Of a stretch of DNA of 64,000 nucleotides, positions 1 to 64,000 are shown piece by piece. Both the position numbers and the translations under genes were made by a program. The first letter of the stretch is position 1, and each line of letters opens with the position of its first letter. This DNA comes from Gammaproteobacteria bacterium (GTDB lineage: Bacteria > Pseudomonadota > Gammaproteobacteria > Steroidobacterales > Rariloculaceae). The notes beneath the pieces were generated by a model that saw only the letters and a list, made by a program, of their open reading frames with translations, did not search any database and was not told where the DNA came from. Location of the stretch: NCBI GenBank assembly GCA_963664945.1, contig OY761822.1, positions 661,732 through 725,731 on the forward strand, written 5' to 3'.

Positions 1-1152
1 GCGCAGCACCCACATCTTCTGCAGCTCGTCCGCCTGCGTCAGGAGTTCTTCCTTCCGGGTGCCGGAGCGATTGATGTGAATCGACGGGAATACGCGTTTC
101 TCTGAAATCCGCCGGTCCAGATGGATTTCCATGTTGCCGGTGCCCTTGAACTCTTCGTAGATGACTTCGTCCATCTTCGACCCGGTGTCCACGAGCGCGG
201 TGGCGATGATTGTCAGGCTGCCGCCTTCCTCGATGTTTCGGGCCGCCCCGAAAAACCGCTTGGGACGCTGCAACGCATTGGCGTCCACGCCGCCGGTGAG
301 CACCTTGCCGGATGAGGGCACCACTGTATTGTAGGCACGCGCCAACCGGGTAATCGAATCCAGCAGGATCACCACGTCGCGCTTGTGCTCCGTGAGGCGC
401 TTGGCCTTCTCGATCACCATCTCGGCCACCTGTACGTGCCGTGTGGCCGGCTCGTCGAAGGTACTGGAAACCACCTCTCCCCTCACCGTGCGCTCCATCT
501 CGGTGACTTCCTCCGGCCGCTCGTCGATGAGCAGAACGATGAGGTCGCACTCCGGCTGGTTGGCGACGATGGAGGCGGCGATGTTCTGCAACAGCATGGT
601 CTTGCCGGCCTTGGGCGGCGAGACGATCAGCCCTCGCTGCCCCTTGCCGATGGGCGCGACCATGTCGATCACCCGCGCGGTCAGGTCTTCCGTGCTGCCG
701 TTGCCCTGCTCCAGTTTCAGCCGGTTCGTGGGGAACAACGGCGTCAGGTTCTCGAACAGCACCTTGCTTCTGGCGTTCTCCGGCGCGTCGTGATTGATCT
801 CCCCGACCCGCAACATCGCAAAATAGCGCTCGTTGTCCTTGGGCGGACGAATCAGGCCGGAGACGGTGTCCCCGGTGCGCAATGCCAGGCGGCGGATCTG
901 GCTCGGCGAAACGTAGATATCGTCGGGACCGGCCAGATAGGAGCTGTCGGACGAACGCAGGAAGCCGAATCCATCCTGCAATATCTCCAGAACCCCCTCA
1001 CCGTAGATGTTCTCGCCATTCCTGGCATGGGCCTTGAGGATGGAGAAAATCATGTCCTGCTTGCGGGAGCGGGCAAGGTTCTCCAAGCCCATGGAATGCG
1101 CCAGTTCCACGAGTTGCGATGCCGGCCGATCCTTCAGGTCGGAAAGCTTCAT
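1..1152 (-). CDS. rho: Transcription termination factor Rho (C-terminus runs off the window; start uncertain)
   Basis: Reverse translation gives [42 protein letters not shown]...[16 protein letters not shown]...[34 protein letters not shown] at 1152 gives E. coli-like length. The frame stays open upstream to a GAGGGG-ATAC-TTG at 1314. Confidence 0.9.
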
Positions 1153-1354
1153 GGCGGTCTTCGTCTGCTCGAGCTCGGCAGCCGGGATCACGTCGAAATC
1201 GTCATCGTCCGGAAACTCGTCGCGGCGACGGCGGCGCGGCGGGCGTTTCTTGCCGTCGCCGTTGCGCTGATGCCGCGGACTGTTCTTCGAACGGGCTCGT
1301 CCTGGATTACCCAAGTATCCCCTCACAGATAGCTTTCCAAACTCTTGCCTATGA

Positions 1355-1693
1355 CTATGCGCCCACGTGCTGGTCGATGAACGCGGCCAGCCTGCCCCTG
1401 CCGACAGCACCGATCTGCTGCCCTTCAACCGAATCTCCCTTCATGAGAATCAACGTGGGAATGCTGCGAACGTTGTATTTCATGGGAGTTTGCGGATTCT
1501 CGTCGATATTGACCTTCACCACCTTCAGGCGATCCTTGTATTCCTCCGCTATTGCATCCAGCGTAGGCGCGATCATCTTGCAAGGTCCGCACCATTCCGC
1601 CCAGAAGTCAATCAACACGGGACGCTCCGAATTGAGCACATCTTCTTCAAAGCTGCCGTCCGTCGTATGGAAGACATTTTCGCTCACCTGCAT
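1355..1693 (-). CDS. trxA: Thioredoxin
   Basis: 112 aa with the WCGPCK active site. Sits directly upstream of rho, as in Gammaproteobacteria. Confidence 0.95.
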
Positions 1694-1908
1694 GATCCTC
1701 CGATCTTCCTGTTTCCTGTGATTCCACCTGCCGAACGGGGTAGCCCTATAGCGCGAGAACGCTCGGTTTAAGTGACGCCGCCCGCCCCATCAGGCAAAAT
1801 GCCGCTACCTAAAGCTTCCTTGCGACAGTCGTTGGGAACGTAACGGGTATCCGGGAAGGCGAGTTCGCTCGCCCTGTAACCGCTATTCTGAACCCTTGAG
1901 AATGTAAT

Positions 1909-3216
1909 TTGCAAGTCCTTCCCTTGGAGTCGGATGCACCGACCGCTTCGGACCATCATCTGACCGAGGTTCCGTTTACTGCCCTGCCGCTGCCCGAGAA
2001 GGTGCGGGCGGGCATCGCCGATGCGGGCTTCACGCGCTGCACGCCGATACAGGAGCAAACCCTGCCGCTCGCCCTCGCCGGCGGGGATGTCGCCGGACAG
2101 GCGCAGACAGGCACCGGCAAGACGGCCGCCTACCTGGTGGCGTTGTACACCCGGCTTCACGACAGCAAACCGATCGGCACGCAGCACCACGGCCCCAGGG
2201 CGCTGATCCTCGCCCCGACCCGGGAGTTGGCGGTGCAGATCCATGCCGATGCCGAACTGTTGGGCAAGCACCTCCCATACAGGCTGCGCCTGGCCTTCGG
2301 CGGAACCGACTACGAAAAACAGCGCCGTCAACTTGCCGAGGGCGTCGATGTTCTGGTCGGGACACCGGGGCGGATCATCGACTACTTCAAGCAGCGTGTA
2401 TTTTCCTTCAGGCGCGTCCAGGTGATGGTGCTCGACGAGGCCGACCGGATGTTCGACCTGGGCTTCATCAGGGATATTCGCTTCGTGCTCCGGCGCCTCC
2501 CCCCGAGCGAAAAGCGCCTCAACCTGCTTTTCTCCGCAACGCTCTCGCACCGTGTACTGGAACTTGCCTACGAGCACATGAACGATCCGCAACTGGTGCG
2601 CATCGAGCCGGAGAAAGTCACCGTCGACAGCGTCCGGCAGAGCATCTACTTCCCCGCCAACGACGAAAAGATTCCGCTGCTGCTGACGCTGCTGAAGCAA
2701 ATGGACGCGCGTCGAACCATGGTTTTCGTCAACACCCGGCGAGAAGCGGATCGACTGGGCCGGTATCTGGAACACAACGGGGTCAACGCGAAAGCGATCT
2801 CCGGCGACGTCCCGCAGAAAAAACGCCTCCGGATGTTCAGCGATTTCCTGTCCGGGAAACTCGCGGTGCTGATCGGCACCGACGTGGCATCCCGTGGACT
2901 GCACGTACCCGACGTGAGCCATGTGTTCAACTTCGACCTGCCCCAGGACGCCGAAGACTACGTGCACCGGATCGGCCGCACGGCCCGGGCCGGCGCGTCC
3001 GGCGACGCGATCAGTTTCGGCTGCGAGAGTTACGCCGCGTCACTTCCCGACATCGAAACGCTGATCGGCCGCAAGATTCCCGTTGAGCGGATCGACCCCG
3101 ACGCCCTGGTCGCGGTCATGCACCCGCCCCGCCGACCGCGTCGACCGCCGCCCGGCCGCGGCGGAAAGCCGTCTCGCAGGAGCCCCCGGTCCGGCAAACG
3201 GCGCAGGAAGCGCTGA
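1909..3216 (+). CDS. rhlB: DEAD-box ATP-dependent RNA helicase RhlB-like
   Basis: Motifs AQTGTGKT, PTRELA, VLDEADRM, SAT, HRIGRTARAG and a basic C-terminal tail. Divergent from trxA. TTG start is uncertain. Confidence 0.85.
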   Translation: MQVLPLESDAPTASDHHLTEVPFTALPLPEKVRAGIADAGFTRCTPIQEQTLPLALAGGDVAGQAQTGTGKTAAYLVALYTRLHDSKPIGTQHHGPRALILAPTRELAVQIHADAELLGKHLPYRLRLAFGGTDYEKQRRQLAEGVDVLVGTPGRIIDYFKQRVFSFRRVQVMVLDEADRMFDLGFIRDIRFVLRRLPPSEKRLNLLFSATLSHRVLELAYEHMNDPQLVRIEPEKVTVDSVRQSIYFPANDEKIPLLLTLLKQMDARRTMVFVNTRREADRLGRYLEHNGVNAKAISGDVPQKKRLRMFSDFLSGKLAVLIGTDVASRGLHVPDVSHVFNFDLPQDAEDYVHRIGRTARAGASGDAISFGCESYAASLPDIETLIGRKIPVERIDPDALVAVMHPPRRPRRPPPGRGGKPSRRSPRSGKRRRKR

Positions 3217-3283
3217 TCCCGGGCTTGCATGGAAAGACTCATCTCGCTGCGCGTCAGCGCACCGGCGACCGGAGCGAAGACTA

Positions 3284-3988
3284 TCAGGACTCCAGCAACT
3301 CGTGGACGCCGTCTACCGACCTGAAACCGTCGATCTGCCGCGGCGGGTGCCTCGAGTCGGGGCTCCGAATGGCGACGGTGGCCGCCAGACCGTACTCGGC
3401 TGCCGCCTGCAGTACGGGCACGCTGTCCTCGACAAGCAGCGTGCGATCCGGATCGAAGGGTTTCTCGGAATGGAACCGATGCCAGAACAGGCGCGTCTCC
3501 TTGGGCGCAAGAAAATTATGGGAGCTGACCATTTCGTGGACATGTGCGTCGAGGCCGGTCTCGGCGACCTTCAGCGCCAGCGTGTACGGATGCGCGTTGG
3601 TGACCAGCAGAACGCGCTTGCCCGTTGCGCGCAGCCATGCGAGAAACTCCGTCGCGCCGGGCAAGTAACAAACACGGTGGCGCTGGGTTCGCTTCAGGGC
3701 ACGGATGTCCAGGTCCAGGGCTTCGCTCCAGTGATCGATGCAGTACCAGGCGAGCCGGCCTTCGATCGAGCGGTAACGGTCCAGCAATGTCGAGCGTGCA
3801 TCCTGCTCGCGCATACCGCGCACTTGTGCATAATGCGCCGGAATGAATTCCATCCAGAAGTAATTGTCGAACGCAAGGTCAAGCAGCGTGCCGTCCATGT
3901 CAAGCAGGACCGTGTCCACACCGTCCCAGGCGACCACCGGATCGTTGTTTTGCTGGGATGTGATGGAGGACGCCGACATTGACGGCAT
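3284..3988 (-). CDS. HAD-superfamily hydrolase (YrfG-like nucleotidase type)
   Basis: LLDMDGTLLD motif I and LLVTNAH motif. Internal Met MPSMSASS was chosen; the longer ORF overlaps cysQ. Confidence 0.7.
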   Translation of the reverse strand: MPSMSASSITSQQNNDPVVAWDGVDTVLLDMDGTLLDLAFDNYFWMEFIPAHYAQVRGMREQDARSTLLDRYRSIEGRLAWYCIDHWSEALDLDIRALKRTQRHRVCYLPGATEFLAWLRATGKRVLLVTNAHPYTLALKVAETGLDAHVHEMVSSHNFLAPKETRLFWHRFHSEKPFDPDRTLLVEDSVPVLQAAAEYGLAATVAIRSPDSRHPPRQIDGFRSVDGVHELLES

Positions 3989-4018
3989 GATGATACTCAA
4001 ACCCGGGACGCGGCGGGC

Positions 4019-4819
4019 ATGAATTTTTCGGCAATTCTTCCGGAAATCCGGGCGATCGCCCGGACGGCGGGCGATGCGATCATGGCGGTCTACGCACGCG
4101 ACTTCAGCGTGGAACTGAAGGATGATCGATCGCCGGTCACCGAAGCCGACCGCGCGGCCGACGGCATCATTTGCTCCGCTCTCGAAAAACTGCGTCCTGC
4201 GCTTCCGGTGCTGTCGGAGGAATCCGCGATCACCGCGTGGGAGGAGCGGCGGCGGTGGAATCGTTACTGGCTGGTGGACCCGCTGGACGGAACGAAGGAA
4301 TTCGTCAAGGGGAACGGTGAGTTCACGGTCAACATCGCACTGGTGGAGAACCACAGGGCCGTGCTCGGCGTCGTCCTCGCGCCGGCCTTGAACCTGGAGT
4401 TCTCAGGCCTGTGCGGCAGCGGCGCCTGGCGCCGCGACGCCGATGGACCGCAGGTACCGGCGAGCGCTTCTCGAACACGGACGAACCCGCTCCGGGTCAT
4501 GGGCAGCCGAAGCCACCCCGGACCCGGGTTGTCAGCGTTCCTTGCGCGACTCGGCCCGTACGAACTCAATCCCATGGGCAGTTCGCTCAAGGTCTGCATG
4601 GTCGCCGATGGCCAGGCCGACATCTACCCCCGCCTGGGACCCACCTCGGAGTGGGATACCGCGGCCGCACAGGCTATCATCGAGAGTGCAGGTGGGGGTA
4701 TGATTGACCTTGCGGGCCAGCCGCTCAGGTACAACACGAAGGATCGTCTTTTGAATCCTCATTTTCTGGCGGTCGGAGACCTCGGGCGGGACTGGCTCAG
4801 CGCGGTGCACAAAAGTTGA
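4019..4819 (+). CDS. cysQ: 3'(2'),5'-bisphosphate nucleotidase CysQ
   Basis: Inositol monophosphatase fold motifs: SPVTEADR, WLVDPLDGTKEF, WDTAAAQAI. Confidence 0.8.
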   Translation: MNFSAILPEIRAIARTAGDAIMAVYARDFSVELKDDRSPVTEADRAADGIICSALEKLRPALPVLSEESAITAWEERRRWNRYWLVDPLDGTKEFVKGNGEFTVNIALVENHRAVLGVVLAPALNLEFSGLCGSGAWRRDADGPQVPASASRTRTNPLRVMGSRSHPGPGLSAFLARLGPYELNPMGSSLKVCMVADGQADIYPRLGPTSEWDTAAAQAIIESAGGGMIDLAGQPLRYNTKDRLLNPHFLAVGDLGRDWLSAVHKS

Positions 4820-4822
4820 GTA

Positions 4823-5038
4823 GTGGCAGACAAAATAGAAACTGACGCATTCAAGAACGTGGCGCGACTGAAGCAGTTGCGAATAGAGCACCAGGACCTG
4901 GACCAGGTAGTCTCCCGGTTAGCTGACGATCCCTATGTCGACCAGATCATGTTGCGGCGCCTGAAGAAGCGCAAGCTCATGATCAAGGACATGATCACGC
5001 ACCTGGAGAGTTCCCGGATCCCGGACCTGAACGCCTGA
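4823..5038 (+). CDS. DUF465 (YdcH-like) small protein
   Basis: 71 aa with the pattern H..LD..V..L......D...L.RLKK.KL..KD.I. Confidence 0.7.
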   Translation: MADKIETDAFKNVARLKQLRIEHQDLDQVVSRLADDPYVDQIMLRRLKKRKLMIKDMITHLESSRIPDLNA

Positions 5039-5201
5039 TCCAGGCGGAATCGTGCCACGAGGCTTCGTCGCCCGGGCGGCGAGGTTTGTCATATAGTGAC
5101 TGCAGCGGCAAACGCCCATGCTGGCCAGCCCATGCTGGCCAGTCGGCGCGAAGTTGCCAGTTTGACCCGCACGGGTCATCGATGCGGGTTAGAATCGCCG
5201 C

Positions 5202-6137
5202 GTGAACCTGATTGCGGATATTGGTGCCACGCAGACGCGCTGCGCCGTGATCGACGGCAACGGCGGAATCCAGGCCGCCGAAGTCTTCCAGAATCGCCAC
5301 TTCAACAGCCTCCAGGAACTCTTGCGCGGGTATCTGGACCGGTGTAGTGACCGTCCCGATTCCGCTGCCCTGGCTGTTGCTGCACCCCTGCTCGAAGATG
5401 AAGTGCGCATGCCCAACCTCGACTGGCGATTCTCCCGGGTATCGCTCGTGGGCGAACTCAAACTGCGGGAACTCGTCGTGGTTAACGACTTCGCGGCCGT
5501 GGCCTGGGCATTACCGTCTCTCACCGCGGCAGACCTGCGCAAGATCGGCGGCGGCGCTCCGGTGGCTGGTACGGCGATTGCCACGCTGGGCCCGGGGTCC
5601 GGCCTTGGAGTTGCCGCCGTGGCGCCGTGCGGGAACGAGTGGGCAGTGGTCGAGGGTGAGGGAGGCAACATCACGTTTTGCGGCGTCACCCGGGAACAGC
5701 AGGCGGTAGCCGAACATATCCAGGCGCAACACGGGCACTGTTCGGCGGAAAGCTTCCTGTCCGGCCCCGGCCTGGCCAATATATATGTGGCTCTGGCCGC
5801 TCAACAGGGCCTTGACATCACCCGCCCCAGCCCGGCGCAGGTCAGCGAGGCCGCGGCGCACGGCGAGGCGCTGGCCGGCGAGGCACGCGACATGTTCTTC
5901 GAGGTACTCGGTGCCGTTGCGGGCAACCTGGCGCTGACCGTCGGAGCCAGAGGCGGCGTGTTCATCGCCGGCGGCATCGCGCCCCAATTGCTCGAGCCGC
6001 TGGAACGATCACGCTTCCGGGCGTGCTTCGAAGCCAAGGGCCGCTATCGCTTCTACGTGGAAGCCATTCCCACTTACGTCATCACCGAACCCTACCCGGC
6101 CTTTCGGGGACTGCACAGGCTCCTGGGATACCGCTGA
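5202..6137 (+). CDS. glk: Glucokinase
   Basis: N-terminal LIADIGATQTRCAV, AVAAPL, GPGSGLGVA, FIAGGIAPQL. GTG start. Confidence 0.8.
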   Translation: MNLIADIGATQTRCAVIDGNGGIQAAEVFQNRHFNSLQELLRGYLDRCSDRPDSAALAVAAPLLEDEVRMPNLDWRFSRVSLVGELKLRELVVVNDFAAVAWALPSLTAADLRKIGGGAPVAGTAIATLGPGSGLGVAAVAPCGNEWAVVEGEGGNITFCGVTREQQAVAEHIQAQHGHCSAESFLSGPGLANIYVALAAQQGLDITRPSPAQVSEAAAHGEALAGEARDMFFEVLGAVAGNLALTVGARGGVFIAGGIAPQLLEPLERSRFRACFEAKGRYRFYVEAIPTYVITEPYPAFRGLHRLLGYR

Positions 6138-6189
6138 GCGAGGGCCTGGAGACGACCGGGCACGCCTCGCCGTCCTCGTCGGCACCCGT

Positions 6190-7773
6190 TCAGGTCGCCG
6201 CCTGACGTTGCGGCACCGCGGCGATCGCATCGCCCTCGGCGACATCGGCCCCAGCCGTCCTGCCGAAGACCCGGCCGAGATAGACGCCCGCGGCGCCCCA
6301 GACCGCTGCGATACCCGCGCCGATGGCGGCCATGGCCGCGATGCCGAGCCCAATTCCGTCGGTCAGGCCGGCGAAGACGATGCTGCTTGCCGCGTCGCCG
6401 CCACGATAGACCGCGACGTCGATCACCGGTTTCGCCTTGAACCGCGTCTCGCGGTCGACGTTCGTGAACAGCATCTCGCGTGCGGGCCGGGTGATGCCGT
6501 AGTTGCCTGCCTGCCGCGAGACCTGCAGTGCCAGCAGAACCGTTAGAATCGGCGCGAACGCGAGGATCAGCAGTCCTGCGCAGATGAAGAAGGGCACGAG
6601 CGCGAGCGTTGTCGACATGCCGAATCTCGTGACGATCCGGCTGGTCGCAAAGAGACCGAGACCGAAGGTGAGCAGATTCACAACAAAGGCGAGGCCCGCG
6701 AGGATTTCGGTTCGCTGCTCGCGGGTGAATTCCCTCAGCAGATCCGTCTGCTGGAAGTAGACGAACGAGCCGATCGTCGTGTAAAGCAGGATGAACGCGC
6801 CGATCGCAAGCAGGTAGGGATTAGTGAAGAAGGTCTTGAAGCCAGCGAGCGGATTGCCGCCGATCTTTGCGGCGCTGAGATCCGTGGAGACATCCTCGTT
6901 GTGCAGGTCAACGCGCTTCAGACGCTGCAGGTAGAGCGCCAGGGGGATCGCGACCAGCAGCATCGCCGAGGCCAGCAGCATGAGGTTGTCGGTCCCGATG
7001 TCGGATACCAACTGGTTCGCAACCAGCGGCCCCGCCGCTGCGCCGGCGCTGGCGCCTGCGGCGATGAACGCGAACACGCGGCGCGACTGTTCCTTGCTGA
7101 ACGTGTCGGCCATGAAGCTCCAGAAGACCGAGACGTGAAACAGGCTGAAGAGGCTGACCCAAAGGTAGAAACTCTTGTCCAGCAAGATGCGGTCGGTTAC
7201 GGGACCTCGGGTCACGGCCTCGATAAATGCCGCCAGGCCGCCATCGAACGCTACCCCGCTGGCGACGAAACCCGAACCGAGATAGAACCCGCAGAACGTC
7301 AACGCGAAGAAGATGTAGACGGCGGGGACGAGCAGCCTGAAGCGCACGTGGGAGCAGGCAAGCCCATACAGGGCGACGACGGCCGTGCTCAACACCAGCT
7401 GTATGTTCCAGAGAACGCTGATCTCGGTGTTCGACCAGTCGCTCGCCATCGCGTCGCGCACGGGTCTCAGGATGTAGTAGGCCGCCATGAGGATGAACAC
7501 GAACGAGAACGAGATAACGACCGTTCTGATTTCGTTCGGCTCGATCATTGTCGCCGCCTTGACGAGCCGCGGCGCCATGAATATCCGAACGATCAGTGCA
7601 AGGGCGGCGAGCGTCCCGAGCAGCCCCAGGTTCGACAGGTCGAGCACGCTCCACAGCGGTTGGCCCTGCACCACGCCGGCAATCCTCGATATGACGAATA
7701 TGGCGATGACGAGCCAGCAGGCCATCTTGATCCAGTCGCTGGACGATCGTTCGGCAAGAGACCCTGTTGTCAT
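6190..7773 (-). CDS. Multi-pass membrane transporter (MFS / TLC nucleotide-transporter-like)
   Basis: About 12 hydrophobic segments and a YYILRPVRDAMA motif typical of ATP/ADP-translocase-like MFS proteins. Met29 chosen because GGGAG lies upstream. Confidence 0.6.
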   Translation of the reverse strand: MTTGSLAERSSSDWIKMACWLVIAIFVISRIAGVVQGQPLWSVLDLSNLGLLGTLAALALIVRIFMAPRLVKAATMIEPNEIRTVVISFSFVFILMAAYYILRPVRDAMASDWSNTEISVLWNIQLVLSTAVVALYGLACSHVRFRLLVPAVYIFFALTFCGFYLGSGFVASGVAFDGGLAAFIEAVTRGPVTDRILLDKSFYLWVSLFSLFHVSVFWSFMADTFSKEQSRRVFAFIAAGASAGAAAGPLVANQLVSDIGTDNLMLLASAMLLVAIPLALYLQRLKRVDLHNEDVSTDLSAAKIGGNPLAGFKTFFTNPYLLAIGAFILLYTTIGSFVYFQQTDLLREFTREQRTEILAGLAFVVNLLTFGLGLFATSRIVTRFGMSTTLALVPFFICAGLLILAFAPILTVLLALQVSRQAGNYGITRPAREMLFTNVDRETRFKAKPVIDVAVYRGGDAASSIVFAGLTDGIGLGIAAMAAIGAGIAAVWGAAGVYLGRVFGRTAGADVAEGDAIAAVPQRQAAT

Positions 7774-8033
7774 CGCGTACTCCCGATTCAAAGCGAGGCG
7801 TCGGCAAGCCGACGTCCCGGTTGCGCAGCAGCCGCCCCGCATTGGCCGGCCAGTCATCGGCAGACCGGTTGAATCCAGAATACTACCCGAAAAAGCCGGC
7901 TACGATGGCGGGGCTGGACGAACCCCCGGGGCAGCGGTGGCGGGCGGGCCCGGCGCCACGAGGCGGCACGGGCGTCGACTCGCAATCCAATGTGTTATAG
8001 ATTCCGCATTCCGCATGAAACCAAGAGACGCCC

Positions 8034-10088
8034 GTGGCCGCATCGCACAGCACCGAACAAATACGAAATATCGCCATTGTCGGACACGCCGGTTCCGGCA
8101 AGACGACCCTGATCGAAGCCCTGCTGAAACAGGCAGGCGCCATCCGGTCCGCCGGTTCCGTGGAAAAGGGATCGACGGTCTGCGATTTCACCGATCATGA
8201 GAAACGGCTCGGGCATTCGCTGGACACGGCGGTCGCGCACCTGGAACACGACGGCCGCCGCGTCTACCTCCTGGACAGCCCGGGCTATCCCGACTTCATG
8301 GGCCGGGCGCTCGGCGCGCTGCCCGCGGCGGAAACCGCCGCGATCGTGGTCAGCGGACAGGCGGGGGTCGAACTGCTCACCCAGCGGATGATGGAGTCCG
8401 CCTCCGGGAACAAGCTCTGCCGGCTGATCATCATCAACAAGATCGACGCGCCGGACGCGGATCTGCAAGGTGTTCTGGCGGAGATCGTCGAGACTTTCGG
8501 CCGGCGCTGCCTTCCGGTCAATCTGCCGGCCAACGGCGGCACGACCGTTGCCGATTGTTTCTTCGAGCCGGCCGACGCGACCCCCGATTTCTCCTCCGTC
8601 GACGAAGCCCATACCCAGATTGTCGACCAGGTCGTCGAACTGGACGACGACCTCATGGAACAGTACCTGGAGGGCGAGGACATCTCCCTGGAACAGCTTC
8701 ACGACCCCTTCGAGCGGGCGCTGCGGCGCGGCCACCTGATTCCGGTCTGCTTCGTATCGGCCCAGACCGGCGCCGGCCTGAACCAGTTGCTCCGGGTGTT
8801 TGCCGAGCTCATGCCTAGCCCGCTGGAGGGCAACCCCCCGGAATTCATCTCCGGCGACGGCGAATCGGCGAAGCCATACAAGATTGACCTCACGAATGCG
8901 CAGGGACACTTTCTCGGCCACGTATTCAAGATCAACGTCGATCCCTACGTGGGCCGCCTGGCCACGTTTCGGGTTCACCAGGGCGAAGTCAAGACCGGCG
9001 AACTGGTTTACATCGGCGAGCAGCGCAAGGGAGTGAAGCTGGCGCACATCTACCGGGTCCAGGGCAAGGACCTGGAGGAAATTCCCGTGGCCGTCGCGGG
9101 CGACATCTGCGCGGTCTCCAAGATCGAGGACATCGGCTTCGACGACGTGCTGCATTCGAGTCATGACGAGGACGATCTGCGCCTGCGTCCGGTGGCCATA
9201 CCGGCGCCCATGTACGGCGTGGCGGTGGAGCTGACCCAGCGCGGGCAGGAAAAGAAACTCTCCGATGCGCTGCACAAGGTGACCGCCGAGGATCCGAGCC
9301 TGCAGATCGAATTCAACGCCCAGGCCAACGAAACCGTCCTGCGCGGCATGGGCGAATTGCATCTGCGCGTCGTGATGCAGCGCATCAAGGACGAATTCGG
9401 CATCGACATCTCCACGCGGCCGCCGAAGATCGCCTACCGGGAGACGGTCCTGCTCCCGGCCGAAGGCCACCATCGGCACAAGAAACAGACCGGCGGCGCG
9501 GGACAGTTCGGTGAAGTCTTCCTCAAGATCGAACCGCTGCCGCGGGGCGGCGGCTACGAGTTCTCGAACAAGGTGGTCGGTGGCTCGATACCCGGCCAGT
9601 TCATCCCCGCGGTGGAGAAAGGCGTCAAGCAGGTGCTCGAGGAAGGCGCGGTCGCCGGGTACCCGTTGCAGGACGTGAAGGTGATCGTCTACGACGGCAA
9701 GCACCATCCGGTGGATTCCAAGGAGGTCGCCTTTGTCGCCGCGGGCAAGCGCGCCTTCGTCAACGCCATCACCAAGGCGCGTCCGATCGTGCTCGAACCC
9801 ATCGTCAGGATCGAGGTCACCACGCCGAGCACGTCGGTGGGCGACATCACGGGCCATCTTTCGGGGATACGCGGGCGCATTGCGGGCAGCGACTCGGTCG
9901 CCGGAAACCGGGTCAAGATCTCCGCCCGGGTACCGCTGGCCGAACTGGGCGATTATCAGACCACGCTCAAGTCGCTGACAGGCGGCGAAGGCATGTTCAC
10001 GATGGAATTCGACCACTACGAAACGGTGCCGCAGCCGGTGCAGAAGGAGCTGGAAAGAAACTTCCGGTCCGACGCGGAGGATTCATAG
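8034..10088 (+). CDS. Elongation factor G paralogue (EF-G2-like GTPase)
   Basis: IAIVGHAGSGKTTL, DSPGYPDF, NKID. Domain IV/V-like C-terminus (HPVDS, ELGDYQTTL). Not in a str operon context. Confidence 0.85.
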   Translation: MAASHSTEQIRNIAIVGHAGSGKTTLIEALLKQAGAIRSAGSVEKGSTVCDFTDHEKRLGHSLDTAVAHLEHDGRRVYLLDSPGYPDFMGRALGALPAAETAAIVVSGQAGVELLTQRMMESASGNKLCRLIIINKIDAPDADLQGVLAEIVETFGRRCLPVNLPANGGTTVADCFFEPADATPDFSSVDEAHTQIVDQVVELDDDLMEQYLEGEDISLEQLHDPFERALRRGHLIPVCFVSAQTGAGLNQLLRVFAELMPSPLEGNPPEFISGDGESAKPYKIDLTNAQGHFLGHVFKINVDPYVGRLATFRVHQGEVKTGELVYIGEQRKGVKLAHIYRVQGKDLEEIPVAVAGDICAVSKIEDIGFDDVLHSSHDEDDLRLRPVAIPAPMYGVAVELTQRGQEKKLSDALHKVTAEDPSLQIEFNAQANETVLRGMGELHLRVVMQRIKDEFGIDISTRPPKIAYRETVLLPAEGHHRHKKQTGGAGQFGEVFLKIEPLPRGGGYEFSNKVVGGSIPGQFIPAVEKGVKQVLEEGAVAGYPLQDVKVIVYDGKHHPVDSKEVAFVAAGKRAFVNAITKARPIVLEPIVRIEVTTPSTSVGDITGHLSGIRGRIAGSDSVAGNRVKISARVPLAELGDYQTTLKSLTGGEGMFTMEFDHYETVPQPVQKELERNFRSDAEDS

Positions 10089-10193
10089 GAGCATTGGAAC
10101 CAGGCGCCCGGCAACCCGTGGCGAAAGCTCGCGTCGCCCGTCGATCCCCGCTTGCGGCCGCGGACAGGTTAACGGCCGCGGACCCTGTTTCCA

Positions 10194-13100
10194 ATGACGG
10201 CGGCGCACACCACAAAGGGTTGGGAGTTCTGGATCGACCGCGGCGGTACCTTTACCGATGTGGTCGCCCGGAGCCCGGCCGGCGAAATCTCTTCCGTCAA
10301 GCTGCTGTCGGAAAACCCGGACCACTATGCCGACGCCGCCGTTCACGGCATCGGCCTTTTCACCTCCGGGGACGACCCGGCCCCCATTGCCGCCGTTCGC
10401 ATGGGCACCACGGTGGCCACCAACGCCCTGCTGCAGCGCCGCGGCGCGACCACCGCCCTGGTGACGACCCGGGGTTTCGGCGATGCGCTGCGCATCGGTT
10501 ACCAGAACCGCCCGGATATCTTCGCGCTTGAGATCAAGCTGCCGGAGATGCTCTACAGCCATGTGATCGAGGCCGAGGAGCGCATCTCGGCGACGGGCGA
10601 GGTGATCGCGCCGCTGGACGAAGCAAGGCTGCGCCGCGAGCTTTCCGAGGCGCGGGCGAGGGGCGTGGACAGCGTTGCCATCGTCTTTCTTCACGGCTAC
10701 CGCTTCCCCGGGCACGAGCGGATGGCCGGGCGGATCGCCGGTGAAGTCGGGTTTCGGCAGATTTCCGTCTCCCATGACACCAGCGCGCTGATGAAGCTGG
10801 TCTCCCGCGGCGATACCACGCTGGCCGACGCGTACCTCTCCCCGGTTCTGAACCGCTACGTTCGCCAGGTGCGCGAAGGGCTCGCCGGCCGGCTGGACGA
10901 TGCGCCGCTGCTGTTCATGCAGAGTCACGGCGGGCTGGCGAGCGCGGATGCGTTTCGCGGCAAGGACAGCATTCTCTCCGGCCCGGCCGGCGGCGTGGTC
11001 GGCATGGCGGGAACCGCGGCGACGGCGGGACTGCGGCGCCTGATCGGTTTCGACATGGGCGGCACGTCCACCGACGTATCGCTCTACAACGGCGATTTCG
11101 AACGCTCCGGCAGCATGACCATCGCCGGCATCCGATTCAGCGCGCCGGTGATGCGGGTGGAAACCGTCGCGGCGGGTGGCGGCTCGATCCTCAAGTTCGC
11201 TTCCCAGCGGCTCCAGGTCGGCCCCGAATCCGCCGGCGCCTTCCCCGGGCCGGCCTGCTATCGAAATGACGGCCCGCTGACCGTCACCGATGCCAACGTG
11301 CTGCTGGGCCGCATACAGGCGGACTACTTTCCCAGTGTCTTCGGCCCAGGCGGCAACGAGGGCATTGATGCCGAGGTGGTGACGCGGCGTTTTGCACGCC
11401 TTGCCGACGAGGTCAGCCTGCAGTCGGACAAGCCGGTTGACAGCGATAAGCTGGCGGCGGGTTTCCTGCGCATCGCCGTGGAGCGCATGGCCAATGCCAT
11501 CAAGCGGATTTCCACCCAGCGCGGCCACGATATGAGCCGCTTCACGCTGTGCTGTTTCGGCGGCGCGGCGGGGCAGCATGCCTGCCAGGTGGCCGACGCG
11601 CTGGGCGTGGAACAGGTCTTCCTGCACCCTCTGGCCGGGGTGCTGTCCGCCTACGGCATGGGGATGGCGGAGATGCGGTCGCTCCAGCAGCGAAGCGTGG
11701 AGCAGCCTCTGGGCGACGATCTGCTTCCGGAGCTTGATTCGGCGTTCTCGGAGCTTGAAGCCGCCAACGCGGACCTGCTTGCGCGCCAGGGCGTGGACCC
11801 GGCGCGGCTGCGTTTCGTGCGCCGGTTGATGATCAGGGTGGCGGGTTCCGATACGCCGCTGGCCGTGCCGTGGGCGGACGGCACCGCCCGCATGGCGAGC
11901 GAATTTCATGTGGCGCACCGCACCCGCTTCGGATTCGAACCCACCGATTCCACGCTGGTCGTGCAATCGGTGGAATCGGAAGCCACGGTGCCCGGCGCGC
12001 GTGCGGTGGAACCCGGCTGGACCGGCGGCGAACGCGACCCCGGGGCGGAGGCGGTGCGCGATGTCTGGTTCAGCGACCGGCGCGTCGCCACCCCCATATT
12101 TCGGCGCGAGCGGCTCGCCGCGGGCTGCCGCATCGACGGGCCGGCGATCATCGTCGAGGACAATTCCACCCTGGTCATCGAGCCGGACTGGCGGGCGCAG
12201 GTGAACGCCCACGGCCACGTGGTGCTCACCAGGCACACGCCGCGGCCCGCCTCCGAGCGCATCGGCACCGACGTGGACCCGGTGATGCTCGAGGTCTTCA
12301 ACAACCTCTTCATGCACATCGCCGAACAGATGGGCGTGGTGCTGGAAAACACCGCCCATTCGGTGAACATCAAGGAGCGGCTGGACTTCTCCTGCGGCGT
12401 ATTCGACCCCGAAGGGGACCTTATCGCCAACGCGCCGCACATGCCGGTGCACCTCGGTTCCATGGGCGACAGCGTCAGGACCATCCTCGAGCACCGGCGC
12501 AAGACCATGAAACCGGGCGATGCCTTCATGCTGAACGCGCCCTACAACGGCGGGACCCATCTGCCCGATGTCACGGTGGTGGCACCTGTATTCGATGCCG
12601 CGGGCAAGGAACTGATCTTCTCCGTGGCCTGCCGGGCGCATCACGCCGACATCGGCGGCATATCCCCGGGGTCCATGCCCGCCACCAGCGTGTCGATTCA
12701 CGAAGAAGGCGTGCTGATCGATAACGTCCGCCTGGTGGATGCCGGCGAATTCCGCGAGGCAGCGGTGCGCGAGCTATTGGCCTCTAGCCGCCATCCCGCC
12801 CGCAATCCAGACCAGAACATGGCCGACTTCAAGGCGCAGATCGCAGCCAACACCCGCGGTGTGGCGGAACTCGGCGCGATGGTCCAGCACTTCGGGCTCG
12901 ATGTTGTTCATGCCTACATGGCTCACATCAAGCACAACGCCGAGGACTGCGTCCGCGACGCCATCGCCGCGTTGCGCGACGGCGAGTGGTCGCTTGAACT
13001 GGACGGCGGCGAGACGGTCAGGGTGCGCGTCGCCATCGATCGCGCGCAACGATGCGCCACGCTCGATTTCGGCGGCACCTCCGGCGAGAGCACGGGCAAC

Positions 13101-13820
13101 TTCAATGCGCCCGCCTCCATCGCCCGCGCCGCGGCGCTGTACGTGTTCCGGACCCTGGTCCAGGAGGACATACCCCTGAACCAGGGCTGCCTGAAGCCCC
13201 TCACGATCCGCCTGCCCGACGCATCGCTCGTCAGTCCGCGCTATCCGGCCGCCGTGGCGGCCGGCAACGTCGAGACGTCCCAGTGCATCACCGATGCGCT
13301 GCTGGCCGCGTTGAACGTCTGCGCGGCGGCACAGGGCACGATGAACAACCTGACCTTCGGCAACGAGCGGCACCAGTATTACGAGACCATCTGCGGCGGC
13401 TCCGGCGCCGGCCCGGGCTTTGACGGGGCCGATGCCGTGCACACCCACATGACCAACTCCCGGCTCACCGACCCGGAAGTGCTGGAGTGGCGATTCCCGG
13501 TACGTCTGGAGCGCTTCTGCATTCGCCGCGGCAGCGGCGGCGGTGGGCGCCATCGCGGCGGCGACGGCGTGATCAGGGAATTGCGCTTTCTCGAACCGAT
13601 GAACGTTTCGATCCTCTCCAACAGGCGGCGCACGGCACCATTCGGTCTGAACGGCGGCGGCGACGGTCAACCCGGACGAAATTACGTGATTCGCGCAGAC
13701 GGCGCAGTCGAGCAACTGGCGGCGACGGCGGAAGTCCAGCTTCAGATCAACGACCGATTCGTGGTGGAGACACCGGGCGGTGGAGGTTACGGTTCGACCG
13801 GGTTTGAGGATGAAACCTGA
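10194..13820 (+). CDS. Fused hydantoinase A/B family protein, 5-oxoprolinase (ATP-hydrolysing)-like
   Basis: 1208 aa. N-terminus [15 protein letters not shown]. Hydantoinase_A ([10 protein letters not shown]) and hydantoinase_B ([26 protein letters not shown]) regions. Confidence 0.85.
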
Positions 13821-13996
13821 CCGTAGGCCAGGGGCCGCTCAATCAATGCCATAACGAACCAGCGCCGGATCCAGCCGATGAATTCGGATCAGAGCGTCCC
13901 AAAGCGCCCGGTTCGATTCCAATTCGCGCCTGCCGGATTCGACCCTGCGTTACAGCTTTGGCAGAATGGCGCCCCTCACCGACAAAGGGAATTCAC

Positions 13997-14470
13997 ATGA
14001 AGGGCAACGATGAGATCATTGCGATCCTGAACCGCGTGCTGCTGAACGAGCTGACCGCGATCAACCAGTACTTCCTGCACTCCAGGATGTACAAGAACTG
14101 GGGCATCAATGAACTCGCGGAGCACGAGTACAAGGAATCCACCGAAGAGATGGAGCACGCCGACAGCCTTATCGATCGGATCCTCTTTCTCGACGGACTG
14201 CCCAACCTTCAGGACATCGGGAAGCTGATGATCGGTGAAGATGTGCGCGAAATGCTCGAATGCGATCTGAAGCTTGAGCACGCCGCAATACCCGATTTGC
14301 GCGAAGGCATCGAACTTTGCGAGCGCGAGAGCGACTTCGTCAGCCGCCAATTGCTGGACGACATCCTCAAGAACGAGGAGGAGCACGTCGACTGGCTGGA
14401 AGCCCAGTTCGACCTGATCAAACGAATGGGGATCGAGAATTACGTGCAGCTACGCAGCGGCGACGCCTGA
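13997..14470 (+). CDS. bfr: Bacterioferritin
   Basis: MKGNDEIIAILNRVLLNELTAINQYFLHSRMYKNWG...EEEHVDWLEAQ. ATG at 13997 fits the family length. Confidence 0.9.
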   Translation: MKGNDEIIAILNRVLLNELTAINQYFLHSRMYKNWGINELAEHEYKESTEEMEHADSLIDRILFLDGLPNLQDIGKLMIGEDVREMLECDLKLEHAAIPDLREGIELCERESDFVSRQLLDDILKNEEEHVDWLEAQFDLIKRMGIENYVQLRSGDA

Positions 14471-14584
14471 AACCTCCAAGGCTGATATCGGGGGGGTTGC
14501 TCTCGGAGGACGATCTCGGAGGGCTGATATCGGAGGGCTACTCTCCGGGGCGATCTCAGAGAACCGATTTCGATCCGGCTGAAT

Positions 14585-14791
14585 TCAGGCAGATCGTGCA
14601 AGCCCGGTCGCTTCTGTGGGCGACGCGCCCAAATGAACATCCCGAATCAACTCTTCGGCGAATTCCAGGCAGCGCCCGCAACTGGGTTCGGCGCCCAGTT
14701 CCTTGTAAATGTCACGTACGGACCGAAGCCCCGCGCTGGCGGCGCGGCGAATGTCCTGCTCACGGTAGCGGCGACAGATACAAACAATCAT
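14585..14791 (-). CDS. bfd: Bacterioferritin-associated ferredoxin (BFD-like 2Fe-2S)
   Basis: MIVCICRRY...CGRCL cysteine pattern. Convergent with bfr. Confidence 0.8.
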   Translation of the reverse strand: MIVCICRRYREQDIRRAASAGLRSVRDIYKELGAEPSCGRCLEFAEELIRDVHLGASPTEATGLARSA

Positions 14792-14811
14792 GATGAGAAA
14801 GTATGACAAAC

Positions 14812-14830
14812 AAGAATGATTGTCAATTAC
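14812..14830 (-). promoter_or_regulatory. Candidate Fur box upstream of bfd
   Basis: On the bfd strand GTAATTGACAATCATTCTT matches about 13/19 positions of GATAATGATAATCATTATC (hand alignment). Lies 21-39 nt upstream of the bfd ATG. Confidence 0.4.
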
Positions 14831-14952
14831 ATTCGCCGAATCGGTCCACCTGCCTTGATCGGTCCACCCGCCGCACGGATGCGGGCGGCCCGCGGCAAGA
14901 GTCCGGCATCGTATCCGGTCTGGCGAGAACCCCGGCTGACAAGACTCGAGGA

Positions 14953-15927
14953 TCAGCGCCTCAACAGGCTCTCCGCACCCTGCAATATGCGCTCCGGCAA
15001 CGGCAGCCGGCGCTTGTAGGCAACCCGGTAGAGATCCGACTCGGCCACCGCTTCGGCGAGAAAATCGTCACTGGTCTTGATTTCGTCGATCAATCCCAGT
15101 TCCAGCGCCCGCGTGCCGTACCAGTATTCCCCGGTGGCCACTTGCTCGATGTCCAGTTGCGGGCGGTGGGACGTGATCTGCGTCTTGAAGAGCGCGTGCA
15201 CCTCCTCGATCTCTTCCCTGAGCTTTTCCCGGCCTTCGTCCGTATTCTTGCCGAATATCGTCAAGGTGCGCTTGAATCGCCCGGCGGTCACCTGCTCGAA
15301 ATCGACGCCCTTTTCCTCCAGCAGGCGGTTGAAATTGGGTAGCTGGGCGATGACGCCGATGGAACCGATGATCGCGAACGGCGCGGCGATGATGTGGCTG
15401 GCGACGCAGGCCATCAGATAGCCGCCGCTGGCGGCCACCTTGTCCACGGCAATGATCAGCGGCAGGTCCTTCTGCCGGATGCGCAGCAGTTGCGACGCCG
15501 CCAGTCCGTGCTCGTGGACGGCCCCGCCGGCATTCTCCAGCCGCACCAGCACCCGGTCGTCCTTCGAGGCCACCGCGAGAATCGCCGAGACCTCTTCGCG
15601 CAGCGACGCGGTCGCCGTGGCGCGAATGTCGCCCTTGAAGTCGATCACGAAGATGCGGCTGCGTTGAGAGCCCTTCTTGTCGATTTCCTTGCGCTCGGCC
15701 TTGCGCCGTTTGGCCGTCTGCTTGAACTGCGCCTTGCCCAGAACCGCGCGGCTGAGGGTATCGCCCAACTCTTCGAAGCGCCGGTTCAGGTGCTGGATGG
15801 TCAGACCGCGCTGCTCGGCGCCGCGGCGCATTTCCGCGAAGATGAACCCGCCGACGACGATGATTGCAATGGCCACCGTGCCCAGTTTGGCCAGGAACAA
15901 TCCATAATCCAAAGCGTACTCAAGCAT
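14953..15927 (-). CDS. sohB: Inner-membrane peptidase SohB (S49 family)
   Basis: N-terminal TM segment, FVIDFKGDI, VAASGGYLMAC, GSIGV. Confidence 0.8.
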   Translation of the reverse strand: MLEYALDYGLFLAKLGTVAIAIIVVGGFIFAEMRRGAEQRGLTIQHLNRRFEELGDTLSRAVLGKAQFKQTAKRRKAERKEIDKKGSQRSRIFVIDFKGDIRATATASLREEVSAILAVASKDDRVLVRLENAGGAVHEHGLAASQLLRIRQKDLPLIIAVDKVAASGGYLMACVASHIIAAPFAIIGSIGVIAQLPNFNRLLEEKGVDFEQVTAGRFKRTLTIFGKNTDEGREKLREEIEEVHALFKTQITSHRPQLDIEQVATGEYWYGTRALELGLIDEIKTSDDFLAEAVAESDLYRVAYKRRLPLPERILQGAESLLRR

Positions 15928-15932
15928 TGCCG

Positions 15933-16919
15933 TTACAACCCGACGTTATCCATTTCGAAGACCCGCTCGGCGCGGTAACTGGAGCGCACCAGCGGCCCGG
16001 CGACCACCTCAAGGAACCCCCGCTCCAGGCCCCAGCGGCGATACATCGCGAAGGCTTCCGGCGTCACGTAGCGCTCCACCGGCAGATGGTTCATAGTGGG
16101 CCGCAGGTACTGGCCGAAGGTCACGATGTCAACGCCGCGGGCACGCAGGTCGTCCAGGGTTTCACCGATCTCCTCGTCGGTTTCCCCGAGCCCCAGCATC
16201 ACGCTGGATTTGGTCAAGATGTCGGCTCGATGCCGCTTGGCGTAGGCCAACACGCCCAGCGTCTGATCGTATCCCGCCCGGGGGTCGCGCACGGGACGGG
16301 TCAGGCGGCGCACCGTTTCGAGATTCTGCGCGAACACGTCCACACCGGAGCCGACCACGGTGCGGACACTGGCGCGCTTCCCGGCGAAGTCAGGCGTCAG
16401 CGCCTCCACCGCGGTCTGCGGACAGCGGCGCTTGATGGCGGCCACGCAGGCCGCGTAGTGCCCGGCGCCGCCGTCATCGAGGTCGTCCCGGTCCACCGAG
16501 GTGATGACGACGTACTTCAATCCCATCAGTTCTACCGATTCCGCGGCATGCTGCGGCTCTTCGGGGTCCAGCCATCCCTGCGGATTGCCCGTGTCCACGG
16601 CGCAGAAGCGGCAGGCACGTGTACACACCGAACCCATCAGCATCAGCGTCGCGGTGCCTGCGGACCAGCACTCGCCGATATTGGGGCACATGGATTCTTC
16701 GCATACCGTCGCCAGCCGGTTCTCGCGGACCGTGCGTCTGACCCGGGCGTATTTCCTGCCCGACGGGATCCGGACCTTGAGCCAGGGCGGCTTGGGAAGG
16801 GCCTTCGCGTCGGCGCTCCGCCCACCGGGCTTGACCCCGTTCCTGACCGCCGTGAAGCCGGCCGCCGTCCGGTATTTCCGGCCGCTCTCGACCACGGGTA
16901 TGCCGCGAAACTCGCTCAC
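15933..16919 (-). CDS. lipA: Lipoyl synthase
   Basis: [12 protein letters not shown] and CTRACRFC radical-SAM clusters. SSYRAE near the C-terminus. Confidence 0.95.
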
Positions 16920-16975
16920 TTGATTCCTTGGACTTCAGTCTGCAGGCCAACGGTACGTTGGCGTATCATTATCTC

Positions 16976-18589
16976 ATGGATTCGGAGGCGCACGACAGGG
17001 GCAAGCCCTGCACCATTGGAGGCACTCGAGACGCGGTGCATGATCTCGCTGAACCCCCGCTCGCGCGCATCGACCGCGCGAGGTCCTTCCGGGCAAGGTC
17101 CTTCCGGGCGGGGTCCTTTCGGGCGGGCTCTTTCCGGGCAGCGTGGCAACTGATCGCGGTCATTTTCTGCCTGGCCGTCGCGCTGCCGCACGGGGCGTCC
17201 GCACAGGACCTGCGCAGCCCGCTGTTCCAGGCCGCCGACGCGGCGTTGACGGCTGCAGGCGGGGCAGACGCGCCGGTGCTGGCGCCGACCGCGTACGAGG
17301 CGGGGATGAACGCCTATACCGCAGCCGAAAACGACTTTGCCCGGGGGCGAAGCATCAACCGGATTCAGGGCCGGCTCGCCGACGCCGAAGCGGCATTCAA
17401 CCGGGCCGCGGCGACGGCCGCCGCCGCCGCGGCCACGTTTGCACCCCTGCTCGAGACCCGCCGGCAAACGCTGGATGCCAGGGCGGATGTCTTCGCGGTC
17501 GAGCTCTGGAACGACGCGGAGGCTGCCTTCAGGGCCGTCAGCCGGCGCCTGGAATCCTCCCCTTCGGCAGACCTGGGCGACCGGACGGCGACGGTGGAAT
17601 CGTTGTATCGCGATGCGGAACTCACCGCCATCAAGGCCCAGCATCTCAGTCAGACGCGTGCGCTGCTGGCCCAGGCGGCGCTGGACCGCGTGCCGCAATA
17701 CGCGCCACGCACCCATGCGAGCGCCGAGGCGCTGCTCGCGCAGGCCGAGGCGGCGCTTGATGCAGACCGCTACGACGTCGAACCCGCCCGCCAACTGGCC
17801 GAGCAGGCCGCCTACGAGGTCCGGCGCGCCATTTCCATGACCGTGCGGGTTCTCGAGCTCGTGGACCGGGACAGGACCGTCGAGGACCTCATTCTCGAGT
17901 ATGAGCAGGGTATCGCCGAGATTGCGGCCGCGGCGGGAAACGCAGCGCGACTGGACTCCGGGCCGGCCCCCCTGATAGCGGATCTGGTGGCCGACATCGA
18001 AACGCTTCGCCAGCGAGAGCGGCAACTGCAGATCGACGCCGATGAGAACCGCATCCGCATTGCCGGGCTGGAGGAGGAGATCCGGGAGCTGGACGATCAG
18101 CTCGGCGGGGTATTCCGGGAGCGGGTCGCGCTGGTGCAGCAGCTCGAGGCCGAGGAGCGGGTTCGCGAGCGGTTCGAAAGGATCGAGAACCTGTTCGCCG
18201 TCGACCAGGCCCAGGTCACGCGGGAAGGCGACAGCGTCATCATTACGCTCACGGGTTTGACGTTTGCAAGCGGTTCATCCCAGATCGACGCGGCGCACGC
18301 GCCGCTGCTTGCGGCGGTCGGGGAGGCCGTGGACGTATTCCCGCTATCCGGTATCGTGGTCGAAGGCCACACCGATTCCTACGGCGGCGCCATTTCGAAC
18401 ATGTCGTTGTCACGGTCCCGCGCCGAGGCGGTGGGCGATTACCTGAGCGACCGGCTGGGCGTCGCCGGCGGGCGCATCAGTTCATTGGGCTACGGAGAAA
18501 CCCGTCCCGTCGCCAACAACGAGACCGCCCATGGCCGGGCGCGCAACCGCCGTATCGAGGTGCGGATCACGCCGCAGCCCACGGGTTAG
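16976..18589 (+). CDS. Secreted coiled-coil protein with C-terminal OmpA/MotB peptidoglycan-binding domain
   Basis: Signal-like WQLIAVIFCLAVALPHGASAQD, long Ala/Glu/Arg-rich helical region, C-terminal VEGHTDSYG...NMSLSRSRAEAV...RARNRRIEVRI. Start is ATG 16976 or an in-frame GTG near 17035. Confidence 0.75.
   Translation: MDSEAHDRGKPCTIGGTRDAVHDLAEPPLARIDRARSFRARSFRAGSFRAGSFRAAWQLIAVIFCLAVALPHGASAQDLRSPLFQAADAALTAAGGADAPVLAPTAYEAGMNAYTAAENDFARGRSINRIQGRLADAEAAFNRAAATAAAAAATFAPLLETRRQTLDARADVFAVELWNDAEAAFRAVSRRLESSPSADLGDRTATVESLYRDAELTAIKAQHLSQTRALLAQAALDRVPQYAPRTHASAEALLAQAEAALDADRYDVEPARQLAEQAAYEVRRAISMTVRVLELVDRDRTVEDLILEYEQGIAEIAAAAGNAARLDSGPAPLIADLVADIETLRQRERQLQIDADENRIRIAGLEEEIRELDDQLGGVFRERVALVQQLEAEERVRERFERIENLFAVDQAQVTREGDSVIITLTGLTFASGSSQIDAAHAPLLAAVGEAVDVFPLSGIVVEGHTDSYGGAISNMSLSRSRAEAVGDYLSDRLGVAGGRISSLGYGETRPVANNETAHGRARNRRIEVRITPQPTG
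17081..17140 (+). repeat. Four tandem copies of a 15-bp unit (aggtccttccgggca-like), in frame as (R/G)SFRA x4
   Basis: Read directly: aggtccttccgggca aggtccttccgggcg gggtcctttcgggcg ggctctttccgggca. Confidence 0.9.
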
Positions 18590-18772
18590 CGGTATCCATG
18601 TTGTCAAGAGCCGTTTTGTTCAGGCTGTTCACGCGTTGGTTGCTATTGATTCGGAGGCGGCTGTCAAGCGGTGGCGGCGGCGTGCTTGGGCGTCCGTGGC
18701 AAAAGTCCCGCGAGCACCGAGGCCGGCGAGGCGCGGGGAGTGAGGACATCGGGAATATCTGACCGACGAGGT

Positions 18773-19690
18773 TCAGCCGACGGCGTCCGCCCTTCGCAGC
18801 CAGGCGGCGATGGATTCGGCCACCGGTCGGGTGACCAGGTAGCCGTAGGACGTATGCACATCCAGCCGGCCGCGATCACGGTAGTGGTTGTAGAACCCCG
18901 TGCAGTCCTGCAGCGCTTCCAGCGAGCCCACCTCGACCATCTCGCCGTAGTGAGGCCCAAGCCGCGGGTACAGCGCGGTGATTTCGCCGTGAGCCGAGAA
19001 ATTCTGCCATCGGTCCACGATTTTCGGGTAGCGTTTCCGACCGGACAACCGGGCGCCCTGGACGCCCCTGAGAATCATGGGGCTTGCCAGCGGGCTGCCC
19101 AGGGTCATGAACAGGTCGACGCGACCATTCTCGCGGCGCTCGCCGTGGGAGAGCTCCCAGAGCGTGTCGTAGGCGATCACCGAACCGAGGCTATGACCGA
19201 TCAGCAACACCTGCTCGCCCGCCGACCAGGCATCGGCCAGCGCCTTGCGCACGATGTCGCGCACCACCGTGGCGACCCCGCGCCAATTCATGAGATAGCG
19301 GTGAGTCTCGGTCACGGTCAGGCGCATCGAGCGCCTTGCGAACAGACTCGAGAACAGAGGCGCCGCGTGCCCCAGCCGGAGCAGGGCGCGTCTCTTGCGC
19401 CTGGCGAATGCCTCGATATCGGCAACATCCCGGGTACTGGGCTCCGGTTGCTCGAGGATGCGCTCGATGCTCCGCTTGTCCAGTTCGATATTGCGGTGTT
19501 TTCGATAAAAGGCGTGCGTCCACGCCGCCGTGCTCAGGCACCTGGCGCCGTCCCGCAGCGGCTGCGCCGCATCCGGGTCGACGCGCTCAATCCCCGCCCG
19601 CATGCACCGGCCGAGCACCTGGCGGTGAATCCGTTGCGGCGGCTTGGGTTTCATCCCGGGGACGAAGATGATTCGCGCGGGCCTGGTCAT
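18773..19690 (-). CDS. Alpha/beta hydrolase (lipase/esterase-like)
   Basis: GHSLGS nucleophile elbow. Start chosen at MTRPARIIFVPGMKP. Confidence 0.6.
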   Translation of the reverse strand: MTRPARIIFVPGMKPKPPQRIHRQVLGRCMRAGIERVDPDAAQPLRDGARCLSTAAWTHAFYRKHRNIELDKRSIERILEQPEPSTRDVADIEAFARRKRRALLRLGHAAPLFSSLFARRSMRLTVTETHRYLMNWRGVATVVRDIVRKALADAWSAGEQVLLIGHSLGSVIAYDTLWELSHGERRENGRVDLFMTLGSPLASPMILRGVQGARLSGRKRYPKIVDRWQNFSAHGEITALYPRLGPHYGEMVEVGSLEALQDCTGFYNHYRDRGRLDVHTSYGYLVTRPVAESIAAWLRRADAVG

Positions 19691-19758
19691 GAGAAGGTGG
19701 TATAGACTATTGCGCCCCGATTCGGGTGAAGTTGGCAAGACACGATGGAGGATAGCTG

Positions 19759-20178
19759 GTGCGATATCTGCATACGATGGTCAGAGTAAGCAATCTTGAA
19801 GAGTCCCTGGACTTCTATTGCAACAAACTGGGGATGAAACAGACTCGGCGAAAGGACGTTGAAGCCGGACGTTTCACTCTAATCTTCGTTGCGCCGGAAG
19901 GCCAGGAAGAATGCCCTCTGGAACTCACGTACAATTGGGACCCCGAAGCCTATGGCGAAGGCCGCAATTTCGGCCATGTCGCCTACGAAGTCGATGACAT
20001 CTACGCCACCTGCCAGCGGCTGATGGAATCCGGCGTCACCATCAACAGGCCGCCCCGGGACGGGCGCATGGCCTTTATCCGCTCCCCTGACAACATCTCC
20101 GTTGAACTGCTGCAAAGGGGCGACGCCCTGGAACCGGCCGAGCCCTGGGCCTCCATGGGCAACACCGGGCACTGGTAG
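19759..20178 (+). CDS. gloA: Lactoylglutathione lyase (glyoxalase I)
   Basis: MRYLHTMVRVSNLEESLDFY...ELTYNW...GHVAYEVDDI...ISVELLQ. Confidence 0.9.
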   Translation: MRYLHTMVRVSNLEESLDFYCNKLGMKQTRRKDVEAGRFTLIFVAPEGQEECPLELTYNWDPEAYGEGRNFGHVAYEVDDIYATCQRLMESGVTINRPPRDGRMAFIRSPDNISVELLQRGDALEPAEPWASMGNTGHW

Positions 20179-20261
20179 GCCGGGCGCGCACGCCTCTGCC
20201 GCGTCCTGCTCGGACTGGGCGACGGCCGCAACAGCCAATCGGCAACCCACTGGGGACCCGC

Positions 20262-21929
20262 TCAGCGATAAAGCGGCAACAGTTCCCGCTCGCCCGCTGT
20301 CGCGGCGCGTGAACGGGTCACCGCATCGGCCTGAGCCAGGGCGTCCTTGAGCGCCTCGCCGTTCCAGGCGGGCGAATCCGGCCCGTAAAGGCTCCGTTCA
20401 AGGTCACCGATGGCCGCGGCCAAGTCCGCCGGAAGCATCGCCGCCAATCCGCCGAGGCTCTTCGGCTTCTCGCCGAATCGCGCCGCGCCCCAGTCCAGCA
20501 ACAGCCTGCGCGCGGTCCCGGCGTCGTTGATGTTGCATGCCGCGCGCAACCGCCTCAGCAAGCGGCGGTCGGATACCCTAGCCGGCGTCTCTTCGGCGGG
20601 CTGGCGCAGTGCCGCGGCACGCCGGGCGCGGCCGCTCTGCCACCAGGCCAGAAGCGTCACCGCCCACGCCGCCAGCAGCCCGGCGCTGATCCCCTGCCAT
20701 AGGCGCTGCCCGGTCTCGGCGGCCTCCGCCGGCGCCGCGTCTTGCGCGGGCGCGGGCATCGCCTCGGCGCCCGGCTCGCGGCTTGGAAGGACGGTGACCT
20801 GGCTGGGCTCTATGCGCGCCACTTCCCATTCCCGGCTGTCCACATTGAACCACGGCATCTCGACCGCTGGGATGATCAATGACCCGGCGCTCTGGGCGAT
20901 CACGGCGAACCGTTCCGTGCGCACCGCACGAATGCCGTCGGCGCTGCCTTCGCGGGACAGTTCCGGCTGATCCGCGTACTGCTGCAGGGAGTCCGTCTCG
21001 AACTGCGACAAGTCGGGAATCTGCGTCTCCAGCACGCCGTCCACCTCGACCCGCAATGTTCGGGTCTGGGGTATGCCGGCGGTGAATTCTTCGGGATCGC
21101 CGCTCCAACGCTGTTCGATCGTCACGCCGCCGGCCGGCAGCCAGGACGCCCCGGCCAGTTCCGGCGGCGGTGCGACCGCCGGCAACACCGACAGGCTCAC
21201 CGGCTCGGATCGAAATCGCTGCAGGCTGGAGAACCCGGATGCGGTAATGACCACCGCTTCGAACACCATCGGCTGGATCGTCAACTCGCCCGCCACCTGC
21301 GGGAACACGGCGTAGCGGCGCTCCAGCACGACGAACGTGCGATCGTCGCGAACGGTCTGATATTCCCGGTCCTCTCCCAACGCGACGACGATGGCTTCGC
21401 CGCCGGTCACGTCCGGCGGCGTCAGGCTCGAGCGGCCCGTGCTGACGGCGCGGTACAACCGCTGCGTATAGATGACCTGGGACTGAACGTAGGCCGTGGC
21501 GGGAGAAATCTCCACCTCAAGGAATATATCGCCGGGGGCGTCGCCCGCCAGCGCCGGCAGGACCTGAAGGTCCACCGGATTGGAAAGGGCGCCGGCCAGT
21601 TCAATGGGGGCAAGCGTGAACGAGCCCGAGCCTCTCGGCATGAGCTGGTAGCGCCATTCGGTGATCTGGGATGTGCGCCCCCCCAGCATCTGGATGCTGG
21701 TGTTCCGGCTTCTCTGCAGGACCTCGAAATCGGTTGTGAGCATGGAGACATCGGGTTCGTCCCGAACCTGCCCCTGCACCGCCAGAACATAGGTAAACGA
21801 CTCGTTCTCCCGGATCGTGGACCGGTCCACGCTGGCGCGCAGCGCCACGTCCTGGGCGCCCGCGACGCCGGCGGCCGCCAGCAGCCAGATCGCCAGCAGT
21901 GCGCGGCGAAAGGCCTGCGCCGTCACCAT
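20262..21929 (-). CDS. BatD-like protein (oxygen-tolerance family)
   Basis: Start MVTAQAFRRALLAIWLLAAAGVAGAQD (signal). C-terminal TM segment. ATGGTGA overlap with the upstream gene. Last gene of the bat-type operon. Confidence 0.7.
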   Translation of the reverse strand: MVTAQAFRRALLAIWLLAAAGVAGAQDVALRASVDRSTIRENESFTYVLAVQGQVRDEPDVSMLTTDFEVLQRSRNTSIQMLGGRTSQITEWRYQLMPRGSGSFTLAPIELAGALSNPVDLQVLPALAGDAPGDIFLEVEISPATAYVQSQVIYTQRLYRAVSTGRSSLTPPDVTGGEAIVVALGEDREYQTVRDDRTFVVLERRYAVFPQVAGELTIQPMVFEAVVITASGFSSLQRFRSEPVSLSVLPAVAPPPELAGASWLPAGGVTIEQRWSGDPEEFTAGIPQTRTLRVEVDGVLETQIPDLSQFETDSLQQYADQPELSREGSADGIRAVRTERFAVIAQSAGSLIIPAVEMPWFNVDSREWEVARIEPSQVTVLPSREPGAEAMPAPAQDAAPAEAAETGQRLWQGISAGLLAAWAVTLLAWWQSGRARRAAALRQPAEETPARVSDRRLLRRLRAACNINDAGTARRLLLDWGAARFGEKPKSLGGLAAMLPADLAAAIGDLERSLYGPDSPAWNGEALKDALAQADAVTRSRAATAGERELLPLYR

Positions 21930-23683
21930 GGCTGTTCCTCGTCTCCGGGCCAGACATAGTTGCCGTCCTGATCGACGCCCAGGCGCTGGTACTGGTACAG
22001 GAACTTGCGCCGCAGCAGGCCGCCCGGGTCCTCGGGAATCCGCCGCAACCATTGTTCCGCGGCCTGCTCCGACGCCCACTCCTCCAGGTCGCCCGGGCTC
22101 GGTACCGGGTCCCCTTCCGGGGGTTCGTCCCCGGCCTCCGCGGGTGCGGGCTGTTGCTGTGCCTGTTCCTCGCCCTGATCGGCGCCCTGGCCGTCCCGGG
22201 ACGCCGAGTCCTCTCCATGGGAGGAATCCGGCTGTTCGGCCCCCTGGCTCCGTGCCGATTCCTGCGACTCGCTGTCGTCGCCTGAATCTCCTTCGCCATT
22301 GCTGTCGCCCTGGGACTGCTGCGGCGGTTGTTGCATGAGAAGATCGCGGTTGAATTGCGCATCCTCGTGCTCCGGGTCGATTTCGAGCGCCTGATCGTAG
22401 GCACCGATCGCCTCGGCGAACGCACCCGCCCGCGCCAGGGCATTGCCGCGGTTGTAGTGCCCGTCGGCGGTTTGCGCCGTCGAGAGCGTCTCGGCGCTGG
22501 GCTCGAACTGGCCGGCACGGTACTGCGCCGCGGCGCGCCACGCGGGATCCTCGAACAGTTCGCTGGCGCTTTCGTGATCCTCCGCCTCGAACGCCGCCCG
22601 CCCCTGCTGGTCGGGGCGCTTCCACAGATCGGCCCAGGTCTGCGCATCGGCCCGCTGACCGGGCAGGATCAGCACCGCGGCCCACATCACCACCCAGCCG
22701 CGCCGGAAGGACAGCGCCAGCAAGGGCAGGAGCAGGAGCACCAGCCAGACGCCCTGATCCCGCCAGATCTCCGTGCGCAGTTCCTCGCCGTCGCCGGCAA
22801 GCACGCCGGCGGCAGAAGGCGCGCCCGAGAACAGTCGATCCAGATCCCGATCGTCGGGAGTCAGTCCGGCGTACTGCCCGCCGCCGGCTTCGGCCAAGCG
22901 CTGCAACGCGCCAAGATTGACGCGATTGACGACCACCTGGCCCCTGTCGTCGGCGAGAAAGCCCCCCCCCGCCTGGGGGATGGGACCGCCCTGGGCGGTT
23001 CCCACGGACATGACGTGCAACGTCATGCCCTGGCTGCGCAACTCACGCGCCAGTTCCAGCGCGGCCGGCGATACCCCGGAATCGCTGACCAGCAGTATCG
23101 CCCCGCGATTGGCCGCGGCTTGGCGCAGCAGTTGCGCCGCCCGGCTGATCCCGGCCTCCGGATAGCTGCCCCGGCTGGGCATGATGTCGCTGGAAAGGCT
23201 CGACACCAGCGCGGCGATGGTCCGCGTATCGGTCGTCAGCGGCGTCACCGTGAAGGCGTGCGCCGAAAACACCACCAGGCCGGTCTGCCCGCTTTCGCGC
23301 CGCTGCAGCAGCGACAGCAGTTTCAGCTTGGCCCGCTCCAGGCGGCTCGGTTCCATGTCGCCGGCGTCCATGGACCGGGACAGGTCAAGGACGACCACGA
23401 GGGCTTCGGAGGAACGCAGCGCCGGCACCGGCATCCGCTCCCAGGTCGGCCCCGCCAGCGCCACAATGGCCAGCGCGCACACCGCGACCGCGCCCGACGG
23501 CAGCCAGCGCTTGCCGCGCACCGCGCTGTCGGCAGCCGTCAACACCAGCGGTTGCAACGCTTCGTCCACCCAGGCCTGCCAGCGTCCCGCCGTGGCGCTA
23601 CCCCGTGTAAGGCGCCAGACAAGCCAGATGGCGACCGGCAGGAGCAGCAGCCAGAAAGGCCGGACGAAGTGAAACTCAGCCAT
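21923..23683 (-). CDS. BatB/BatC-like VWA plus TPR protein
   Basis: N-terminal TM segments, VWA motif VVVLDLSRSM, TPR-like YNRGNALARAGAFAEAIGAYDQALEIDP, acidic low-complexity tail. Confidence 0.75.
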   Translation of the reverse strand: MAEFHFVRPFWLLLLPVAIWLVWRLTRGSATAGRWQAWVDEALQPLVLTAADSAVRGKRWLPSGAVAVCALAIVALAGPTWERMPVPALRSSEALVVVLDLSRSMDAGDMEPSRLERAKLKLLSLLQRRESGQTGLVVFSAHAFTVTPLTTDTRTIAALVSSLSSDIMPSRGSYPEAGISRAAQLLRQAAANRGAILLVSDSGVSPAALELARELRSQGMTLHVMSVGTAQGGPIPQAGGGFLADDRGQVVVNRVNLGALQRLAEAGGGQYAGLTPDDRDLDRLFSGAPSAAGVLAGDGEELRTEIWRDQGVWLVLLLLPLLALSFRRGWVVMWAAVLILPGQRADAQTWADLWKRPDQQGRAAFEAEDHESASELFEDPAWRAAAQYRAGQFEPSAETLSTAQTADGHYNRGNALARAGAFAEAIGAYDQALEIDPEHEDAQFNRDLLMQQPPQQSQGDSNGEGDSGDDSESQESARSQGAEQPDSSHGEDSASRDGQGADQGEEQAQQQPAPAEAGDEPPEGDPVPSPGDLEEWASEQAAEQWLRRIPEDPGGLLRRKFLYQYQRLGVDQDGNYVWPGDEEQPW

Positions 23684-24698
23684 CGGGCGCCTCCGCCACG
23701 ACCGCGCGCGCGCGCCTTCGCAGCGCCGCCGCGGCCCACAGCAGGCTCAGCCCGAGCGCCGCGCCCAACGGCCAGAAAAAGTATTCCTTGATGGGCCTGA
23801 AGCCGGTTTCATCGCTGGCGGCCGGTTCCAGTTCGTCCAGCAGCGCGTAGATCTGCTCGAATTCCTCGGTATTGCGCGCCCGGAAATAGCGCCCGCCCGT
23901 TCCCGCCGCGATGGTGGTGAGCGTTTCCTCGTCCAGGTCCGCGGAAGGATTGATCTGCCGGACGCCGAACAGCGAACGTACCATCAACGCGTCGGCGCCG
24001 ATTCCGATGGCGTAGATCACCATGCCCCGTTCCCGCGCCAGGTCCGCCGCCTTCAGCGGATCGACGGCGCCTGCGGTATTGGCTCCGTCGGTCAGCATGA
24101 TGAATACCCGGCGATTCTCGTCGATCCCGGCGTCGGTGAGGGTCTTGATGCCGAGCCCGATCGCGTCGCCGATGGCCGTTTCCTTGCCGGCGAGCCCGAT
24201 CACCGCCTCGTCCAGCAGCGTCTGGACGGTTCTGCGGTCGAACGTGAGAGGCGCCTGGAGATAGGTTTCGCGCCCGAAAAGGATCAGGCCGATGCGATCC
24301 CCCACCCTGCGGTCGATGAAGTCGCGCGCCACCGCCTTGGTGGCCGTCAGCCTGTCGACCCACTCGCCGTTGAGCTGAAAATCCTGTTCCTCCATGCTCC
24401 CGGAAAGATCCACGGCCATGAGCAGGTCCCGGCCGGTGGCGGGCAACGCGGTCGCCTCGCCCACGTACTGGGGCCTCGCCGCCGCCAGGAGCGCCAGCGC
24501 CCAGATGCCCCACAGCAGGATCAACCGGCCCGTCGTGCCGCTTTCGGTGCCTCCCGCGCCGCCAAGACCGGCGTACTCCGCAAGGTCCGGGACCCTGAGC
24601 GCGGCGTCGCGGTCGACAGGATCGGGGGTCGACCAGCGACGTACCAGCCACGGCACGGGCAACGCCAGCAACATCCACCACCAGGCAAGCTGCCACAT
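23676..24698 (-). CDS. BatA-like VWA domain membrane protein
   Basis: LLMAVDLSGSM MIDAS motif, ...MLTDGANTAG, flanking TM segments. Confidence 0.8.
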   Translation of the reverse strand: MWQLAWWWMLLALPVPWLVRRWSTPDPVDRDAALRVPDLAEYAGLGGAGGTESGTTGRLILLWGIWALALLAAARPQYVGEATALPATGRDLLMAVDLSGSMEEQDFQLNGEWVDRLTATKAVARDFIDRRVGDRIGLILFGRETYLQAPLTFDRRTVQTLLDEAVIGLAGKETAIGDAIGLGIKTLTDAGIDENRRVFIMLTDGANTAGAVDPLKAADLARERGMVIYAIGIGADALMVRSLFGVRQINPSADLDEETLTTIAAGTGGRYFRARNTEEFEQIYALLDELEPAASDETGFRPIKEYFFWPLGAALGLSLLWAAAALRRRARAVVAEAPDG

Positions 24699-24701
24699 GT
24701 T

Positions 24702-25190
24702 CTACCCCCCTGCCTTCTGGGCCCTGACCCAGTCCTGGCACAGGAGCCCGAGTTCAAGACATTGCTCGCGGTCGAGGCGTTCCGCGCCTGCGTACGGGGC
24801 CGACGCCAACCCTCGGCCGGCTCCCTGCGAGAACGCCTCGCGTTCCCAGCGGCTGTCCAGCCAGGCGAGCCACGATTCGCCGGTCAGGCCGGCGACCGAT
24901 TCGGGCTGACGGCTCAGCGTCATGGCAAAGCGCTTCAGCGTCGTGGACAGGCGCTGAGCGCAGACCGCCGGGTCGCCACCCGCCCGCAATGCCTCGAGCG
25001 CTGCCTTCAACTCCGCTGTGGCGGCCCGATGGCGCCAGGCGGCACGATACCGCAACGCCCATATTACCGCGCCCAGGAGCACGGCCCCTGCGAGTATCCA
25101 CCAACCCATGGCGGGAGGCCACCAGCCAACGGCCTCGGGCAGGTGAATATCCCGCAACGGAAGCTGGCCTGGGTCCAATACCGGATTCAT
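24702..25190 (-). CDS. DUF4381-like small membrane protein
   Basis: MNPVLDPGQLPLRDIHLPEAVGWWPPAMGWW then a TM segment. ATGA overlap with the DUF58 stop. Confidence 0.6.
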   Translation of the reverse strand: MNPVLDPGQLPLRDIHLPEAVGWWPPAMGWWILAGAVLLGAVIWALRYRAAWRHRAATAELKAALEALRAGGDPAVCAQRLSTTLKRFAMTLSRQPESVAGLTGESWLAWLDSRWEREAFSQGAGRGLASAPYAGAERLDREQCLELGLLCQDWVRAQKAGG

Positions 25191-26116
25191 CTGCCTGCAA
25201 AACGGGCGCCGAGAACCTTCTGTGGGTCCATGTTGGTACCGCAATCCAGGAGTTGGACACCCGGAGTGCGCGAAAGGTTCGCAAGCCGCGCGCGCCTTTC
25301 GAGGAAGCGCTCCCGGTAGGCGCTTCGTTGCGCCGCGCCGCCGGTGTCGATGGCGACCGAACGGCTCCCGGCCAGAACCCGGTAGCGCCCGGGGGGCGGC
25401 AGGTTGCGTTCCACCGGATCGAAGAAATGCACCAGTGAAACGTCGCTGTGGCGCGCCAACTGGCGAAGATGGCGTTCGAACGAGTCGTCCAGCGAGCGAA
25501 AATCGCTGAGCAGGAAAATCTGGCTGCCCGGGCGCGCCACCCGGGTAAGCCGCTGCAGCGTATGCGGCTGCACCGTGGCCAGGGGAGCATGTGGCGAATC
25601 CCAGAACGCCGGGTCGCTGATCACGCGCAACATGCGCAAGGCGGCGCCGCGTCCCAGGCGCGGCCTGAGTTCGACGTGCTCGTGCTCGGAAAAGATCAGC
25701 CCGCCCAGGCGATCGCCGTTGGCCACTGCGCTCCACGCCACCAGCGCCGCCATCTGGGCGGCCCTCACGGCCTTGAACACACCCTTGGTGGCAAACAGCA
25801 TGGGCCTGCGCAAATCGAGCCAGAGGATGACCGGGCGGTCCCGCTCCTCCCTGAACACCTTGGTGTGGGGTTTGCCGGTCCGTGCCGTCACCTTCCAGTC
25901 CATGGTCCTGAGATCGTCGCCCGGCTGATACGGGCGCGACTCGTCAAACTCCACGCCACGGCCCTTCAGCCGCGAGAGGTGACCGCCGGCGTCAAGGGCG
26001 CGCACCCGCAACGCTCCGATCTTCAGGGACTCGCCTGCCGGCTTCAGGCGGATGAGTTCGGCCAGTTCGATACGGGCGGGCGAGGACGTCGATCGAACTG
26101 CACCGGCCGAATTCAT
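25187..26116 (-). CDS. DUF58 family protein
   Basis: GVEFDESRPYQPGDDLRTMDWKVTAR signature. Follows moxR with a 1-nt overlap. Confidence 0.8.
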   Translation of the reverse strand: MNSAGAVRSTSSPARIELAELIRLKPAGESLKIGALRVRALDAGGHLSRLKGRGVEFDESRPYQPGDDLRTMDWKVTARTGKPHTKVFREERDRPVILWLDLRRPMLFATKGVFKAVRAAQMAALVAWSAVANGDRLGGLIFSEHEHVELRPRLGRGAALRMLRVISDPAFWDSPHAPLATVQPHTLQRLTRVARPGSQIFLLSDFRSLDDSFERHLRQLARHSDVSLVHFFDPVERNLPPPGRYRVLAGSRSVAIDTGGAAQRSAYRERFLERRARLANLSRTPGVQLLDCGTNMDPQKVLGARFAGR

Positions 26117-27090
26117 CAGGGCACCCCGATCCGCGCCAGAAGCTCGTCCACGACCTCGTCCGCCGTTCGGCCTGCGGCTTCGGCCTCGAAGCTCAACAGG
26201 ATGCGGTGGCGCAGGACATCATGCGCCACGGACTGAACGTCCTCCGGAGTGACGTAGTCGCGCCCCGCCAGCCACGCGCGGGCCCTTGCACAGCGATCCA
26301 GCGCTATGGTTGCCCGCGGGCTGGCGCCGTACTGAAGGAGGCCCCGAAGGTCGTCCCCGTAGCGCTCCGAGCGCCTCGTCCCCAGCACCACCTGAACGAT
26401 GTATTCCTCAAGCGGCCCGGCGAGATGCAGTTGCAGGACTTCCTGGCGGGCCGCCATCACGTCGGACTGGGTCAGCACCGCGGGTGGCTGGAACAGTTCG
26501 GCATCGTCAGCCGCCCGGCTGGCCTCGCGCCGGTTGATCTGCAGGATGGCGTGTTCGCCCGCGGCGTTGGGGTAGTCCACCAGCACCTGCATGAGAAAGC
26601 GGTCCAGTTGCGCCTCCGGCAAGGGGTACGTGCCTTCCTGCTCGATGGGATTCTGGGTGGCCATGACCATGTACAGCTCCGGCAGCCGGTAGGTCACCGA
26701 TCCCACCGTGATCTGGCGCTCTCCCATGGCTTCGAGCAATGCGGCCTGCACCTTGGCCGGCGCGCGGTTGACTTCGTCGGCGAGAATCAGGTTGTGAAAC
26801 AGGGGGCCTTCCCGAAAGACGAACGAGCCGTCCTGGGGGCGGTATATCTCCGTACCCGTCAGATCTGCCGGCAACAGGTCGGGCGTGAACTGCAGACGAT
26901 GGAAATCTCCTTCGACGCTGTGGCTCAAAACCTTGATGGCGCGGGTCTTCGCCAGGCCGGGCGCGCCCTCCACCAACAGGTGCCCGTCGCAGAGCAAGGC
27001 GACGAGCATGCGGTTGAGAAGCTCCTTCTGCCCGACGACGAGTCCGGACAAATGGCCTTCCAGAGTGGCTAACTTTTCCTGCAGTGACAT
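26116..27090 (-). CDS. MoxR-family AAA+ ATPase
   Basis: LLVEGAPGLAKT Walker A, ILADEVNRA Walker B, ATQNP. Confidence 0.9.
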   Translation of the reverse strand: MSLQEKLATLEGHLSGLVVGQKELLNRMLVALLCDGHLLVEGAPGLAKTRAIKVLSHSVEGDFHRLQFTPDLLPADLTGTEIYRPQDGSFVFREGPLFHNLILADEVNRAPAKVQAALLEAMGERQITVGSVTYRLPELYMVMATQNPIEQEGTYPLPEAQLDRFLMQVLVDYPNAAGEHAILQINRREASRAADDAELFQPPAVLTQSDVMAARQEVLQLHLAGPLEEYIVQVVLGTRRSERYGDDLRGLLQYGASPRATIALDRCARARAWLAGRDYVTPEDVQSVAHDVLRHRILLSFEAEAAGRTADEVVDELLARIGVP

Positions 27091-27270
27091 TTGCGTGACG
27101 CCTGACCAAGGCGGGAAATCTTACCGTTCGGAGACTTGCAGTCCAACTCCGGCGGCCAGTCCGGCCACCCTGGCAGTTTTCGCTCCGGCCGCCGGCGCGC
27201 TGACATCGGAGGGAAATGGGTATTTCAATGCAAGCCCGTCGGCTGCACCAACAAGCGGCATTGGACCAGC

Positions 27271-27687
27271 TTATCCGTAGCGGCGTTTCATCTCGGCGAC
27301 GGACTCGCGCACAAGTTCTTCGAGCAATTTCAGGTCGACATCTTCGAGCTTGTTGACATACAGGCAGGACTTGCCGGTGCGGTGCTTGCCCAGCCTGCCA
27401 AGCAGTTCACCGTAGTCCGAGAACCCCGGCATGATGTAGATGGCCAGATTCTGCTTGCGGGGTGAGAAGCCGACCACGAGCGAGTCGCCTTCCCGGCCGC
27501 TGGCGTATCGATAGTGGTAGCTGCCGAACCCGACGATGCTGGTACCCCACATCTTCGGCGGCTCGCCGGTCACTTCCTGCATCAAGGCCAGGAGCCGCCT
27601 CGCATCCGCCCTGCGCCGCGGGTTTTCAACCCCGTCGAGAAATTGGTTCACGTCTGCGTCGTTTTGCGCGGTTTTGCGTTGTGACAT
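27271..27687 (-). CDS. DUF1801 (YdhG-like) protein
   Basis: MSQRK...VNQFLDGVENPRRRADARRLLALM...MWGTSIVGFG...LYVNKLEDVD. Confidence 0.6.
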   Translation of the reverse strand: MSQRKTAQNDADVNQFLDGVENPRRRADARRLLALMQEVTGEPPKMWGTSIVGFGSYHYRYASGREGDSLVVGFSPRKQNLAIYIMPGFSDYGELLGRLGKHRTGKSCLYVNKLEDVDLKLLEELVRESVAEMKRRYG

Positions 27688-27829
27688 CGGCTCGATCGAT
27701 CCCGCTTGCGCTACTCGCTGCCTTGTTCCCGGCTCATGTCGGTATTCTATTGCGACTAAGGGCCACAGTTGCAACGTGCCCTTGGAGGCGTATGATTGAA
27801 CTTCAACTTGAACTTCATGTGAAACCATT

Positions 27830-28066
27830 ATGACATCCGTATCCATGGTGGAATTGCGGCGCGACGCCGAAGGCATCCTTCAACGGGTCAGCCGGGGCGA
27901 ACGACTGGTCTTGACCTATCGTGGCCGGCCGGTAGCCCGGCTTGAGCCATTCACGAAACCGGCCACTTCTCCCAACGACCCCATTTACCGCCTGGCAGAG
28001 CTTGCCGTTGACCGGGGAGAGTCCCTCGGCAACGCGGAAATGGACGCCATCATCTATGGCGGATGA
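27830..28066 (+). CDS. Type II antitoxin, Phd/YefM family
   Basis: 78 aa, VELRRDAEGILQRVSRGERLVLTYRGRPVARLEP. Overlaps the downstream PIN gene. Confidence 0.75.
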   Translation: MTSVSMVELRRDAEGILQRVSRGERLVLTYRGRPVARLEPFTKPATSPNDPIYRLAELAVDRGESLGNAEMDAIIYGG

Positions 28067-28472
28067 GACATTCATCGATACCAGCGGTTTCTATTCACTG
28101 CTGGTGCGCCGGGATCGTATGCACGCTCGCGCCGCCGAGTTCATTGCCGATGCGGCAGGCGTCAGAGGCCGATTCGTCACGACCGACTACGTCATTGACG
28201 AGACGGTCACGCTACTGAAGGCACGGGGCCATGGCGAGCTTGTTGGGCCGTTGTTTCAAGCAATCGACAATTCCACTGCCATGCGAGTCGAGTGGACGAC
28301 TTCAGAACGCTTCGCAGAAGCAATATCCTTCTGCCTGCGCCATTCGGATAAAGCATGGTCGTTCACCGACTGCGTAAGCTTTGTGGTCATGCAGTCCCTT
28401 GGCCTGAACAGGGCACTAACCAGCGACAATCACTTCGAACAAGGTGGCTTCCAAGTCTTGTTGAAGGATTGA
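28056..28472 (+). CDS. PIN-domain toxin (VapC-like)
   Basis: FIDTSGF (Asp 1), TTDYVIDET, SFTDCVSFVVM, ALTSDNHF. Confidence 0.75.
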   Translation: MADETFIDTSGFYSLLVRRDRMHARAAEFIADAAGVRGRFVTTDYVIDETVTLLKARGHGELVGPLFQAIDNSTAMRVEWTTSERFAEAISFCLRHSDKAWSFTDCVSFVVMQSLGLNRALTSDNHFEQGGFQVLLKD

Positions 28473-28730
28473 ACCACATGGGCAGCCATCTTGCTCGAAT
28501 CGCCTCACGGCAGAGGGCGCTTTGGCGAAATACCCGGCGCCCCACCCAACTGTTAGTTACGGATCAGGTGGATGGAGCACCAGTACGAACGGGAAGTGGC
28601 GAACACTTGTCACGGATAGCCTCAACCTGTCATTCTCAGAGCTATGGCGAACCGCAGAAAGCCGACGCCCATAAGCCACATCACCGCTCGCCGTTCCCTT
28701 GCGAAACTTCGTGACACAGGAGATAAACCA

Positions 28731-30191
28731 GTGACAAAGGATGCCCCAAGCGCCGCCATCGCAGCACTTGCACTGCTATTCGGATTCGCTGCCGTCGCCC
28801 AGACCCCCTTTGACCCGAGCGTCGCGGAAACGGTAGAGACCGTGCGGATCACGGCCTCGGGTCAGCGCTTCGTGCCCCGGCAAAGCCTGACCCCCGGCGG
28901 GGCGCCCAAGCACACCGCCGACTACGACGTCACGGTGACGTGGAATCCCGGCGGGTGGCTGGCGCGGGAGGAATGGCAACTCAATACCGTCTTCCCCGTC
29001 GTGACCGGTTTCGCCTATTCCATGACGTACGGCGAGTTGACCGGCATCAAGGATGGACAGGACAACTTCCGCGCCGCGCTGAACGGGCCGACGCCCCTGT
29101 CAGCGGCGCGCATCGGCGCCAACTTCAAGGACCTGTGGCTCACCAATCCGCTCATCCTGGCCGCGCACTCGGAGGCATCGCTTCCGCCCGTGGAGTTCGA
29201 GAGCGGCGGCAACGCCCGGCACCGCATCGCTCTATCGGCTCATGACACGGAGTGGACATTGGTCATCGATCCTGCCACGGGCCTGCCGGAAGCAGTCACC
29301 GTCATGGAACAGGACCCCACCAACGGCGAGGGCCCCAACCGGGTGGTCTTCTCCGACTGGCGGGAAGTATCCGGCGTACCCTTCCCGTTCCAGGTCGAAC
29401 AGTTTCTCAACGGCGGACTGCTGCGCCGGGAAATGCGATCGGTCATCGAGGTGAACCCCGACAACGCGGACAGCGTGCTCGCGGTACCCGACGACCTCGA
29501 ACCGGGGGATTCAGCGCAACGGCACTGGGGATGGGGCATGTCTAACCTGCTTCTCGCGCGCGCCGGACTCGGGGGTCCTGCCGACACCCCGCAATTCGAC
29601 AACGTCGATCTGCTTGAAGTCGGTCCCGACATTTACCAGGTCATCGGCGGCAGCCATCACGGGCTGGTCGTCGTCGGTCCGGACGGCATCGCCGTGGCCG
29701 ATGCGCCCTGGTATCCGGAACGCTCGGACACCCTGCTCCGGCTACTCGAAGAACGCTGGCCGGAGCTGCCCGTACGCTACATCGTCATGACGCATCATCA
29801 TCTCGACCATTCCGGCGGCTTCCGAAGTTTTGTCGAAGCCGGTGCAACTCTTGTGGCGCATCAGGACAGCGTATGGTTCTACGAAGAGGCCCTGGCACGG
29901 GCAGGCTCGCGCGGCCTGAATGCCGTCGCAGTGGACGGAGAAGCCCAGCTCGACGGCATCGGGCGCAGCATCGGCGTATACGACATACCGAATCCCCATT
30001 CCGACGGGATGGTGGGCGTCTACGTGCCCGATACCAGGCTGTTTTTCAATTCCGATCTCTATTCGCCGGGACGGGAACTGCAATTCCCCTTGTCGATGAA
30101 TGCCCTGTTCGCCGCCGTCCGCTACCACGGCCTGGACGTCGAACGGCATGTCGGCTCCCACGGAATGGGCTACGATTCGGAACCCGAGTGA
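28731..30191 (+). CDS. Secreted metallo-beta-lactamase-fold hydrolase
   Basis: MTHHHLDHSGG motif. GTG start with AGGAG 8 nt upstream. Signal-like AAIAALALLFGFAAVAQTP. Confidence 0.7.
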   Translation: MTKDAPSAAIAALALLFGFAAVAQTPFDPSVAETVETVRITASGQRFVPRQSLTPGGAPKHTADYDVTVTWNPGGWLAREEWQLNTVFPVVTGFAYSMTYGELTGIKDGQDNFRAALNGPTPLSAARIGANFKDLWLTNPLILAAHSEASLPPVEFESGGNARHRIALSAHDTEWTLVIDPATGLPEAVTVMEQDPTNGEGPNRVVFSDWREVSGVPFPFQVEQFLNGGLLRREMRSVIEVNPDNADSVLAVPDDLEPGDSAQRHWGWGMSNLLLARAGLGGPADTPQFDNVDLLEVGPDIYQVIGGSHHGLVVVGPDGIAVADAPWYPERSDTLLRLLEERWPELPVRYIVMTHHHLDHSGGFRSFVEAGATLVAHQDSVWFYEEALARAGSRGLNAVAVDGEAQLDGIGRSIGVYDIPNPHSDGMVGVYVPDTRLFFNSDLYSPGRELQFPLSMNALFAAVRYHGLDVERHVGSHGMGYDSEPE

Positions 30192-30281
30192 CTGCACCTG
30201 GTCGGCCAGTCAGTGGGCAATCCGGGCCGTTCCGGACTTTCGCGGCCCGTTGAGTCGGTCGACCCCTGGAGGGTCTGTGAC

Positions 30282-30785
30282 ATGACGATCAACATACGGC
30301 GACTGTCAGCGATTTGCGGCGCGTGGCTGCTGGCCGCCTCGCTTCAGGCGCAAGACCTTGACGCCGTATCGGCCCAGGGCCGGCCGCTGGTGCAGGACTT
30401 CCCCCAATCCTCGCTCATCATCGACACCTCCGACTTCACCTGCGAGCATTTCGGGATCTTCGTCGCCTCCGAGCGAAATGCCCAGGCCCGGGGATTGATG
30501 TTCGTGCGCGAGATGCCCGACGACGTCGGCATGCTGTTCATTCACCCCAGCGAGCGGATGATCTCCATGTGGATGAAGAACACGCTGATTCCGCTGGACA
30601 TGGTCTTCATGGATGGCTCCGGGGTCGTCACGCACATCGCCGAGAACACGGTCCCCGGTTCGCTGGACACCATCAGTTCGATGCAGCCCGCACTGGGCAT
30701 ACTCGAGATCAATGGCGGACTGGCCGCGCGACTGGGGATCCGGCCGGGCGACCTGGTAAGGCATCCGTTTTTCGGATCGCTTTGA
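30282..30785 (+). CDS. DUF192 family protein (secreted)
   Basis: Signal peptide then RGLMFVREMPDDVGMLFIH...WMKNTLIPLDMVFMD...LEINGG. Confidence 0.7.
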   Translation: MTINIRRLSAICGAWLLAASLQAQDLDAVSAQGRPLVQDFPQSSLIIDTSDFTCEHFGIFVASERNAQARGLMFVREMPDDVGMLFIHPSERMISMWMKNTLIPLDMVFMDGSGVVTHIAENTVPGSLDTISSMQPALGILEINGGLAARLGIRPGDLVRHPFFGSL

Positions 30786-31101
30786 TGTGTCCGTCAGGGA
30801 CTATTGCGAGTTCCGGGGCATGGGCGGGATCATCCGTTTCTTCAGAAAATTGCCAGTGTTGATTCGAATACCGAGGTGCTATTGAGAGCGGCGGCGACGT
30901 CATCGCCGCAGAGGCAGCAATTCCCGCTAACGACGCCCGCTCATCCGTCCTGGCCCGAATAAACGGCGAAATTCGCCATTGGGGCGTGATCCTGGAGGCG
31001 ATTGTCGGGTCTCTCGGCGATTGGCGGGAATTGCTGCCGCAGAGGCATCGTCGTGCGGAGTGCCACCATCGTAGTGCCACCTCCCTGGTTGTCGAAACGG
31101 T

Positions 31102-31119
31102 CCATAATAGCTATTATGG
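31102..31119 (+). promoter_or_regulatory. Perfect 18-bp palindrome overlapping the antitoxin start codon (candidate operator)
   Basis: ccataatagctattatgg is its own reverse complement. The ATG at 31116 lies inside it. Confidence 0.5.
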
Positions 31120-31376
31120 CTCGAATGAATGAGATGACAGCCAGGGACGCCAAGAATCGCTTCGGCCAATTACTCGATGCCGCGCAGCGCACTCCCGTAC
31201 GCGTGACAAAAAACGGTCGGGCCGTCACGATCATGCTCTCGGTGCAGCACTACGAACGGCTGCGCGGTGCGGCGTGGGAGCGTCTCACGGCGACCATGGA
31301 TCGCATGGCCGAGGAAACATCCGCCAACAACCTGACGGACGCGAAGCTCGATGCGCTGCTAGCGAATGAAAGTTGA
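31116..31376 (+). CDS. Type II antitoxin, Phd/YefM family
   Basis: MARMNEMTARDAKNRFGQLLDAAQRTPVRVTKNGRAVTIMLSVQHYERL. Confidence 0.7.
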   Translation: MARMNEMTARDAKNRFGQLLDAAQRTPVRVTKNGRAVTIMLSVQHYERLRGAAWERLTATMDRMAEETSANNLTDAKLDALLANES

Positions 31377-31785
31377 CCGTGCGGTCGTCGAGACCAACGG
31401 ACTGATCAGCGCGGCGCTCCGGGCGGAGGGGAAACCTCGCCGCGTTCTCGAAGTCATTCGCCGCTGCAACGGTGTGCTGCTGTTTTCCGACGAAACCTAC
31501 CGCGAACTGGGCAGCCGTCTTCGTCGCCCGAAGTTCGACCGCTACGTCAGTCAGACGGTCAGGGCCGTTTACCTGGCGCAACTCATGGCAGTGTCCGAAT
31601 GGGTGTCGATCACGAACGCGAAGCTGGGTTGCCGCGACCCGGATGACGACAAGTTCCTTGAGTCAGCACTGATCGGCGATGCCGATTGCATCATCACCGG
31701 CGATCACGATTTCCTGGAGATGTCATCATTCCAGGGCATTTCGATTCTGCCACCTTCCGACTTCCTGAAGCGAACCGGGAATTGA
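31366..31785 (+). CDS. PIN-family toxin
   Basis: VVETNGLISA..., CRDPDDDKFLESALIGDADCIITGDHDFL. 11-nt overlap with the antitoxin. Confidence 0.75.
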   Translation: MKVDRAVVETNGLISAALRAEGKPRRVLEVIRRCNGVLLFSDETYRELGSRLRRPKFDRYVSQTVRAVYLAQLMAVSEWVSITNAKLGCRDPDDDKFLESALIGDADCIITGDHDFLEMSSFQGISILPPSDFLKRTGN

Positions 31786-31821
31786 ACATGCCCATGCGGG
31801 CTGACCGCGGTTCACAGGCGC

Positions 31822-32205
31822 TCAGCCCCGCTCGCAGTTGTCTCGCAGCCAGGCCGCAAATTTTACTTCGTCGATTTCGCGCGCGGCCAGCAGGGTCACT
31901 ACCTGCACAACGTCCACCTCGGCAGCGGTCAACCGCAATCCGTTCCCCGCCAGGAAGACATATGCAGACATGAAGCCCGCCCGCTTGTTGCCATCGACAA
32001 AGGGATGATTGCGGATGATTCCGGCGGCGTATGCCGCAGCCATGTCGCAGAGGTCAGGCTCGCCGTACGCATGCAGTTGCCTCGGACGGGCAAGAGCCGA
32101 ATCCAGCAGGCCGGCATCCCGAAGGCCCGGACCGCCGCCATGGTCCGCCAGCATCCGTCCGTGGAATGCCAGCACGACCGCCTTGCTCAGCCAGACCGGA
32201 TCCAC
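31822..32205 (-). CDS. doc: Doc (death-on-curing) Fic-fold toxin
   Basis: HPFVDGNKRAG Fic/Doc motif. GLRDAGLLDSALARP. Confidence 0.85.
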   Translation of the reverse strand: MDPVWLSKAVVLAFHGRMLADHGGGPGLRDAGLLDSALARPRQLHAYGEPDLCDMAAAYAAGIIRNHPFVDGNKRAGFMSAYVFLAGNGLRLTAAEVDVVQVVTLLAAREIDEVKFAAWLRDNCERG

Positions 32206-32432
32206 TATTTCGCCAGTTCGCGCAATGCATTCCGGTACCGTCTCATGCCGTCCTCGGCGAACTCCATCTGCCGCTCGAACTCGGGATCGAAGGGGGTGAT
32301 CCGGTACCCCCCATCGGTCGTTTCAGTCAGGTAAACCACATCTCCCTCGCGCACGCGCAAGGTGTTGGCGGCGTCCTTGGGGAGCCGCAGATTCAGCGAA
32401 TTTCCAACCTTGTGGACCTTGAGCGCATGCAT
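32205..32432 (-). CDS. AbrB/MazE/SpoVT-type antitoxin partnering Doc
   Basis: KVHKVGNSLNLRLPKDAANTLRVREGDVVYL. Stop overlaps the doc start. Confidence 0.75.
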   Translation of the reverse strand: MHALKVHKVGNSLNLRLPKDAANTLRVREGDVVYLTETTDGGYRITPFDPEFERQMEFAEDGMRRYRNALRELAK

Positions 32433-32446
32433 CGTATATCTCTCGT

Positions 32447-32470
32447 GCGTTTATACTGAAGTATATACGC
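32447..32470 (-). promoter_or_regulatory. Imperfect 24-bp palindrome upstream of the AbrB-type antitoxin (candidate operator)
   Basis: gcgtttatac tgaa gtatatacgc, one mismatch between arms, 15-38 nt upstream of the start codon. Confidence 0.4.
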
Positions 32471-32855
32471 GTTGACGCACTCGCCGGAAATCCTTCAATT
32501 CGTCCGACGGCGCCGGAGGACAACCCAAGACGATGGAATCGTGAACTGCGCACCGGGGTAGGGAGGTGGTCCTGGTTCGTTGGACAGTTTGAGGACGGAA
32601 ACAAGGTGTACTCCGGTTGAGTGAAATGCCCTCGTTGAAGGAATCTGCCGTCCGGTTCCGTAGCACCGTCCATCCGAGTTTCGTCAGAACGCGGTCCCGC
32701 GTGATGACCTGACGCCGTTGCCGGCAGTCTTGGAATCGGGACGCCATCCAGAGCTCAATTCAGGGATGATCGGTGGCTAGGTTCATCAGTCGCGGAGCGA
32801 TTGACCCTGATCTTGCGGCCCGGCCAAACTCGATGCGGATTCCAGGATTCAAACG

Positions 32856-33068
32856 ATGGCTACGCGAAGAACGTTTCGATACTGCTTCAAGGTTGACGGA
32901 GAGATTGGGCAATACGGATTCACTATCGATATCGAGCGCCGTGAACGGGAGCACCGTCGACGCTGGCCAACCGGGCACATCGAGCAAATCGGGCCTCCGA
33001 CGACGCACGAAGACGCTTGGGATTGGGAGAGGCAACAGATCGAACGTCGTCGCGATTCCGCAGCCTGA
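32856..33068 (+). CDS. Small ORF with a GIY-YIG-like N-terminal pattern (weak)
   Basis: 70 aa. YCFKVDGEIGQYGFTIDIERREREH resembles the Y..G.T.d..rR..eH GIY-YIG core. No other support. Confidence 0.3.
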   Translation: MATRRTFRYCFKVDGEIGQYGFTIDIERREREHRRRWPTGHIEQIGPPTTHEDAWDWERQQIERRRDSAA

Positions 33069-33151
33069 TGTCCCAGCCCTGTCCGGTGCTGGAGAGCGGC
33101 CCGGATTTCGAGCCGCGCAAGCGCGTAGACAGTGACGAGTGTTGTGCCGCG

Positions 33152-33460
33152 TCAGTTTGAGTTCATACCGGCACCGTCGATACCCGCGAGCAACTGCTTG
33201 CCGGTTTCGCAGTCCACAATCAGCTCGCCCACACGGTTCAAAAGACCCGGATCGTCAACGTTTTCCAGCCTGGCGCCGAGACGCTGTCCGGTGTCGGCGC
33301 CGAAGCGCCGCGCCGCTTGCCGCACGAGCAAGGCGCGCTCGTGCGCAAGCGCCCGTCGTCTGCCGTCCGCGAGACCTTCCGCGTATACCTCCCGGCGATA
33401 ACGTTTCAGCCAGCGGTCGGTGTTCCTCTCAAGTACTGATTGTTCCGCTCCGGTGACCAT
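33152..33460 (-). pseudogene. DUF4351/Rpn-C-terminal-like paralogue, copy A (3' half only)
   Basis: ERNTDRWLKRYRREVYAEGL...LVRQAARRFGADTGQRLGARLENVDDPGLLNRVGELIVDCETGKQLLAGIDGAGMNSN is near-identical to copies C and D. The upstream half is replaced at a deletion junction (33449-33480). Confidence 0.6.
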
Positions 33461-33674
33461 GCCGGGAAATCGCCGAAATCAACTATGCCAATGGCCATTG
33501 AAGTGTGAGGAAGCGATATCCCATGTGACGTGGCAATTCGAGACGCGCATCCAGCGAACTCGCATGCAAGCATGTGAAATCGGAGATTCCGCAGACAGTG
33601 TCTGTCGAATCTCTCGGATCGACCTTAAAGCGGTGCCTGCTTGTCGGTCGCTGGAAGGTGTTTGAGTAAGCGCC

Positions 33675-33995
33675 TCAAGTGCACGGGAAAATCGAGGACA
33701 TGAGTGCCGTCGGCCAATGAGAAATCCGGACCCAGCAAGGCCCAGATGATGAGAGTCCCAGGGCGTCAGCTTGAATGCGCTTCGCGCGGTAGGCCAACGG
33801 CAATACTGCCGCGAGACCGCACTGGCTGGCCTCGTCCACAATCACGAGGTCAAACAGCCCTGCTTTCAACGGGAAGTTCGAATTGGCCGTCAGTGCCGTG
33901 CACGTCGCACCAAAACACGGGAACCCATGGGAAGTTTGGGCGGGCTCGCACCGGCCCAGAGCGTTTGCGAAGCCTGATTTTGAGCACTTCTGGAT
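33675..33995 (-). pseudogene. Fragment of an SF1 (DNA2/Upf1-like) helicase
   Basis: One frame reads ...CFGATCTALTANSNFPLKAGLFDLVIVDEASQCGLAAVLPLAYRAKR, i.e. motifs Ia-II only. Stops on both sides and no proper start. Confidence 0.5.
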
Positions 33996-34013
33996 TCAGC
34001 CCGCTCGACAAGG

Positions 34014-34244
34014 TCACCGACCTTCGGGACCATAGATCTCATCCCTGTTCCACGAAGTGGCGTGACCGGTCCTGACGGTCACCAGATCAAGCGTTCGGGT
34101 GTTCTCGTCCGGTGGGGCCAATAGGGCGGCCCGATCGAGAATCACGCGCAATTCTCCCTGGAGTGACCGATGATGGCTGCGGGCCAATCGCTTCAGGGCA
34201 TCGAGCGTGGCCGGTTGAACGTCTCTGATGTGTATTGAACTCAT
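34014..34244 (-). CDS. Ribbon-helix-helix antitoxin (FitA/VapB-like), orphan
   Basis: MSSIHIRDVQPATLDALKRLARSHHRSLQGELRVIL. No intact toxin downstream. Confidence 0.65.
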   Translation of the reverse strand: MSSIHIRDVQPATLDALKRLARSHHRSLQGELRVILDRAALLAPPDENTRTLDLVTVRTGHATSWNRDEIYGPEGR

Positions 34245-34447
34245 GGCGGTAGAATTATGCTACCACTGTCAATCTGCAATCAGGCGAACTGGATCAAAGG
34301 CTTGAGGCCTTACGGGCACTGTGTTTGAGTTCGAGCGCACTAACAACATGTGCGAACGCCAAACTAATGCTGCCATGCGGTTGCCCCGCTCGGGATACTG
34401 CGTCGGCAGGTCTTGCCAAATTTTGCCAATGCCGATAGCGTTGCAGC

Positions 34448-34687
34448 ATGACCACGATGAATATTTCGCTTCCCGACGCGCTCAAGTCCTTCGTGGACGG
34501 TCAGGTCAGCGCGCGCGGCTACAGCACTTCAAGCGAGTACCTGCGCGAACTGATCCGAAAGGACCAGGATCGTCAGCGGTTGCGCGGCCTGCTTCTTGAG
34601 GGCGCCGCCTCACCGCCCGTGGGCCCGGCCGACGCGGACTATTTCGACCGGCTTCGCAGCCAGGTCCGCGAAGCCGGTCGGAGGTGA
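34448..34687 (+). CDS. parD: ParD-family antitoxin
   Basis: MNISLPDALKSFVDGQVSARGYSTSSEYLRELIRKDQDR. Confidence 0.8.
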   Translation: MTTMNISLPDALKSFVDGQVSARGYSTSSEYLRELIRKDQDRQRLRGLLLEGAASPPVGPADADYFDRLRSQVREAGRR

Positions 34688-34746
34688 GCGGAAAAACGGT
34701 TGTACTGCGCGAGCGAGCGCAGCGCGATATTGATCTCGAGGAATGA
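34684..34746 (+). pseudogene. parE toxin remnant (first 20 codons only)
   Basis: GTGA overlap with the parD stop. VSGKTVVLRERAQRDIDLEE then a stop. Truncation coincides with the start of the next fragment. Confidence 0.5.
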
Positions 34747-34850
34747 TCAGGGTCGTTAGCTGGAACATTGCCAAGCGAACGGTGCCGTGGCGGGAGCTCG
34801 CTGTCGCTCGTGGACCGGTAGCGGCGGCTGATCGCCCGGCCCCTCTTTAG
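34743..34850 (+). pseudogene. N-terminal fragment of an endonuclease/exonuclease/phosphatase (EEP) family gene
   Basis: MIRVVSWNIAKRTVPWRELA is a typical EEP N-terminus. Stops after 35 codons where the shared 75-bp repeat begins. Confidence 0.5.
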
Positions 34851-34897
34851 ATCGGCCATGCGAATGGATCGGTCGGCGTTGGGAAAGCTCAGCCGCG
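34823..34897. repeat. 75-bp repeat flanking the 3' end of the DUF4351-like ORFs (copy 1 of 2)
   Basis: ggcggctgatcgcccggccc...gatcggccatgcgaatggatcggtcggcgttgggaaagctcagccgcgtcagc recurs at 37788-37862 with few mismatches. Confidence 0.8.
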
Positions 34898-35521
34898 TCA
34901 GCTTGAGTTCATACCGGCGCCGTCGATACCGTCGAGCAACTGCTCGCCGGTATCGCTGTCCACAATCAGGACGCCCACCTGCTCAAGGCGCCCAGGATCC
35001 TCAACGGTCCGCAATTGAGCTTCGAGACGCCGCCCGGTGTTGGCATCGAAGCGCCGCGCCGCCAGTCGCACGAGCAGGGCGCGCTCGTGCGCGATCGCTT
35101 CCCGCCGGCCCTCGGCGACCGCTTCGCGCCGGGCTTCTGCCAACAATTCCTGGCGATGGCTCTTCAGCCAGCGCTCGTTGTTCCTCTGCAGTATCGATTG
35201 TTCGGCCATCAGTTCCTCCAATTCCCTCTCCCGCTCCGGGTTCCAATCCGGCGGACGCAACTCCGGCGCGGTCGCGTGGAACCAGTCCAGGTAGCACTGG
35301 TACAGGCGCGCCTCGTCCTCGTCCCCGAAGTCCAGCCATCCGCACACTTCTCCGAGAAGGCGGATGGCGTCGACATACGACTCCGCGAACACCAGCCGCG
35401 CCAGTGCCGCCATGCGGTTGCCTTGCTCGGGATACTGCGCCGCAGGGTCCCGCAAATCAAGCCGCGCGTAGCGGGGACCGGCTGGAACCGACAGTGGGTG
35501 GCCAGCGGGCATCCGCACCAT
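34898..35521 (-). CDS. DUF4351/Rpn-C-terminal-like paralogue, copy B
   Basis: MVRMPAGHPLSVPAGPRYARLDLRDPAAQYPEQGNRMAALARLVFAES...EDEARLYQCYLDWF...LVRLAARRFDANTGRRLEAQLRTVEDPGRLEQVG...GIDGAGMNSS. The 509-aa track ORF is trimmed to the conserved part. Confidence 0.6.
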   Translation of the reverse strand: MVRMPAGHPLSVPAGPRYARLDLRDPAAQYPEQGNRMAALARLVFAESYVDAIRLLGEVCGWLDFGDEDEARLYQCYLDWFHATAPELRPPDWNPERERELEELMAEQSILQRNNERWLKSHRQELLAEARREAVAEGRREAIAHERALLVRLAARRFDANTGRRLEAQLRTVEDPGRLEQVGVLIVDSDTGEQLLDGIDGAGMNSS

Positions 35522-35593
35522 GCCGCTCAGGTCGTCCGGTGCCTTATCTTGCGTACTCACCAGGCACCATAGGCCTTCGCGAGCGGCCGCAAT

Positions 35594-36097
35594 ATGGGCA
35601 AATCCGGTGACTATGGCGGGATATCGCCGAAATCTGAATGCGGGGAGCTGGGGCCAGGCGACATCGGCGTGAGCGGCATCGGGACCGTCGCCGCAGCCAA
35701 CGTCGTGCCCGAGAACCGGCCGCCGGACGAGTCCTTTTTCGTGGTGTCCATGTACGCGCGGTGGATGATGCCCCATCCGATAACGGGAAGCCCGTGGTCC
35801 GTCGGGGCGTCGGACGTGTCGGCGCACCGGATCATTTCCGACCTGTCGGCCTTCATCAGTCATGTGGACCCGTCGAAGCACCGCATCCTGGCCGCCGGTG
35901 ACTTGAACATGATTTACGGGGCGAACGCAGGCTCGCTCTCGCTCGTGGACCGGGAGCGCACGGTCTGGGCGCGAATGGAGGCGCTGGGACTCGAGTTCAT
36001 CGGTCCGCTGCTTCCAAACGGCCGGGCGGCAAACTCGCCGCCGCCGGATGCGCCCGGCGATACGAAGAACGTTCCAACGTACCGCACGGCGCAGTAA
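35594..36097 (+). pseudogene. Internal fragment of an EEP-family gene
   Basis: ...FFVVSMYARW...HRILAAGDLNMIYG... (GDxN motif). Lacks the N-terminal LQE and the C-terminal SDH motifs. Confidence 0.55.
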
Positions 36098-36366
36098 TCT
36101 CCGGCGGATGCGGACTATTTCGACCGACACCATCGGCTGAATTGACGTCCTTGGCCCCATTGACGGAACTGCTGCAATTCGTCCGACAGCGTCGGACGAA
36201 TCGATTTCGCGATGGAAGGTCTCAAATCTCTGCGGCACGCAGTGGCCGCGGCGCTTGAAGCAAGCGCCTATTGGGGCAATACGCCGTGTATTGGAGAGAC
36301 GCCCAAGTAGTTTTTCGAAGGCCCCGACGCGCCCCCTGATCGTATCGGTACGAGTACCGCACTGCG

Positions 36367-36981
36367 TCAGCTTGGGTGCGTGTCGGCCCAATCGATACTG
36401 CCGAGCAACTGCTCGCCGGTCTCGCAATCCACTATCAGGTCTCCCACGCGGTCCAAGAGACCTGGATCGTCAATGTTTTCCAGCCTGGCGCCAAGACCGC
36501 GCCCGATGTCGGCACCGAAGCGCCGCGCCGCTTGCCGAACCAGCATAGAACGCTCGTGCGCAAACGCCTGTCGTCTGCCGTCTGCGAGACCTTCCGCGAG
36601 ACCTTCCGCGTATACCTCCCGGCGATAACGTTTCAGCCAGCGGTCGGTGTTCCTCTCAAGTACTGATTGTTCCGCCATCAGTTCCTCCAATTTTCTGTCG
36701 CGGTCCGGGTCCCAGCCACGCGGCCGGAGCCTTGGCTCGATCACGTAGAGCCAGTCCAGGTAGCACTGGTACAGACGCGCCTCGTCGTCGTCCCCGAAGT
36801 CCAGCCAATCGCACAGGTCGGCGAGCAGGCGGTTGGCGCCAAATGCTGACTCCGCGAACGTCAAACCAGCCAGCGCCGCCATGCGGTTGCCCCGTTCGGG
36901 ATACTGCGTCGCTACGGTCCGCAAATCAAGCCGCGCATAGCGACGTCCGGCGAGCCACGGCAGGGGATGAGCGGTGGGCAT
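36367..36981 (-). CDS. DUF4351/Rpn-C-terminal-like paralogue, copy C
   Basis: MPTAHPLPWLAGRRYARLDLRTVATQYPERGNRMAALAGLTFAES...DDEARLYQCYLDWL...LVRQAARRFGADIGRGLGARLENIDDPGLLDRVGDLIVDCETGEQLL. Confidence 0.6.
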   Translation of the reverse strand: MPTAHPLPWLAGRRYARLDLRTVATQYPERGNRMAALAGLTFAESAFGANRLLADLCDWLDFGDDDEARLYQCYLDWLYVIEPRLRPRGWDPDRDRKLEELMAEQSVLERNTDRWLKRYRREVYAEGLAEGLADGRRQAFAHERSMLVRQAARRFGADIGRGLGARLENIDDPGLLDRVGDLIVDCETGEQLLGSIDWADTHPS

Positions 36982-37125
36982 TCGTTACCGCAAGGGTCAC
37001 ATCGACATCGAGCGGCTGATGACGCGCCTGGAATCCCTTATGCCCTACGACCACGCCGAATTCGCGGACAACGCAGTGAACGAGTACGCGCTGCTATTAT
37101 CCGTACTGAAGAAGATTCCCTGACG

Positions 37126-37478
37126 CTATTTGTAGTTGGATGCTGCCGGTTCCGTCAGTTCAATGGCGATCCGGCAGTGGTCGCTGGGTCCCCAGTCCTG
37201 CGGTGCGTTGATCGCGCGCACGGTCAACAAATCGGCGAATCCTTCCGACGCGAATACGTAATCAAGCTGTCGCGACGCCGTGGCGGGGGACTGTCGATTG
37301 TGGTGAAACGTGGGGCAGTCTTGCTGTCTCGAGGGAGTTCGTCCGGCCATGGATCCGCCTGTCTTCCATAGGGGGTCTCTGGCCCGACAAAGGGAAGTCC
37401 TATGGCTTGCATCCTGGAAAACACCGTATCGTAGCGGGCGGCCCAGTAACCGCTGCCATGTTCGCCGTACGGTAACAA
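37126..37478 (-). pseudogene. C-terminal part of an EEP-family gene, frameshifted
   Basis: Two frames: YDTVFSRMQAIGLPFVGPETPYGRQ... (parallels the 35594-36097 fragment), then ...RQLDYVFASEGFADLLTVRAINAPQDWGPSDHCRIAIEL (SDH motif). Confidence 0.55.
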
Positions 37479-37512
37479 CTTCGGTCAATGCCCGATCAGC
37501 TATAGTGTAGCC

Positions 37513-37692
37513 ATGAAACGCAAGACGCTTTCCCAAGCCAACCCTCACCTGCGAGACCCCGAGAAGGCCGCACGACAGCGGATCCGTAGCGTGGCCAGTT
37601 CGACTGCGATCGAAACCGGGGAGCCCGTGCGCGACATAGAAGAAAAGATCAGGCGTCTGGAGTCCCTGAAGCCCCGCGTAACACTCGCCTGA
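37513..37692 (+). CDS. 59-aa ORF with a VbhA/YhfG-like S-x-x-x-E pattern (speculative)
   Basis: MKRKTLSQANPHLRDPEKAARQRIRSVASSTAIETGEP... One codon under the ORF-track cutoff. The motif is imperfect (E followed by T, not G/N). Confidence 0.3.
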   Translation: MKRKTLSQANPHLRDPEKAARQRIRSVASSTAIETGEPVRDIEEKIRRLESLKPRVTLA

Positions 37693-37787
37693 CCATTCGT
37701 TTCATCGGCTCATGGTCGCTAAGCCCCGCCTGAATCGCGTTGACGTAATCGGCCTTGTTTTCGTCCCAGACCGTGTAATCAAGTTGG

Positions 37788-37862
37788 GGCGGCTGATCGC
37801 CCGGCCCGTCTGGAGATCGGCCATGCGAATGGATCGGTCGGCGTTGGGAAAGCTCAGCCGCG
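37788..37862. repeat. 75-bp repeat flanking the 3' end of the DUF4351-like ORFs (copy 2 of 2)
   Basis: Matches 34823-34897. Here its left side abuts a minus-strand EEP C-terminal remnant (...LDYTVWDENKADYVNAIQAGLSDHEP). Confidence 0.8.
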
Positions 37863-38519
37863 TCAGCTTGAGTTCAAACCGGCACCGTCGATACCCGCGA
37901 GCAACTGCTTGCCGGTTTCGCAGTCCACAATCAGCTCGCCCACACGGTTCAAAAGACCCGGATCGTTAACGTTTTCCAGCCTGGCGCCGAGACGCTGTCC
38001 GGTGTCGGCGCCGAAGCGCCGCGCCGCCAGTCTAACGAGTTCTTCCCGCCGGCCGTCGGCGAATGCGTCGCGGCGGTGACTTTCCAACCAACGGTCGGTG
38101 TTCCTCTCAAGTGCCGATACTTCCCTCATTAGTTCCTCCACTTTGCGTTCGTGCTCCGGGTCCCAGTCGCGCGGGCGGAGCGTCGGCGTGACCGCGTAGA
38201 ACCAGTTCACGTAGCAACGGTACAGGCGCTCCTCATCCTCGTCCCCGAAATCCAGCCATTCGCCCACTTCCTTTAGCAGGTGGATGGCGTCGAAGGGCGA
38301 CTCGGCGAACATCAGCCGCGCCAGCGCGGCCATTCGGTTGCCACGCTTGGGATACTGCGTCGCCGGGTCCCGCATATCAAGCCGCGCGTAGCGTTCCAGC
38401 CACCGATCAGTGTTCCGCTGCAGTACGGATAATTCCTCCATCAACTCCTCCATCTTCCTGTTGCGGTCCGGGTTGCGATATTTGAACGGTTCCGGGAGCA
38501 TTCGGATATTACGTCGCAA
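37863..38519 (-). CDS. DUF4351/Rpn-C-terminal-like paralogue, copy D (chimeric N-terminus)
   Basis: Contains the ...EELM.E.S.L.RNTDRWLE.. segment twice. A partial copy is fused to RYARLDMRDPATQYPKRGNRMAALARLMFAES..., indicating inter-copy recombination. Confidence 0.55.
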   Translation of the reverse strand: MRRNIRMLPEPFKYRNPDRNRKMEELMEELSVLQRNTDRWLERYARLDMRDPATQYPKRGNRMAALARLMFAESPFDAIHLLKEVGEWLDFGDEDEERLYRCYVNWFYAVTPTLRPRDWDPEHERKVEELMREVSALERNTDRWLESHRRDAFADGRREELVRLAARRFGADTGQRLGARLENVNDPGLLNRVGELIVDCETGKQLLAGIDGAGLNSS

Positions 38520-38540
38520 TCCAAATGCCAGCGTCCCGCC

Positions 38541-39455
38541 ATGCCCGAGCGTCCCGAAAATTCATACCCGATAATCGAAATCCAGCCGGAGTGGGTGATC
38601 TCGGAAGAGGACATGGGCAGCAAACCCAAGTTCTGGTATCGGGCATCTACTGATGAACCGGAATGGCTTTTCAAATACCCGCAACGCAACACGGGCCAGC
38701 ATTGGTCGGAAAAGATCGCAGCCGAACTGGCCAACGCCATCGGTATTCCGCACGCACCGGTCGAGTTGGCGAAATTTCAGGGTTGCCGCGGTTCGGCTAC
38801 CGAATCGTTCATGCAGGACGACCGCGAGTTGGCTCACGGTAACCAGGTGTTGGCCGGGCAACTGCTCGACTATGATCCCGACAAGCAATTCCGGCAATCG
38901 GATCACACACTCGAAAACATTTTTGCCTCATTGGAGCGGGTCTTCACCTCCGAACACGGCGTTTCGCGGGCAAAGCGTCGGGTCGCCGACTACGTTGTCC
39001 TCGACGCTTTGATAGGCAACACCGACCGGCATCACGAAAACTGGGGTATCTTGCGCAAAGTCGATCCTCAGCAAGAGCCGGAGACCGTGGCCCCGACATT
39101 CGATCACGCGTCATCTCTGGGCCGCGAGCTTCGCGATGAAGGAACCGGCAAGAGCAGGAGGCGATTTCTTGACGAGGGCCGGATCGCGAGCTATTCAGAA
39201 GCCGGGCGAGGCGCAATCTACTGGCAATCGTCGAGCAAGAAAGGTCCCAGCCCGCTGGAGCTTCTCCGGTGTGCCGCCGAGCGGTACCCCGATACATTTC
39301 GACCAGGGCTGGCTCGACTTGAAGACTTGCATGGAGACTCCCTGCGCCTTATCGTCGCACGCATCCCCGAGACTTGGATGAGTGATCCAGCGCGAACGTT
39401 TGCCGTCGAATTGATGTCCTACAACCTGCAACAGATCAAGAGTATCTCGACATGA
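38541..39455 (+). CDS. Stand-alone HipA C-terminal-like Ser/Thr kinase domain protein
   Basis: 304 aa. MGSKPKFWY (phosphate-binding-loop-like), DALIGNTDRHHENWGIL (catalytic loop), APTFDHASSLG. No HipA N-terminal subdomain. Confidence 0.75.
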   Translation: MPERPENSYPIIEIQPEWVISEEDMGSKPKFWYRASTDEPEWLFKYPQRNTGQHWSEKIAAELANAIGIPHAPVELAKFQGCRGSATESFMQDDRELAHGNQVLAGQLLDYDPDKQFRQSDHTLENIFASLERVFTSEHGVSRAKRRVADYVVLDALIGNTDRHHENWGILRKVDPQQEPETVAPTFDHASSLGRELRDEGTGKSRRRFLDEGRIASYSEAGRGAIYWQSSSKKGPSPLELLRCAAERYPDTFRPGLARLEDLHGDSLRLIVARIPETWMSDPARTFAVELMSYNLQQIKSIST

Positions 39456-40186
39456 CCGAAAAGACTCTGTTTCTTGCCTGGCAGGACAAGCGTCCGGTCG
39501 GGAAATGGTTTCCCATCGGGCGGCTTGACGTACAAGCGGGCAGGCCAGCTTATCGTTTTCGTTATACGAAGGGCGCCGAACGCGCCCGCGCGTCCGTCGG
39601 GTTTCATGCGCTTCTGGACTTTCCGAAACTGCACAGGACATATGAATCGTCTGAACTGTTTCCGCTGTTCGGCAACCGCGTAATGTCTCCCCGTCGGCCC
39701 GATTACCCAGCGCACATGAACATGCTCGGTCTCCCCGATACGGCCGAGCCGATCGAAGCCCTGTACACGAGCGGCGGGTATCGCGTGACCGACAACTATC
39801 AGGTTTTTCCCAGAATTGTGCGAGGTCCAGGCGGCTTCTTCAGATGCCGTTTTTTCCTTGATCCCGTTCCTTTCGCCGAATCGTTCGAGACGCGGTGGAT
39901 TGACTCCCTCAACGAAGGCGATGACTTGCTCGTCGACGTCAATCCGGCGACTTCAGTCGTACACATCAAGACCGAGTACGGGAAGGTGATCGGTTCTCCG
40001 CCACGCTACCTGGTCGAAGATCTGATCCGCGCCACGGAAGCGTGTCCGGGTGAGTACAACGCCAAAGTGGTGAAATTCAACCTGCCACCGGCACCTTCCC
40101 GTCGGCAGATCTTGATGGAACTCGCCGGCCACTGGCCTGATTATGAGCCGATGTCAGACACTGACTACCAGCCGCTAGTTCATTGA
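39452..40186 (+). CDS. HipS/HipA-N-terminal-like domain fused to a HIRAN-like domain (inferred)
   Basis: ATGA overlap with the kinase gene. N-terminus LFLAWQDKRPVGKWFPIGRLDV..YRFRYTKGA...SSELFPLFGNRV. C-terminus LNEGDDLLVDVNPATSVVHIKTEYGKVIGSPPRYLVEDL. Called from remembered family patterns only. Confidence 0.5.
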   Translation: MTEKTLFLAWQDKRPVGKWFPIGRLDVQAGRPAYRFRYTKGAERARASVGFHALLDFPKLHRTYESSELFPLFGNRVMSPRRPDYPAHMNMLGLPDTAEPIEALYTSGGYRVTDNYQVFPRIVRGPGGFFRCRFFLDPVPFAESFETRWIDSLNEGDDLLVDVNPATSVVHIKTEYGKVIGSPPRYLVEDLIRATEACPGEYNAKVVKFNLPPAPSRRQILMELAGHWPDYEPMSDTDYQPLVH

Positions 40187-40249
40187 GATGGACGGCAACG
40201 CTACCGCAGTTTTTCAAAATTGAGAGTGGGCGAAGGGTATCTGACTCAT

Positions 40250-40540
40250 ACGAGAGAGTCTCCGGAAATCACGGAGTGGTTCAGGCCATCGTGAAATTAA
40301 CGCGGAAACCAACTTCGTAGACATAATGCCCCAAAAAACCGCCCCCGCCTGTCGCTCAATATGCAGTTTCACGAGCTTCATGATCCGAAAGTTCTGGCCA
40401 AGGCTGTCACCAACCTTGGTCGTTGGGGAAACGGTGATGTAGAGGTGGGCTATTGCAAGCCGGAGAAGTTGCCATATGTGATGGGTCTGGTCCGGCAGGC
40501 GTTCCAAAAGCAAATGAGAAACGCAGAGGCGGAAGCGTGA
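40250..40540 (+). pseudogene. 3' remnant of a DUF5655-type gene with a frameshift in an A6 run
   Basis: Frame 1: ...EINAETNFVDIMPQK. After ccccaaaaaacc, frame 2: ...RLSLNMQFHELHDPKVLAKAVTNLGRWGNGDVEVGYCKPEKLPYVMGLVRQAFQKQ. This is the typical DUF5655 C-terminus often seen beside R-M loci. Confidence 0.45.
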
Positions 40541-40553
40541 AAGGGATCAGAAG

Positions 40554-43241
40554 ATGAAACAGGAGAAGATCACCCTCGCCCAGCTCGAGTCCTTCCTACT
40601 TAAGGCCGCCGACATCCTACGCGGCAAGATGGACGCCTCCGAATTCAAGGAGTTCATCTTCGGTATGCTGTTCCTGAAGCGGCTCTCCGACGAGTTCGAC
40701 TGCAAACGCGAGCAACTCCGAACGAAGACCTTCGCACATCTCCGAGAACAGCCGGACCTCGTCGCCGACCTGCTTGAGGACAAGATATCCTACGGAGAGA
40801 CCTTCTTTGTTCCCGTCAGAGCCCGTTGGCACGCGTCATGGCGAGACGAGAACGGCGATCTCGTGCCGGCCATGAAGGACCTCAAGCACGACATCGGCAA
40901 CATGCTCAACAAGGCCATCGCGGCCATTGAGGACGAGAACGATGCCCTGGCCGGTGTGCTGAAGAACAACATCGATTTCAACGCCGTGAAGGGCAAGACC
41001 AAGATCCCGGACCAGAAGTGGAAGGACCTGCTCGACCACTTCAGCCAGCCCGGGTTCGTCCTCGTCAACGACAACTTCGAGTTCCCGGACTTGCTCGGCG
41101 CCGCCTACGAATATCTCATCAAGTTCTTCGCCGACAGCGCCGGCAAGAAAGGTGGCGAGTTCTATACCCCCGGCGAAGTCGTCCGCCTGCTCGTCCAGCT
41201 CACCCAGCCGGAGGCCGGTAACACGATTTACGACCCCTCGGTCGGTTCCGGTGGATTCCTCATTCAGGCCCACCAGTACGTGGAAGAGCAAGGCCAAAAC
41301 GCCGACGATCTTGCTCTCTACGGTCAAGACTCCAATGGCACCGTTTGGTCGATCTGCATCATGAACATGATCCTCCACAACATCACCCGTTCCACAATCG
41401 AGAACGGGGACACGCTGGAGGACCCGCTCATCCTCGAAAATGGGCAGATTCGGAAGTTCGACCGTGTGCTCGCCAACCCACCGTTCTCGCAGAACTACAG
41501 CCGCGCGAGCATGAAGTTCACCAGTCGATTTCGCGAGTGGTGCCCGGAGACCGGCAAGAAGGCGGACCTCATGTTCGTACAGCACATGCTCGCCAGTCTC
41601 AAGCTCAACGGCCGCATGGCGACGATCATGCCGCACGGGGTCCTGTTTCGTGGTGGCAAGGAAAAGCTCATTCGCGAGCTGTTCATCAACGACGACTGTA
41701 TCGAGGGCATTGTCAGCCTGCCGCCCGGGCTCTTCTACGGCACGGGCATCCCCGCCTGCGTGCTGGTCTGCAACAAGAACAAGCCCGACGAATTCAAGGA
41801 TAGGGTCCTCTTCATCAACGCCGATCGCGAATACGCGGAGGGCAAGAACCAGAACCGGCTTCGCCCAGAGGACATCGAGAAGATCGATTTCGTCTTCACT
41901 CACAAGCGCGAGTTACCCAAGTACTCGCGCCTCGTGCCCAAGTCCGAGATCGTGGACATTCACGACTACAACCTCAACATCCGCCGCTACGTGGACAACA
42001 CGCCCGACCCCGAACCGGAGGATGTCCAGGCGCACCTCATCGGCGGAATCCCCGAGGTGGAGGTTGCCGCGCGCGCGGACGACTTCGCCAAGTTCGGCGT
42101 CGACACGGCTTCTCTCTTCAAACCCGAGCGTCCCGCCTACCTCGCCTTCCGCGAGTCCATCGACGCCAAGTCCGCCATCAAGTCCACGCTCGAAGCGGAC
42201 CCGGCCGTGCTGGACACACTCATCCGGCACCACGACGCGCTCGAATCTTGGTGGACTGTCGCAAGGGACGACTTCGCCCAACTCCAGCATGCGAGCAACG
42301 GCGGCAAGAAGATGCCCGAGGTCCGCCACGAGCTGCTCACCACCCTCAAGGCTAAGTTCGTGCCGCTGGGCGTGCTCGACGAGTTCAAGAGCGCCGGCGT
42401 CTTCGTCAACTGGTGGCAGCAGATTCGCTTTGACCTCAAGACCATCGTCTCCACCGGCTGGCACCACTCCCTGATCCCAGATGACTACTTCATCGCCGAA
42501 TTCTTCCAAGCCGAAGCCGACGCCAATGAGGCGCTCGAGGCAACCATCGCCGAAGCCCAGGGCGAACTGGCCGAGGCCGTCGAGACCGCCCAGGAGGTCA
42601 GCAGCTACGTGCCCGACGAGGACAAGAAAGTCAGCGCCGCCGTCATCAAGAAGGCGCTCAAGGCTCTCATTGACGACCTGAAAGACAGCGCCGGCGCTTC
42701 CGCCAGGAAGGAACTCAAGAACCTCACGGACCAAGACAAAGCCATCAAGGCCATCGAGAAGCGGATCAGGAACGCCAGGGCAACGCTGAAGGAAAAGGCT
42801 GCGGAGCTGGAATTCAAGCTCGAACTCAAGCGCCTCGGGTCCGGCGAGTTCAAGGCCGGGACCCAGGCGCTGATCGCGCAGGCCAATGACCGTCTTGCGG
42901 GGTTGGATCCGAAGAAGAAGGCCGACAAGAAGACCATCACCGCGCTCTACAAGGACAAGGAATCGCTGAATGCCCGACTGGCCCGGACTGACGCGGTGCT
43001 CAAGGCGATCGGCGGGCAGATCAGCGAGGCTGATGCACGCTGCCTGATCCTGAAGAAGATCTACGATATCGCCTGCGCCGAACTCGACCGCTATCTGAAT
43101 GCGGAGAAGCGGGTGCTCGCGGGAGTCGTCGAGAGCCTATGGGAGAAGTACGCCATCTCCGCAGATAAATTGGAGAGTGATCGAGCGAACACGGTCGCCA
43201 CGGTGGAAGGTTTCCTTTCGGGATTGGGATACTTGGCATGA
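40554..43241 (+). CDS. hsdM: Type I restriction-modification methyltransferase subunit M (long form)
   Basis: HsdM_N-like N-terminus ([14 protein letters not shown]), [27 protein letters not shown]. About 400-aa C-terminal helical extension. Confidence 0.9.
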
Positions 43242-44545
43242 CGCTGCCTGATGGGTGGAAACAGGGTCGCCTCGGCAAACTCTGTTCCATTGAGATCGGA
43301 GGTACGCCGTCACGGGGTGTTGCGGCGTATTGGGACACCACCCACGACACCTCGAATGTCTGGGTTTCGATCAGGGACATGCGTCAACGTTTAGTCACAG
43401 TATCGGCTGAGCAGATCTCTGATCTAGGCGTAAAGAAGTCCAACGTCAAGCTCCAGCAACCCGGCACGGTACTTCTCAGCTTCAAACTGTCCATCGGTCG
43501 CGTCGCCATTGCTGCTGTTCCTCTTTTCACGAACGAGGCAATCGCCGGACTGTCTCCGACTGGCCTGACGCGGGACTTTCTGTTTCACGGCCTCCAAGGA
43601 TGGAACTTGCTTCAGGGTGTGGATCAGGCAATCAAGGGCGCGACTCTCAACAAGCACAAGCTCAAGAAAATTCTGTTTGAGTACCCCGAGTCGGAACGCG
43701 AGCAAGCCAAGATCGCCGAGGTGCTTTCGTCGGTGGACCGGGCGATCGAGCAGACCGAGGCGCTCATCGCCAAACAGCAGCGTATCAAGACCGGCCTGAT
43801 GCAGGACCTGCTCACACGCGGCATCGACGAACACGGCAACCTGCGCTCGGAACAGGCCCACGAGTTTAAGGATTCTCCGATCGGCCGGATTCCGGTGGAG
43901 TGGGAGGTGATAACACTCGGGGCAATGCTGAAACGCGCACACGGGTATCTACAGACAGGCCCTTTTGGCAGCCAACTTCATGCACATGAGTACGTCCATG
44001 AGGGCACTCCCGTCATCATGCCCCAGGACATACTGAACGGGCAGATTTCGACCAGTGTGATTGCCAGGGTCCCTGAGCGACGGGCAAACGACTTGCATCG
44101 CCATCGTCTTCTGCCAAATGACATCGTGTTCTCACGACGCGGCGACCTTTCGCGAGCTGCCGGAATTGGTGAGCGAGAAGCTGGATGGATATGCGGCACG
44201 GGGTGCTTTCTCCTTCGAGTGTCACCAGACTCGATCGATTCAACTTGGCTCACCAATGTGTACCGCCACCATCATGTTCAGCGGCAGGTCGAGACGAATG
44301 CGGTGGGATCAACCATGCCGAGTCTGAACAATGCAGTAATGGAGAATCTGATTGTTGCGTTCCCCAAGGTCGACGAGCAGCAAGAAATTATGCGCCGATG
44401 TGATGCGGCAGCTGACAGTATCGCATCGACTCTTGATCAGCTTGCGAAGATGCGGGCGCTCAAGCGCGGCCTCATGCAGGACCTGCTCACAGGCAACCGC
44501 TGCGTGACTCCGCTGCTCGAACAATGCGAAGGGGTCGCGACATGA
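43238..44545 (+). CDS. hsdS: Type I R-M specificity subunit S
   Basis: Two variable regions separated by conserved helices (...[21 protein letters not shown]... and ...[18 protein letters not shown]). ATGA overlap with hsdM. Confidence 0.9.
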
Positions 44546-44575
44546 GCAGCTGCACCGGATACGGAGATCCAGCAG

Positions 44576-46285
44576 ATGTGGCTCCGTGAACTGCAGATCC
44601 GAAACTTCCGAAAGATCGACGCACTCACTGTGAATTTTCCGCGCGGTCTGACGGTGTTGGTTGGGGAGAATAACTCCGGTAAGACGACGATCATTGATGC
44701 ACTGCGTCTCATGTTGTTTTCAAGCCGGGAGTTCGATTCCCTCCGGCTTACGGAGGATGACTTCCGAACCGGAACCGACCACGCACCGATCGAGATTTCC
44801 TGCCGATTCACCGGACTTGAAGATGACGACGAAGTCCACTTTCAAGAGTGCCTCGTTGATATCGATGATGGCAAGTTCGAGATGCAGGTCAATGCCCGCG
44901 TTGAATTTAACGAGACGACGAATCGGTGCAACGTGAAAATGTGGGGTGGCGAGACGGAAGGCGGCTCACTTCCATCGAACCATTACGATCGACTTGCGAC
45001 GATCTACTTGCAGCCGCTGCGTGATCCCGAACGCGGCCTGCGGCCTGGACAGCATTCCCAAGTTTCCCGACTTATCGACTGCCTGACAAAGGAAGATCAG
45101 CGCGAAGACTTTGAAGCCATCGTCAGGGATGCAAATGAGGAGATCCGAGAGCTGAAGCCAGTCGAAGACGCAAGAGGCGACATCAATGCGCAGATGTCAG
45201 CTATCGCAGGTAGCGAATTGACCCAAAAAACGGAGCTGATTTTCGCCGACCCGACTTTCCGTCGCATCATCGCAGGGCTGCAGCCTGAGATTGACGGACT
45301 ACCGTTTGCCCTCAATGGGCTCGGGTACAACAACTTGATCTTCACATCCGCGACTTTGGGCACGCTCCGGCGGAGCCCACAGTTCTCATTCCGTTCAATC
45401 CTGGTCGAGGAGCCCGAAGCGCACCTGCACCCTCAGTTACAGATGCTCCTTCTCAGGCATTTGGCTGTTGTTGCCAGCGATCACGAAGGTAATGAAGTGC
45501 AGGTCATCGCGAGCAGCCACTCTCCTATTCTAGCGAGTCAGGCTCCAATCGACTCGGTCGTATCGGTTCATGAAGTTGATGGCAAGGTCAGCACAGTCTC
45601 GGTGTGTTGCATCACGATTGACGACAAGATCAAGAAGAAGCTCCAGCGGTATCTCGATGCGACCCGTGGGGAACTGTTTTTCGCCCGGCGCATCTTGATG
45701 GTGGAGGGGATCGCGGAGGCACTGCTGCTCCCTGAGCTGGCCAAAATTTCAGGTGGCAATCTGAAGGAGTCGGCAGTGACCGTTCTGAACGCGGATGGAA
45801 TCAACTTTAACGCGTTCATTCCATTGTTTGGAGTGGAAGAGCTTGGTGTGCCGGTCGTCATTCTCACAGACGGTGACGCGAAGGTTGTCGGTGGAGAGAT
45901 GTCGGCGACTGCCTCACACTTGAAGGAACAGGCAGCCGGGATTCCGAATTTGAATGTCGAGATGTCGGAGATCACCTTTGAGCATGAGCTTGCTCGCTCG
46001 GAAATGCTGCTTCCGCACATGGTGTCTGCGCTCAAAGAACTACATCCCATCATTGGAACAACGCTCGAAACCAAGCTCGCAACGGTTGCGACCGTGGAGG
46101 AGAAGGCCAAGAAATTTTTGGACGTGTTCATTGAGAAGTCGGTCTCGAAAGGCCGGTTTGCGCAGGAACTCGCCGAGATCTTGGCGGACTGTAATCTCGG
46201 GGCCAACGCCGTACCCGAGTACATCCGCATCGCGCTGAGGCATCTTGGAGTTCTGAGTGAGCCGGCAATCGATGGCCACAGCTAA
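44576..46285 (+). CDS. OLD-family ATP-dependent endonuclease (GajA-like, ABC-ATPase plus Toprim)
   Basis: LQIRNFRKIDALTVNF..LTVLVGENNSGKTTIIDAL, ILVEEPEAHLHP, Toprim ILMVEGIAEALLLP and VVILTDGDA. Confidence 0.8.
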   Translation: MWLRELQIRNFRKIDALTVNFPRGLTVLVGENNSGKTTIIDALRLMLFSSREFDSLRLTEDDFRTGTDHAPIEISCRFTGLEDDDEVHFQECLVDIDDGKFEMQVNARVEFNETTNRCNVKMWGGETEGGSLPSNHYDRLATIYLQPLRDPERGLRPGQHSQVSRLIDCLTKEDQREDFEAIVRDANEEIRELKPVEDARGDINAQMSAIAGSELTQKTELIFADPTFRRIIAGLQPEIDGLPFALNGLGYNNLIFTSATLGTLRRSPQFSFRSILVEEPEAHLHPQLQMLLLRHLAVVASDHEGNEVQVIASSHSPILASQAPIDSVVSVHEVDGKVSTVSVCCITIDDKIKKKLQRYLDATRGELFFARRILMVEGIAEALLLPELAKISGGNLKESAVTVLNADGINFNAFIPLFGVEELGVPVVILTDGDAKVVGGEMSATASHLKEQAAGIPNLNVEMSEITFEHELARSEMLLPHMVSALKELHPIIGTTLETKLATVATVEEKAKKFLDVFIEKSVSKGRFAQELAEILADCNLGANAVPEYIRIALRHLGVLSEPAIDGHS

Positions 46286-48026
46286 TCAACTCCGGGAGAG
46301 GATTCTCGCGCAGAACCCGACAGATGAGCAGAGGGAGGCCATCTTTGCTGAGGAGTTGGAGTTTCTATTGCGCGCAGCTCCTGGAAGCGGCAAAACCTGG
46401 ACGTCATGCCGACGCTTTATCTGGAGAGCGGCCAACTGGCCTCATCTTGTTGGGGGACTGGCTCTCCTGTCGTTCACAAACGCTGCCATCCGCGAGTTCA
46501 AGACCGCCACGATCAACGTAGGGCGAAGAGACCTCCTATCCGATCCGAACTACGTCGGTACGTTTGACTCGTTCGTTGAACGTTACATTCTCTCACCGTT
46601 TGGCCACCTGCTTACCGGCGCTGACAAGCGGCCAAGGCTATTTCCAGGCCCACGTCCGGGCGACTGGAACAATGGGCAACTGAAAGTGTGGATGGACGGC
46701 AGGGGCGGTCGCAGGATTCCCGTTCCGGCATGGGAAGTCATACCCTTTCCGGATGGCACCAAGGTCCGCTTCAAGGCGTCGCCTACCTTCGGGAGTCAGC
46801 CCATTGCCGCCGCCGCGCCTGTATACCAACTTCTGTCTCTGGGCTTTTACACTCATGCGCAACGCATTTATTGGGCATGGAAACTCCTGATCGAGAGACC
46901 ACACATCGCGAAGCTGCTTGCCAAGCGATTCCCGGAAATCATCGTCGATGAAGCACAGGACACGAATGCCTGGCTCTTGATTCTCTTAAATCTTTTGCGT
47001 GACAAGGGAGCAAAGATCACGCTCATCGGTGACCCTGACCAGTGCATATTCGAGTTCAGCATGGCGGATGCGACTTCGTTGCCCAAATTAAGGACGAAGT
47101 GGTCAATTCCAGAATTGCCCCTGAGTAAGTCGTTTCGTTGTAACAACCAGATTGCGGCAGCCGTCCGTAACGTGGGCGGAAACACAGACTTCACCGGGGT
47201 CGGTGATGGAGCAACCGAATGGCGCCGGGCATTTGTGGTCAAACAAGCGTCGACGACATTCTCTAATGGCCTAGCGGCGTTCCAACGTCTAGCAGATCAG
47301 GCTGGAGTGAGCCTCAACTCCGCTGCCGTCGTCTGCCGAGCGCATAGGCAACTGGAATCATTGCGTGGCAAGCTGAACTATAACAATCTAAAGGGCAAGG
47401 CAAAGGAACTGGCTAAGGCGGCGTTTCTTCGTGATTCTCGACACGATTACCGTGGGGCGTTTCAATCCGTCGAGCGTATCGTGCGCGAACTGACAGGTGA
47501 CGATCCTCTGTGGGAGCGCATCGATACCGACCCAAATTCACGCGAGCGCATGGCTGTGGCATTGGCAATTTGGAAGTTCGTAAAAAGTCCGGACCGATTA
47601 ACACCAGTATCTCAGCTTGGTGACACATGGATTCCTTCCATGCGAACGCAGTTGACGAGCTTAATCGAGGAAATCGGCTTGCAATGTGATGCGAAGCTCG
47701 GGCACCACATCAAGACAACCGGACTCTCCGCCGCTCAGAAGGCTCTGCCGCTCTTCGAATCGGTCCATGAGTTCCCGGAAGTGCGGCAGGACACGATTCA
47801 CCAGGTGAAAGGCGAGAGTATCGAAGCGGTGCTGGTTGTCGGCAGTCCAAAATTCTGGAACTCCGTGATGGCGGCGGTACGAGATGGCGACAACACGGAA
47901 GATCGACGGCTGGCGTATGTGGCGATGACGCGAGCTCGCCACCTGCTTGTCGTCGGCTTACCGAAGGGACACTACGACAAGCACTTAAAAACTTGGTTGG
48001 AGTGGGGCTTCAGGGTGGCGAAGTGA
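46257..48026 (+). CDS. UvrD/PcrA-like SF1 helicase (GajB-like)
   Basis: AAPGSGKTW, FTNAAIREF, IIVDEAQDTN, SFRCNNQI, IHQVKGESIEAVLVV, LAYVAMTRARHLL. Start may be ATG 46272. Overlaps the OLD gene. Confidence 0.75.
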   Translation: MSRQSMATANQLRERILAQNPTDEQREAIFAEELEFLLRAAPGSGKTWTSCRRFIWRAANWPHLVGGLALLSFTNAAIREFKTATINVGRRDLLSDPNYVGTFDSFVERYILSPFGHLLTGADKRPRLFPGPRPGDWNNGQLKVWMDGRGGRRIPVPAWEVIPFPDGTKVRFKASPTFGSQPIAAAAPVYQLLSLGFYTHAQRIYWAWKLLIERPHIAKLLAKRFPEIIVDEAQDTNAWLLILLNLLRDKGAKITLIGDPDQCIFEFSMADATSLPKLRTKWSIPELPLSKSFRCNNQIAAAVRNVGGNTDFTGVGDGATEWRRAFVVKQASTTFSNGLAAFQRLADQAGVSLNSAAVVCRAHRQLESLRGKLNYNNLKGKAKELAKAAFLRDSRHDYRGAFQSVERIVRELTGDDPLWERIDTDPNSRERMAVALAIWKFVKSPDRLTPVSQLGDTWIPSMRTQLTSLIEEIGLQCDAKLGHHIKTTGLSAAQKALPLFESVHEFPEVRQDTIHQVKGESIEAVLVVGSPKFWNSVMAAVRDGDNTEDRRLAYVAMTRARHLLVVGLPKGHYDKHLKTWLEWGFRVAK

Positions 48027-48078
48027 TGGATGCCAGAACCCAACCTGACAAACAACGATGCTGTTACAGGATTAGAGC

Positions 48079-51000
48079 ATGACGGCCACGTTGCCCAAGC
48101 AAATCAAGCTGGACGAACGCAACCACGTCGAGAAGCCGTTGCTCGACCAGCTTGCGGGCTTGGGTTGGGAGGTCATCGACCTGACGTACATGAAGCAGAC
48201 TCCGGCGGAGACGCATCGGGGGAGGTTCACCGAGGTCGTGATGGCGCCGGTCCTGCGCGAGCGGCTCGAAGTCATCAACCCCTGGCTCCAAGACGATCAG
48301 GTCGAGGAGGTTGTCAAGCAGCTCACCGCAAGCTTCCCGAGCACCGGATTGCTGGGGAACAACAAGCACCTGTTCCAGCTCCTTCTGGAGAACACCAGCG
48401 TCAGCGAGAACCGCCAAAGCGGCGAGAAGAGCCCGACCGTCCGCTTCGTGGACTTCACGAATCGTGACAACAACCGCTTCATTGCGGTCTGCCAGTTCAA
48501 GGTCCGCGTCCTCGGCACCGAGCATCACATCATCCCCGATGTCGTGCTGTTCCTCAATGGCCTGCCGGTGGTGGTGATCGAGTGCAAATCGCCCAAGGTC
48601 AAGGACGCGATTCCCGAGGCGATCGATCAGCTTCTCCGCTACAGCGAGCAGCGCGGGGCCACGGGGGAAGGGAATGCGCCGCTCTTCTACTACAACCAGT
48701 TCGTCGTGGCGAGCTGCCGGCAGGAAGCCAAGTTCGGCACCATCACCACGCACACCGAGAAGCACTTCTACCGCTGGGCCGACCCGTATCCACAAACCGT
48801 GGACGATCTGGACCACGGCTCAAGCAGCCCCAACGACCAGCAACGTCTTGTCGCCGGCATGCTCGACCGGGACAACCTGCTCGACCTGATTCGGACCTTC
48901 ACGCTGTTCTCGACGAATGACAAAGGCCAGACGATCAAGATCGTCGGCCGCTACCAACAGTTCCGCGCAGTGAAGCGGGCGGTGAAGCGGCTGCTCGAAG
49001 GCCGCAATCCCCGCGAGCGTAGCGGCATCATCTGGCACACCCAGGGTTCCGGCAAGTCGCTCACGATGATGTTCATGGTTCGGGAGATGTACCGCCACGC
49101 ACAGCTCTCGAACTGGAAGGTCGTCTTCATCACTGACCGCACCCAGTTGGAACAGCAACTCTCCGAGACCAGTCAGAGCATCGGCTTCACGGTGAAACTG
49201 GCCGACAGCATCAAGGGGCTCAAGAAACTACTAAGGGCAGACACCTCCGACTTGGTGATGGCGATGATCCACAAGTTCCGCGAGGCAGACTTGACCGTGA
49301 CTTTTCCGGAGCTGAACGCCAGCCCCAACATCCTCGTAATGACCGACGAGGCCCACCGATCGCAGTACAGGCTGCTCGGGGCCAACCTCGACAAGGGCCT
49401 CCCGAACGCCGCCAAGATCGGCTACACGGGCACGCCGATCGACAAGACCGAGCAGGTCTTCGGCGACTATATCGACAAGTACACGATGCGCCAATCCATC
49501 AAGGACGGCGTGACGCTGGAGATCGTTTACGAGGGCCGCACGCACAACGCCGAGGTCCCCGACCGGACCAGTATGGACGCTGCATTCGAGGACGTGTTCA
49601 GCGACTACGACATCCAGCAGCGTCTGGACATCCTCGGGTACGGATCGCGTGACGCCTATCTCGAAGCAGAACCCACCATCAAGGCCAAGGCCAGAGACAT
49701 GGTGGAGCACTACCTCGCGCATGTGTTCCCCAACGGCTACAAGGCGCAGGTGGTGGCGACGTCACGCGAGGCGGCCGTGCGCTACAAGAAGCACCTGGAC
49801 GCCGCGCTCGCGGCGGCGGTCGCAGAACTGGAACAGGCCAACACGGGCAAGCTGGACCTGGACCGGCTCAAGGCGATGAAGACGGACGTCGTGATCTCCG
49901 GAAGCCACAATGACCGGCCCCATCTCAAGGAGCATTCCGACTCATCGCGGCACGAGGCGAGCATCAAGAGCTTCAAGCTGTCGTTCGGCGGTGAAGAGGA
50001 CGGTGTCAACGGAGACATCGGCATCCTGATCGTCAACAACATGCTGCTAACCGGCTTCGATGCGCCGGTCGAACAGGTGATGTATCTCGATAAGGTCGTA
50101 GTTGCCCACAACCTTCTGCAGGCTATCGCCCGTGTTAACCGCGTGGGCGACGAATCCAAGGACAAGGGCTTCGTGGTGGACTATGTCGGCATCGGCCACC
50201 ACCTCAAGAAAGCGATCGACACCTACGACGAGCGCGAGCGGAAGGAGATCATCGACGCCTTGAGCTTCCCCGAGGAGGAGTTGCGGGAACTCCAGGACGC
50301 CCACGCCGCCGTGATGGAGTTGCTCGAGGAGCACGGGCTCACTGACATGACGGATCACGACGCCTTCTACGACATGTTCTACGACGAGGATCTCCGCTTT
50401 GACTTCATGCTGGCATTCAAGCGGCTGACCAAGGCGCTCAATCTCCTGTTCCCGGCCCGCCAGGCCCTTGATTTCATGGGTGATTACAATGCGCTCGCCG
50501 AGATCAATGTGCTCGCCGGGAAGCACTTCCGCGACCAGCGGCTAAGCATGAAGGGGATCCCGGCGAAGCTTCGTGCAATCACGGATGCTCACCTCGAGTC
50601 CCGGGGCATCGATGTCAAGGTCCCGCCAATCTCGATCCTTGACGAGGATTTCGAGAAGGGTGTCGGCGAGCACCGCCGCACCAAGACCAAGGCGGCCGAG
50701 ATCGAGCACGCGATCCGCCATCACCTCGACGTAGACCTGGACGATGATCCGGACCTGCGCGCTTCCTTCGCCGAAGCCCTGGCGGCCATCTTTGAGCAGT
50801 TCCGCGACAACTGGAACAAGATCTACGAAGAACTGGAGAAGCTGCGGACGCGAATCATCAAGGCCAGCAACGAACCAACGTACGGATTGCATCGAAAAAA
50901 GCAAATGCCATTCTTTCGAATGTTACGGCGTGAGCTGTTCGGTGCGGATAAGCCAATCGTCGATCCGTCTCAGGTGGCTGAAGAGCATGCTGTCTATGGA

Positions 51001-51258
51001 ATCGACGATGAAGACCGAATCAGCTACCTCGTAGATTTAACTCAGAAAATTACTCTCGTTATCGAGAGAGAGCTGAAATTGACTGGATTCTGGGAGAGCA
51101 TTCCGGCCCGCAACAAGCTGAAAGCAGAGATCCAAAAAATCCTGCTCGCTCCTGAGTTTGCCAAAGTGCCCGACCTCATCGAGAATCGCGCGCATATTAT
51201 TAGTCGAATTATGGAAATCGCCGAAAAGAACAACGACACAATTATTTTCGCGAACTAG
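48079..51258 (+). CDS. hsdR: Type I restriction enzyme R subunit
   Basis: IPDVVLFLNGLPVVVIECK nuclease motif, HTQGSGKSLTM, VMTDEAHRSQ, GYTGTPI, LLTGFDAP, QAIARVNR. Confidence 0.9.
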   Translation: MTATLPKQIKLDERNHVEKPLLDQLAGLGWEVIDLTYMKQTPAETHRGRFTEVVMAPVLRERLEVINPWLQDDQVEEVVKQLTASFPSTGLLGNNKHLFQLLLENTSVSENRQSGEKSPTVRFVDFTNRDNNRFIAVCQFKVRVLGTEHHIIPDVVLFLNGLPVVVIECKSPKVKDAIPEAIDQLLRYSEQRGATGEGNAPLFYYNQFVVASCRQEAKFGTITTHTEKHFYRWADPYPQTVDDLDHGSSSPNDQQRLVAGMLDRDNLLDLIRTFTLFSTNDKGQTIKIVGRYQQFRAVKRAVKRLLEGRNPRERSGIIWHTQGSGKSLTMMFMVREMYRHAQLSNWKVVFITDRTQLEQQLSETSQSIGFTVKLADSIKGLKKLLRADTSDLVMAMIHKFREADLTVTFPELNASPNILVMTDEAHRSQYRLLGANLDKGLPNAAKIGYTGTPIDKTEQVFGDYIDKYTMRQSIKDGVTLEIVYEGRTHNAEVPDRTSMDAAFEDVFSDYDIQQRLDILGYGSRDAYLEAEPTIKAKARDMVEHYLAHVFPNGYKAQVVATSREAAVRYKKHLDAALAAAVAELEQANTGKLDLDRLKAMKTDVVISGSHNDRPHLKEHSDSSRHEASIKSFKLSFGGEEDGVNGDIGILIVNNMLLTGFDAPVEQVMYLDKVVVAHNLLQAIARVNRVGDESKDKGFVVDYVGIGHHLKKAIDTYDERERKEIIDALSFPEEELRELQDAHAAVMELLEEHGLTDMTDHDAFYDMFYDEDLRFDFMLAFKRLTKALNLLFPARQALDFMGDYNALAEINVLAGKHFRDQRLSMKGIPAKLRAITDAHLESRGIDVKVPPISILDEDFEKGVGEHRRTKTKAAEIEHAIRHHLDVDLDDDPDLRASFAEALAAIFEQFRDNWNKIYEELEKLRTRIIKASNEPTYGLHRKKQMPFFRMLRRELFGADKPIVDPSQVAEEHAVYGIDDEDRISYLVDLTQKITLVIERELKLTGFWESIPARNKLKAEIQKILLAPEFAKVPDLIENRAHIISRIMEIAEKNNDTIIFAN

Positions 51259-51947
51259 TGACGATGGATATTTCCTACTCGATAAAACGATCTTCAAAGC
51301 GAACCAAGGTTACGATCACTATCGAGCGTGACAGAAAAGTTGTTGTGCACGCTCCGAATCATGCGTCCGATGAAACTATTGCGCGAGTAGTCGAAGCCAA
51401 GCAGCATTGGATCTACCAGAAAACGCAGCATAGCCAAAAATACGCGCGCCAGCCTCATCCGCCTGGCAAAGAGCTCGTTAATGGTGAGTCCGCACTATAT
51501 CTTGGGCGAAGCTACCGTATCGAAGTCGTCGACACAAAGACGAAATGTATTCGGTTTGATCAGCGTTTTCTGATTCCAGCATCGCACGCGCGTCACAAGA
51601 AGGGTGCCATGCGAGAGTGGTATATCGCGCGAGCAAAGGAACGAATTCTACCTCGCGTGGTGAAGCAGGCTCGGGAACTAGGCGTTTCCTACGGGCAGGC
51701 GCGCATCGTTGATAATCGATATCGGTGGGGCTCATGCACAGTTCGCAACAACATCAACCTGAACTGGCGGTTGATTAAGGCACCAATGTTTGTCGTCGAT
51801 TACGTAATCGCCCATGAGCTCGCCCACCTTTTGGAGTCGAACCATACGCCGCGATTCTGGAATATAGTGAAAACACAGGTACCCACCATGGACAAAGCGC
51901 GTGACTGGCTAAGGGAGCATGGTCAACTCCTTGAGGAAGAGGTCTAG
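51258..51947 (+). CDS. DUF45 / M48-like (YgjP-type) metal-dependent hydrolase
   Basis: RWGSC...L.LNWRLIKAP..VVDYVIAHELAHLLE.NH. Overlaps the hsdR stop. A typical R-M accessory gene. Confidence 0.8.
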   Translation: MTMDISYSIKRSSKRTKVTITIERDRKVVVHAPNHASDETIARVVEAKQHWIYQKTQHSQKYARQPHPPGKELVNGESALYLGRSYRIEVVDTKTKCIRFDQRFLIPASHARHKKGAMREWYIARAKERILPRVVKQARELGVSYGQARIVDNRYRWGSCTVRNNINLNWRLIKAPMFVVDYVIAHELAHLLESNHTPRFWNIVKTQVPTMDKARDWLREHGQLLEEEV

Positions 51948-52229
51948 CCAGGGGATAGTGCACGGTTTCAATGTGAGAGTCACTTTAGTGCCCTTTGGAT
52001 CAAATCACGCGACCCCATTCCACTGAAATTCGCCTACAGGACCAAGCGGCGAGATTGGGTCCACTCGCAGTAGACTAATCCTGCCCAATATTGTACCAGC
52101 AATCCTGACTTCCAGCCTTAATCGGCCGAAGTGCTTGTTCTACGTCCGGATAGTGACACACTTCCAGACTCCGATTACTTAGGAAATCTGACGTTGACAC
52201 CACCGATTTGTCGGAAGCCATTTACAACG

Positions 52230-53879
52230 TCAATCCGGCGAAATCCCAAGTGAGCGCCAAAAGCACGGGTGTATTTGAAACCGGCACATGTTAGTGACCT
52301 CGGTCGACATGAGCGGTGCATGATCCTTAAAGGCCCAATGAGCTGGTGTTCTGGCATCGCTTTTTACGCCAATAACGCCCACGACGTAGAGAAAGTAGAG
52401 CAACTTCAGCAGTACAGACTCAGACGAGCTATCCTCACTAAAGTAATCGTTTGCCACCTCACAAAGTGGATCATCTGATCGATCTGCTTTGGTCAAGAAC
52501 TCGAGGACGAATGTTTGGATCTGGTCTTCGGAGAAATCTTGAAACTGTAACGATTTAGTTCGACGCTGGATCAGTTTGATGTAGTCCGACAAATTGGGAA
52601 ACACGGATCTCCATTCATCGTATAGAAATCTTAGTCTCTTTGCCGAATACGCACGCTCAGCGCTTTTAATAATCCCAAATGTAAAGTGCGGTTTGTTGTC
52701 TGCTTCAGAAAGGCACTCATTGACGAAGAGTATCGCGTCTCGAGGGCGGTAGAATGTTCTATCCAATATGTATGACAAAGGATCTCTTTTCTCGACCTTG
52801 ATTTTGGGTAACAAATCATCAATTCCTACGGAACTAGATGTGTACTTCATCCTAAATAGCGCGTTTACTCTCAGGTTTAGCATGTCGTGCAGTTGTTTGC
52901 GGGTCCAGACAAGTTTGAGGAATAGTGACTCATATTTTTCCTCTTGGGATCCTACACTCTTCACTTTTTTCAAAATTACGTATAGAAGGTCCACTCTCAA
53001 CGCAATGATTATTTTAAGTGGTTGAACCTTTCTAAATCTCTTGATCGTGTCTAGTAGTGCCTTGATTAACCTATATCTGACCGCATCTTCTGCCCAGTCT
53101 TCATCTAATCCATCAATCAATATGAAATACTTCTGTTGGGGATTATGAAAAATGTCTTCGGCCAATAGACTGATCAAATTGGCAAGTTCTCTAAGTTGCA
53201 CGCTATTGACAACTTCTTGGGCTCGGGTTCGGATTTCTTTTCTTTCTTCTTCAGATAATTTCGTGGTAGCGTCTAGACTGCCTGAGATGATGCCAGAATG
53301 CGCCCCGAGCGCACCCTTTAGGTTTACTTCGACTTTTTCAACCAGTTCCCTCACCCGCTCTTCGGTTCGTTCCCAAAATTTGTCTCCCCATTGTTCAATA
53401 TATTCTAGAGCGGCTTTTTTTGAGGGATCTCTATTGATGAATGTCTCATAGAGCCGATCAAAAATATCTTTTTTTTCTCTAGAGTTAGTAATTCTATATT
53501 TCTTCTTTAGCAATTCTACAGTGATAACATGCTCCCAAAGCAATATATAGAAAGGGTCAAGATGAACGCCAATGTTTTCAAAGAATTTTATAATGTCTGA
53601 ATTGGACACATGTGTTAGCGCTAGTAGCTCTGGAGGTAGATTAATTACGTTTTCCTCAGTTTCTGACATGTTTTTTAGTAGTGCTGTCTTACCACTTCCC
53701 GTTCGACCAAGCACGATACAACGAGCGTCGTTGGTGTTTCGGAGAATGTCAATATCACCGGTATTTAGGAAACAAGTACTTAGGAATTGATCGTCAGATT
53801 CGGCGTCTAAAGAGCCAATTCTGTCTGTTCGTCGAATTACGGGGTTGATTGACTTTGTGGATTTTGGTTGCCGGACCAT
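52230..53879 (-). CDS. P-loop NTPase, NACHT/STAND-like (Sll1717-type), no recognisable effector domain
   Basis: 549 aa. Walker A VLGRTGSGKTALL at about aa 58. Walker B YFILIDGLDEDW. ALRVDL and RPRDAILF sensor-like motifs. Very low GC (hand counts of single 60-nt lines gave 22% and 40%). Confidence 0.7.
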   Translation of the reverse strand: MVRQPKSTKSINPVIRRTDRIGSLDAESDDQFLSTCFLNTGDIDILRNTNDARCIVLGRTGSGKTALLKNMSETEENVINLPPELLALTHVSNSDIIKFFENIGVHLDPFYILLWEHVITVELLKKKYRITNSREKKDIFDRLYETFINRDPSKKAALEYIEQWGDKFWERTEERVRELVEKVEVNLKGALGAHSGIISGSLDATTKLSEEERKEIRTRAQEVVNSVQLRELANLISLLAEDIFHNPQQKYFILIDGLDEDWAEDAVRYRLIKALLDTIKRFRKVQPLKIIIALRVDLLYVILKKVKSVGSQEEKYESLFLKLVWTRKQLHDMLNLRVNALFRMKYTSSSVGIDDLLPKIKVEKRDPLSYILDRTFYRPRDAILFVNECLSEADNKPHFTFGIIKSAERAYSAKRLRFLYDEWRSVFPNLSDYIKLIQRRTKSLQFQDFSEDQIQTFVLEFLTKADRSDDPLCEVANDYFSEDSSSESVLLKLLYFLYVVGVIGVKSDARTPAHWAFKDHAPLMSTEVTNMCRFQIHPCFWRSLGISPD

Positions 53880-54028
53880 GGAGCAATCTCCGAAAAGGAA
53901 ATGAATGTATAATTGTGAGACAGTTGAGTTAAAGAGGCAAGTATTGATTTCGATAGGTGCTATTGGCTAGCGCTTAACAGGATGTCACTGTCAAGTTCTC
54001 TCGGGTAATGAAGGGAGTTGAGTGACTC

Positions 54029-54679
54029 TCAGATGACATCGGCGATCCCAAAACGTGTGAACCAGTTCGGCACGGGCTCCATAATCTCAGCGTGGAGGCT
54101 GGCGTCGACAAGCCCAAACATATACTGACGGCTACCGTCCACCTGTATGTCTGGACCATAACAACCGCTGTTGTCGATCAACAATGCCATGTCAATCCGT
54201 GCCAGTGCCTTTCGTAGGTTTGCGAAGCAGCGTGGAAATCGGTCTCGAATTACATTGTCAGGGACATCATGTCCGCCAAGATTTGCACGGTCCTGAACAC
54301 GCGCGATGCAGATCTCGGGCGAGTCGACGCCAATAAAGACGAGTACCGTCTTGAATCCAGCGCGACGAGCTTCTTCCAGCAAGCCCAGCTTATATCCCTT
54401 GCTGTCAGAGAAGACCGATTCCAGTGCTATGGATCTGCCTTCCAGTAGGTGTTTTCGCGCGCGGAGACTCGCTTCGACTGTCGCTTGAACAGCCTCGTCA
54501 CGGTTCTGTACGAATCTGCCAAAAAGTTCTTTGGCAACAGCGTCCGGGTCGATACAAGGTAGCCCGAGTGGCTTAAATCTCTTCTCGCTAAATGTAGACT
54601 TGCTGGCGCCGAATGGTTCGCATGCGTCGGTCGCCCCACAATTCCGCTGCTTGCACAGCCGAGCACCGGATTTCCACAT
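54029..54679 (-). CDS. Zeta-toxin/COG4185-like P-loop kinase with an atypical Walker A
   Basis: ...EPFGASKSTF (expected GPNGAGKST), CIDPDAVAKEL, ALESVFS, KTVLVFIGVDSPEICIARVQDRANLGGHDVPDNVIRDRF, LIDNS. Start at MWKSG is tentative. Confidence 0.6.
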   Translation of the reverse strand: MWKSGARLCKQRNCGATDACEPFGASKSTFSEKRFKPLGLPCIDPDAVAKELFGRFVQNRDEAVQATVEASLRARKHLLEGRSIALESVFSDSKGYKLGLLEEARRAGFKTVLVFIGVDSPEICIARVQDRANLGGHDVPDNVIRDRFPRCFANLRKALARIDMALLIDNSGCYGPDIQVDGSRQYMFGLVDASLHAEIMEPVPNWFTRFGIADVI

Positions 54680-54912
54680 CCGTTCCGGCCAGCCGGTCCG
54701 AGCAGTCCATTTTCGGCGTGGCCAATGACTCCGCATTCGATGCTGAGAGGCGGCCCACTGCTGACGGGACCTCTCGGCAATAAATGAGATTTGGTTGGAC
54801 ATTCTTGGATACAGATCAGCAAGTATCTGCATAAAATAAGGGTAAAATGCGAAAGTTTGCAATATTTCGAGTATTCTTGGTATATAAGTGACCCTGAAAA
54901 GGAGAAGCTTGT

Positions 54913-56187
54913 ATGCTGCTACGCTTCGGCGTGTCCAATCATCTTTCGATCTGCGAATCGCAGGAGCTGTCGTTTTCCGTTTCCTCATTGAAGGATCGGG
55001 ATGAGGGATTGATTGACTGCGCTGCAACGCCGAGCGGATCGGTCTTGCCTGCGATAGTGCTCTATGGCGCTAACGCGTCAGGCAAGAGCAATATTGTCAG
55101 TGCCATAGAGACAATGCGAGGCATGGTACTGGGATCTCAAACCTTATGGGATCCCGACGGTGGCGTCCCACGCCACCCCTTCCAACTGGACGCCGCTAGC
55201 TTACAAGCTCCCTCGCAATTCGATATTGACTTCACCATTCGCGGCGTGCGATTTCATTACGGCTTTGAAGCGTCCGACTCGGCGTTCGTATCCGAATGGC
55301 TATACGATTATCCCAAGGCTCACCGCCGAACGCTGTTTGAGCGTGAAGGCAATAAATTTCACTTTGGGCGTGGACTAAAGGGACGGAACAAGGCAATTGC
55401 AGGCTTGACCAGATCCAACAGTTTGTACTTGTCAGCGGCCGCCCAAAACGATCACGAACAGCTTTCGAGCATATTCTCATATTTCCGGTCGATCCGAACT
55501 TCACACGAAATTGCCGTTACGGGTGCACTGGTCTCTCGGCGCCTGGCCGAGGAAGAGCCGGCTAACCGAGTAATTGAATTTCTCAAGAACATCGGTACAG
55601 GGGTCATTGACTATCGGCGAAAAGAACCCGAACTTCCGAAACTGGTTCAATTCGTTCCGCAAGATTTCGTGGCTGAGCTAAGAAAGCGCATGGATCTGCC
55701 AGAGCGAGTTTCGAATGTAGAAACCAGGCAAATCAACATCGAACTCGGCCACCGCAGTAGAGACGGCAAGCCAGTATATTTTGACTTGGACCGCGAAAGT
55801 GCAGGTACGCGACGGCTGTTGGTTACGCTTGGATTTGCATTTCGTGCGCTCGACGAAGGAACGGCACTCGTCATTGACGAACTCGACGCCAGCCTGCATA
55901 CACACGCCAGTGAAGCGGTTCTGAAATTGTTCTGTTCTCCTGAGACAAATGCCAAAGGCGCCCAACTGGTCGCAACCACACACGACACTAATCTAATGGC
56001 TTCGGCGCTGCTGCGGAGAGATCAACTCTGGTTTAGCGAGAAGGATGCTGACGGCGCAACTCAACTCTATCCGCTGAGCGACATTCGAACCCGAAAGGGA
56101 GACAATATCGAGAAAGGATACTTGCAAGGCCGCTACGGCGCGGTGCCCTTCAACTGCCCGACCTCGTCCCTTGGCACGCGGCAGTAA
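54913..56187 (+). CDS. AAA_21-type ABC-like ATPase (AbiLi-like)
   Basis: LRFGVSNHLSI...AIVLYGANASGKSNIVSAI Walker A. ALVIDELDASLH Walker B. SD AAAGGAGAAG upstream. Confidence 0.75.
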   Translation: MLLRFGVSNHLSICESQELSFSVSSLKDRDEGLIDCAATPSGSVLPAIVLYGANASGKSNIVSAIETMRGMVLGSQTLWDPDGGVPRHPFQLDAASLQAPSQFDIDFTIRGVRFHYGFEASDSAFVSEWLYDYPKAHRRTLFEREGNKFHFGRGLKGRNKAIAGLTRSNSLYLSAAAQNDHEQLSSIFSYFRSIRTSHEIAVTGALVSRRLAEEEPANRVIEFLKNIGTGVIDYRRKEPELPKLVQFVPQDFVAELRKRMDLPERVSNVETRQINIELGHRSRDGKPVYFDLDRESAGTRRLLVTLGFAFRALDEGTALVIDELDASLHTHASEAVLKLFCSPETNAKGAQLVATTHDTNLMASALLRRDQLWFSEKDADGATQLYPLSDIRTRKGDNIEKGYLQGRYGAVPFNCPTSSLGTRQ

Positions 56188-56842
56188 ATTCAAACGACGA
56201 AAAGTCCCTGGGCTACGGCGCCGCCGCGCTCGGCGGGAGCCGAAGCGGCGCTTCATATTGTTTTGCGAGGGTAGCAAGACGGAGCCATCCTACTTCGGTG
56301 CCATCCAACGAGCTTGTTCAAGTACTCTGATCGGAGTGGAGTCCGTTCCTGGAGTAGGTGTTCCCTACACTATAGCGACGAAAGCGGTCCGATACGCGCG
56401 GTCCGAGGGGCTTGCCAGCAGAAGCCGTCGGAAAAGGGACTCGTTTGAAGAACTTGACCAAGTCTGGGCGGTGTTTGACCGCGACGAACACCCGAACTAT
56501 AAGAAGGCAATAACACACTGCGAAAAATGGGGCGTAGGTATTGGTCGCTCCAACCCGTGTTTTGAACTCTGGTTGATCCTTCACGAAACGGACTATGACA
56601 AGCCCAATGACCGCCACGCCATACAAAAGGATCTCGCCGCTCTGAGGCCTGAATACAAGCTACAAGGTGCGAAGACACCTGACTGTGACGACTTGGTTAC
56701 CCGCGTTACAGATGCCGAGAAACGTGGAGAATTGCAACTACGCAATCGCACGCAGGAGAGTAATTCGTATGGTAACCCCTCTACAACGGTTGGCCAGTTG
56801 ACACGCGCGATTCGGGACGCTGATCAACTCGCGCAATCTTAG
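56171..56842 (+). CDS. RloB-domain protein (AbiLii-like)
   Basis: FILFCEGSKTEPSYF, WAVFDRDEH, GIGRSNPCFELWLILH. 17-nt overlap with the ATPase gene. Confidence 0.8.
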   Translation: MARGSKFKRRKVPGLRRRRARREPKRRFILFCEGSKTEPSYFGAIQRACSSTLIGVESVPGVGVPYTIATKAVRYARSEGLASRSRRKRDSFEELDQVWAVFDRDEHPNYKKAITHCEKWGVGIGRSNPCFELWLILHETDYDKPNDRHAIQKDLAALRPEYKLQGAKTPDCDDLVTRVTDAEKRGELQLRNRTQESNSYGNPSTTVGQLTRAIRDADQLAQS

Positions 56843-56906
56843 TGCAGATTGCCAGGCATTTGCTCGACTCGCGGATTTGAGAAGCAGAGGGCTGACAGCA
56901 GCAGCG

Positions 56907-58103
56907 TCAATGACAAACGTTATTCGACAATCCGATCGTGAACGCGCCGATGCGATTATTGGCAGCCGCGATATAGCTGAGCCGCTGCCGCTCCAGGTCC
57001 ACAACCGCCACCTCCGGACTATCCGCCGACGCCAGATACGCCCGCCGCCCATCCGCTGACCCGGCCGCATCCAACGGCGTGAAATTGAGCTCCCCCGAAT
57101 CCACAACCGACCGAACATTGTTATCAAAGATGTAGTAATTCCGGTTCTCCGAACTAGCCAACAGGTTCATCCGGTCAAATCGCCCCACCGTGACCAAGTC
57201 GATCCCCTCACCAACAACAACATCGCTGAACTCCGTAAACAGGTGCTGCTCGATGGAGACGAAGCGGCCGGTGGCCTTGTCCATCATGTAGAGGAACACC
57301 CCTTCGGGCGTCGTATACGGTCTCGCCGGGCTCTCTCCGACTTCGAACGTTTTGTAGATGACCTTCGAAAACGCATTCACCCCGTAGACCTCGCCGGTGG
57401 TCTCGTTAGCAACGTATACATACCGCCCATCCAGGCTACGACTCGGCGATGACAGCACCTGCCCCGGCTCATCAGCAACCGGAATCTCGTATGTCCTATG
57501 CACGTTACTGTCGATCAGCCCAATAGTCCCGTCCCGGCTGTTGCTGTACCAGATATCCACCTCGTTGGGATCGAAGAGCACATCGGACGTGGGCGGCAGA
57601 TCTTCCAGCGTGAACAGGATCTGGCCGCCGTAAGCCGAGAACAGCACAAAGCCGCCGTCCTCGTCGTCGGTGAAGCCGATCTTGGAGCCGGTGGTATCGA
57701 GCACCATGTGCCTCGGGGCGATGGGCAGTTCCACCTGCTTTGCGACGGTCTTGTTTCGCAGGTCGTACATGCTGACCAGGCGCTTCTCGACGTTGGTGTA
57801 GATAAGCACCGGCGCGAACGGTGTCGCCACCATGTGGTCGACGCGGTCTTCTGTCTCGATACGGAACACGACTTCGTTCCGGACCATGTCGATCACGTCG
57901 ATGACCGGGTCCACGGCGTCGGCGGCGAACATCAGCCGCTGCGGGTTGGAGATATCCACGTCTTGGGCGGCCAGGGGCGGCGGACTCAACAGAAGTGCGG
58001 CCAGCGGCAGCGGGCCAAGCAGAAGTGCGACCAGGGGTAGCGAGCCAGGCAGAAATCGGGAAACCATTCCCGTCAGCCCGGCCATTTTCGCGAAAGGACC
58101 CAT
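56907..58103 (-). CDS. Periplasmic beta-propeller repeat protein (YVTN/lactonase-like)
   Basis: Signal peptide ending ...PLAAQD. Repeated strand motifs (RYVYVANETTGEVYGV, RAYLASADSPEVAVVDL). Start is one of three close ATGs (58103/58085/58067). Confidence 0.6.
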   Translation of the reverse strand: MGPFAKMAGLTGMVSRFLPGSLPLVALLLGPLPLAALLLSPPPLAAQDVDISNPQRLMFAADAVDPVIDVIDMVRNEVVFRIETEDRVDHMVATPFAPVLIYTNVEKRLVSMYDLRNKTVAKQVELPIAPRHMVLDTTGSKIGFTDDEDGGFVLFSAYGGQILFTLEDLPPTSDVLFDPNEVDIWYSNSRDGTIGLIDSNVHRTYEIPVADEPGQVLSSPSRSLDGRYVYVANETTGEVYGVNAFSKVIYKTFEVGESPARPYTTPEGVFLYMMDKATGRFVSIEQHLFTEFSDVVVGEGIDLVTVGRFDRMNLLASSENRNYYIFDNNVRSVVDSGELNFTPLDAAGSADGRRAYLASADSPEVAVVDLERQRLSYIAAANNRIGAFTIGLSNNVCH

Positions 58104-58123
58104 GCGCTCGCCCAGGTTAATCA

Positions 58124-59497
58124 CTAACTCAATCCCAGATACGGATAGATGAGGTCGCTGACCGTATGGAAATTGTCGGTGACCAGAATCAGACCGAAGA
58201 TGATGATGATGGCCATGCTCGCGAGGCTCAGCGGTCTCGCGTTGCCCGCGAGGAACGTGAGGATGCTGTCCATCTTCGAGATGTACCAGGCCGACAGCAG
58301 GAACGGTATCGCGACGCCGACTCCGAAGATCATCATGATGGCGGCGCCGATGTAGGGGCTGCCGATGGCGCCCACGTAGACCACGAGCGTGGCGACGATG
58401 GCGCCGCCGAAACAGGCGGTGCATCCCAGAGCGTATCCCATGGAGGTCAGCAACGCGCCCGCCCGGTCACGCAGCGACAGCGAATCCATGGCTCGGCGAT
58501 CGGGTATCCGGCAGGCGAAGTCGCGCGTGCCCCTGAACCCGACCCAGAGCCCCAGGAGGATGACGAGCAACCCCGAGATGACAGCCACCATGCGGCTGTA
58601 TTCGGAGAACGCAAGTTGGGCCTGGTGGCCCACGGCGCCGATGAAGGCGCCCGCCAGCGCGTACAGCAACAGGAATCCGAGCACGAAGGCGAAAGCGAGT
58701 TGCATGACCTTGCGCCGGATCACCGGCGTCAGTTGCGCCGTGCCGCCGGCCGAGGATCCGGGCACGGTGGCGAACCCGGCCATGACGCCGCCAAAGACCA
58801 CCACCAGTTGCAGCAGGCACGGCGTCAGTACCGACGACAACAGGCCCGCGCCCAGCGCAAGCACCGCAATCGGTGTGATATCCGCGCGCGACTTGAGTTC
58901 ATCCGGCAGGCTGTAGGGCGCCTCCCAGATGCCGACGAACGTGAGGTCCCGTTCAGTGCCGAGATATGGATTGGAAACGTACAGGCGCAGCCGGTCGGCG
59001 CCTTCCTGGGTGAGGATCTCGTTGCCGTCCGCATCTCGCTTGGGAAAGCTGTACACGCTCAGCCGGTGATGCTCGGCGATGCTAGGCCCGTCGGAAAGCT
59101 CGGGCATGTACTCCACCTCGCCGACCCGCAACGTCGCCGTGGGCACCTGGTCGATGAGGTCGCCGCGATGGATGGTTTCGCTGACGAAGAAGATCAGGTT
59201 CCGGTCCGGGCGCAGGTTGGCGATGATGGCGGCGCGGTCCACGTATTGGAAATACTCGTCCGTCGCGAAGGTGGCCGTGATCTCCAGGTCCGGAGTGCGG
59301 ATGAGTTCCCGGGTCAGGTATTGGGATACGGTGCCGGCCTTCATCAGGCGAGCCTGGTCGCCCACGCCTCGCAGTAGCTGTTGTCCCTGCACGAAATAGG
59401 GGAACACGAGCCACGTCAGGGCGATGGCGAATGCCACGAACAGGAGCGCGCCGAGCTGGACGGGATTGACGCGGCGGGTTGCGGTGGTTGTGGTCAT
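58124..59497 (-). CDS. Membrane protein: about 210-aa periplasmic N-domain fused to a CcdA/DsbD-type transmembrane thiol-disulfide transporter
   Basis: The C-terminal half has 6+ TM segments with LTPCLLQL and GCTACFGG cysteines, typical of CcdA. Confidence 0.7.
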   Translation of the reverse strand: MTTTTATRRVNPVQLGALLFVAFAIALTWLVFPYFVQGQQLLRGVGDQARLMKAGTVSQYLTRELIRTPDLEITATFATDEYFQYVDRAAIIANLRPDRNLIFFVSETIHRGDLIDQVPTATLRVGEVEYMPELSDGPSIAEHHRLSVYSFPKRDADGNEILTQEGADRLRLYVSNPYLGTERDLTFVGIWEAPYSLPDELKSRADITPIAVLALGAGLLSSVLTPCLLQLVVVFGGVMAGFATVPGSSAGGTAQLTPVIRRKVMQLAFAFVLGFLLLYALAGAFIGAVGHQAQLAFSEYSRMVAVISGLLVILLGLWVGFRGTRDFACRIPDRRAMDSLSLRDRAGALLTSMGYALGCTACFGGAIVATLVVYVGAIGSPYIGAAIMMIFGVGVAIPFLLSAWYISKMDSILTFLAGNARPLSLASMAIIIIFGLILVTDNFHTVSDLIYPYLGLS

Positions 59498-59509
59498 GTG
59501 GAGACTCGC

Positions 59510-60175
59510 CTACCCACCCTGGGTTATGGCCGCCGCGAGTTCTTCGCCCGGCGTCGAGAAATTGAAGACGTCGACGAGTCGGCCGTCTGGATCGATCAGG
59601 AACACGTTGGCGGAATGCTGCACGGTGTAGGCGTTCTGCGTCTTGGTCACCACATAGCTTACCCTGAAATTGTTGGCGGCGGCGTTGATCTGCGAGACGT
59701 TGCCGCTCAGCCCGATCATCCGCTCGCCGAAGCGCGAGGCGTATTGGTCGGCAATCTCGGGTGAGTCGCGTTCGGTGTCGACGCTGATGAAAATGCCCAC
59801 GGCGTCGGTGTCCCTGACCGCCTTGCCCATGTTCAGCACCATGAGCGGGCATACGTCGGGGCAGTGGGTAAAGCCGAAACCAAGGAGCACGTGGCTGCCG
59901 CGGAAGTCCTCTGCCGTGACGGTCCGGCCGTCGCGGTCCACCAGGCCGAATGCCACGACGATGTCCTCGAGCGGGTTGCCGAATATCGGCTCGGGAATCA
60001 TGGCGTATTCGTGGACATGCCCGGAGTCGTCGGCGCCACCTCGGGCGGCCGCGGCGCCATCTCGGGCGGCCACGGGGCCATCCTGGCCGGACGCCGCGCC
60101 CGATGCGCACAGCAACAGGCCCGCCGCCAGCGGGATCAATGCTCCCGAATCCATCGCCTTATGCCGTGCCAACAT
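59510..60175 (-). CDS. SCO1/SenC copper chaperone
   Basis: LLGFGFTHCPDVCP CxxxC motif and ...VQHSANVFLIDPDGRLV. N-terminal signal/anchor. Confidence 0.9.
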   Translation of the reverse strand: MLARHKAMDSGALIPLAAGLLLCASGAASGQDGPVAARDGAAAARGGADDSGHVHEYAMIPEPIFGNPLEDIVVAFGLVDRDGRTVTAEDFRGSHVLLGFGFTHCPDVCPLMVLNMGKAVRDTDAVGIFISVDTERDSPEIADQYASRFGERMIGLSGNVSQINAAANNFRVSYVVTKTQNAYTVQHSANVFLIDPDGRLVDVFNFSTPGEELAAAITQGG

Positions 60176-60324
60176 TTCTTCCCATCAGACTTGGACCCCG
60201 CCGCGAATTGATCGTTCCAGCAGGAACCGCAACCCGGCCAACACCTGGTGCTGTGTCAACCAAATCATGTCGTATCAGCGCGCCCACAAGCGCGCAGATC
60301 CGCAATTTACAGGCTGAACGAGCG

Positions 60325-62064
60325 CTAGTAGTCGAGGATAACCCCCTCAAACGGATTGATCCCGGCATGGAAATTGCCCTGGTCCCGAACCGTGCGCGAC
60401 TCGCCGTTTTCGTCGTAGTGCACCCAGATCAGCCCATGGGCGTCGCCGTTGCCGGGCATCTCGATCTTGCGGAGCAGTTCCTTGCTGTCCACGTCGTACA
60501 CGTAGATCCTGCCCTCGCCGTTGCTGGTGGCCCACATCTCCTTGCCATTGGGCGAGAGCAGAACATGGTCCAGCTTGTAGGCGCTGTAAAGGGTCTCGGT
60601 GGCGTGACCGGTCTGCGTGTCGATGATGGTGATCGTGCGGCCGAGATGGTGCGCCGCTTCGCCCTTGTCTGCGACCCAGAGCTCGGTTTCATCCGCGTTC
60701 AGCGCCCCGCCATAGGGCCCGATGCCGGTGCCGTTGGTCCAGATGACCTCGCCGGTGTCGATATCTACCTTGGCGGCCACTGAACTGCTCATGATCGGAT
60801 AGATGTACTCCTTGGCGTTGTCGATGACGGCCCAGTTGGGTCGGTAGCCCGGAATGGGATACTCCGTGACGACTTCCCAGGTTTCCGGATCGATCTTGGC
60901 GACCCAGAACGGACGCATGGCCAGGAGGTCACCCTGGTAGAGCCTTCTGACGCCCTGCATCCCGGTACCGCGTCCCGGTGCGTAGCCGGCAGGCTCCATC
61001 AGCGCGTAGATGTATTCGTAGTCCTTGTCGGTCCACACGGTGTAGATGTAGCCGCCCATGTCGACGTCCTTGATGCCGCCGAGGATCTCGTCGGTTTCCG
61101 GGTCGTAGAGGAACAGCCCCAGCCCGTCCTGATCGCGCACGAAGACATCGAACAGCACCTTGTCCCTGAAGACCTGGCCATGATGCAGCCGGGCGCCGAT
61201 GGTGACCTGCGCTACGGGCTGCAGTGTGAGGGCGTCGAGCTTGAGCATCGTCCAGGCGCCGGCCGGGTCCGGCGTTCCGTCGGCGGTGGGCTCCCGGGGG
61301 CCGACCATGTAGGCGTATTTGCCGTCGGGCGACATGGCCGAGGTGTGCACCACGGCTCTCAGGCTCTCCGGGATCATGTAGGTCGCAATGATCTCCATGG
61401 TCTCGGCATCGCCGACCACGAGCTGATTGCTCGGCGGCGGCGCGTAACCGTCGAACAGCACCGACGGCGAACTGGTCGTGCCCACGTTCTCGTAGAAGTA
61501 CGTCTTGCCCGGTTCGGGCGTGAACTTCGGCTCGCCGGGATCCCAGGTCGCCACGGTCCGCGAAGGGTACTCGCTCCAGACGCTGCCCTCGATGGACCGC
61601 CGCGTCCAGGTCTCCTGGACCGAGGCGAACGTCTCCACCGCCTCCACCTGCAGGTCCCGCGGCGTCTTGTTGAATTCCGCCTGCTCAGCCTGGTTCGCCC
61701 TGACCGAGGCCAGCGCATCGCGCCAACCCTGCACCAGGCCGATATCCGTCGGCAGGCCCGCCAGCGTGCGCACGTACATGGCGATCGCTTCGAGATCCGT
61801 GTCGCTGGGATCCATCTCCGCAACGATCACACCCATCATCGGGTTGTTTTCAAGCTGATCGAAGATGTCCACCGGCGCGGGGCCGAAGTGCAGCGTTGGC
61901 CCCACCAGCCCCTCGGCCGTCTCGCCATGGCACACCCAGCAGCCGATGTCGGCGTGGAAGAGTTCGCCGCCCCGCGCCACCAGTTCCTCCACCGTCTCCT
62001 GGGCGAGGGTGTGCGTGCTGATCAGCAAGCCAATGGACAGGCTTGAAAGGTATCTTCGTTTCAT
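60325..62064 (-). CDS. Secreted c-type cytochrome domain fused to a beta-propeller
   Basis: Signal MKRRYLSSLSIGLLISTHTLAQE. Haem motif CWVCHG. Then about 480 aa with propeller-like repeats rich in His. Confidence 0.65.
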   Translation of the reverse strand: MKRRYLSSLSIGLLISTHTLAQETVEELVARGGELFHADIGCWVCHGETAEGLVGPTLHFGPAPVDIFDQLENNPMMGVIVAEMDPSDTDLEAIAMYVRTLAGLPTDIGLVQGWRDALASVRANQAEQAEFNKTPRDLQVEAVETFASVQETWTRRSIEGSVWSEYPSRTVATWDPGEPKFTPEPGKTYFYENVGTTSSPSVLFDGYAPPPSNQLVVGDAETMEIIATYMIPESLRAVVHTSAMSPDGKYAYMVGPREPTADGTPDPAGAWTMLKLDALTLQPVAQVTIGARLHHGQVFRDKVLFDVFVRDQDGLGLFLYDPETDEILGGIKDVDMGGYIYTVWTDKDYEYIYALMEPAGYAPGRGTGMQGVRRLYQGDLLAMRPFWVAKIDPETWEVVTEYPIPGYRPNWAVIDNAKEYIYPIMSSSVAAKVDIDTGEVIWTNGTGIGPYGGALNADETELWVADKGEAAHHLGRTITIIDTQTGHATETLYSAYKLDHVLLSPNGKEMWATSNGEGRIYVYDVDSKELLRKIEMPGNGDAHGLIWVHYDENGESRTVRDQGNFHAGINPFEGVILDY

Positions 62065-62299
62065 ACCGGATAGCTCCTTGTTGGAATCCGACTTCGCTGC
62101 TGAGCATGGGCCGGCGCCACGCGGCTTCGACCGGACGGAAAAGTATAGCGCAGGCGTCATGTCGGAGCGCGTCGGCCACGAGTTGACCACGAACGGAACC
62201 CCGACAGGCCCCGTGCCCCCACAGAGAACCCCGCCTACGGCACCATACAGACCGGGATCTCCCGCAAGCCCCCGTGCCCCCGCGGAGAGTCCCTGCCGA

Positions 62300-63085
62300 T
62301 CAGGTCACGAGCACTTCGATCTCGCCGAGCCCCTCGATGCCGACATTGATCACATCGCCGCTGACGACCAGGCCGATGTTCTCGGGCGTCCCGGTCAGGA
62401 TGATGTCGCCGGCGGCAAGCTCGTAGTGCTGCGACAGGATCGAAATCCCTTCCTGCACGGACCATCGCTGCAGCGAAAGGTCCGAATCCTGTCTGAGCTC
62501 GCCGTTGACGCTGAGCCAGATCCGGCCATTCACCGCATGGCCGCGGGTCGCGACCGGATGCAGCGGACCGCAGGGCGCGGAGTTGTCGAAGGACTTGCTG
62601 ATCGCCCAGGGGCGCGACAGTTGCTGCGCGACCTGCTGCAGATCCTGCCGCGTCATGTCGAGACCGACGCCGTAGCCGAAGACGTGATCGAGCGCATCGG
62701 CAGGGTCGATGTCCTTGCCGCCGCTGTGCAGCGCCACGACCATCTCGCCTTCGTAGCGAAGCGCGCTCGTCATCGGCGGATACGGGAACCCGTTCCGATA
62801 GTCGGTCACGGCGTCGCGCGGCTTGATGAAGAAGAACGGCGGCGTCTCGTCCGGATTGTCGCCGCTCTCGATCGCGTGGGCCCGGTAGTTGCGGCCGAGA
62901 CAGTAGACGCGCCGAACCGGAAACCGTTGGCTGGAACCTGCTATTTCCATCGAAACGACATCCGGCGGGTCGATGACGTACTCCGGGGTCTGTCCCTGCG
63001 CATTTGCCGAAACGCCGGCCGCCGTGGCCAGGGCGGCACTTCCGGTCAGAAACCGGCGCCGGCTCGCATAATCCGTATCTTTCAT
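62300..63085 (-). CDS. Fumarylacetoacetate hydrolase (FAH) family protein with a twin-arginine signal
   Basis: MKDTDYASRRRFLTGSAALATAAGVSANAQG then FAH-like VYCLGRNY..H, FFIKP, ..YEGEMVV, GDIILTGTPE. SD AAAGGAAG upstream. Confidence 0.75.
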   Translation of the reverse strand: MKDTDYASRRRFLTGSAALATAAGVSANAQGQTPEYVIDPPDVVSMEIAGSSQRFPVRRVYCLGRNYRAHAIESGDNPDETPPFFFIKPRDAVTDYRNGFPYPPMTSALRYEGEMVVALHSGGKDIDPADALDHVFGYGVGLDMTRQDLQQVAQQLSRPWAISKSFDNSAPCGPLHPVATRGHAVNGRIWLSVNGELRQDSDLSLQRWSVQEGISILSQHYELAAGDIILTGTPENIGLVVSGDVINVGIEGLGEIEVLVT

Positions 63086-63145
63086 GATTGGGCTTCCTTT
63101 CTTTCGGATGTGAATCAATCTGGTCCGCACAAATCGATCTTGATT

Positions 63146-64000
63146 CTACGCGATCCTGAGCGCCGCCCGGCCCGTCACTTCGCCGTGCTCGACAAGTTCG
63201 TGCAGTTCCTCGGCTTCTTCCATCGGCCGGATATCGGTCATGATCGGCCAGACCTCGCCGCGGCTCATGAGGTCGTAGGTCTCGCGAATCTCCGTCGGCG
63301 TCACGTAGCGGCTGCCGAGGATGGCGAGTTCCTTGTGGAGCAGTTCCCTTGCGCTCAGGCTGAACGCCTCGCCGGCGCCGCCGAGCGTCACCAGCCGACC
63401 GCGCTTGCCGAGCGCACGGGCACCCGCCTCGAGCGTGCTCTTCGCGGACACGTAGTCGACGGCTGCGTCGACGCCCGCGCCGCCCGTCAGCTCCATGAGC
63501 GCTTCGACGACGTCCACCGACGACGCATCGACGACCTCGTCGGCCCCGGCATCGCGGCAGGCGTCGAACTTCGACGCTTTCGTATCCACCGCGATCACCC
63601 GCGCGCCGACCCATCGCGCCATCATGACCTGGTGGATGCCGAGTCCGCCGCCCGCGCCGAACACGGCGACGGTCTCGCCCTTGCGGATCCTTGCGTGGCG
63701 CAGCACCTTGTAAGGCGTCGCGAGCGCGTCCATCGCGACGCCCACATGCGCGGGCTGCCCCTGCCAGTCGAGCCCTTCCGGCAAGCGGATGAAGTTCCGC
63801 TCGGGCAGCTTGATGTACTCGGCATAACCGCCGTCGATCTCGCGGCCGACGAAACCGCCGAAGTTGTCGCACAGCGGCTGGAAGTCCTCGACGCACATCC
63901 GGCAGTGGCCGCAGTTGAGATAGAAGTACGACGTGACGATGTTGCCGATTTCCAGCGACTTGACACCGGCGCCCGCCTCGACGATCTCCGCGCAGATCTC
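63146..64000 (-). CDS. Zinc-type/MDR alcohol dehydrogenase family protein (N-terminus beyond the window)
   Basis: GETVAVFGAGGGLGIH Rossmann motif. The frame remains open to the window edge. Confidence 0.75.
   Translation of the reverse strand, partial: EICAEIVEAGAGVKSLEIGNIVTSYFYLNCGHCRMCVEDFQPLCDNFGGFVGREIDGGYAEYIKLPERNFIRLPEGLDWQGQPAHVGVAMDALATPYKVLRHARIRKGETVAVFGAGGGLGIHQVMMARWVGARVIAVDTKASKFDACRDAGADEVVDASSVDVVEALMELTGGAGVDAAVDYVSAKSTLEAGARALGKRGRLVTLGGAGEAFSLSARELLHKELAILGSRYVTPTEIRETYDLMSRGEVWPIMTDIRPMEEAEELHELVEHGEVTGRAALRIA

What the first reader, a model, noticed from the sequence alone, without database searches (positions are those of the whole stretch)
38541..40186. Permuted, split HipA: kinase-only gene coupled to a HipS-like/HIRAN-like gene, with no HipB
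Seen in sequence:
- The 304-aa ORF carries only HipA C-terminal kinase signatures (GSKPKFW, LIGNTDRHHENWG, FDHASSLG).
- Its stop overlaps the ATG of a 244-aa ORF (ATGA).
- That ORF's first ~110 aa (LFLAWQD..PVGKWFPIGRLDV..YRFRYTKGA..ELFPLFGNRV) resemble the HipA N-terminal coupling subdomain.
- Its last ~110 aa (LNEGDDLLVDVNPAT..IKTEYGKVIGSPPRYLVEDL) resemble a HIRAN fold.
- No XRE/HipB-type gene is adjacent.

Established knowledge:
- In HipBST the separately encoded N-subdomain homologue HipS neutralises the kinase HipT.
- HIRAN domains bind DNA 3' ends.

Inference: this is a kinase toxin held in check by a partner that senses free or damaged DNA ends, i.e. an abortive-infection module. The gene order (kinase first) is the reverse of hipS-hipT. 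The pair sits directly upstream of a Type I R-M/Gabija-like island. I do not know of a characterised system with this layout.
Basis: partly seen in the sequence, partly recalled or inferred. Interest (0 to 1): 0.8.

Follow-up and report, generated by a model that had tools for sequence, protein, structure and literature searches.

The report
HipI kinase with HipS-HIRAN partner

Summary
ORF1 (38541-39455, 304 aa) is a core HipA-family kinase without the N-terminal subdomain. Its stop overlaps the start (ATGA) of ORF2 (39452-40186, 244 aa). By predicted structure, ORF2 is a HipS-like domain followed by a HIRAN-like domain. No HTH gene is adjacent. A type I R-M operon with Gabija inside it follows.

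The claim of novelty does not hold. This layout is the hipIN module of Gerdes et al. 2021 (HipI kinase plus HipN). Both proteins match PADLOC candidate PDC-M03 (A 2.8e-89, B 3.8e-60), one of 145 untested candidates found by "guilt-by-embedding".

New comparative evidence:
- All 58 kinase-selected loci with enough downstream DNA carry an intact partner.
- About 43 of 77 partner-selected loci keep an intact kinase. This fits kinase = toxin and partner = antitoxin.
- The 4-nt overlap is conserved in 67 of 75 junctions.
- The pair recurs inside type I R-M operons and on small Vibrio viral elements.
- A few partner homologues sit next to Fic, NYN or DUF7002 genes instead of a kinase.

DNA-end sensing by the HIRAN domain is plausible but untested. 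This clade's HIRAN motifs are divergent.

The parts
38541..39455 (+). hipI-type gene: 304-aa core HipA-family Ser/Thr kinase lacking N-subdomain-1 (putative toxin)
   Evidence: Pfam HipA_C 7.4e-17, residues 26-192. PADLOC PDC-M03A 2.8e-89, full length. 3743 homologues at E<=1e-3, the best about 300 aa. The kinase part of a related model best matches CtkA (TM-score 0.74-0.77 normalised to the target, E 4e-11), then HipA and HipT.
38616..38636 (+). Gly-rich (ATP-binding) loop G26-S27-K28-P-K30-F31-W32. S27 is a candidate autophosphorylation site.
   Evidence: G26, S27, K28, K30, F31 and W32 are invariant in 37 homologues. The role of S27 is inferred from the HipI description in PMC8262856.
39018..39044 (+). 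Catalytic loop N160-T-D162-R-H-H-E-N167-W168
   Evidence: N160, T161, D162, R163, H164, H165, E166 and W168 are invariant; N167 is conserved in at least 90%. This stretch aligns with the CtkA catalytic loop GNFDRHNGNWG.
39099..39122 (+). F187-D188-H-A-S-S-L-G194, the Mg-binding / activation-segment motif
   Evidence: D188 is conserved in at least 90%; F187 and H189-G194 are invariant. Aligns with CtkA 'FDCGSCL'.
39452..39455 (+). ATGA start/stop overlap (translational coupling)
   Evidence: Read directly from the sequence. The same 4-nt overlap occurs in 67 of 75 junctions in kinase-selected metagenome loci. Spacing is also tight in genome loci.
39452..40186 (+). hipN-type gene: 244-aa two-domain partner (putative antitoxin/sensor)
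   Evidence: PADLOC PDC-M03B 3.8e-60, full length. 925 homologues at E<=1e-3. 1672 clusters at 50% identity, and the best 150 are nearly all about 250 aa matched end to end.
39452..39787 (+). HipS-like N-terminal domain (about residues 1-112)
   Evidence: AF2 model with pLDDT 84.9. Foldseek matches HipS of L. pneumophila HipS-HipT (7vkb_B, 8ezr_A), probability 1.00, TM-score 0.70-0.75 normalised to the target. 1 of 43 homologues hits Pfam Couple_hipA weakly at 0.0025.
39788..40183 (+). HIRAN-like C-terminal domain (about residues 113-244), divergent in this clade
   Evidence: Foldseek matches the HLTF HIRAN domain (4xzg, 4s0n, 4xzf, 6kcs), probability 1.00, TM-score 0.50-0.55 normalised to the target. 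36 of 43 homologues hit Pfam HIRAN, best 3.1e-9, but not this protein. The window clade has a 4-residue gap at the family's 'ELTNP' motif and has 'LDPVPFA' where the family has 'LHGWRHV'.
40554..51947 (+). Neighbouring defence operon, not part of the module: hsdM, hsdS, gajA, gajB, hsdR and a YgjP-like peptidase
   Evidence: Pfam and PADLOC hits. This island is absent at this position in the closest relative genome.

Best explanation
The two genes form a hipIN-type module, which is the same thing as PADLOC candidate PDC-M03.

Proposed mechanism:
- ORF1 is a HipI-class core Ser/Thr kinase that acts as a growth-arresting toxin. By analogy with HipA and HipT, it probably phosphorylates a component of translation such as an aminoacyl-tRNA synthetase.
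- ORF2 (HipN) is made together with it through the ATGA overlap.
- ORF2's N-terminal HipS-like domain binds and neutralises the kinase in trans. In effect it supplies the N-subdomain-1 that HipA carries in cis.
- ORF2's C-terminal HIRAN-like domain is the regulatory or sensor part. Binding of a nucleic-acid cue that appears during phage infection, most likely free 3' DNA ends or ssDNA, or loss of HipN, would free the kinase and cause abortive infection or dormancy.

Shown here:
- the domain identities;
- intact catalytic motifs;
- tight, conserved coupling of the two genes;
- dependence of an intact kinase on an intact partner, but not the reverse;
- a mobile, defence-island distribution.

Inferred:
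- toxicity;
- neutralisation through the HipS-like domain;
- the kinase's target;
- the trigger.

My graded confidence:
- membership of hipIN / PDC-M03: about 0.9;
- kinase as toxin and HipN as antitoxin: about 0.7;
- anti-phage role triggered through the HIRAN domain: about 0.3.
For: - Domains: HipA_C in ORF1. PDC-M03A and PDC-M03B full-length hits. Confident ORF2 model matching HipS and HLTF HIRAN. 36 of 43 homologues hit Pfam HIRAN. Kinase fold closest to CtkA, then HipA and HipT.
- Catalytic residues are invariant across homologues.
- Published description of hipIN with the same domain logic.
- Gene coupling: the kinase lies immediately upstream in 67 of 80 partner-selected genome loci. 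The 4-nt overlap occurs in 67 of 75 junctions.
- Polarity: 58 of 58 kinase-selected loci with enough downstream DNA have an intact partner. Only about 43 of 77 partner-selected loci have an intact kinase; about 20 are truncated, frameshifted or stopped and 13 have none. Fisher p lies between 1e-10 and 5e-9.
- In the closest relative genome the kinase is 5'-truncated and lacks the Gly-rich loop, while hipN is intact. dN/dS is 0.15 for hipN and 0.34 for the kinase remnant.
- Defence context: the pair lies next to type I R-M plus Gabija in the window. It is embedded as hsdM-hsdS-pair-hsdR, or followed by hsdR, in at least 14 of 80 genome loci and about 10 of 80 metagenome loci. It is also on integrase-bearing Vibrio viral elements.
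- PDC candidates were derived from exactly such embedding.
Against: - I found no experiment on any hipIN or PDC-M03 member. The PDC set is explicitly untested.
- ORF2 itself has no significant sequence match to HIRAN, Couple_hipA or any PDB chain.
- In the window's clade the family's conserved HIRAN-region motifs are altered, so DNA-end binding may be changed or lost.
- A single-chain proxy model of kinase plus partner gave pTM of only 0.61, so the interface is not resolved.
- The apparent natural fusions look like frameshift or deletion products, not genuine Rosetta-stone fusions.
- The two locus sets come from different collections. Some 'degraded' kinases in long-read MAGs could be assembly errors, although truncations and absences cannot be.
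- Partner homologues also occur alone or next to Fic, NYN or DUF7002 genes. The partner is therefore not strictly a kinase-specific antitoxin.
Confidence: 0.6

Rival explanations
1. It is a classical addiction (post-segregational killing) toxin-antitoxin module that stabilises the genomic island. The HIRAN-like domain replaces HipB as the DNA-binding part used for autoregulation, and no phage sensing is involved.
For: - There is no HipB/HTH gene, yet type II TA operons normally need a DNA-binding autoregulator.
- The toxin/antitoxin asymmetry fits this reading equally well.
- The region is rich in other TA remnants: FitA-like RHH and ParD in the window; MazE-Fic, Phd-PIN and Zeta-like genes in the relative.
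Against: - Studied HIRAN domains bind DNA ends, not specific operators (PMC8262856).
- No inverted repeat or promoter-like signal was found upstream of the kinase. The scans are crude, so this is weak evidence.
- The recurrent embedding inside type I R-M operons and carriage on viral elements points to defence rather than simple addiction.
Confidence: 0.2
2. It is an accessory of the adjacent type I restriction-modification system. The kinase would stay latent while R-M works and be released when R-M is inhibited, or when restriction produces DNA ends. This would make it a second line of defence comparable to PrrC in the EcoprrI locus (that comparison is from memory).
For: - The pair lies directly upstream of hsdM in the window.
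- In L008, L010, L021, L022 and L043, and in L091, L097, L099, L152 and L161, it sits between hsdM/hsdS and hsdR.
- No terminator-like site was found between hipN and hsdM on the + strand.
Against: - At the sensitivity used, only about 12-18% of loci have a type I R-M neighbour.
- The closest relative carries the pair with no R-M next to it.
- The Vibrio elements also lack an R-M neighbour.
- The module is therefore autonomous, and embedding is a common address rather than a requirement.
Confidence: 0.1
3. It is not a toxin system. It is a signalling kinase with a DNA-damage-responsive adaptor, acting in repair or stress signalling.
For: - Eukaryotic HIRAN domains act in replication-fork repair.
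- The kinase's closest solved relative, CtkA, is not a classical TA toxin.
Against: - Distribution is patchy and mobile across many phyla.
- The strain-specific island context, frequent kinase decay with the partner retained and carriage by viral elements are not what a housekeeping repair pathway shows.
Confidence: 0.07

Closest known systems
hipIN module (HipI kinase + HipN putative antitoxin), Gerdes, Baerentsen and Brodersen 2021, mBio (PMC8262856)
   Same: - Short core Hip kinase (their range 279-321 aa; here 304 aa) lacking N-subdomain-1, with the Gly-rich loop near the N terminus.
- A downstream gene encodes a HipS-like domain followed by a HIRAN domain.
- No HipB.
- Kinase-first gene order.
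   Different: - Nothing differs in architecture.
- Their set held only 14 hipIN modules, from Actinobacteria, Firmicutes, Proteobacteria and Cyanobacteria.
- This member belongs to a much larger family seen mostly in MAGs.
- Its HIRAN region is divergent.
- I could not place it in their tree.
PADLOC phage defence candidate PDC-M03 (Payne et al., bioRxiv 10.1101/2024.01.29.577857)
   Same: - Both proteins match the A and B models over their full length.
- The two genes are adjacent, on the same strand, and next to or embedded in type I R-M.
   Different: None found. PDC-M03 is a candidate only. The paper lists the 145 PDCs as untested.
HipBST (E. coli O127, L. pneumophila)
   Same: - HipA is split into a kinase without N-subdomain-1 and a separate HipS-fold protein.
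- The ORF2 N-terminal domain superposes on L. pneumophila HipS (7vkb_B, 8ezr_A).
   Different: - There is no HipB.
- The gene order is reversed, with the kinase first.
- The HipS-like domain is fused to a HIRAN-like domain.
- The kinase is structurally nearer to CtkA than to HipT.
HipL kinases (PMC8262856)
   Same: The same three parts are present: kinase core, HipS-like domain and HIRAN domain, in the same order.
   Different: - HipL is one polypeptide from a single gene; here there are two overlapping genes.
- The long 'fusions' found near this family look like frameshift or deletion products.
CtkA (JHP0940) of Helicobacter pylori, PDB 3akj/3akk/3akl
   Same: - It is the closest solved structure to the kinase, both by sequence (E 1.4e-4) and by fold (TM-score 0.74-0.77 normalised to the target).
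- It has a similar size and the same catalytic loop.
   Different: It is described as a secreted proinflammatory kinase. I did not establish whether it has a HipS-HIRAN partner.

Membership tests
hipIN (HipI/HipN) of PMC8262856 | The kinase is a short core Hip kinase (279-321 aa) lacking N-subdomain-1, with the Gly-rich loop near the N terminus | tested here: met
   304 aa. HipA_C covers residues 26-192 with no Couple_hipA/HipA_N hit. The Gly-rich loop is at residues 26-32. Definition.
hipIN (HipI/HipN) of PMC8262856 | Conserved Hip kinase core motifs are present (Gly-rich loop, catalytic loop, Mg-binding / activation segment) | tested here: met
   G26-W32, N160-W168 and F187-G194 are invariant or nearly invariant in 37 homologues. 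They align with the CtkA catalytic residues.
hipIN (HipI/HipN) of PMC8262856 | [quoted passage not shown] | tested here: met
   AF2 model. Foldseek matches to HipS (7vkb_B, 8ezr_A) and HLTF HIRAN, probability 1.00. 36 of 43 homologues hit Pfam HIRAN. ORF2 itself is below Pfam threshold.
hipIN (HipI/HipN) of PMC8262856 | Phylogenetic placement of the kinase in a HipI subclade of main clade XI | not tested
   The reference sequences (Table S1) are truncated in the held copy before clade XI. HipA and HipT do not reach E 0.01 by sequence, whereas CtkA does. This is consistent with the distant branch but is not a placement.
hipIN (HipI/HipN) of PMC8262856 | The kinase is toxic and HipN neutralises it | not testable with these tools
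   There is only indirect support: 58 of 58 intact kinases have an intact partner, and about 43 of 77 intact partners have an intact kinase.
PADLOC PDC-M03 | Both component HMMs (A and B) hit adjacent genes on the same strand | tested here: met
   PDC-M03A 2.8e-89 (residues 9-302) and PDC-M03B 3.8e-60 (residues 1-242). The genes overlap by 4 nt.
HipBST | Tricistronic hipB-hipS-hipT operon with an HTH HipB, and hipS upstream of the kinase | tested here: not met
   No HTH gene is adjacent. The kinase precedes the HipS-like gene.
Canonical HipBA | Kinase of about 440 aa with N-subdomain-1 in cis, plus an upstream HipB | tested here: not met
   The kinase is 304 aa with only HipA_C. There is no HipB.
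HipL | Kinase, HipS-like and HIRAN domains in one polypeptide from a monocistronic gene | tested here: not met
   There are two ORFs in different frames. None of the best 150 family representatives is a kinase fusion.
HIRAN domain (Pfam PF08797) | Sequence match above the Pfam threshold | tested here: not met
   ORF2 has no hit at E<=1. 36 of 43 homologues at 48-60% identity do hit. hhalign against the HLTF HIRAN sequence (recalled from memory) gave probability 0.06%.
HIRAN domain (Pfam PF08797) | HIRAN fold | tested here: met
   Foldseek matches 4xzg, 4s0n, 4xzf, 6kcs and 3k2y, probability 1.00, E about 2e-3, TM-score 0.50-0.66 normalised to the target.
HIRAN domain (Pfam PF08797) | Residues that bind the DNA 3' end are conserved | tested here: inconclusive
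   No reliable residue-level alignment to HLTF was obtained. Within the family, the window clade differs at two conserved motifs: a gap at 'ELTNP', and 'LHGWRHV' replaced by 'LDPVPFA'.

The most novel reading that the evidence does not exclude
The HipS-HIRAN protein is not merely the antitoxin of one kinase. It would be a portable sensor/neutraliser cassette that can be paired with unrelated effectors: HipI kinase, Fic, NYN nuclease or DUF7002. It would be preferentially lodged inside type I R-M operons, where it reads a DNA-end or ssDNA signal linked to restriction or to its failure. The window's clade, with altered HIRAN motifs, would then have a changed ligand.
Probability: 0.18. Interest if true: 0.65.

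Novelty: new member of a known kind. Interest (0 to 1): 0.35.

Why it matters
If the proposed mechanism is right, hipIN would link a nucleic-acid-end sensor (HIRAN) to a translation-blocking kinase. That would be a new trigger logic for Hip toxins, and a case of an antitoxin domain (HipS) fused to a sensor. The layout itself is already in the literature and in PADLOC, so the value of this locus is as a well-contextualised, intact example for experiments. The comparative results here add to that: strict dependence of the kinase on the partner, conserved translational coupling, embedding in R-M operons, and partner swapping. These sharpen which experiments to do. For annotating the window, the pair should be labelled hipI/hipN (PDC-M03 candidate).

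Tried and rejected
- Sequence-level links of ORF2 to solved structures gave nothing meaningful. I tried phmmer, a full-length profile, a C-terminal profile, and hhalign against the HLTF HIRAN sequence recalled from memory.
- NCBIfam has no model for either protein.
- I tried to obtain HipI/HipN reference sequences from Table S1 of PMC8262856. The held copy is cut before clade XI, so there is no phylogenetic placement.
- I searched for natural kinase-partner fusions with a concatenated query. P0241, P0242, P0243 and P0252 are longer, but their junctions are garbled or deleted. I reject them as Rosetta-stone evidence.
- I used P0241 as a single-chain proxy for the complex. The domains fold (pLDDT 85.3), but pTM is 0.61 and the linker is disordered, so the interface is unresolved. 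Foldseek cannot test the permuted arrangement against HipA.
- Promoter, terminator and inverted-repeat scans around the pair gave nothing above chance.
- dN/dS against the closest relative suggests relaxation of the truncated kinase (0.34 against 0.15 for hipN), but the counts are too small to be significant.
- The viral-contig scan found only 6 relatives, so the module is not mainly phage-borne.
Full report
OBSERVATION

The kinase stop overlaps the second start as ATGA. All quoted peptide motifs are present.

ORF1 hits Pfam HipA_C (7.4e-17, residues 26-192). It has no N-terminal HipA domain hit.

No HTH/XRE gene is adjacent. The small flanking ORFs have no family hit. The nearest antitoxin-like DNA binders (FitA-like RHH at 34014-34244, ParD at 34448-34687) are about 4 kb away.

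Downstream lies a type I R-M operon with Gabija inserted between hsdS and hsdR. The order is HsdM 40554-43241, HsdS 43238-44545, GajA 44576-46285, GajB 46257-48026, HsdR 48079-51258 and a YgjP-like peptidase 51258-51947.

THE KINASE

A search found 3743 homologues, and the closest are all about 300 aa. In an alignment of 37, three motifs are invariant or nearly so:
- the Gly-rich loop G26-S27-K28-x-K30-F31-W32;
- the catalytic loop N160-T-D162-R-H-H-E-N-W168;
- F187-D188-H-A-S-S-L-G194.

By sequence, the only solved relative below E 0.01 is CtkA of H. pylori (1.4e-4), aligned through the catalytic loop. By fold, the kinase part of a related model matches CtkA best (E 4e-11, TM-score 0.74-0.77 normalised to the target). 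Next come HipA of S. oneidensis and E. coli, and HipT of L. pneumophila. ORF1 is therefore an intact core Hip-type kinase from the distant branch of the family.

THE PARTNER

ORF2 has no Pfam, NCBIfam or sequence-level PDB match of its own. It has 925 homologues. Of 43 aligned homologues at 48-95% identity, 36 hit Pfam HIRAN (best 3.1e-9) and one hits Couple_hipA weakly.

An AF2 model is confident (pLDDT 84.9, pTM 0.81). Its best PDB matches all have Foldseek probability 1.00:
- the HLTF HIRAN domain (4xzg, 4s0n, 4xzf, 6kcs);
- lp_0118 (3k2y);
- HipS from the L. pneumophila HipS-HipT complexes (7vkb_B, 8ezr_A; TM-score 0.70-0.75 normalised to the target).

In the C-terminal domain, the window protein and its four closest relatives in the alignment differ from the rest of the family. 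They have a 4-residue gap at the conserved 'ELTNP' and carry 'LDPVPFA' in place of 'LHGWRHV'. This explains the missing Pfam hit. It also leaves open whether DNA-end binding is retained.

WHAT IS ALREADY KNOWN

Gerdes, Baerentsen and Brodersen 2021 (PMC8262856) describe exactly this organisation as hipIN. It consists of a HipI core kinase followed by hipN, which encodes a HipS-like domain plus a HIRAN domain. They propose that the HipS-like part neutralises the kinase and that the HIRAN part may bind ssDNA. They found 14 such modules and list no experiment for clade XI.

PADLOC-DB holds the pair as candidate PDC-M03. ORF1 matches the A component at 2.8e-89 and ORF2 the B component at 3.8e-60, both over their full length. 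[quoted passage not shown]

PDCs come from 'guilt-by-embedding' in BREX, DISARM and type I R-M systems, and the 145 candidates are stated to be untested. A 2025 NAR paper notes HipA-HIRAN clusters next to diDNase genes in Actinobacteria, again without functional data. I found no experimental work on hipIN, HipL or PDC-M03.

COMPARATIVE EVIDENCE OBTAINED HERE

(a) Family size. The partner family has 1672 clusters at 50% identity with E<=1e-3 and 367 with E<=1e-30. The best 150 are nearly all about 250 aa matched end to end, so the two-domain architecture is the norm.

(b) Distribution and neighbours. A scan of one genome per species found 556 relatives across many phyla. These include Acidobacteriota, Gemmatimonadota, Latescibacterota, Binatia, Dehalococcoidia, Verrucomicrobiota and Gammaproteobacteria. 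In 67 of the best 80 loci a kinase homologue lies immediately upstream.

(c) Polarity. Among those 80 partner-selected loci:
- about 43 have an intact kinase;
- about 20 have a 5'-truncated, frameshifted or prematurely stopped kinase;
- 3 are at contig ends;
- 13 have no kinase.

In the reciprocal set of 80 kinase-selected metagenome loci, all 58 with a complete kinase 3' end and at least 760 nt downstream carry an intact partner. Fisher p lies between 1e-10 and 5e-9, depending on how possible assembly frameshifts are counted. An intact kinase is never seen without the partner, whereas the partner often outlives the kinase. This is the pattern expected if the kinase is toxic and the partner is its antidote.

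(d) Coupling. The 4-nt overlap is present in 67 of 75 junctions.

(e) Closest relative. A 3.7-Mb ENA contig shares window 38815-40196 at 94.5% identity. There the kinase is 5'-truncated (208 aa, without the Gly-rich loop) and abuts an AAA_21/RloB pair, while hipN is intact. dN/dS is 0.15 for hipN and 0.34 for the kinase remnant, on small counts.

(f) Defence context.
- The window's R-M/Gabija island is absent at that place in the relative, so it is a strain-specific insertion right after hipN.
- HsdR-like genes follow the partner on the same strand in at least 14 of 80 genome loci. In several loci the order is hsdM-hsdS-kinase-partner-hsdR.
- The metagenome set shows the same, with HsdM in 11 and HsdR in 10 of 80 loci.
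- The pair is also carried next to an integrase on roughly 14-kb Vibrio viral elements (Vinavirales) and on a few plasmids.
- It is rare in IMG/VR, with 6 loci.

MECHANISM

The best-supported reading is a toxin-antitoxin, abortive-infection-type module. The kinase would be a translation-directed toxin by analogy with HipA (target GltX) and HipT (target TrpS). The HipS-like domain would neutralise it in trans. The HIRAN-like domain would be the regulatory or sensing part.

Shown here: domain identities, intact catalytic motifs, coupling, asymmetric dependence, and mobile defence-linked distribution.

Inferred: toxicity, the binding mode, the target and the trigger.

The single-chain proxy model (P0241) did not resolve the interface (pTM 0.61).

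The rivals are:
- an addiction module in which the HIRAN domain acts as autoregulator;
- an accessory of type I R-M in the manner of PrrC (that comparison is from memory);
- a repair-signalling kinase.

The first cannot be excluded. The second is weakened because most loci have no R-M neighbour. The third fits poorly with the patchy, decaying, mobile distribution.

UNEXPECTED SIDE RESULT

In 11 well-flanked genome loci the partner homologue has no kinase within 2.5 kb. In three of them the abutting same-strand gene is a different candidate effector:
- L073: Fic, with a 4-nt overlap;
- L070: NYN;
- L059: DUF7002.

This hints that the HipS-HIRAN protein is a modular partner. I could not test whether these pairings recur.

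VERDICT

However, the layout is published (hipIN) and catalogued (PDC-M03). It is a new, intact, well-contextualised member of a known but experimentally untested kind. I score interest at about 0.35.

Noticed in passing
L073 5240-6004, L070 5373-5999, L059 5296-5967 (also L033, L039, L041, L042, L045, L063, L066, L080): Partner (HipN-like) homologues at about 48% identity occur with no Hip kinase within 2.5 kb. In three loci the abutting same-strand gene is a different candidate effector: Fic (2.1e-18, 4-nt overlap), NYN (4.4e-8) or DUF7002 (7.3e-68). The others appear solo.
   Followed up: partly
window 40554-51947; L008, L010, L021, L022, L043, L091, L097, L099, L152, L161: In the window, Gabija (gajA, gajB) is inserted between hsdS and hsdR of a type I R-M operon. 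In other genomes the kinase-partner pair occupies that same slot (hsdM-hsdS-pair-hsdR). This fits the 'guilt-by-embedding' idea.
   Followed up: partly
window 33054-33448, 34892-35543, 36364-36984, 37857-38393 (minus-strand ORFs 34898-36427, 36367-36981, 37863-38519): There are four paralogous segments similar (73-93% nt identity) to genes that carry Pfam Transposase_31 (Rpn/YhgA-like) in the closest relative. They alternate with small TA or defence cassettes, which suggests a recombination hotspot. The window ORFs themselves gave no Pfam hit.
   Followed up: partly
L082 9378-10004 (also L083 7215-7841): In the closest relative genome the kinase is 5'-truncated (208 aa, no Gly-rich loop) and abuts an AAA_21/RloB pair, while hipN is intact and 95% identical. 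Homology with the window ends 10 nt after the hipN stop.
   Followed up: yes
window 54913-56187 and 56171-56842: An AAA_21 ATPase (PADLOC AbiLi 4.2e-88) and an overlapping RloB-like protein (6e-31) form an AbiL-type pair. The same kind of pair lies directly upstream of the kinase remnant in L082.
   Followed up: no
window 52230-53879 (-): A 549-aa ORF lies in a low-GC patch (43% against about 60% around it). It has only a sub-threshold NPHP3_N (P-loop NTPase) hit and no PADLOC hit. It is possibly a recently acquired STAND-like defence gene.
   Followed up: no
window 34014-34244 (-) and 34448-34687 (+): A FitA-like RHH antitoxin gene (1.3e-10) and a ParD-type antitoxin gene (1.4e-4) have no obvious intact toxin partner in the ORF list. 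They are probably TA remnants.
   Followed up: no
L170 3036-4729 (Vibrio phage 10N.286.55.A12_PE001, PQ189359.1): The same kinase + HIRAN pair, with a 4-nt overlap, sits at the end of a roughly 14-kb Vinavirales element next to an integrase. Four such Vibrio cyclitrophicus elements carry it.
   Followed up: partly
P0241, P0242, P0243, P0252: Database 'fusion' proteins of kinase and partner have garbled or deleted junctions. This is consistent with frameshifts or deletions across the ATGA overlap, not with genuine fusions.
   Followed up: yes
window 39452-40186, residues about 136-175 of ORF2: The window's clade (5 of the aligned sequences) has diverged at two motifs in the HIRAN region that are otherwise conserved: a 4-residue gap at 'ELTNP', and 'LHGWRHV' replaced by 'LDPVPFA'. 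The ligand may have changed or been lost.
   Followed up: partly
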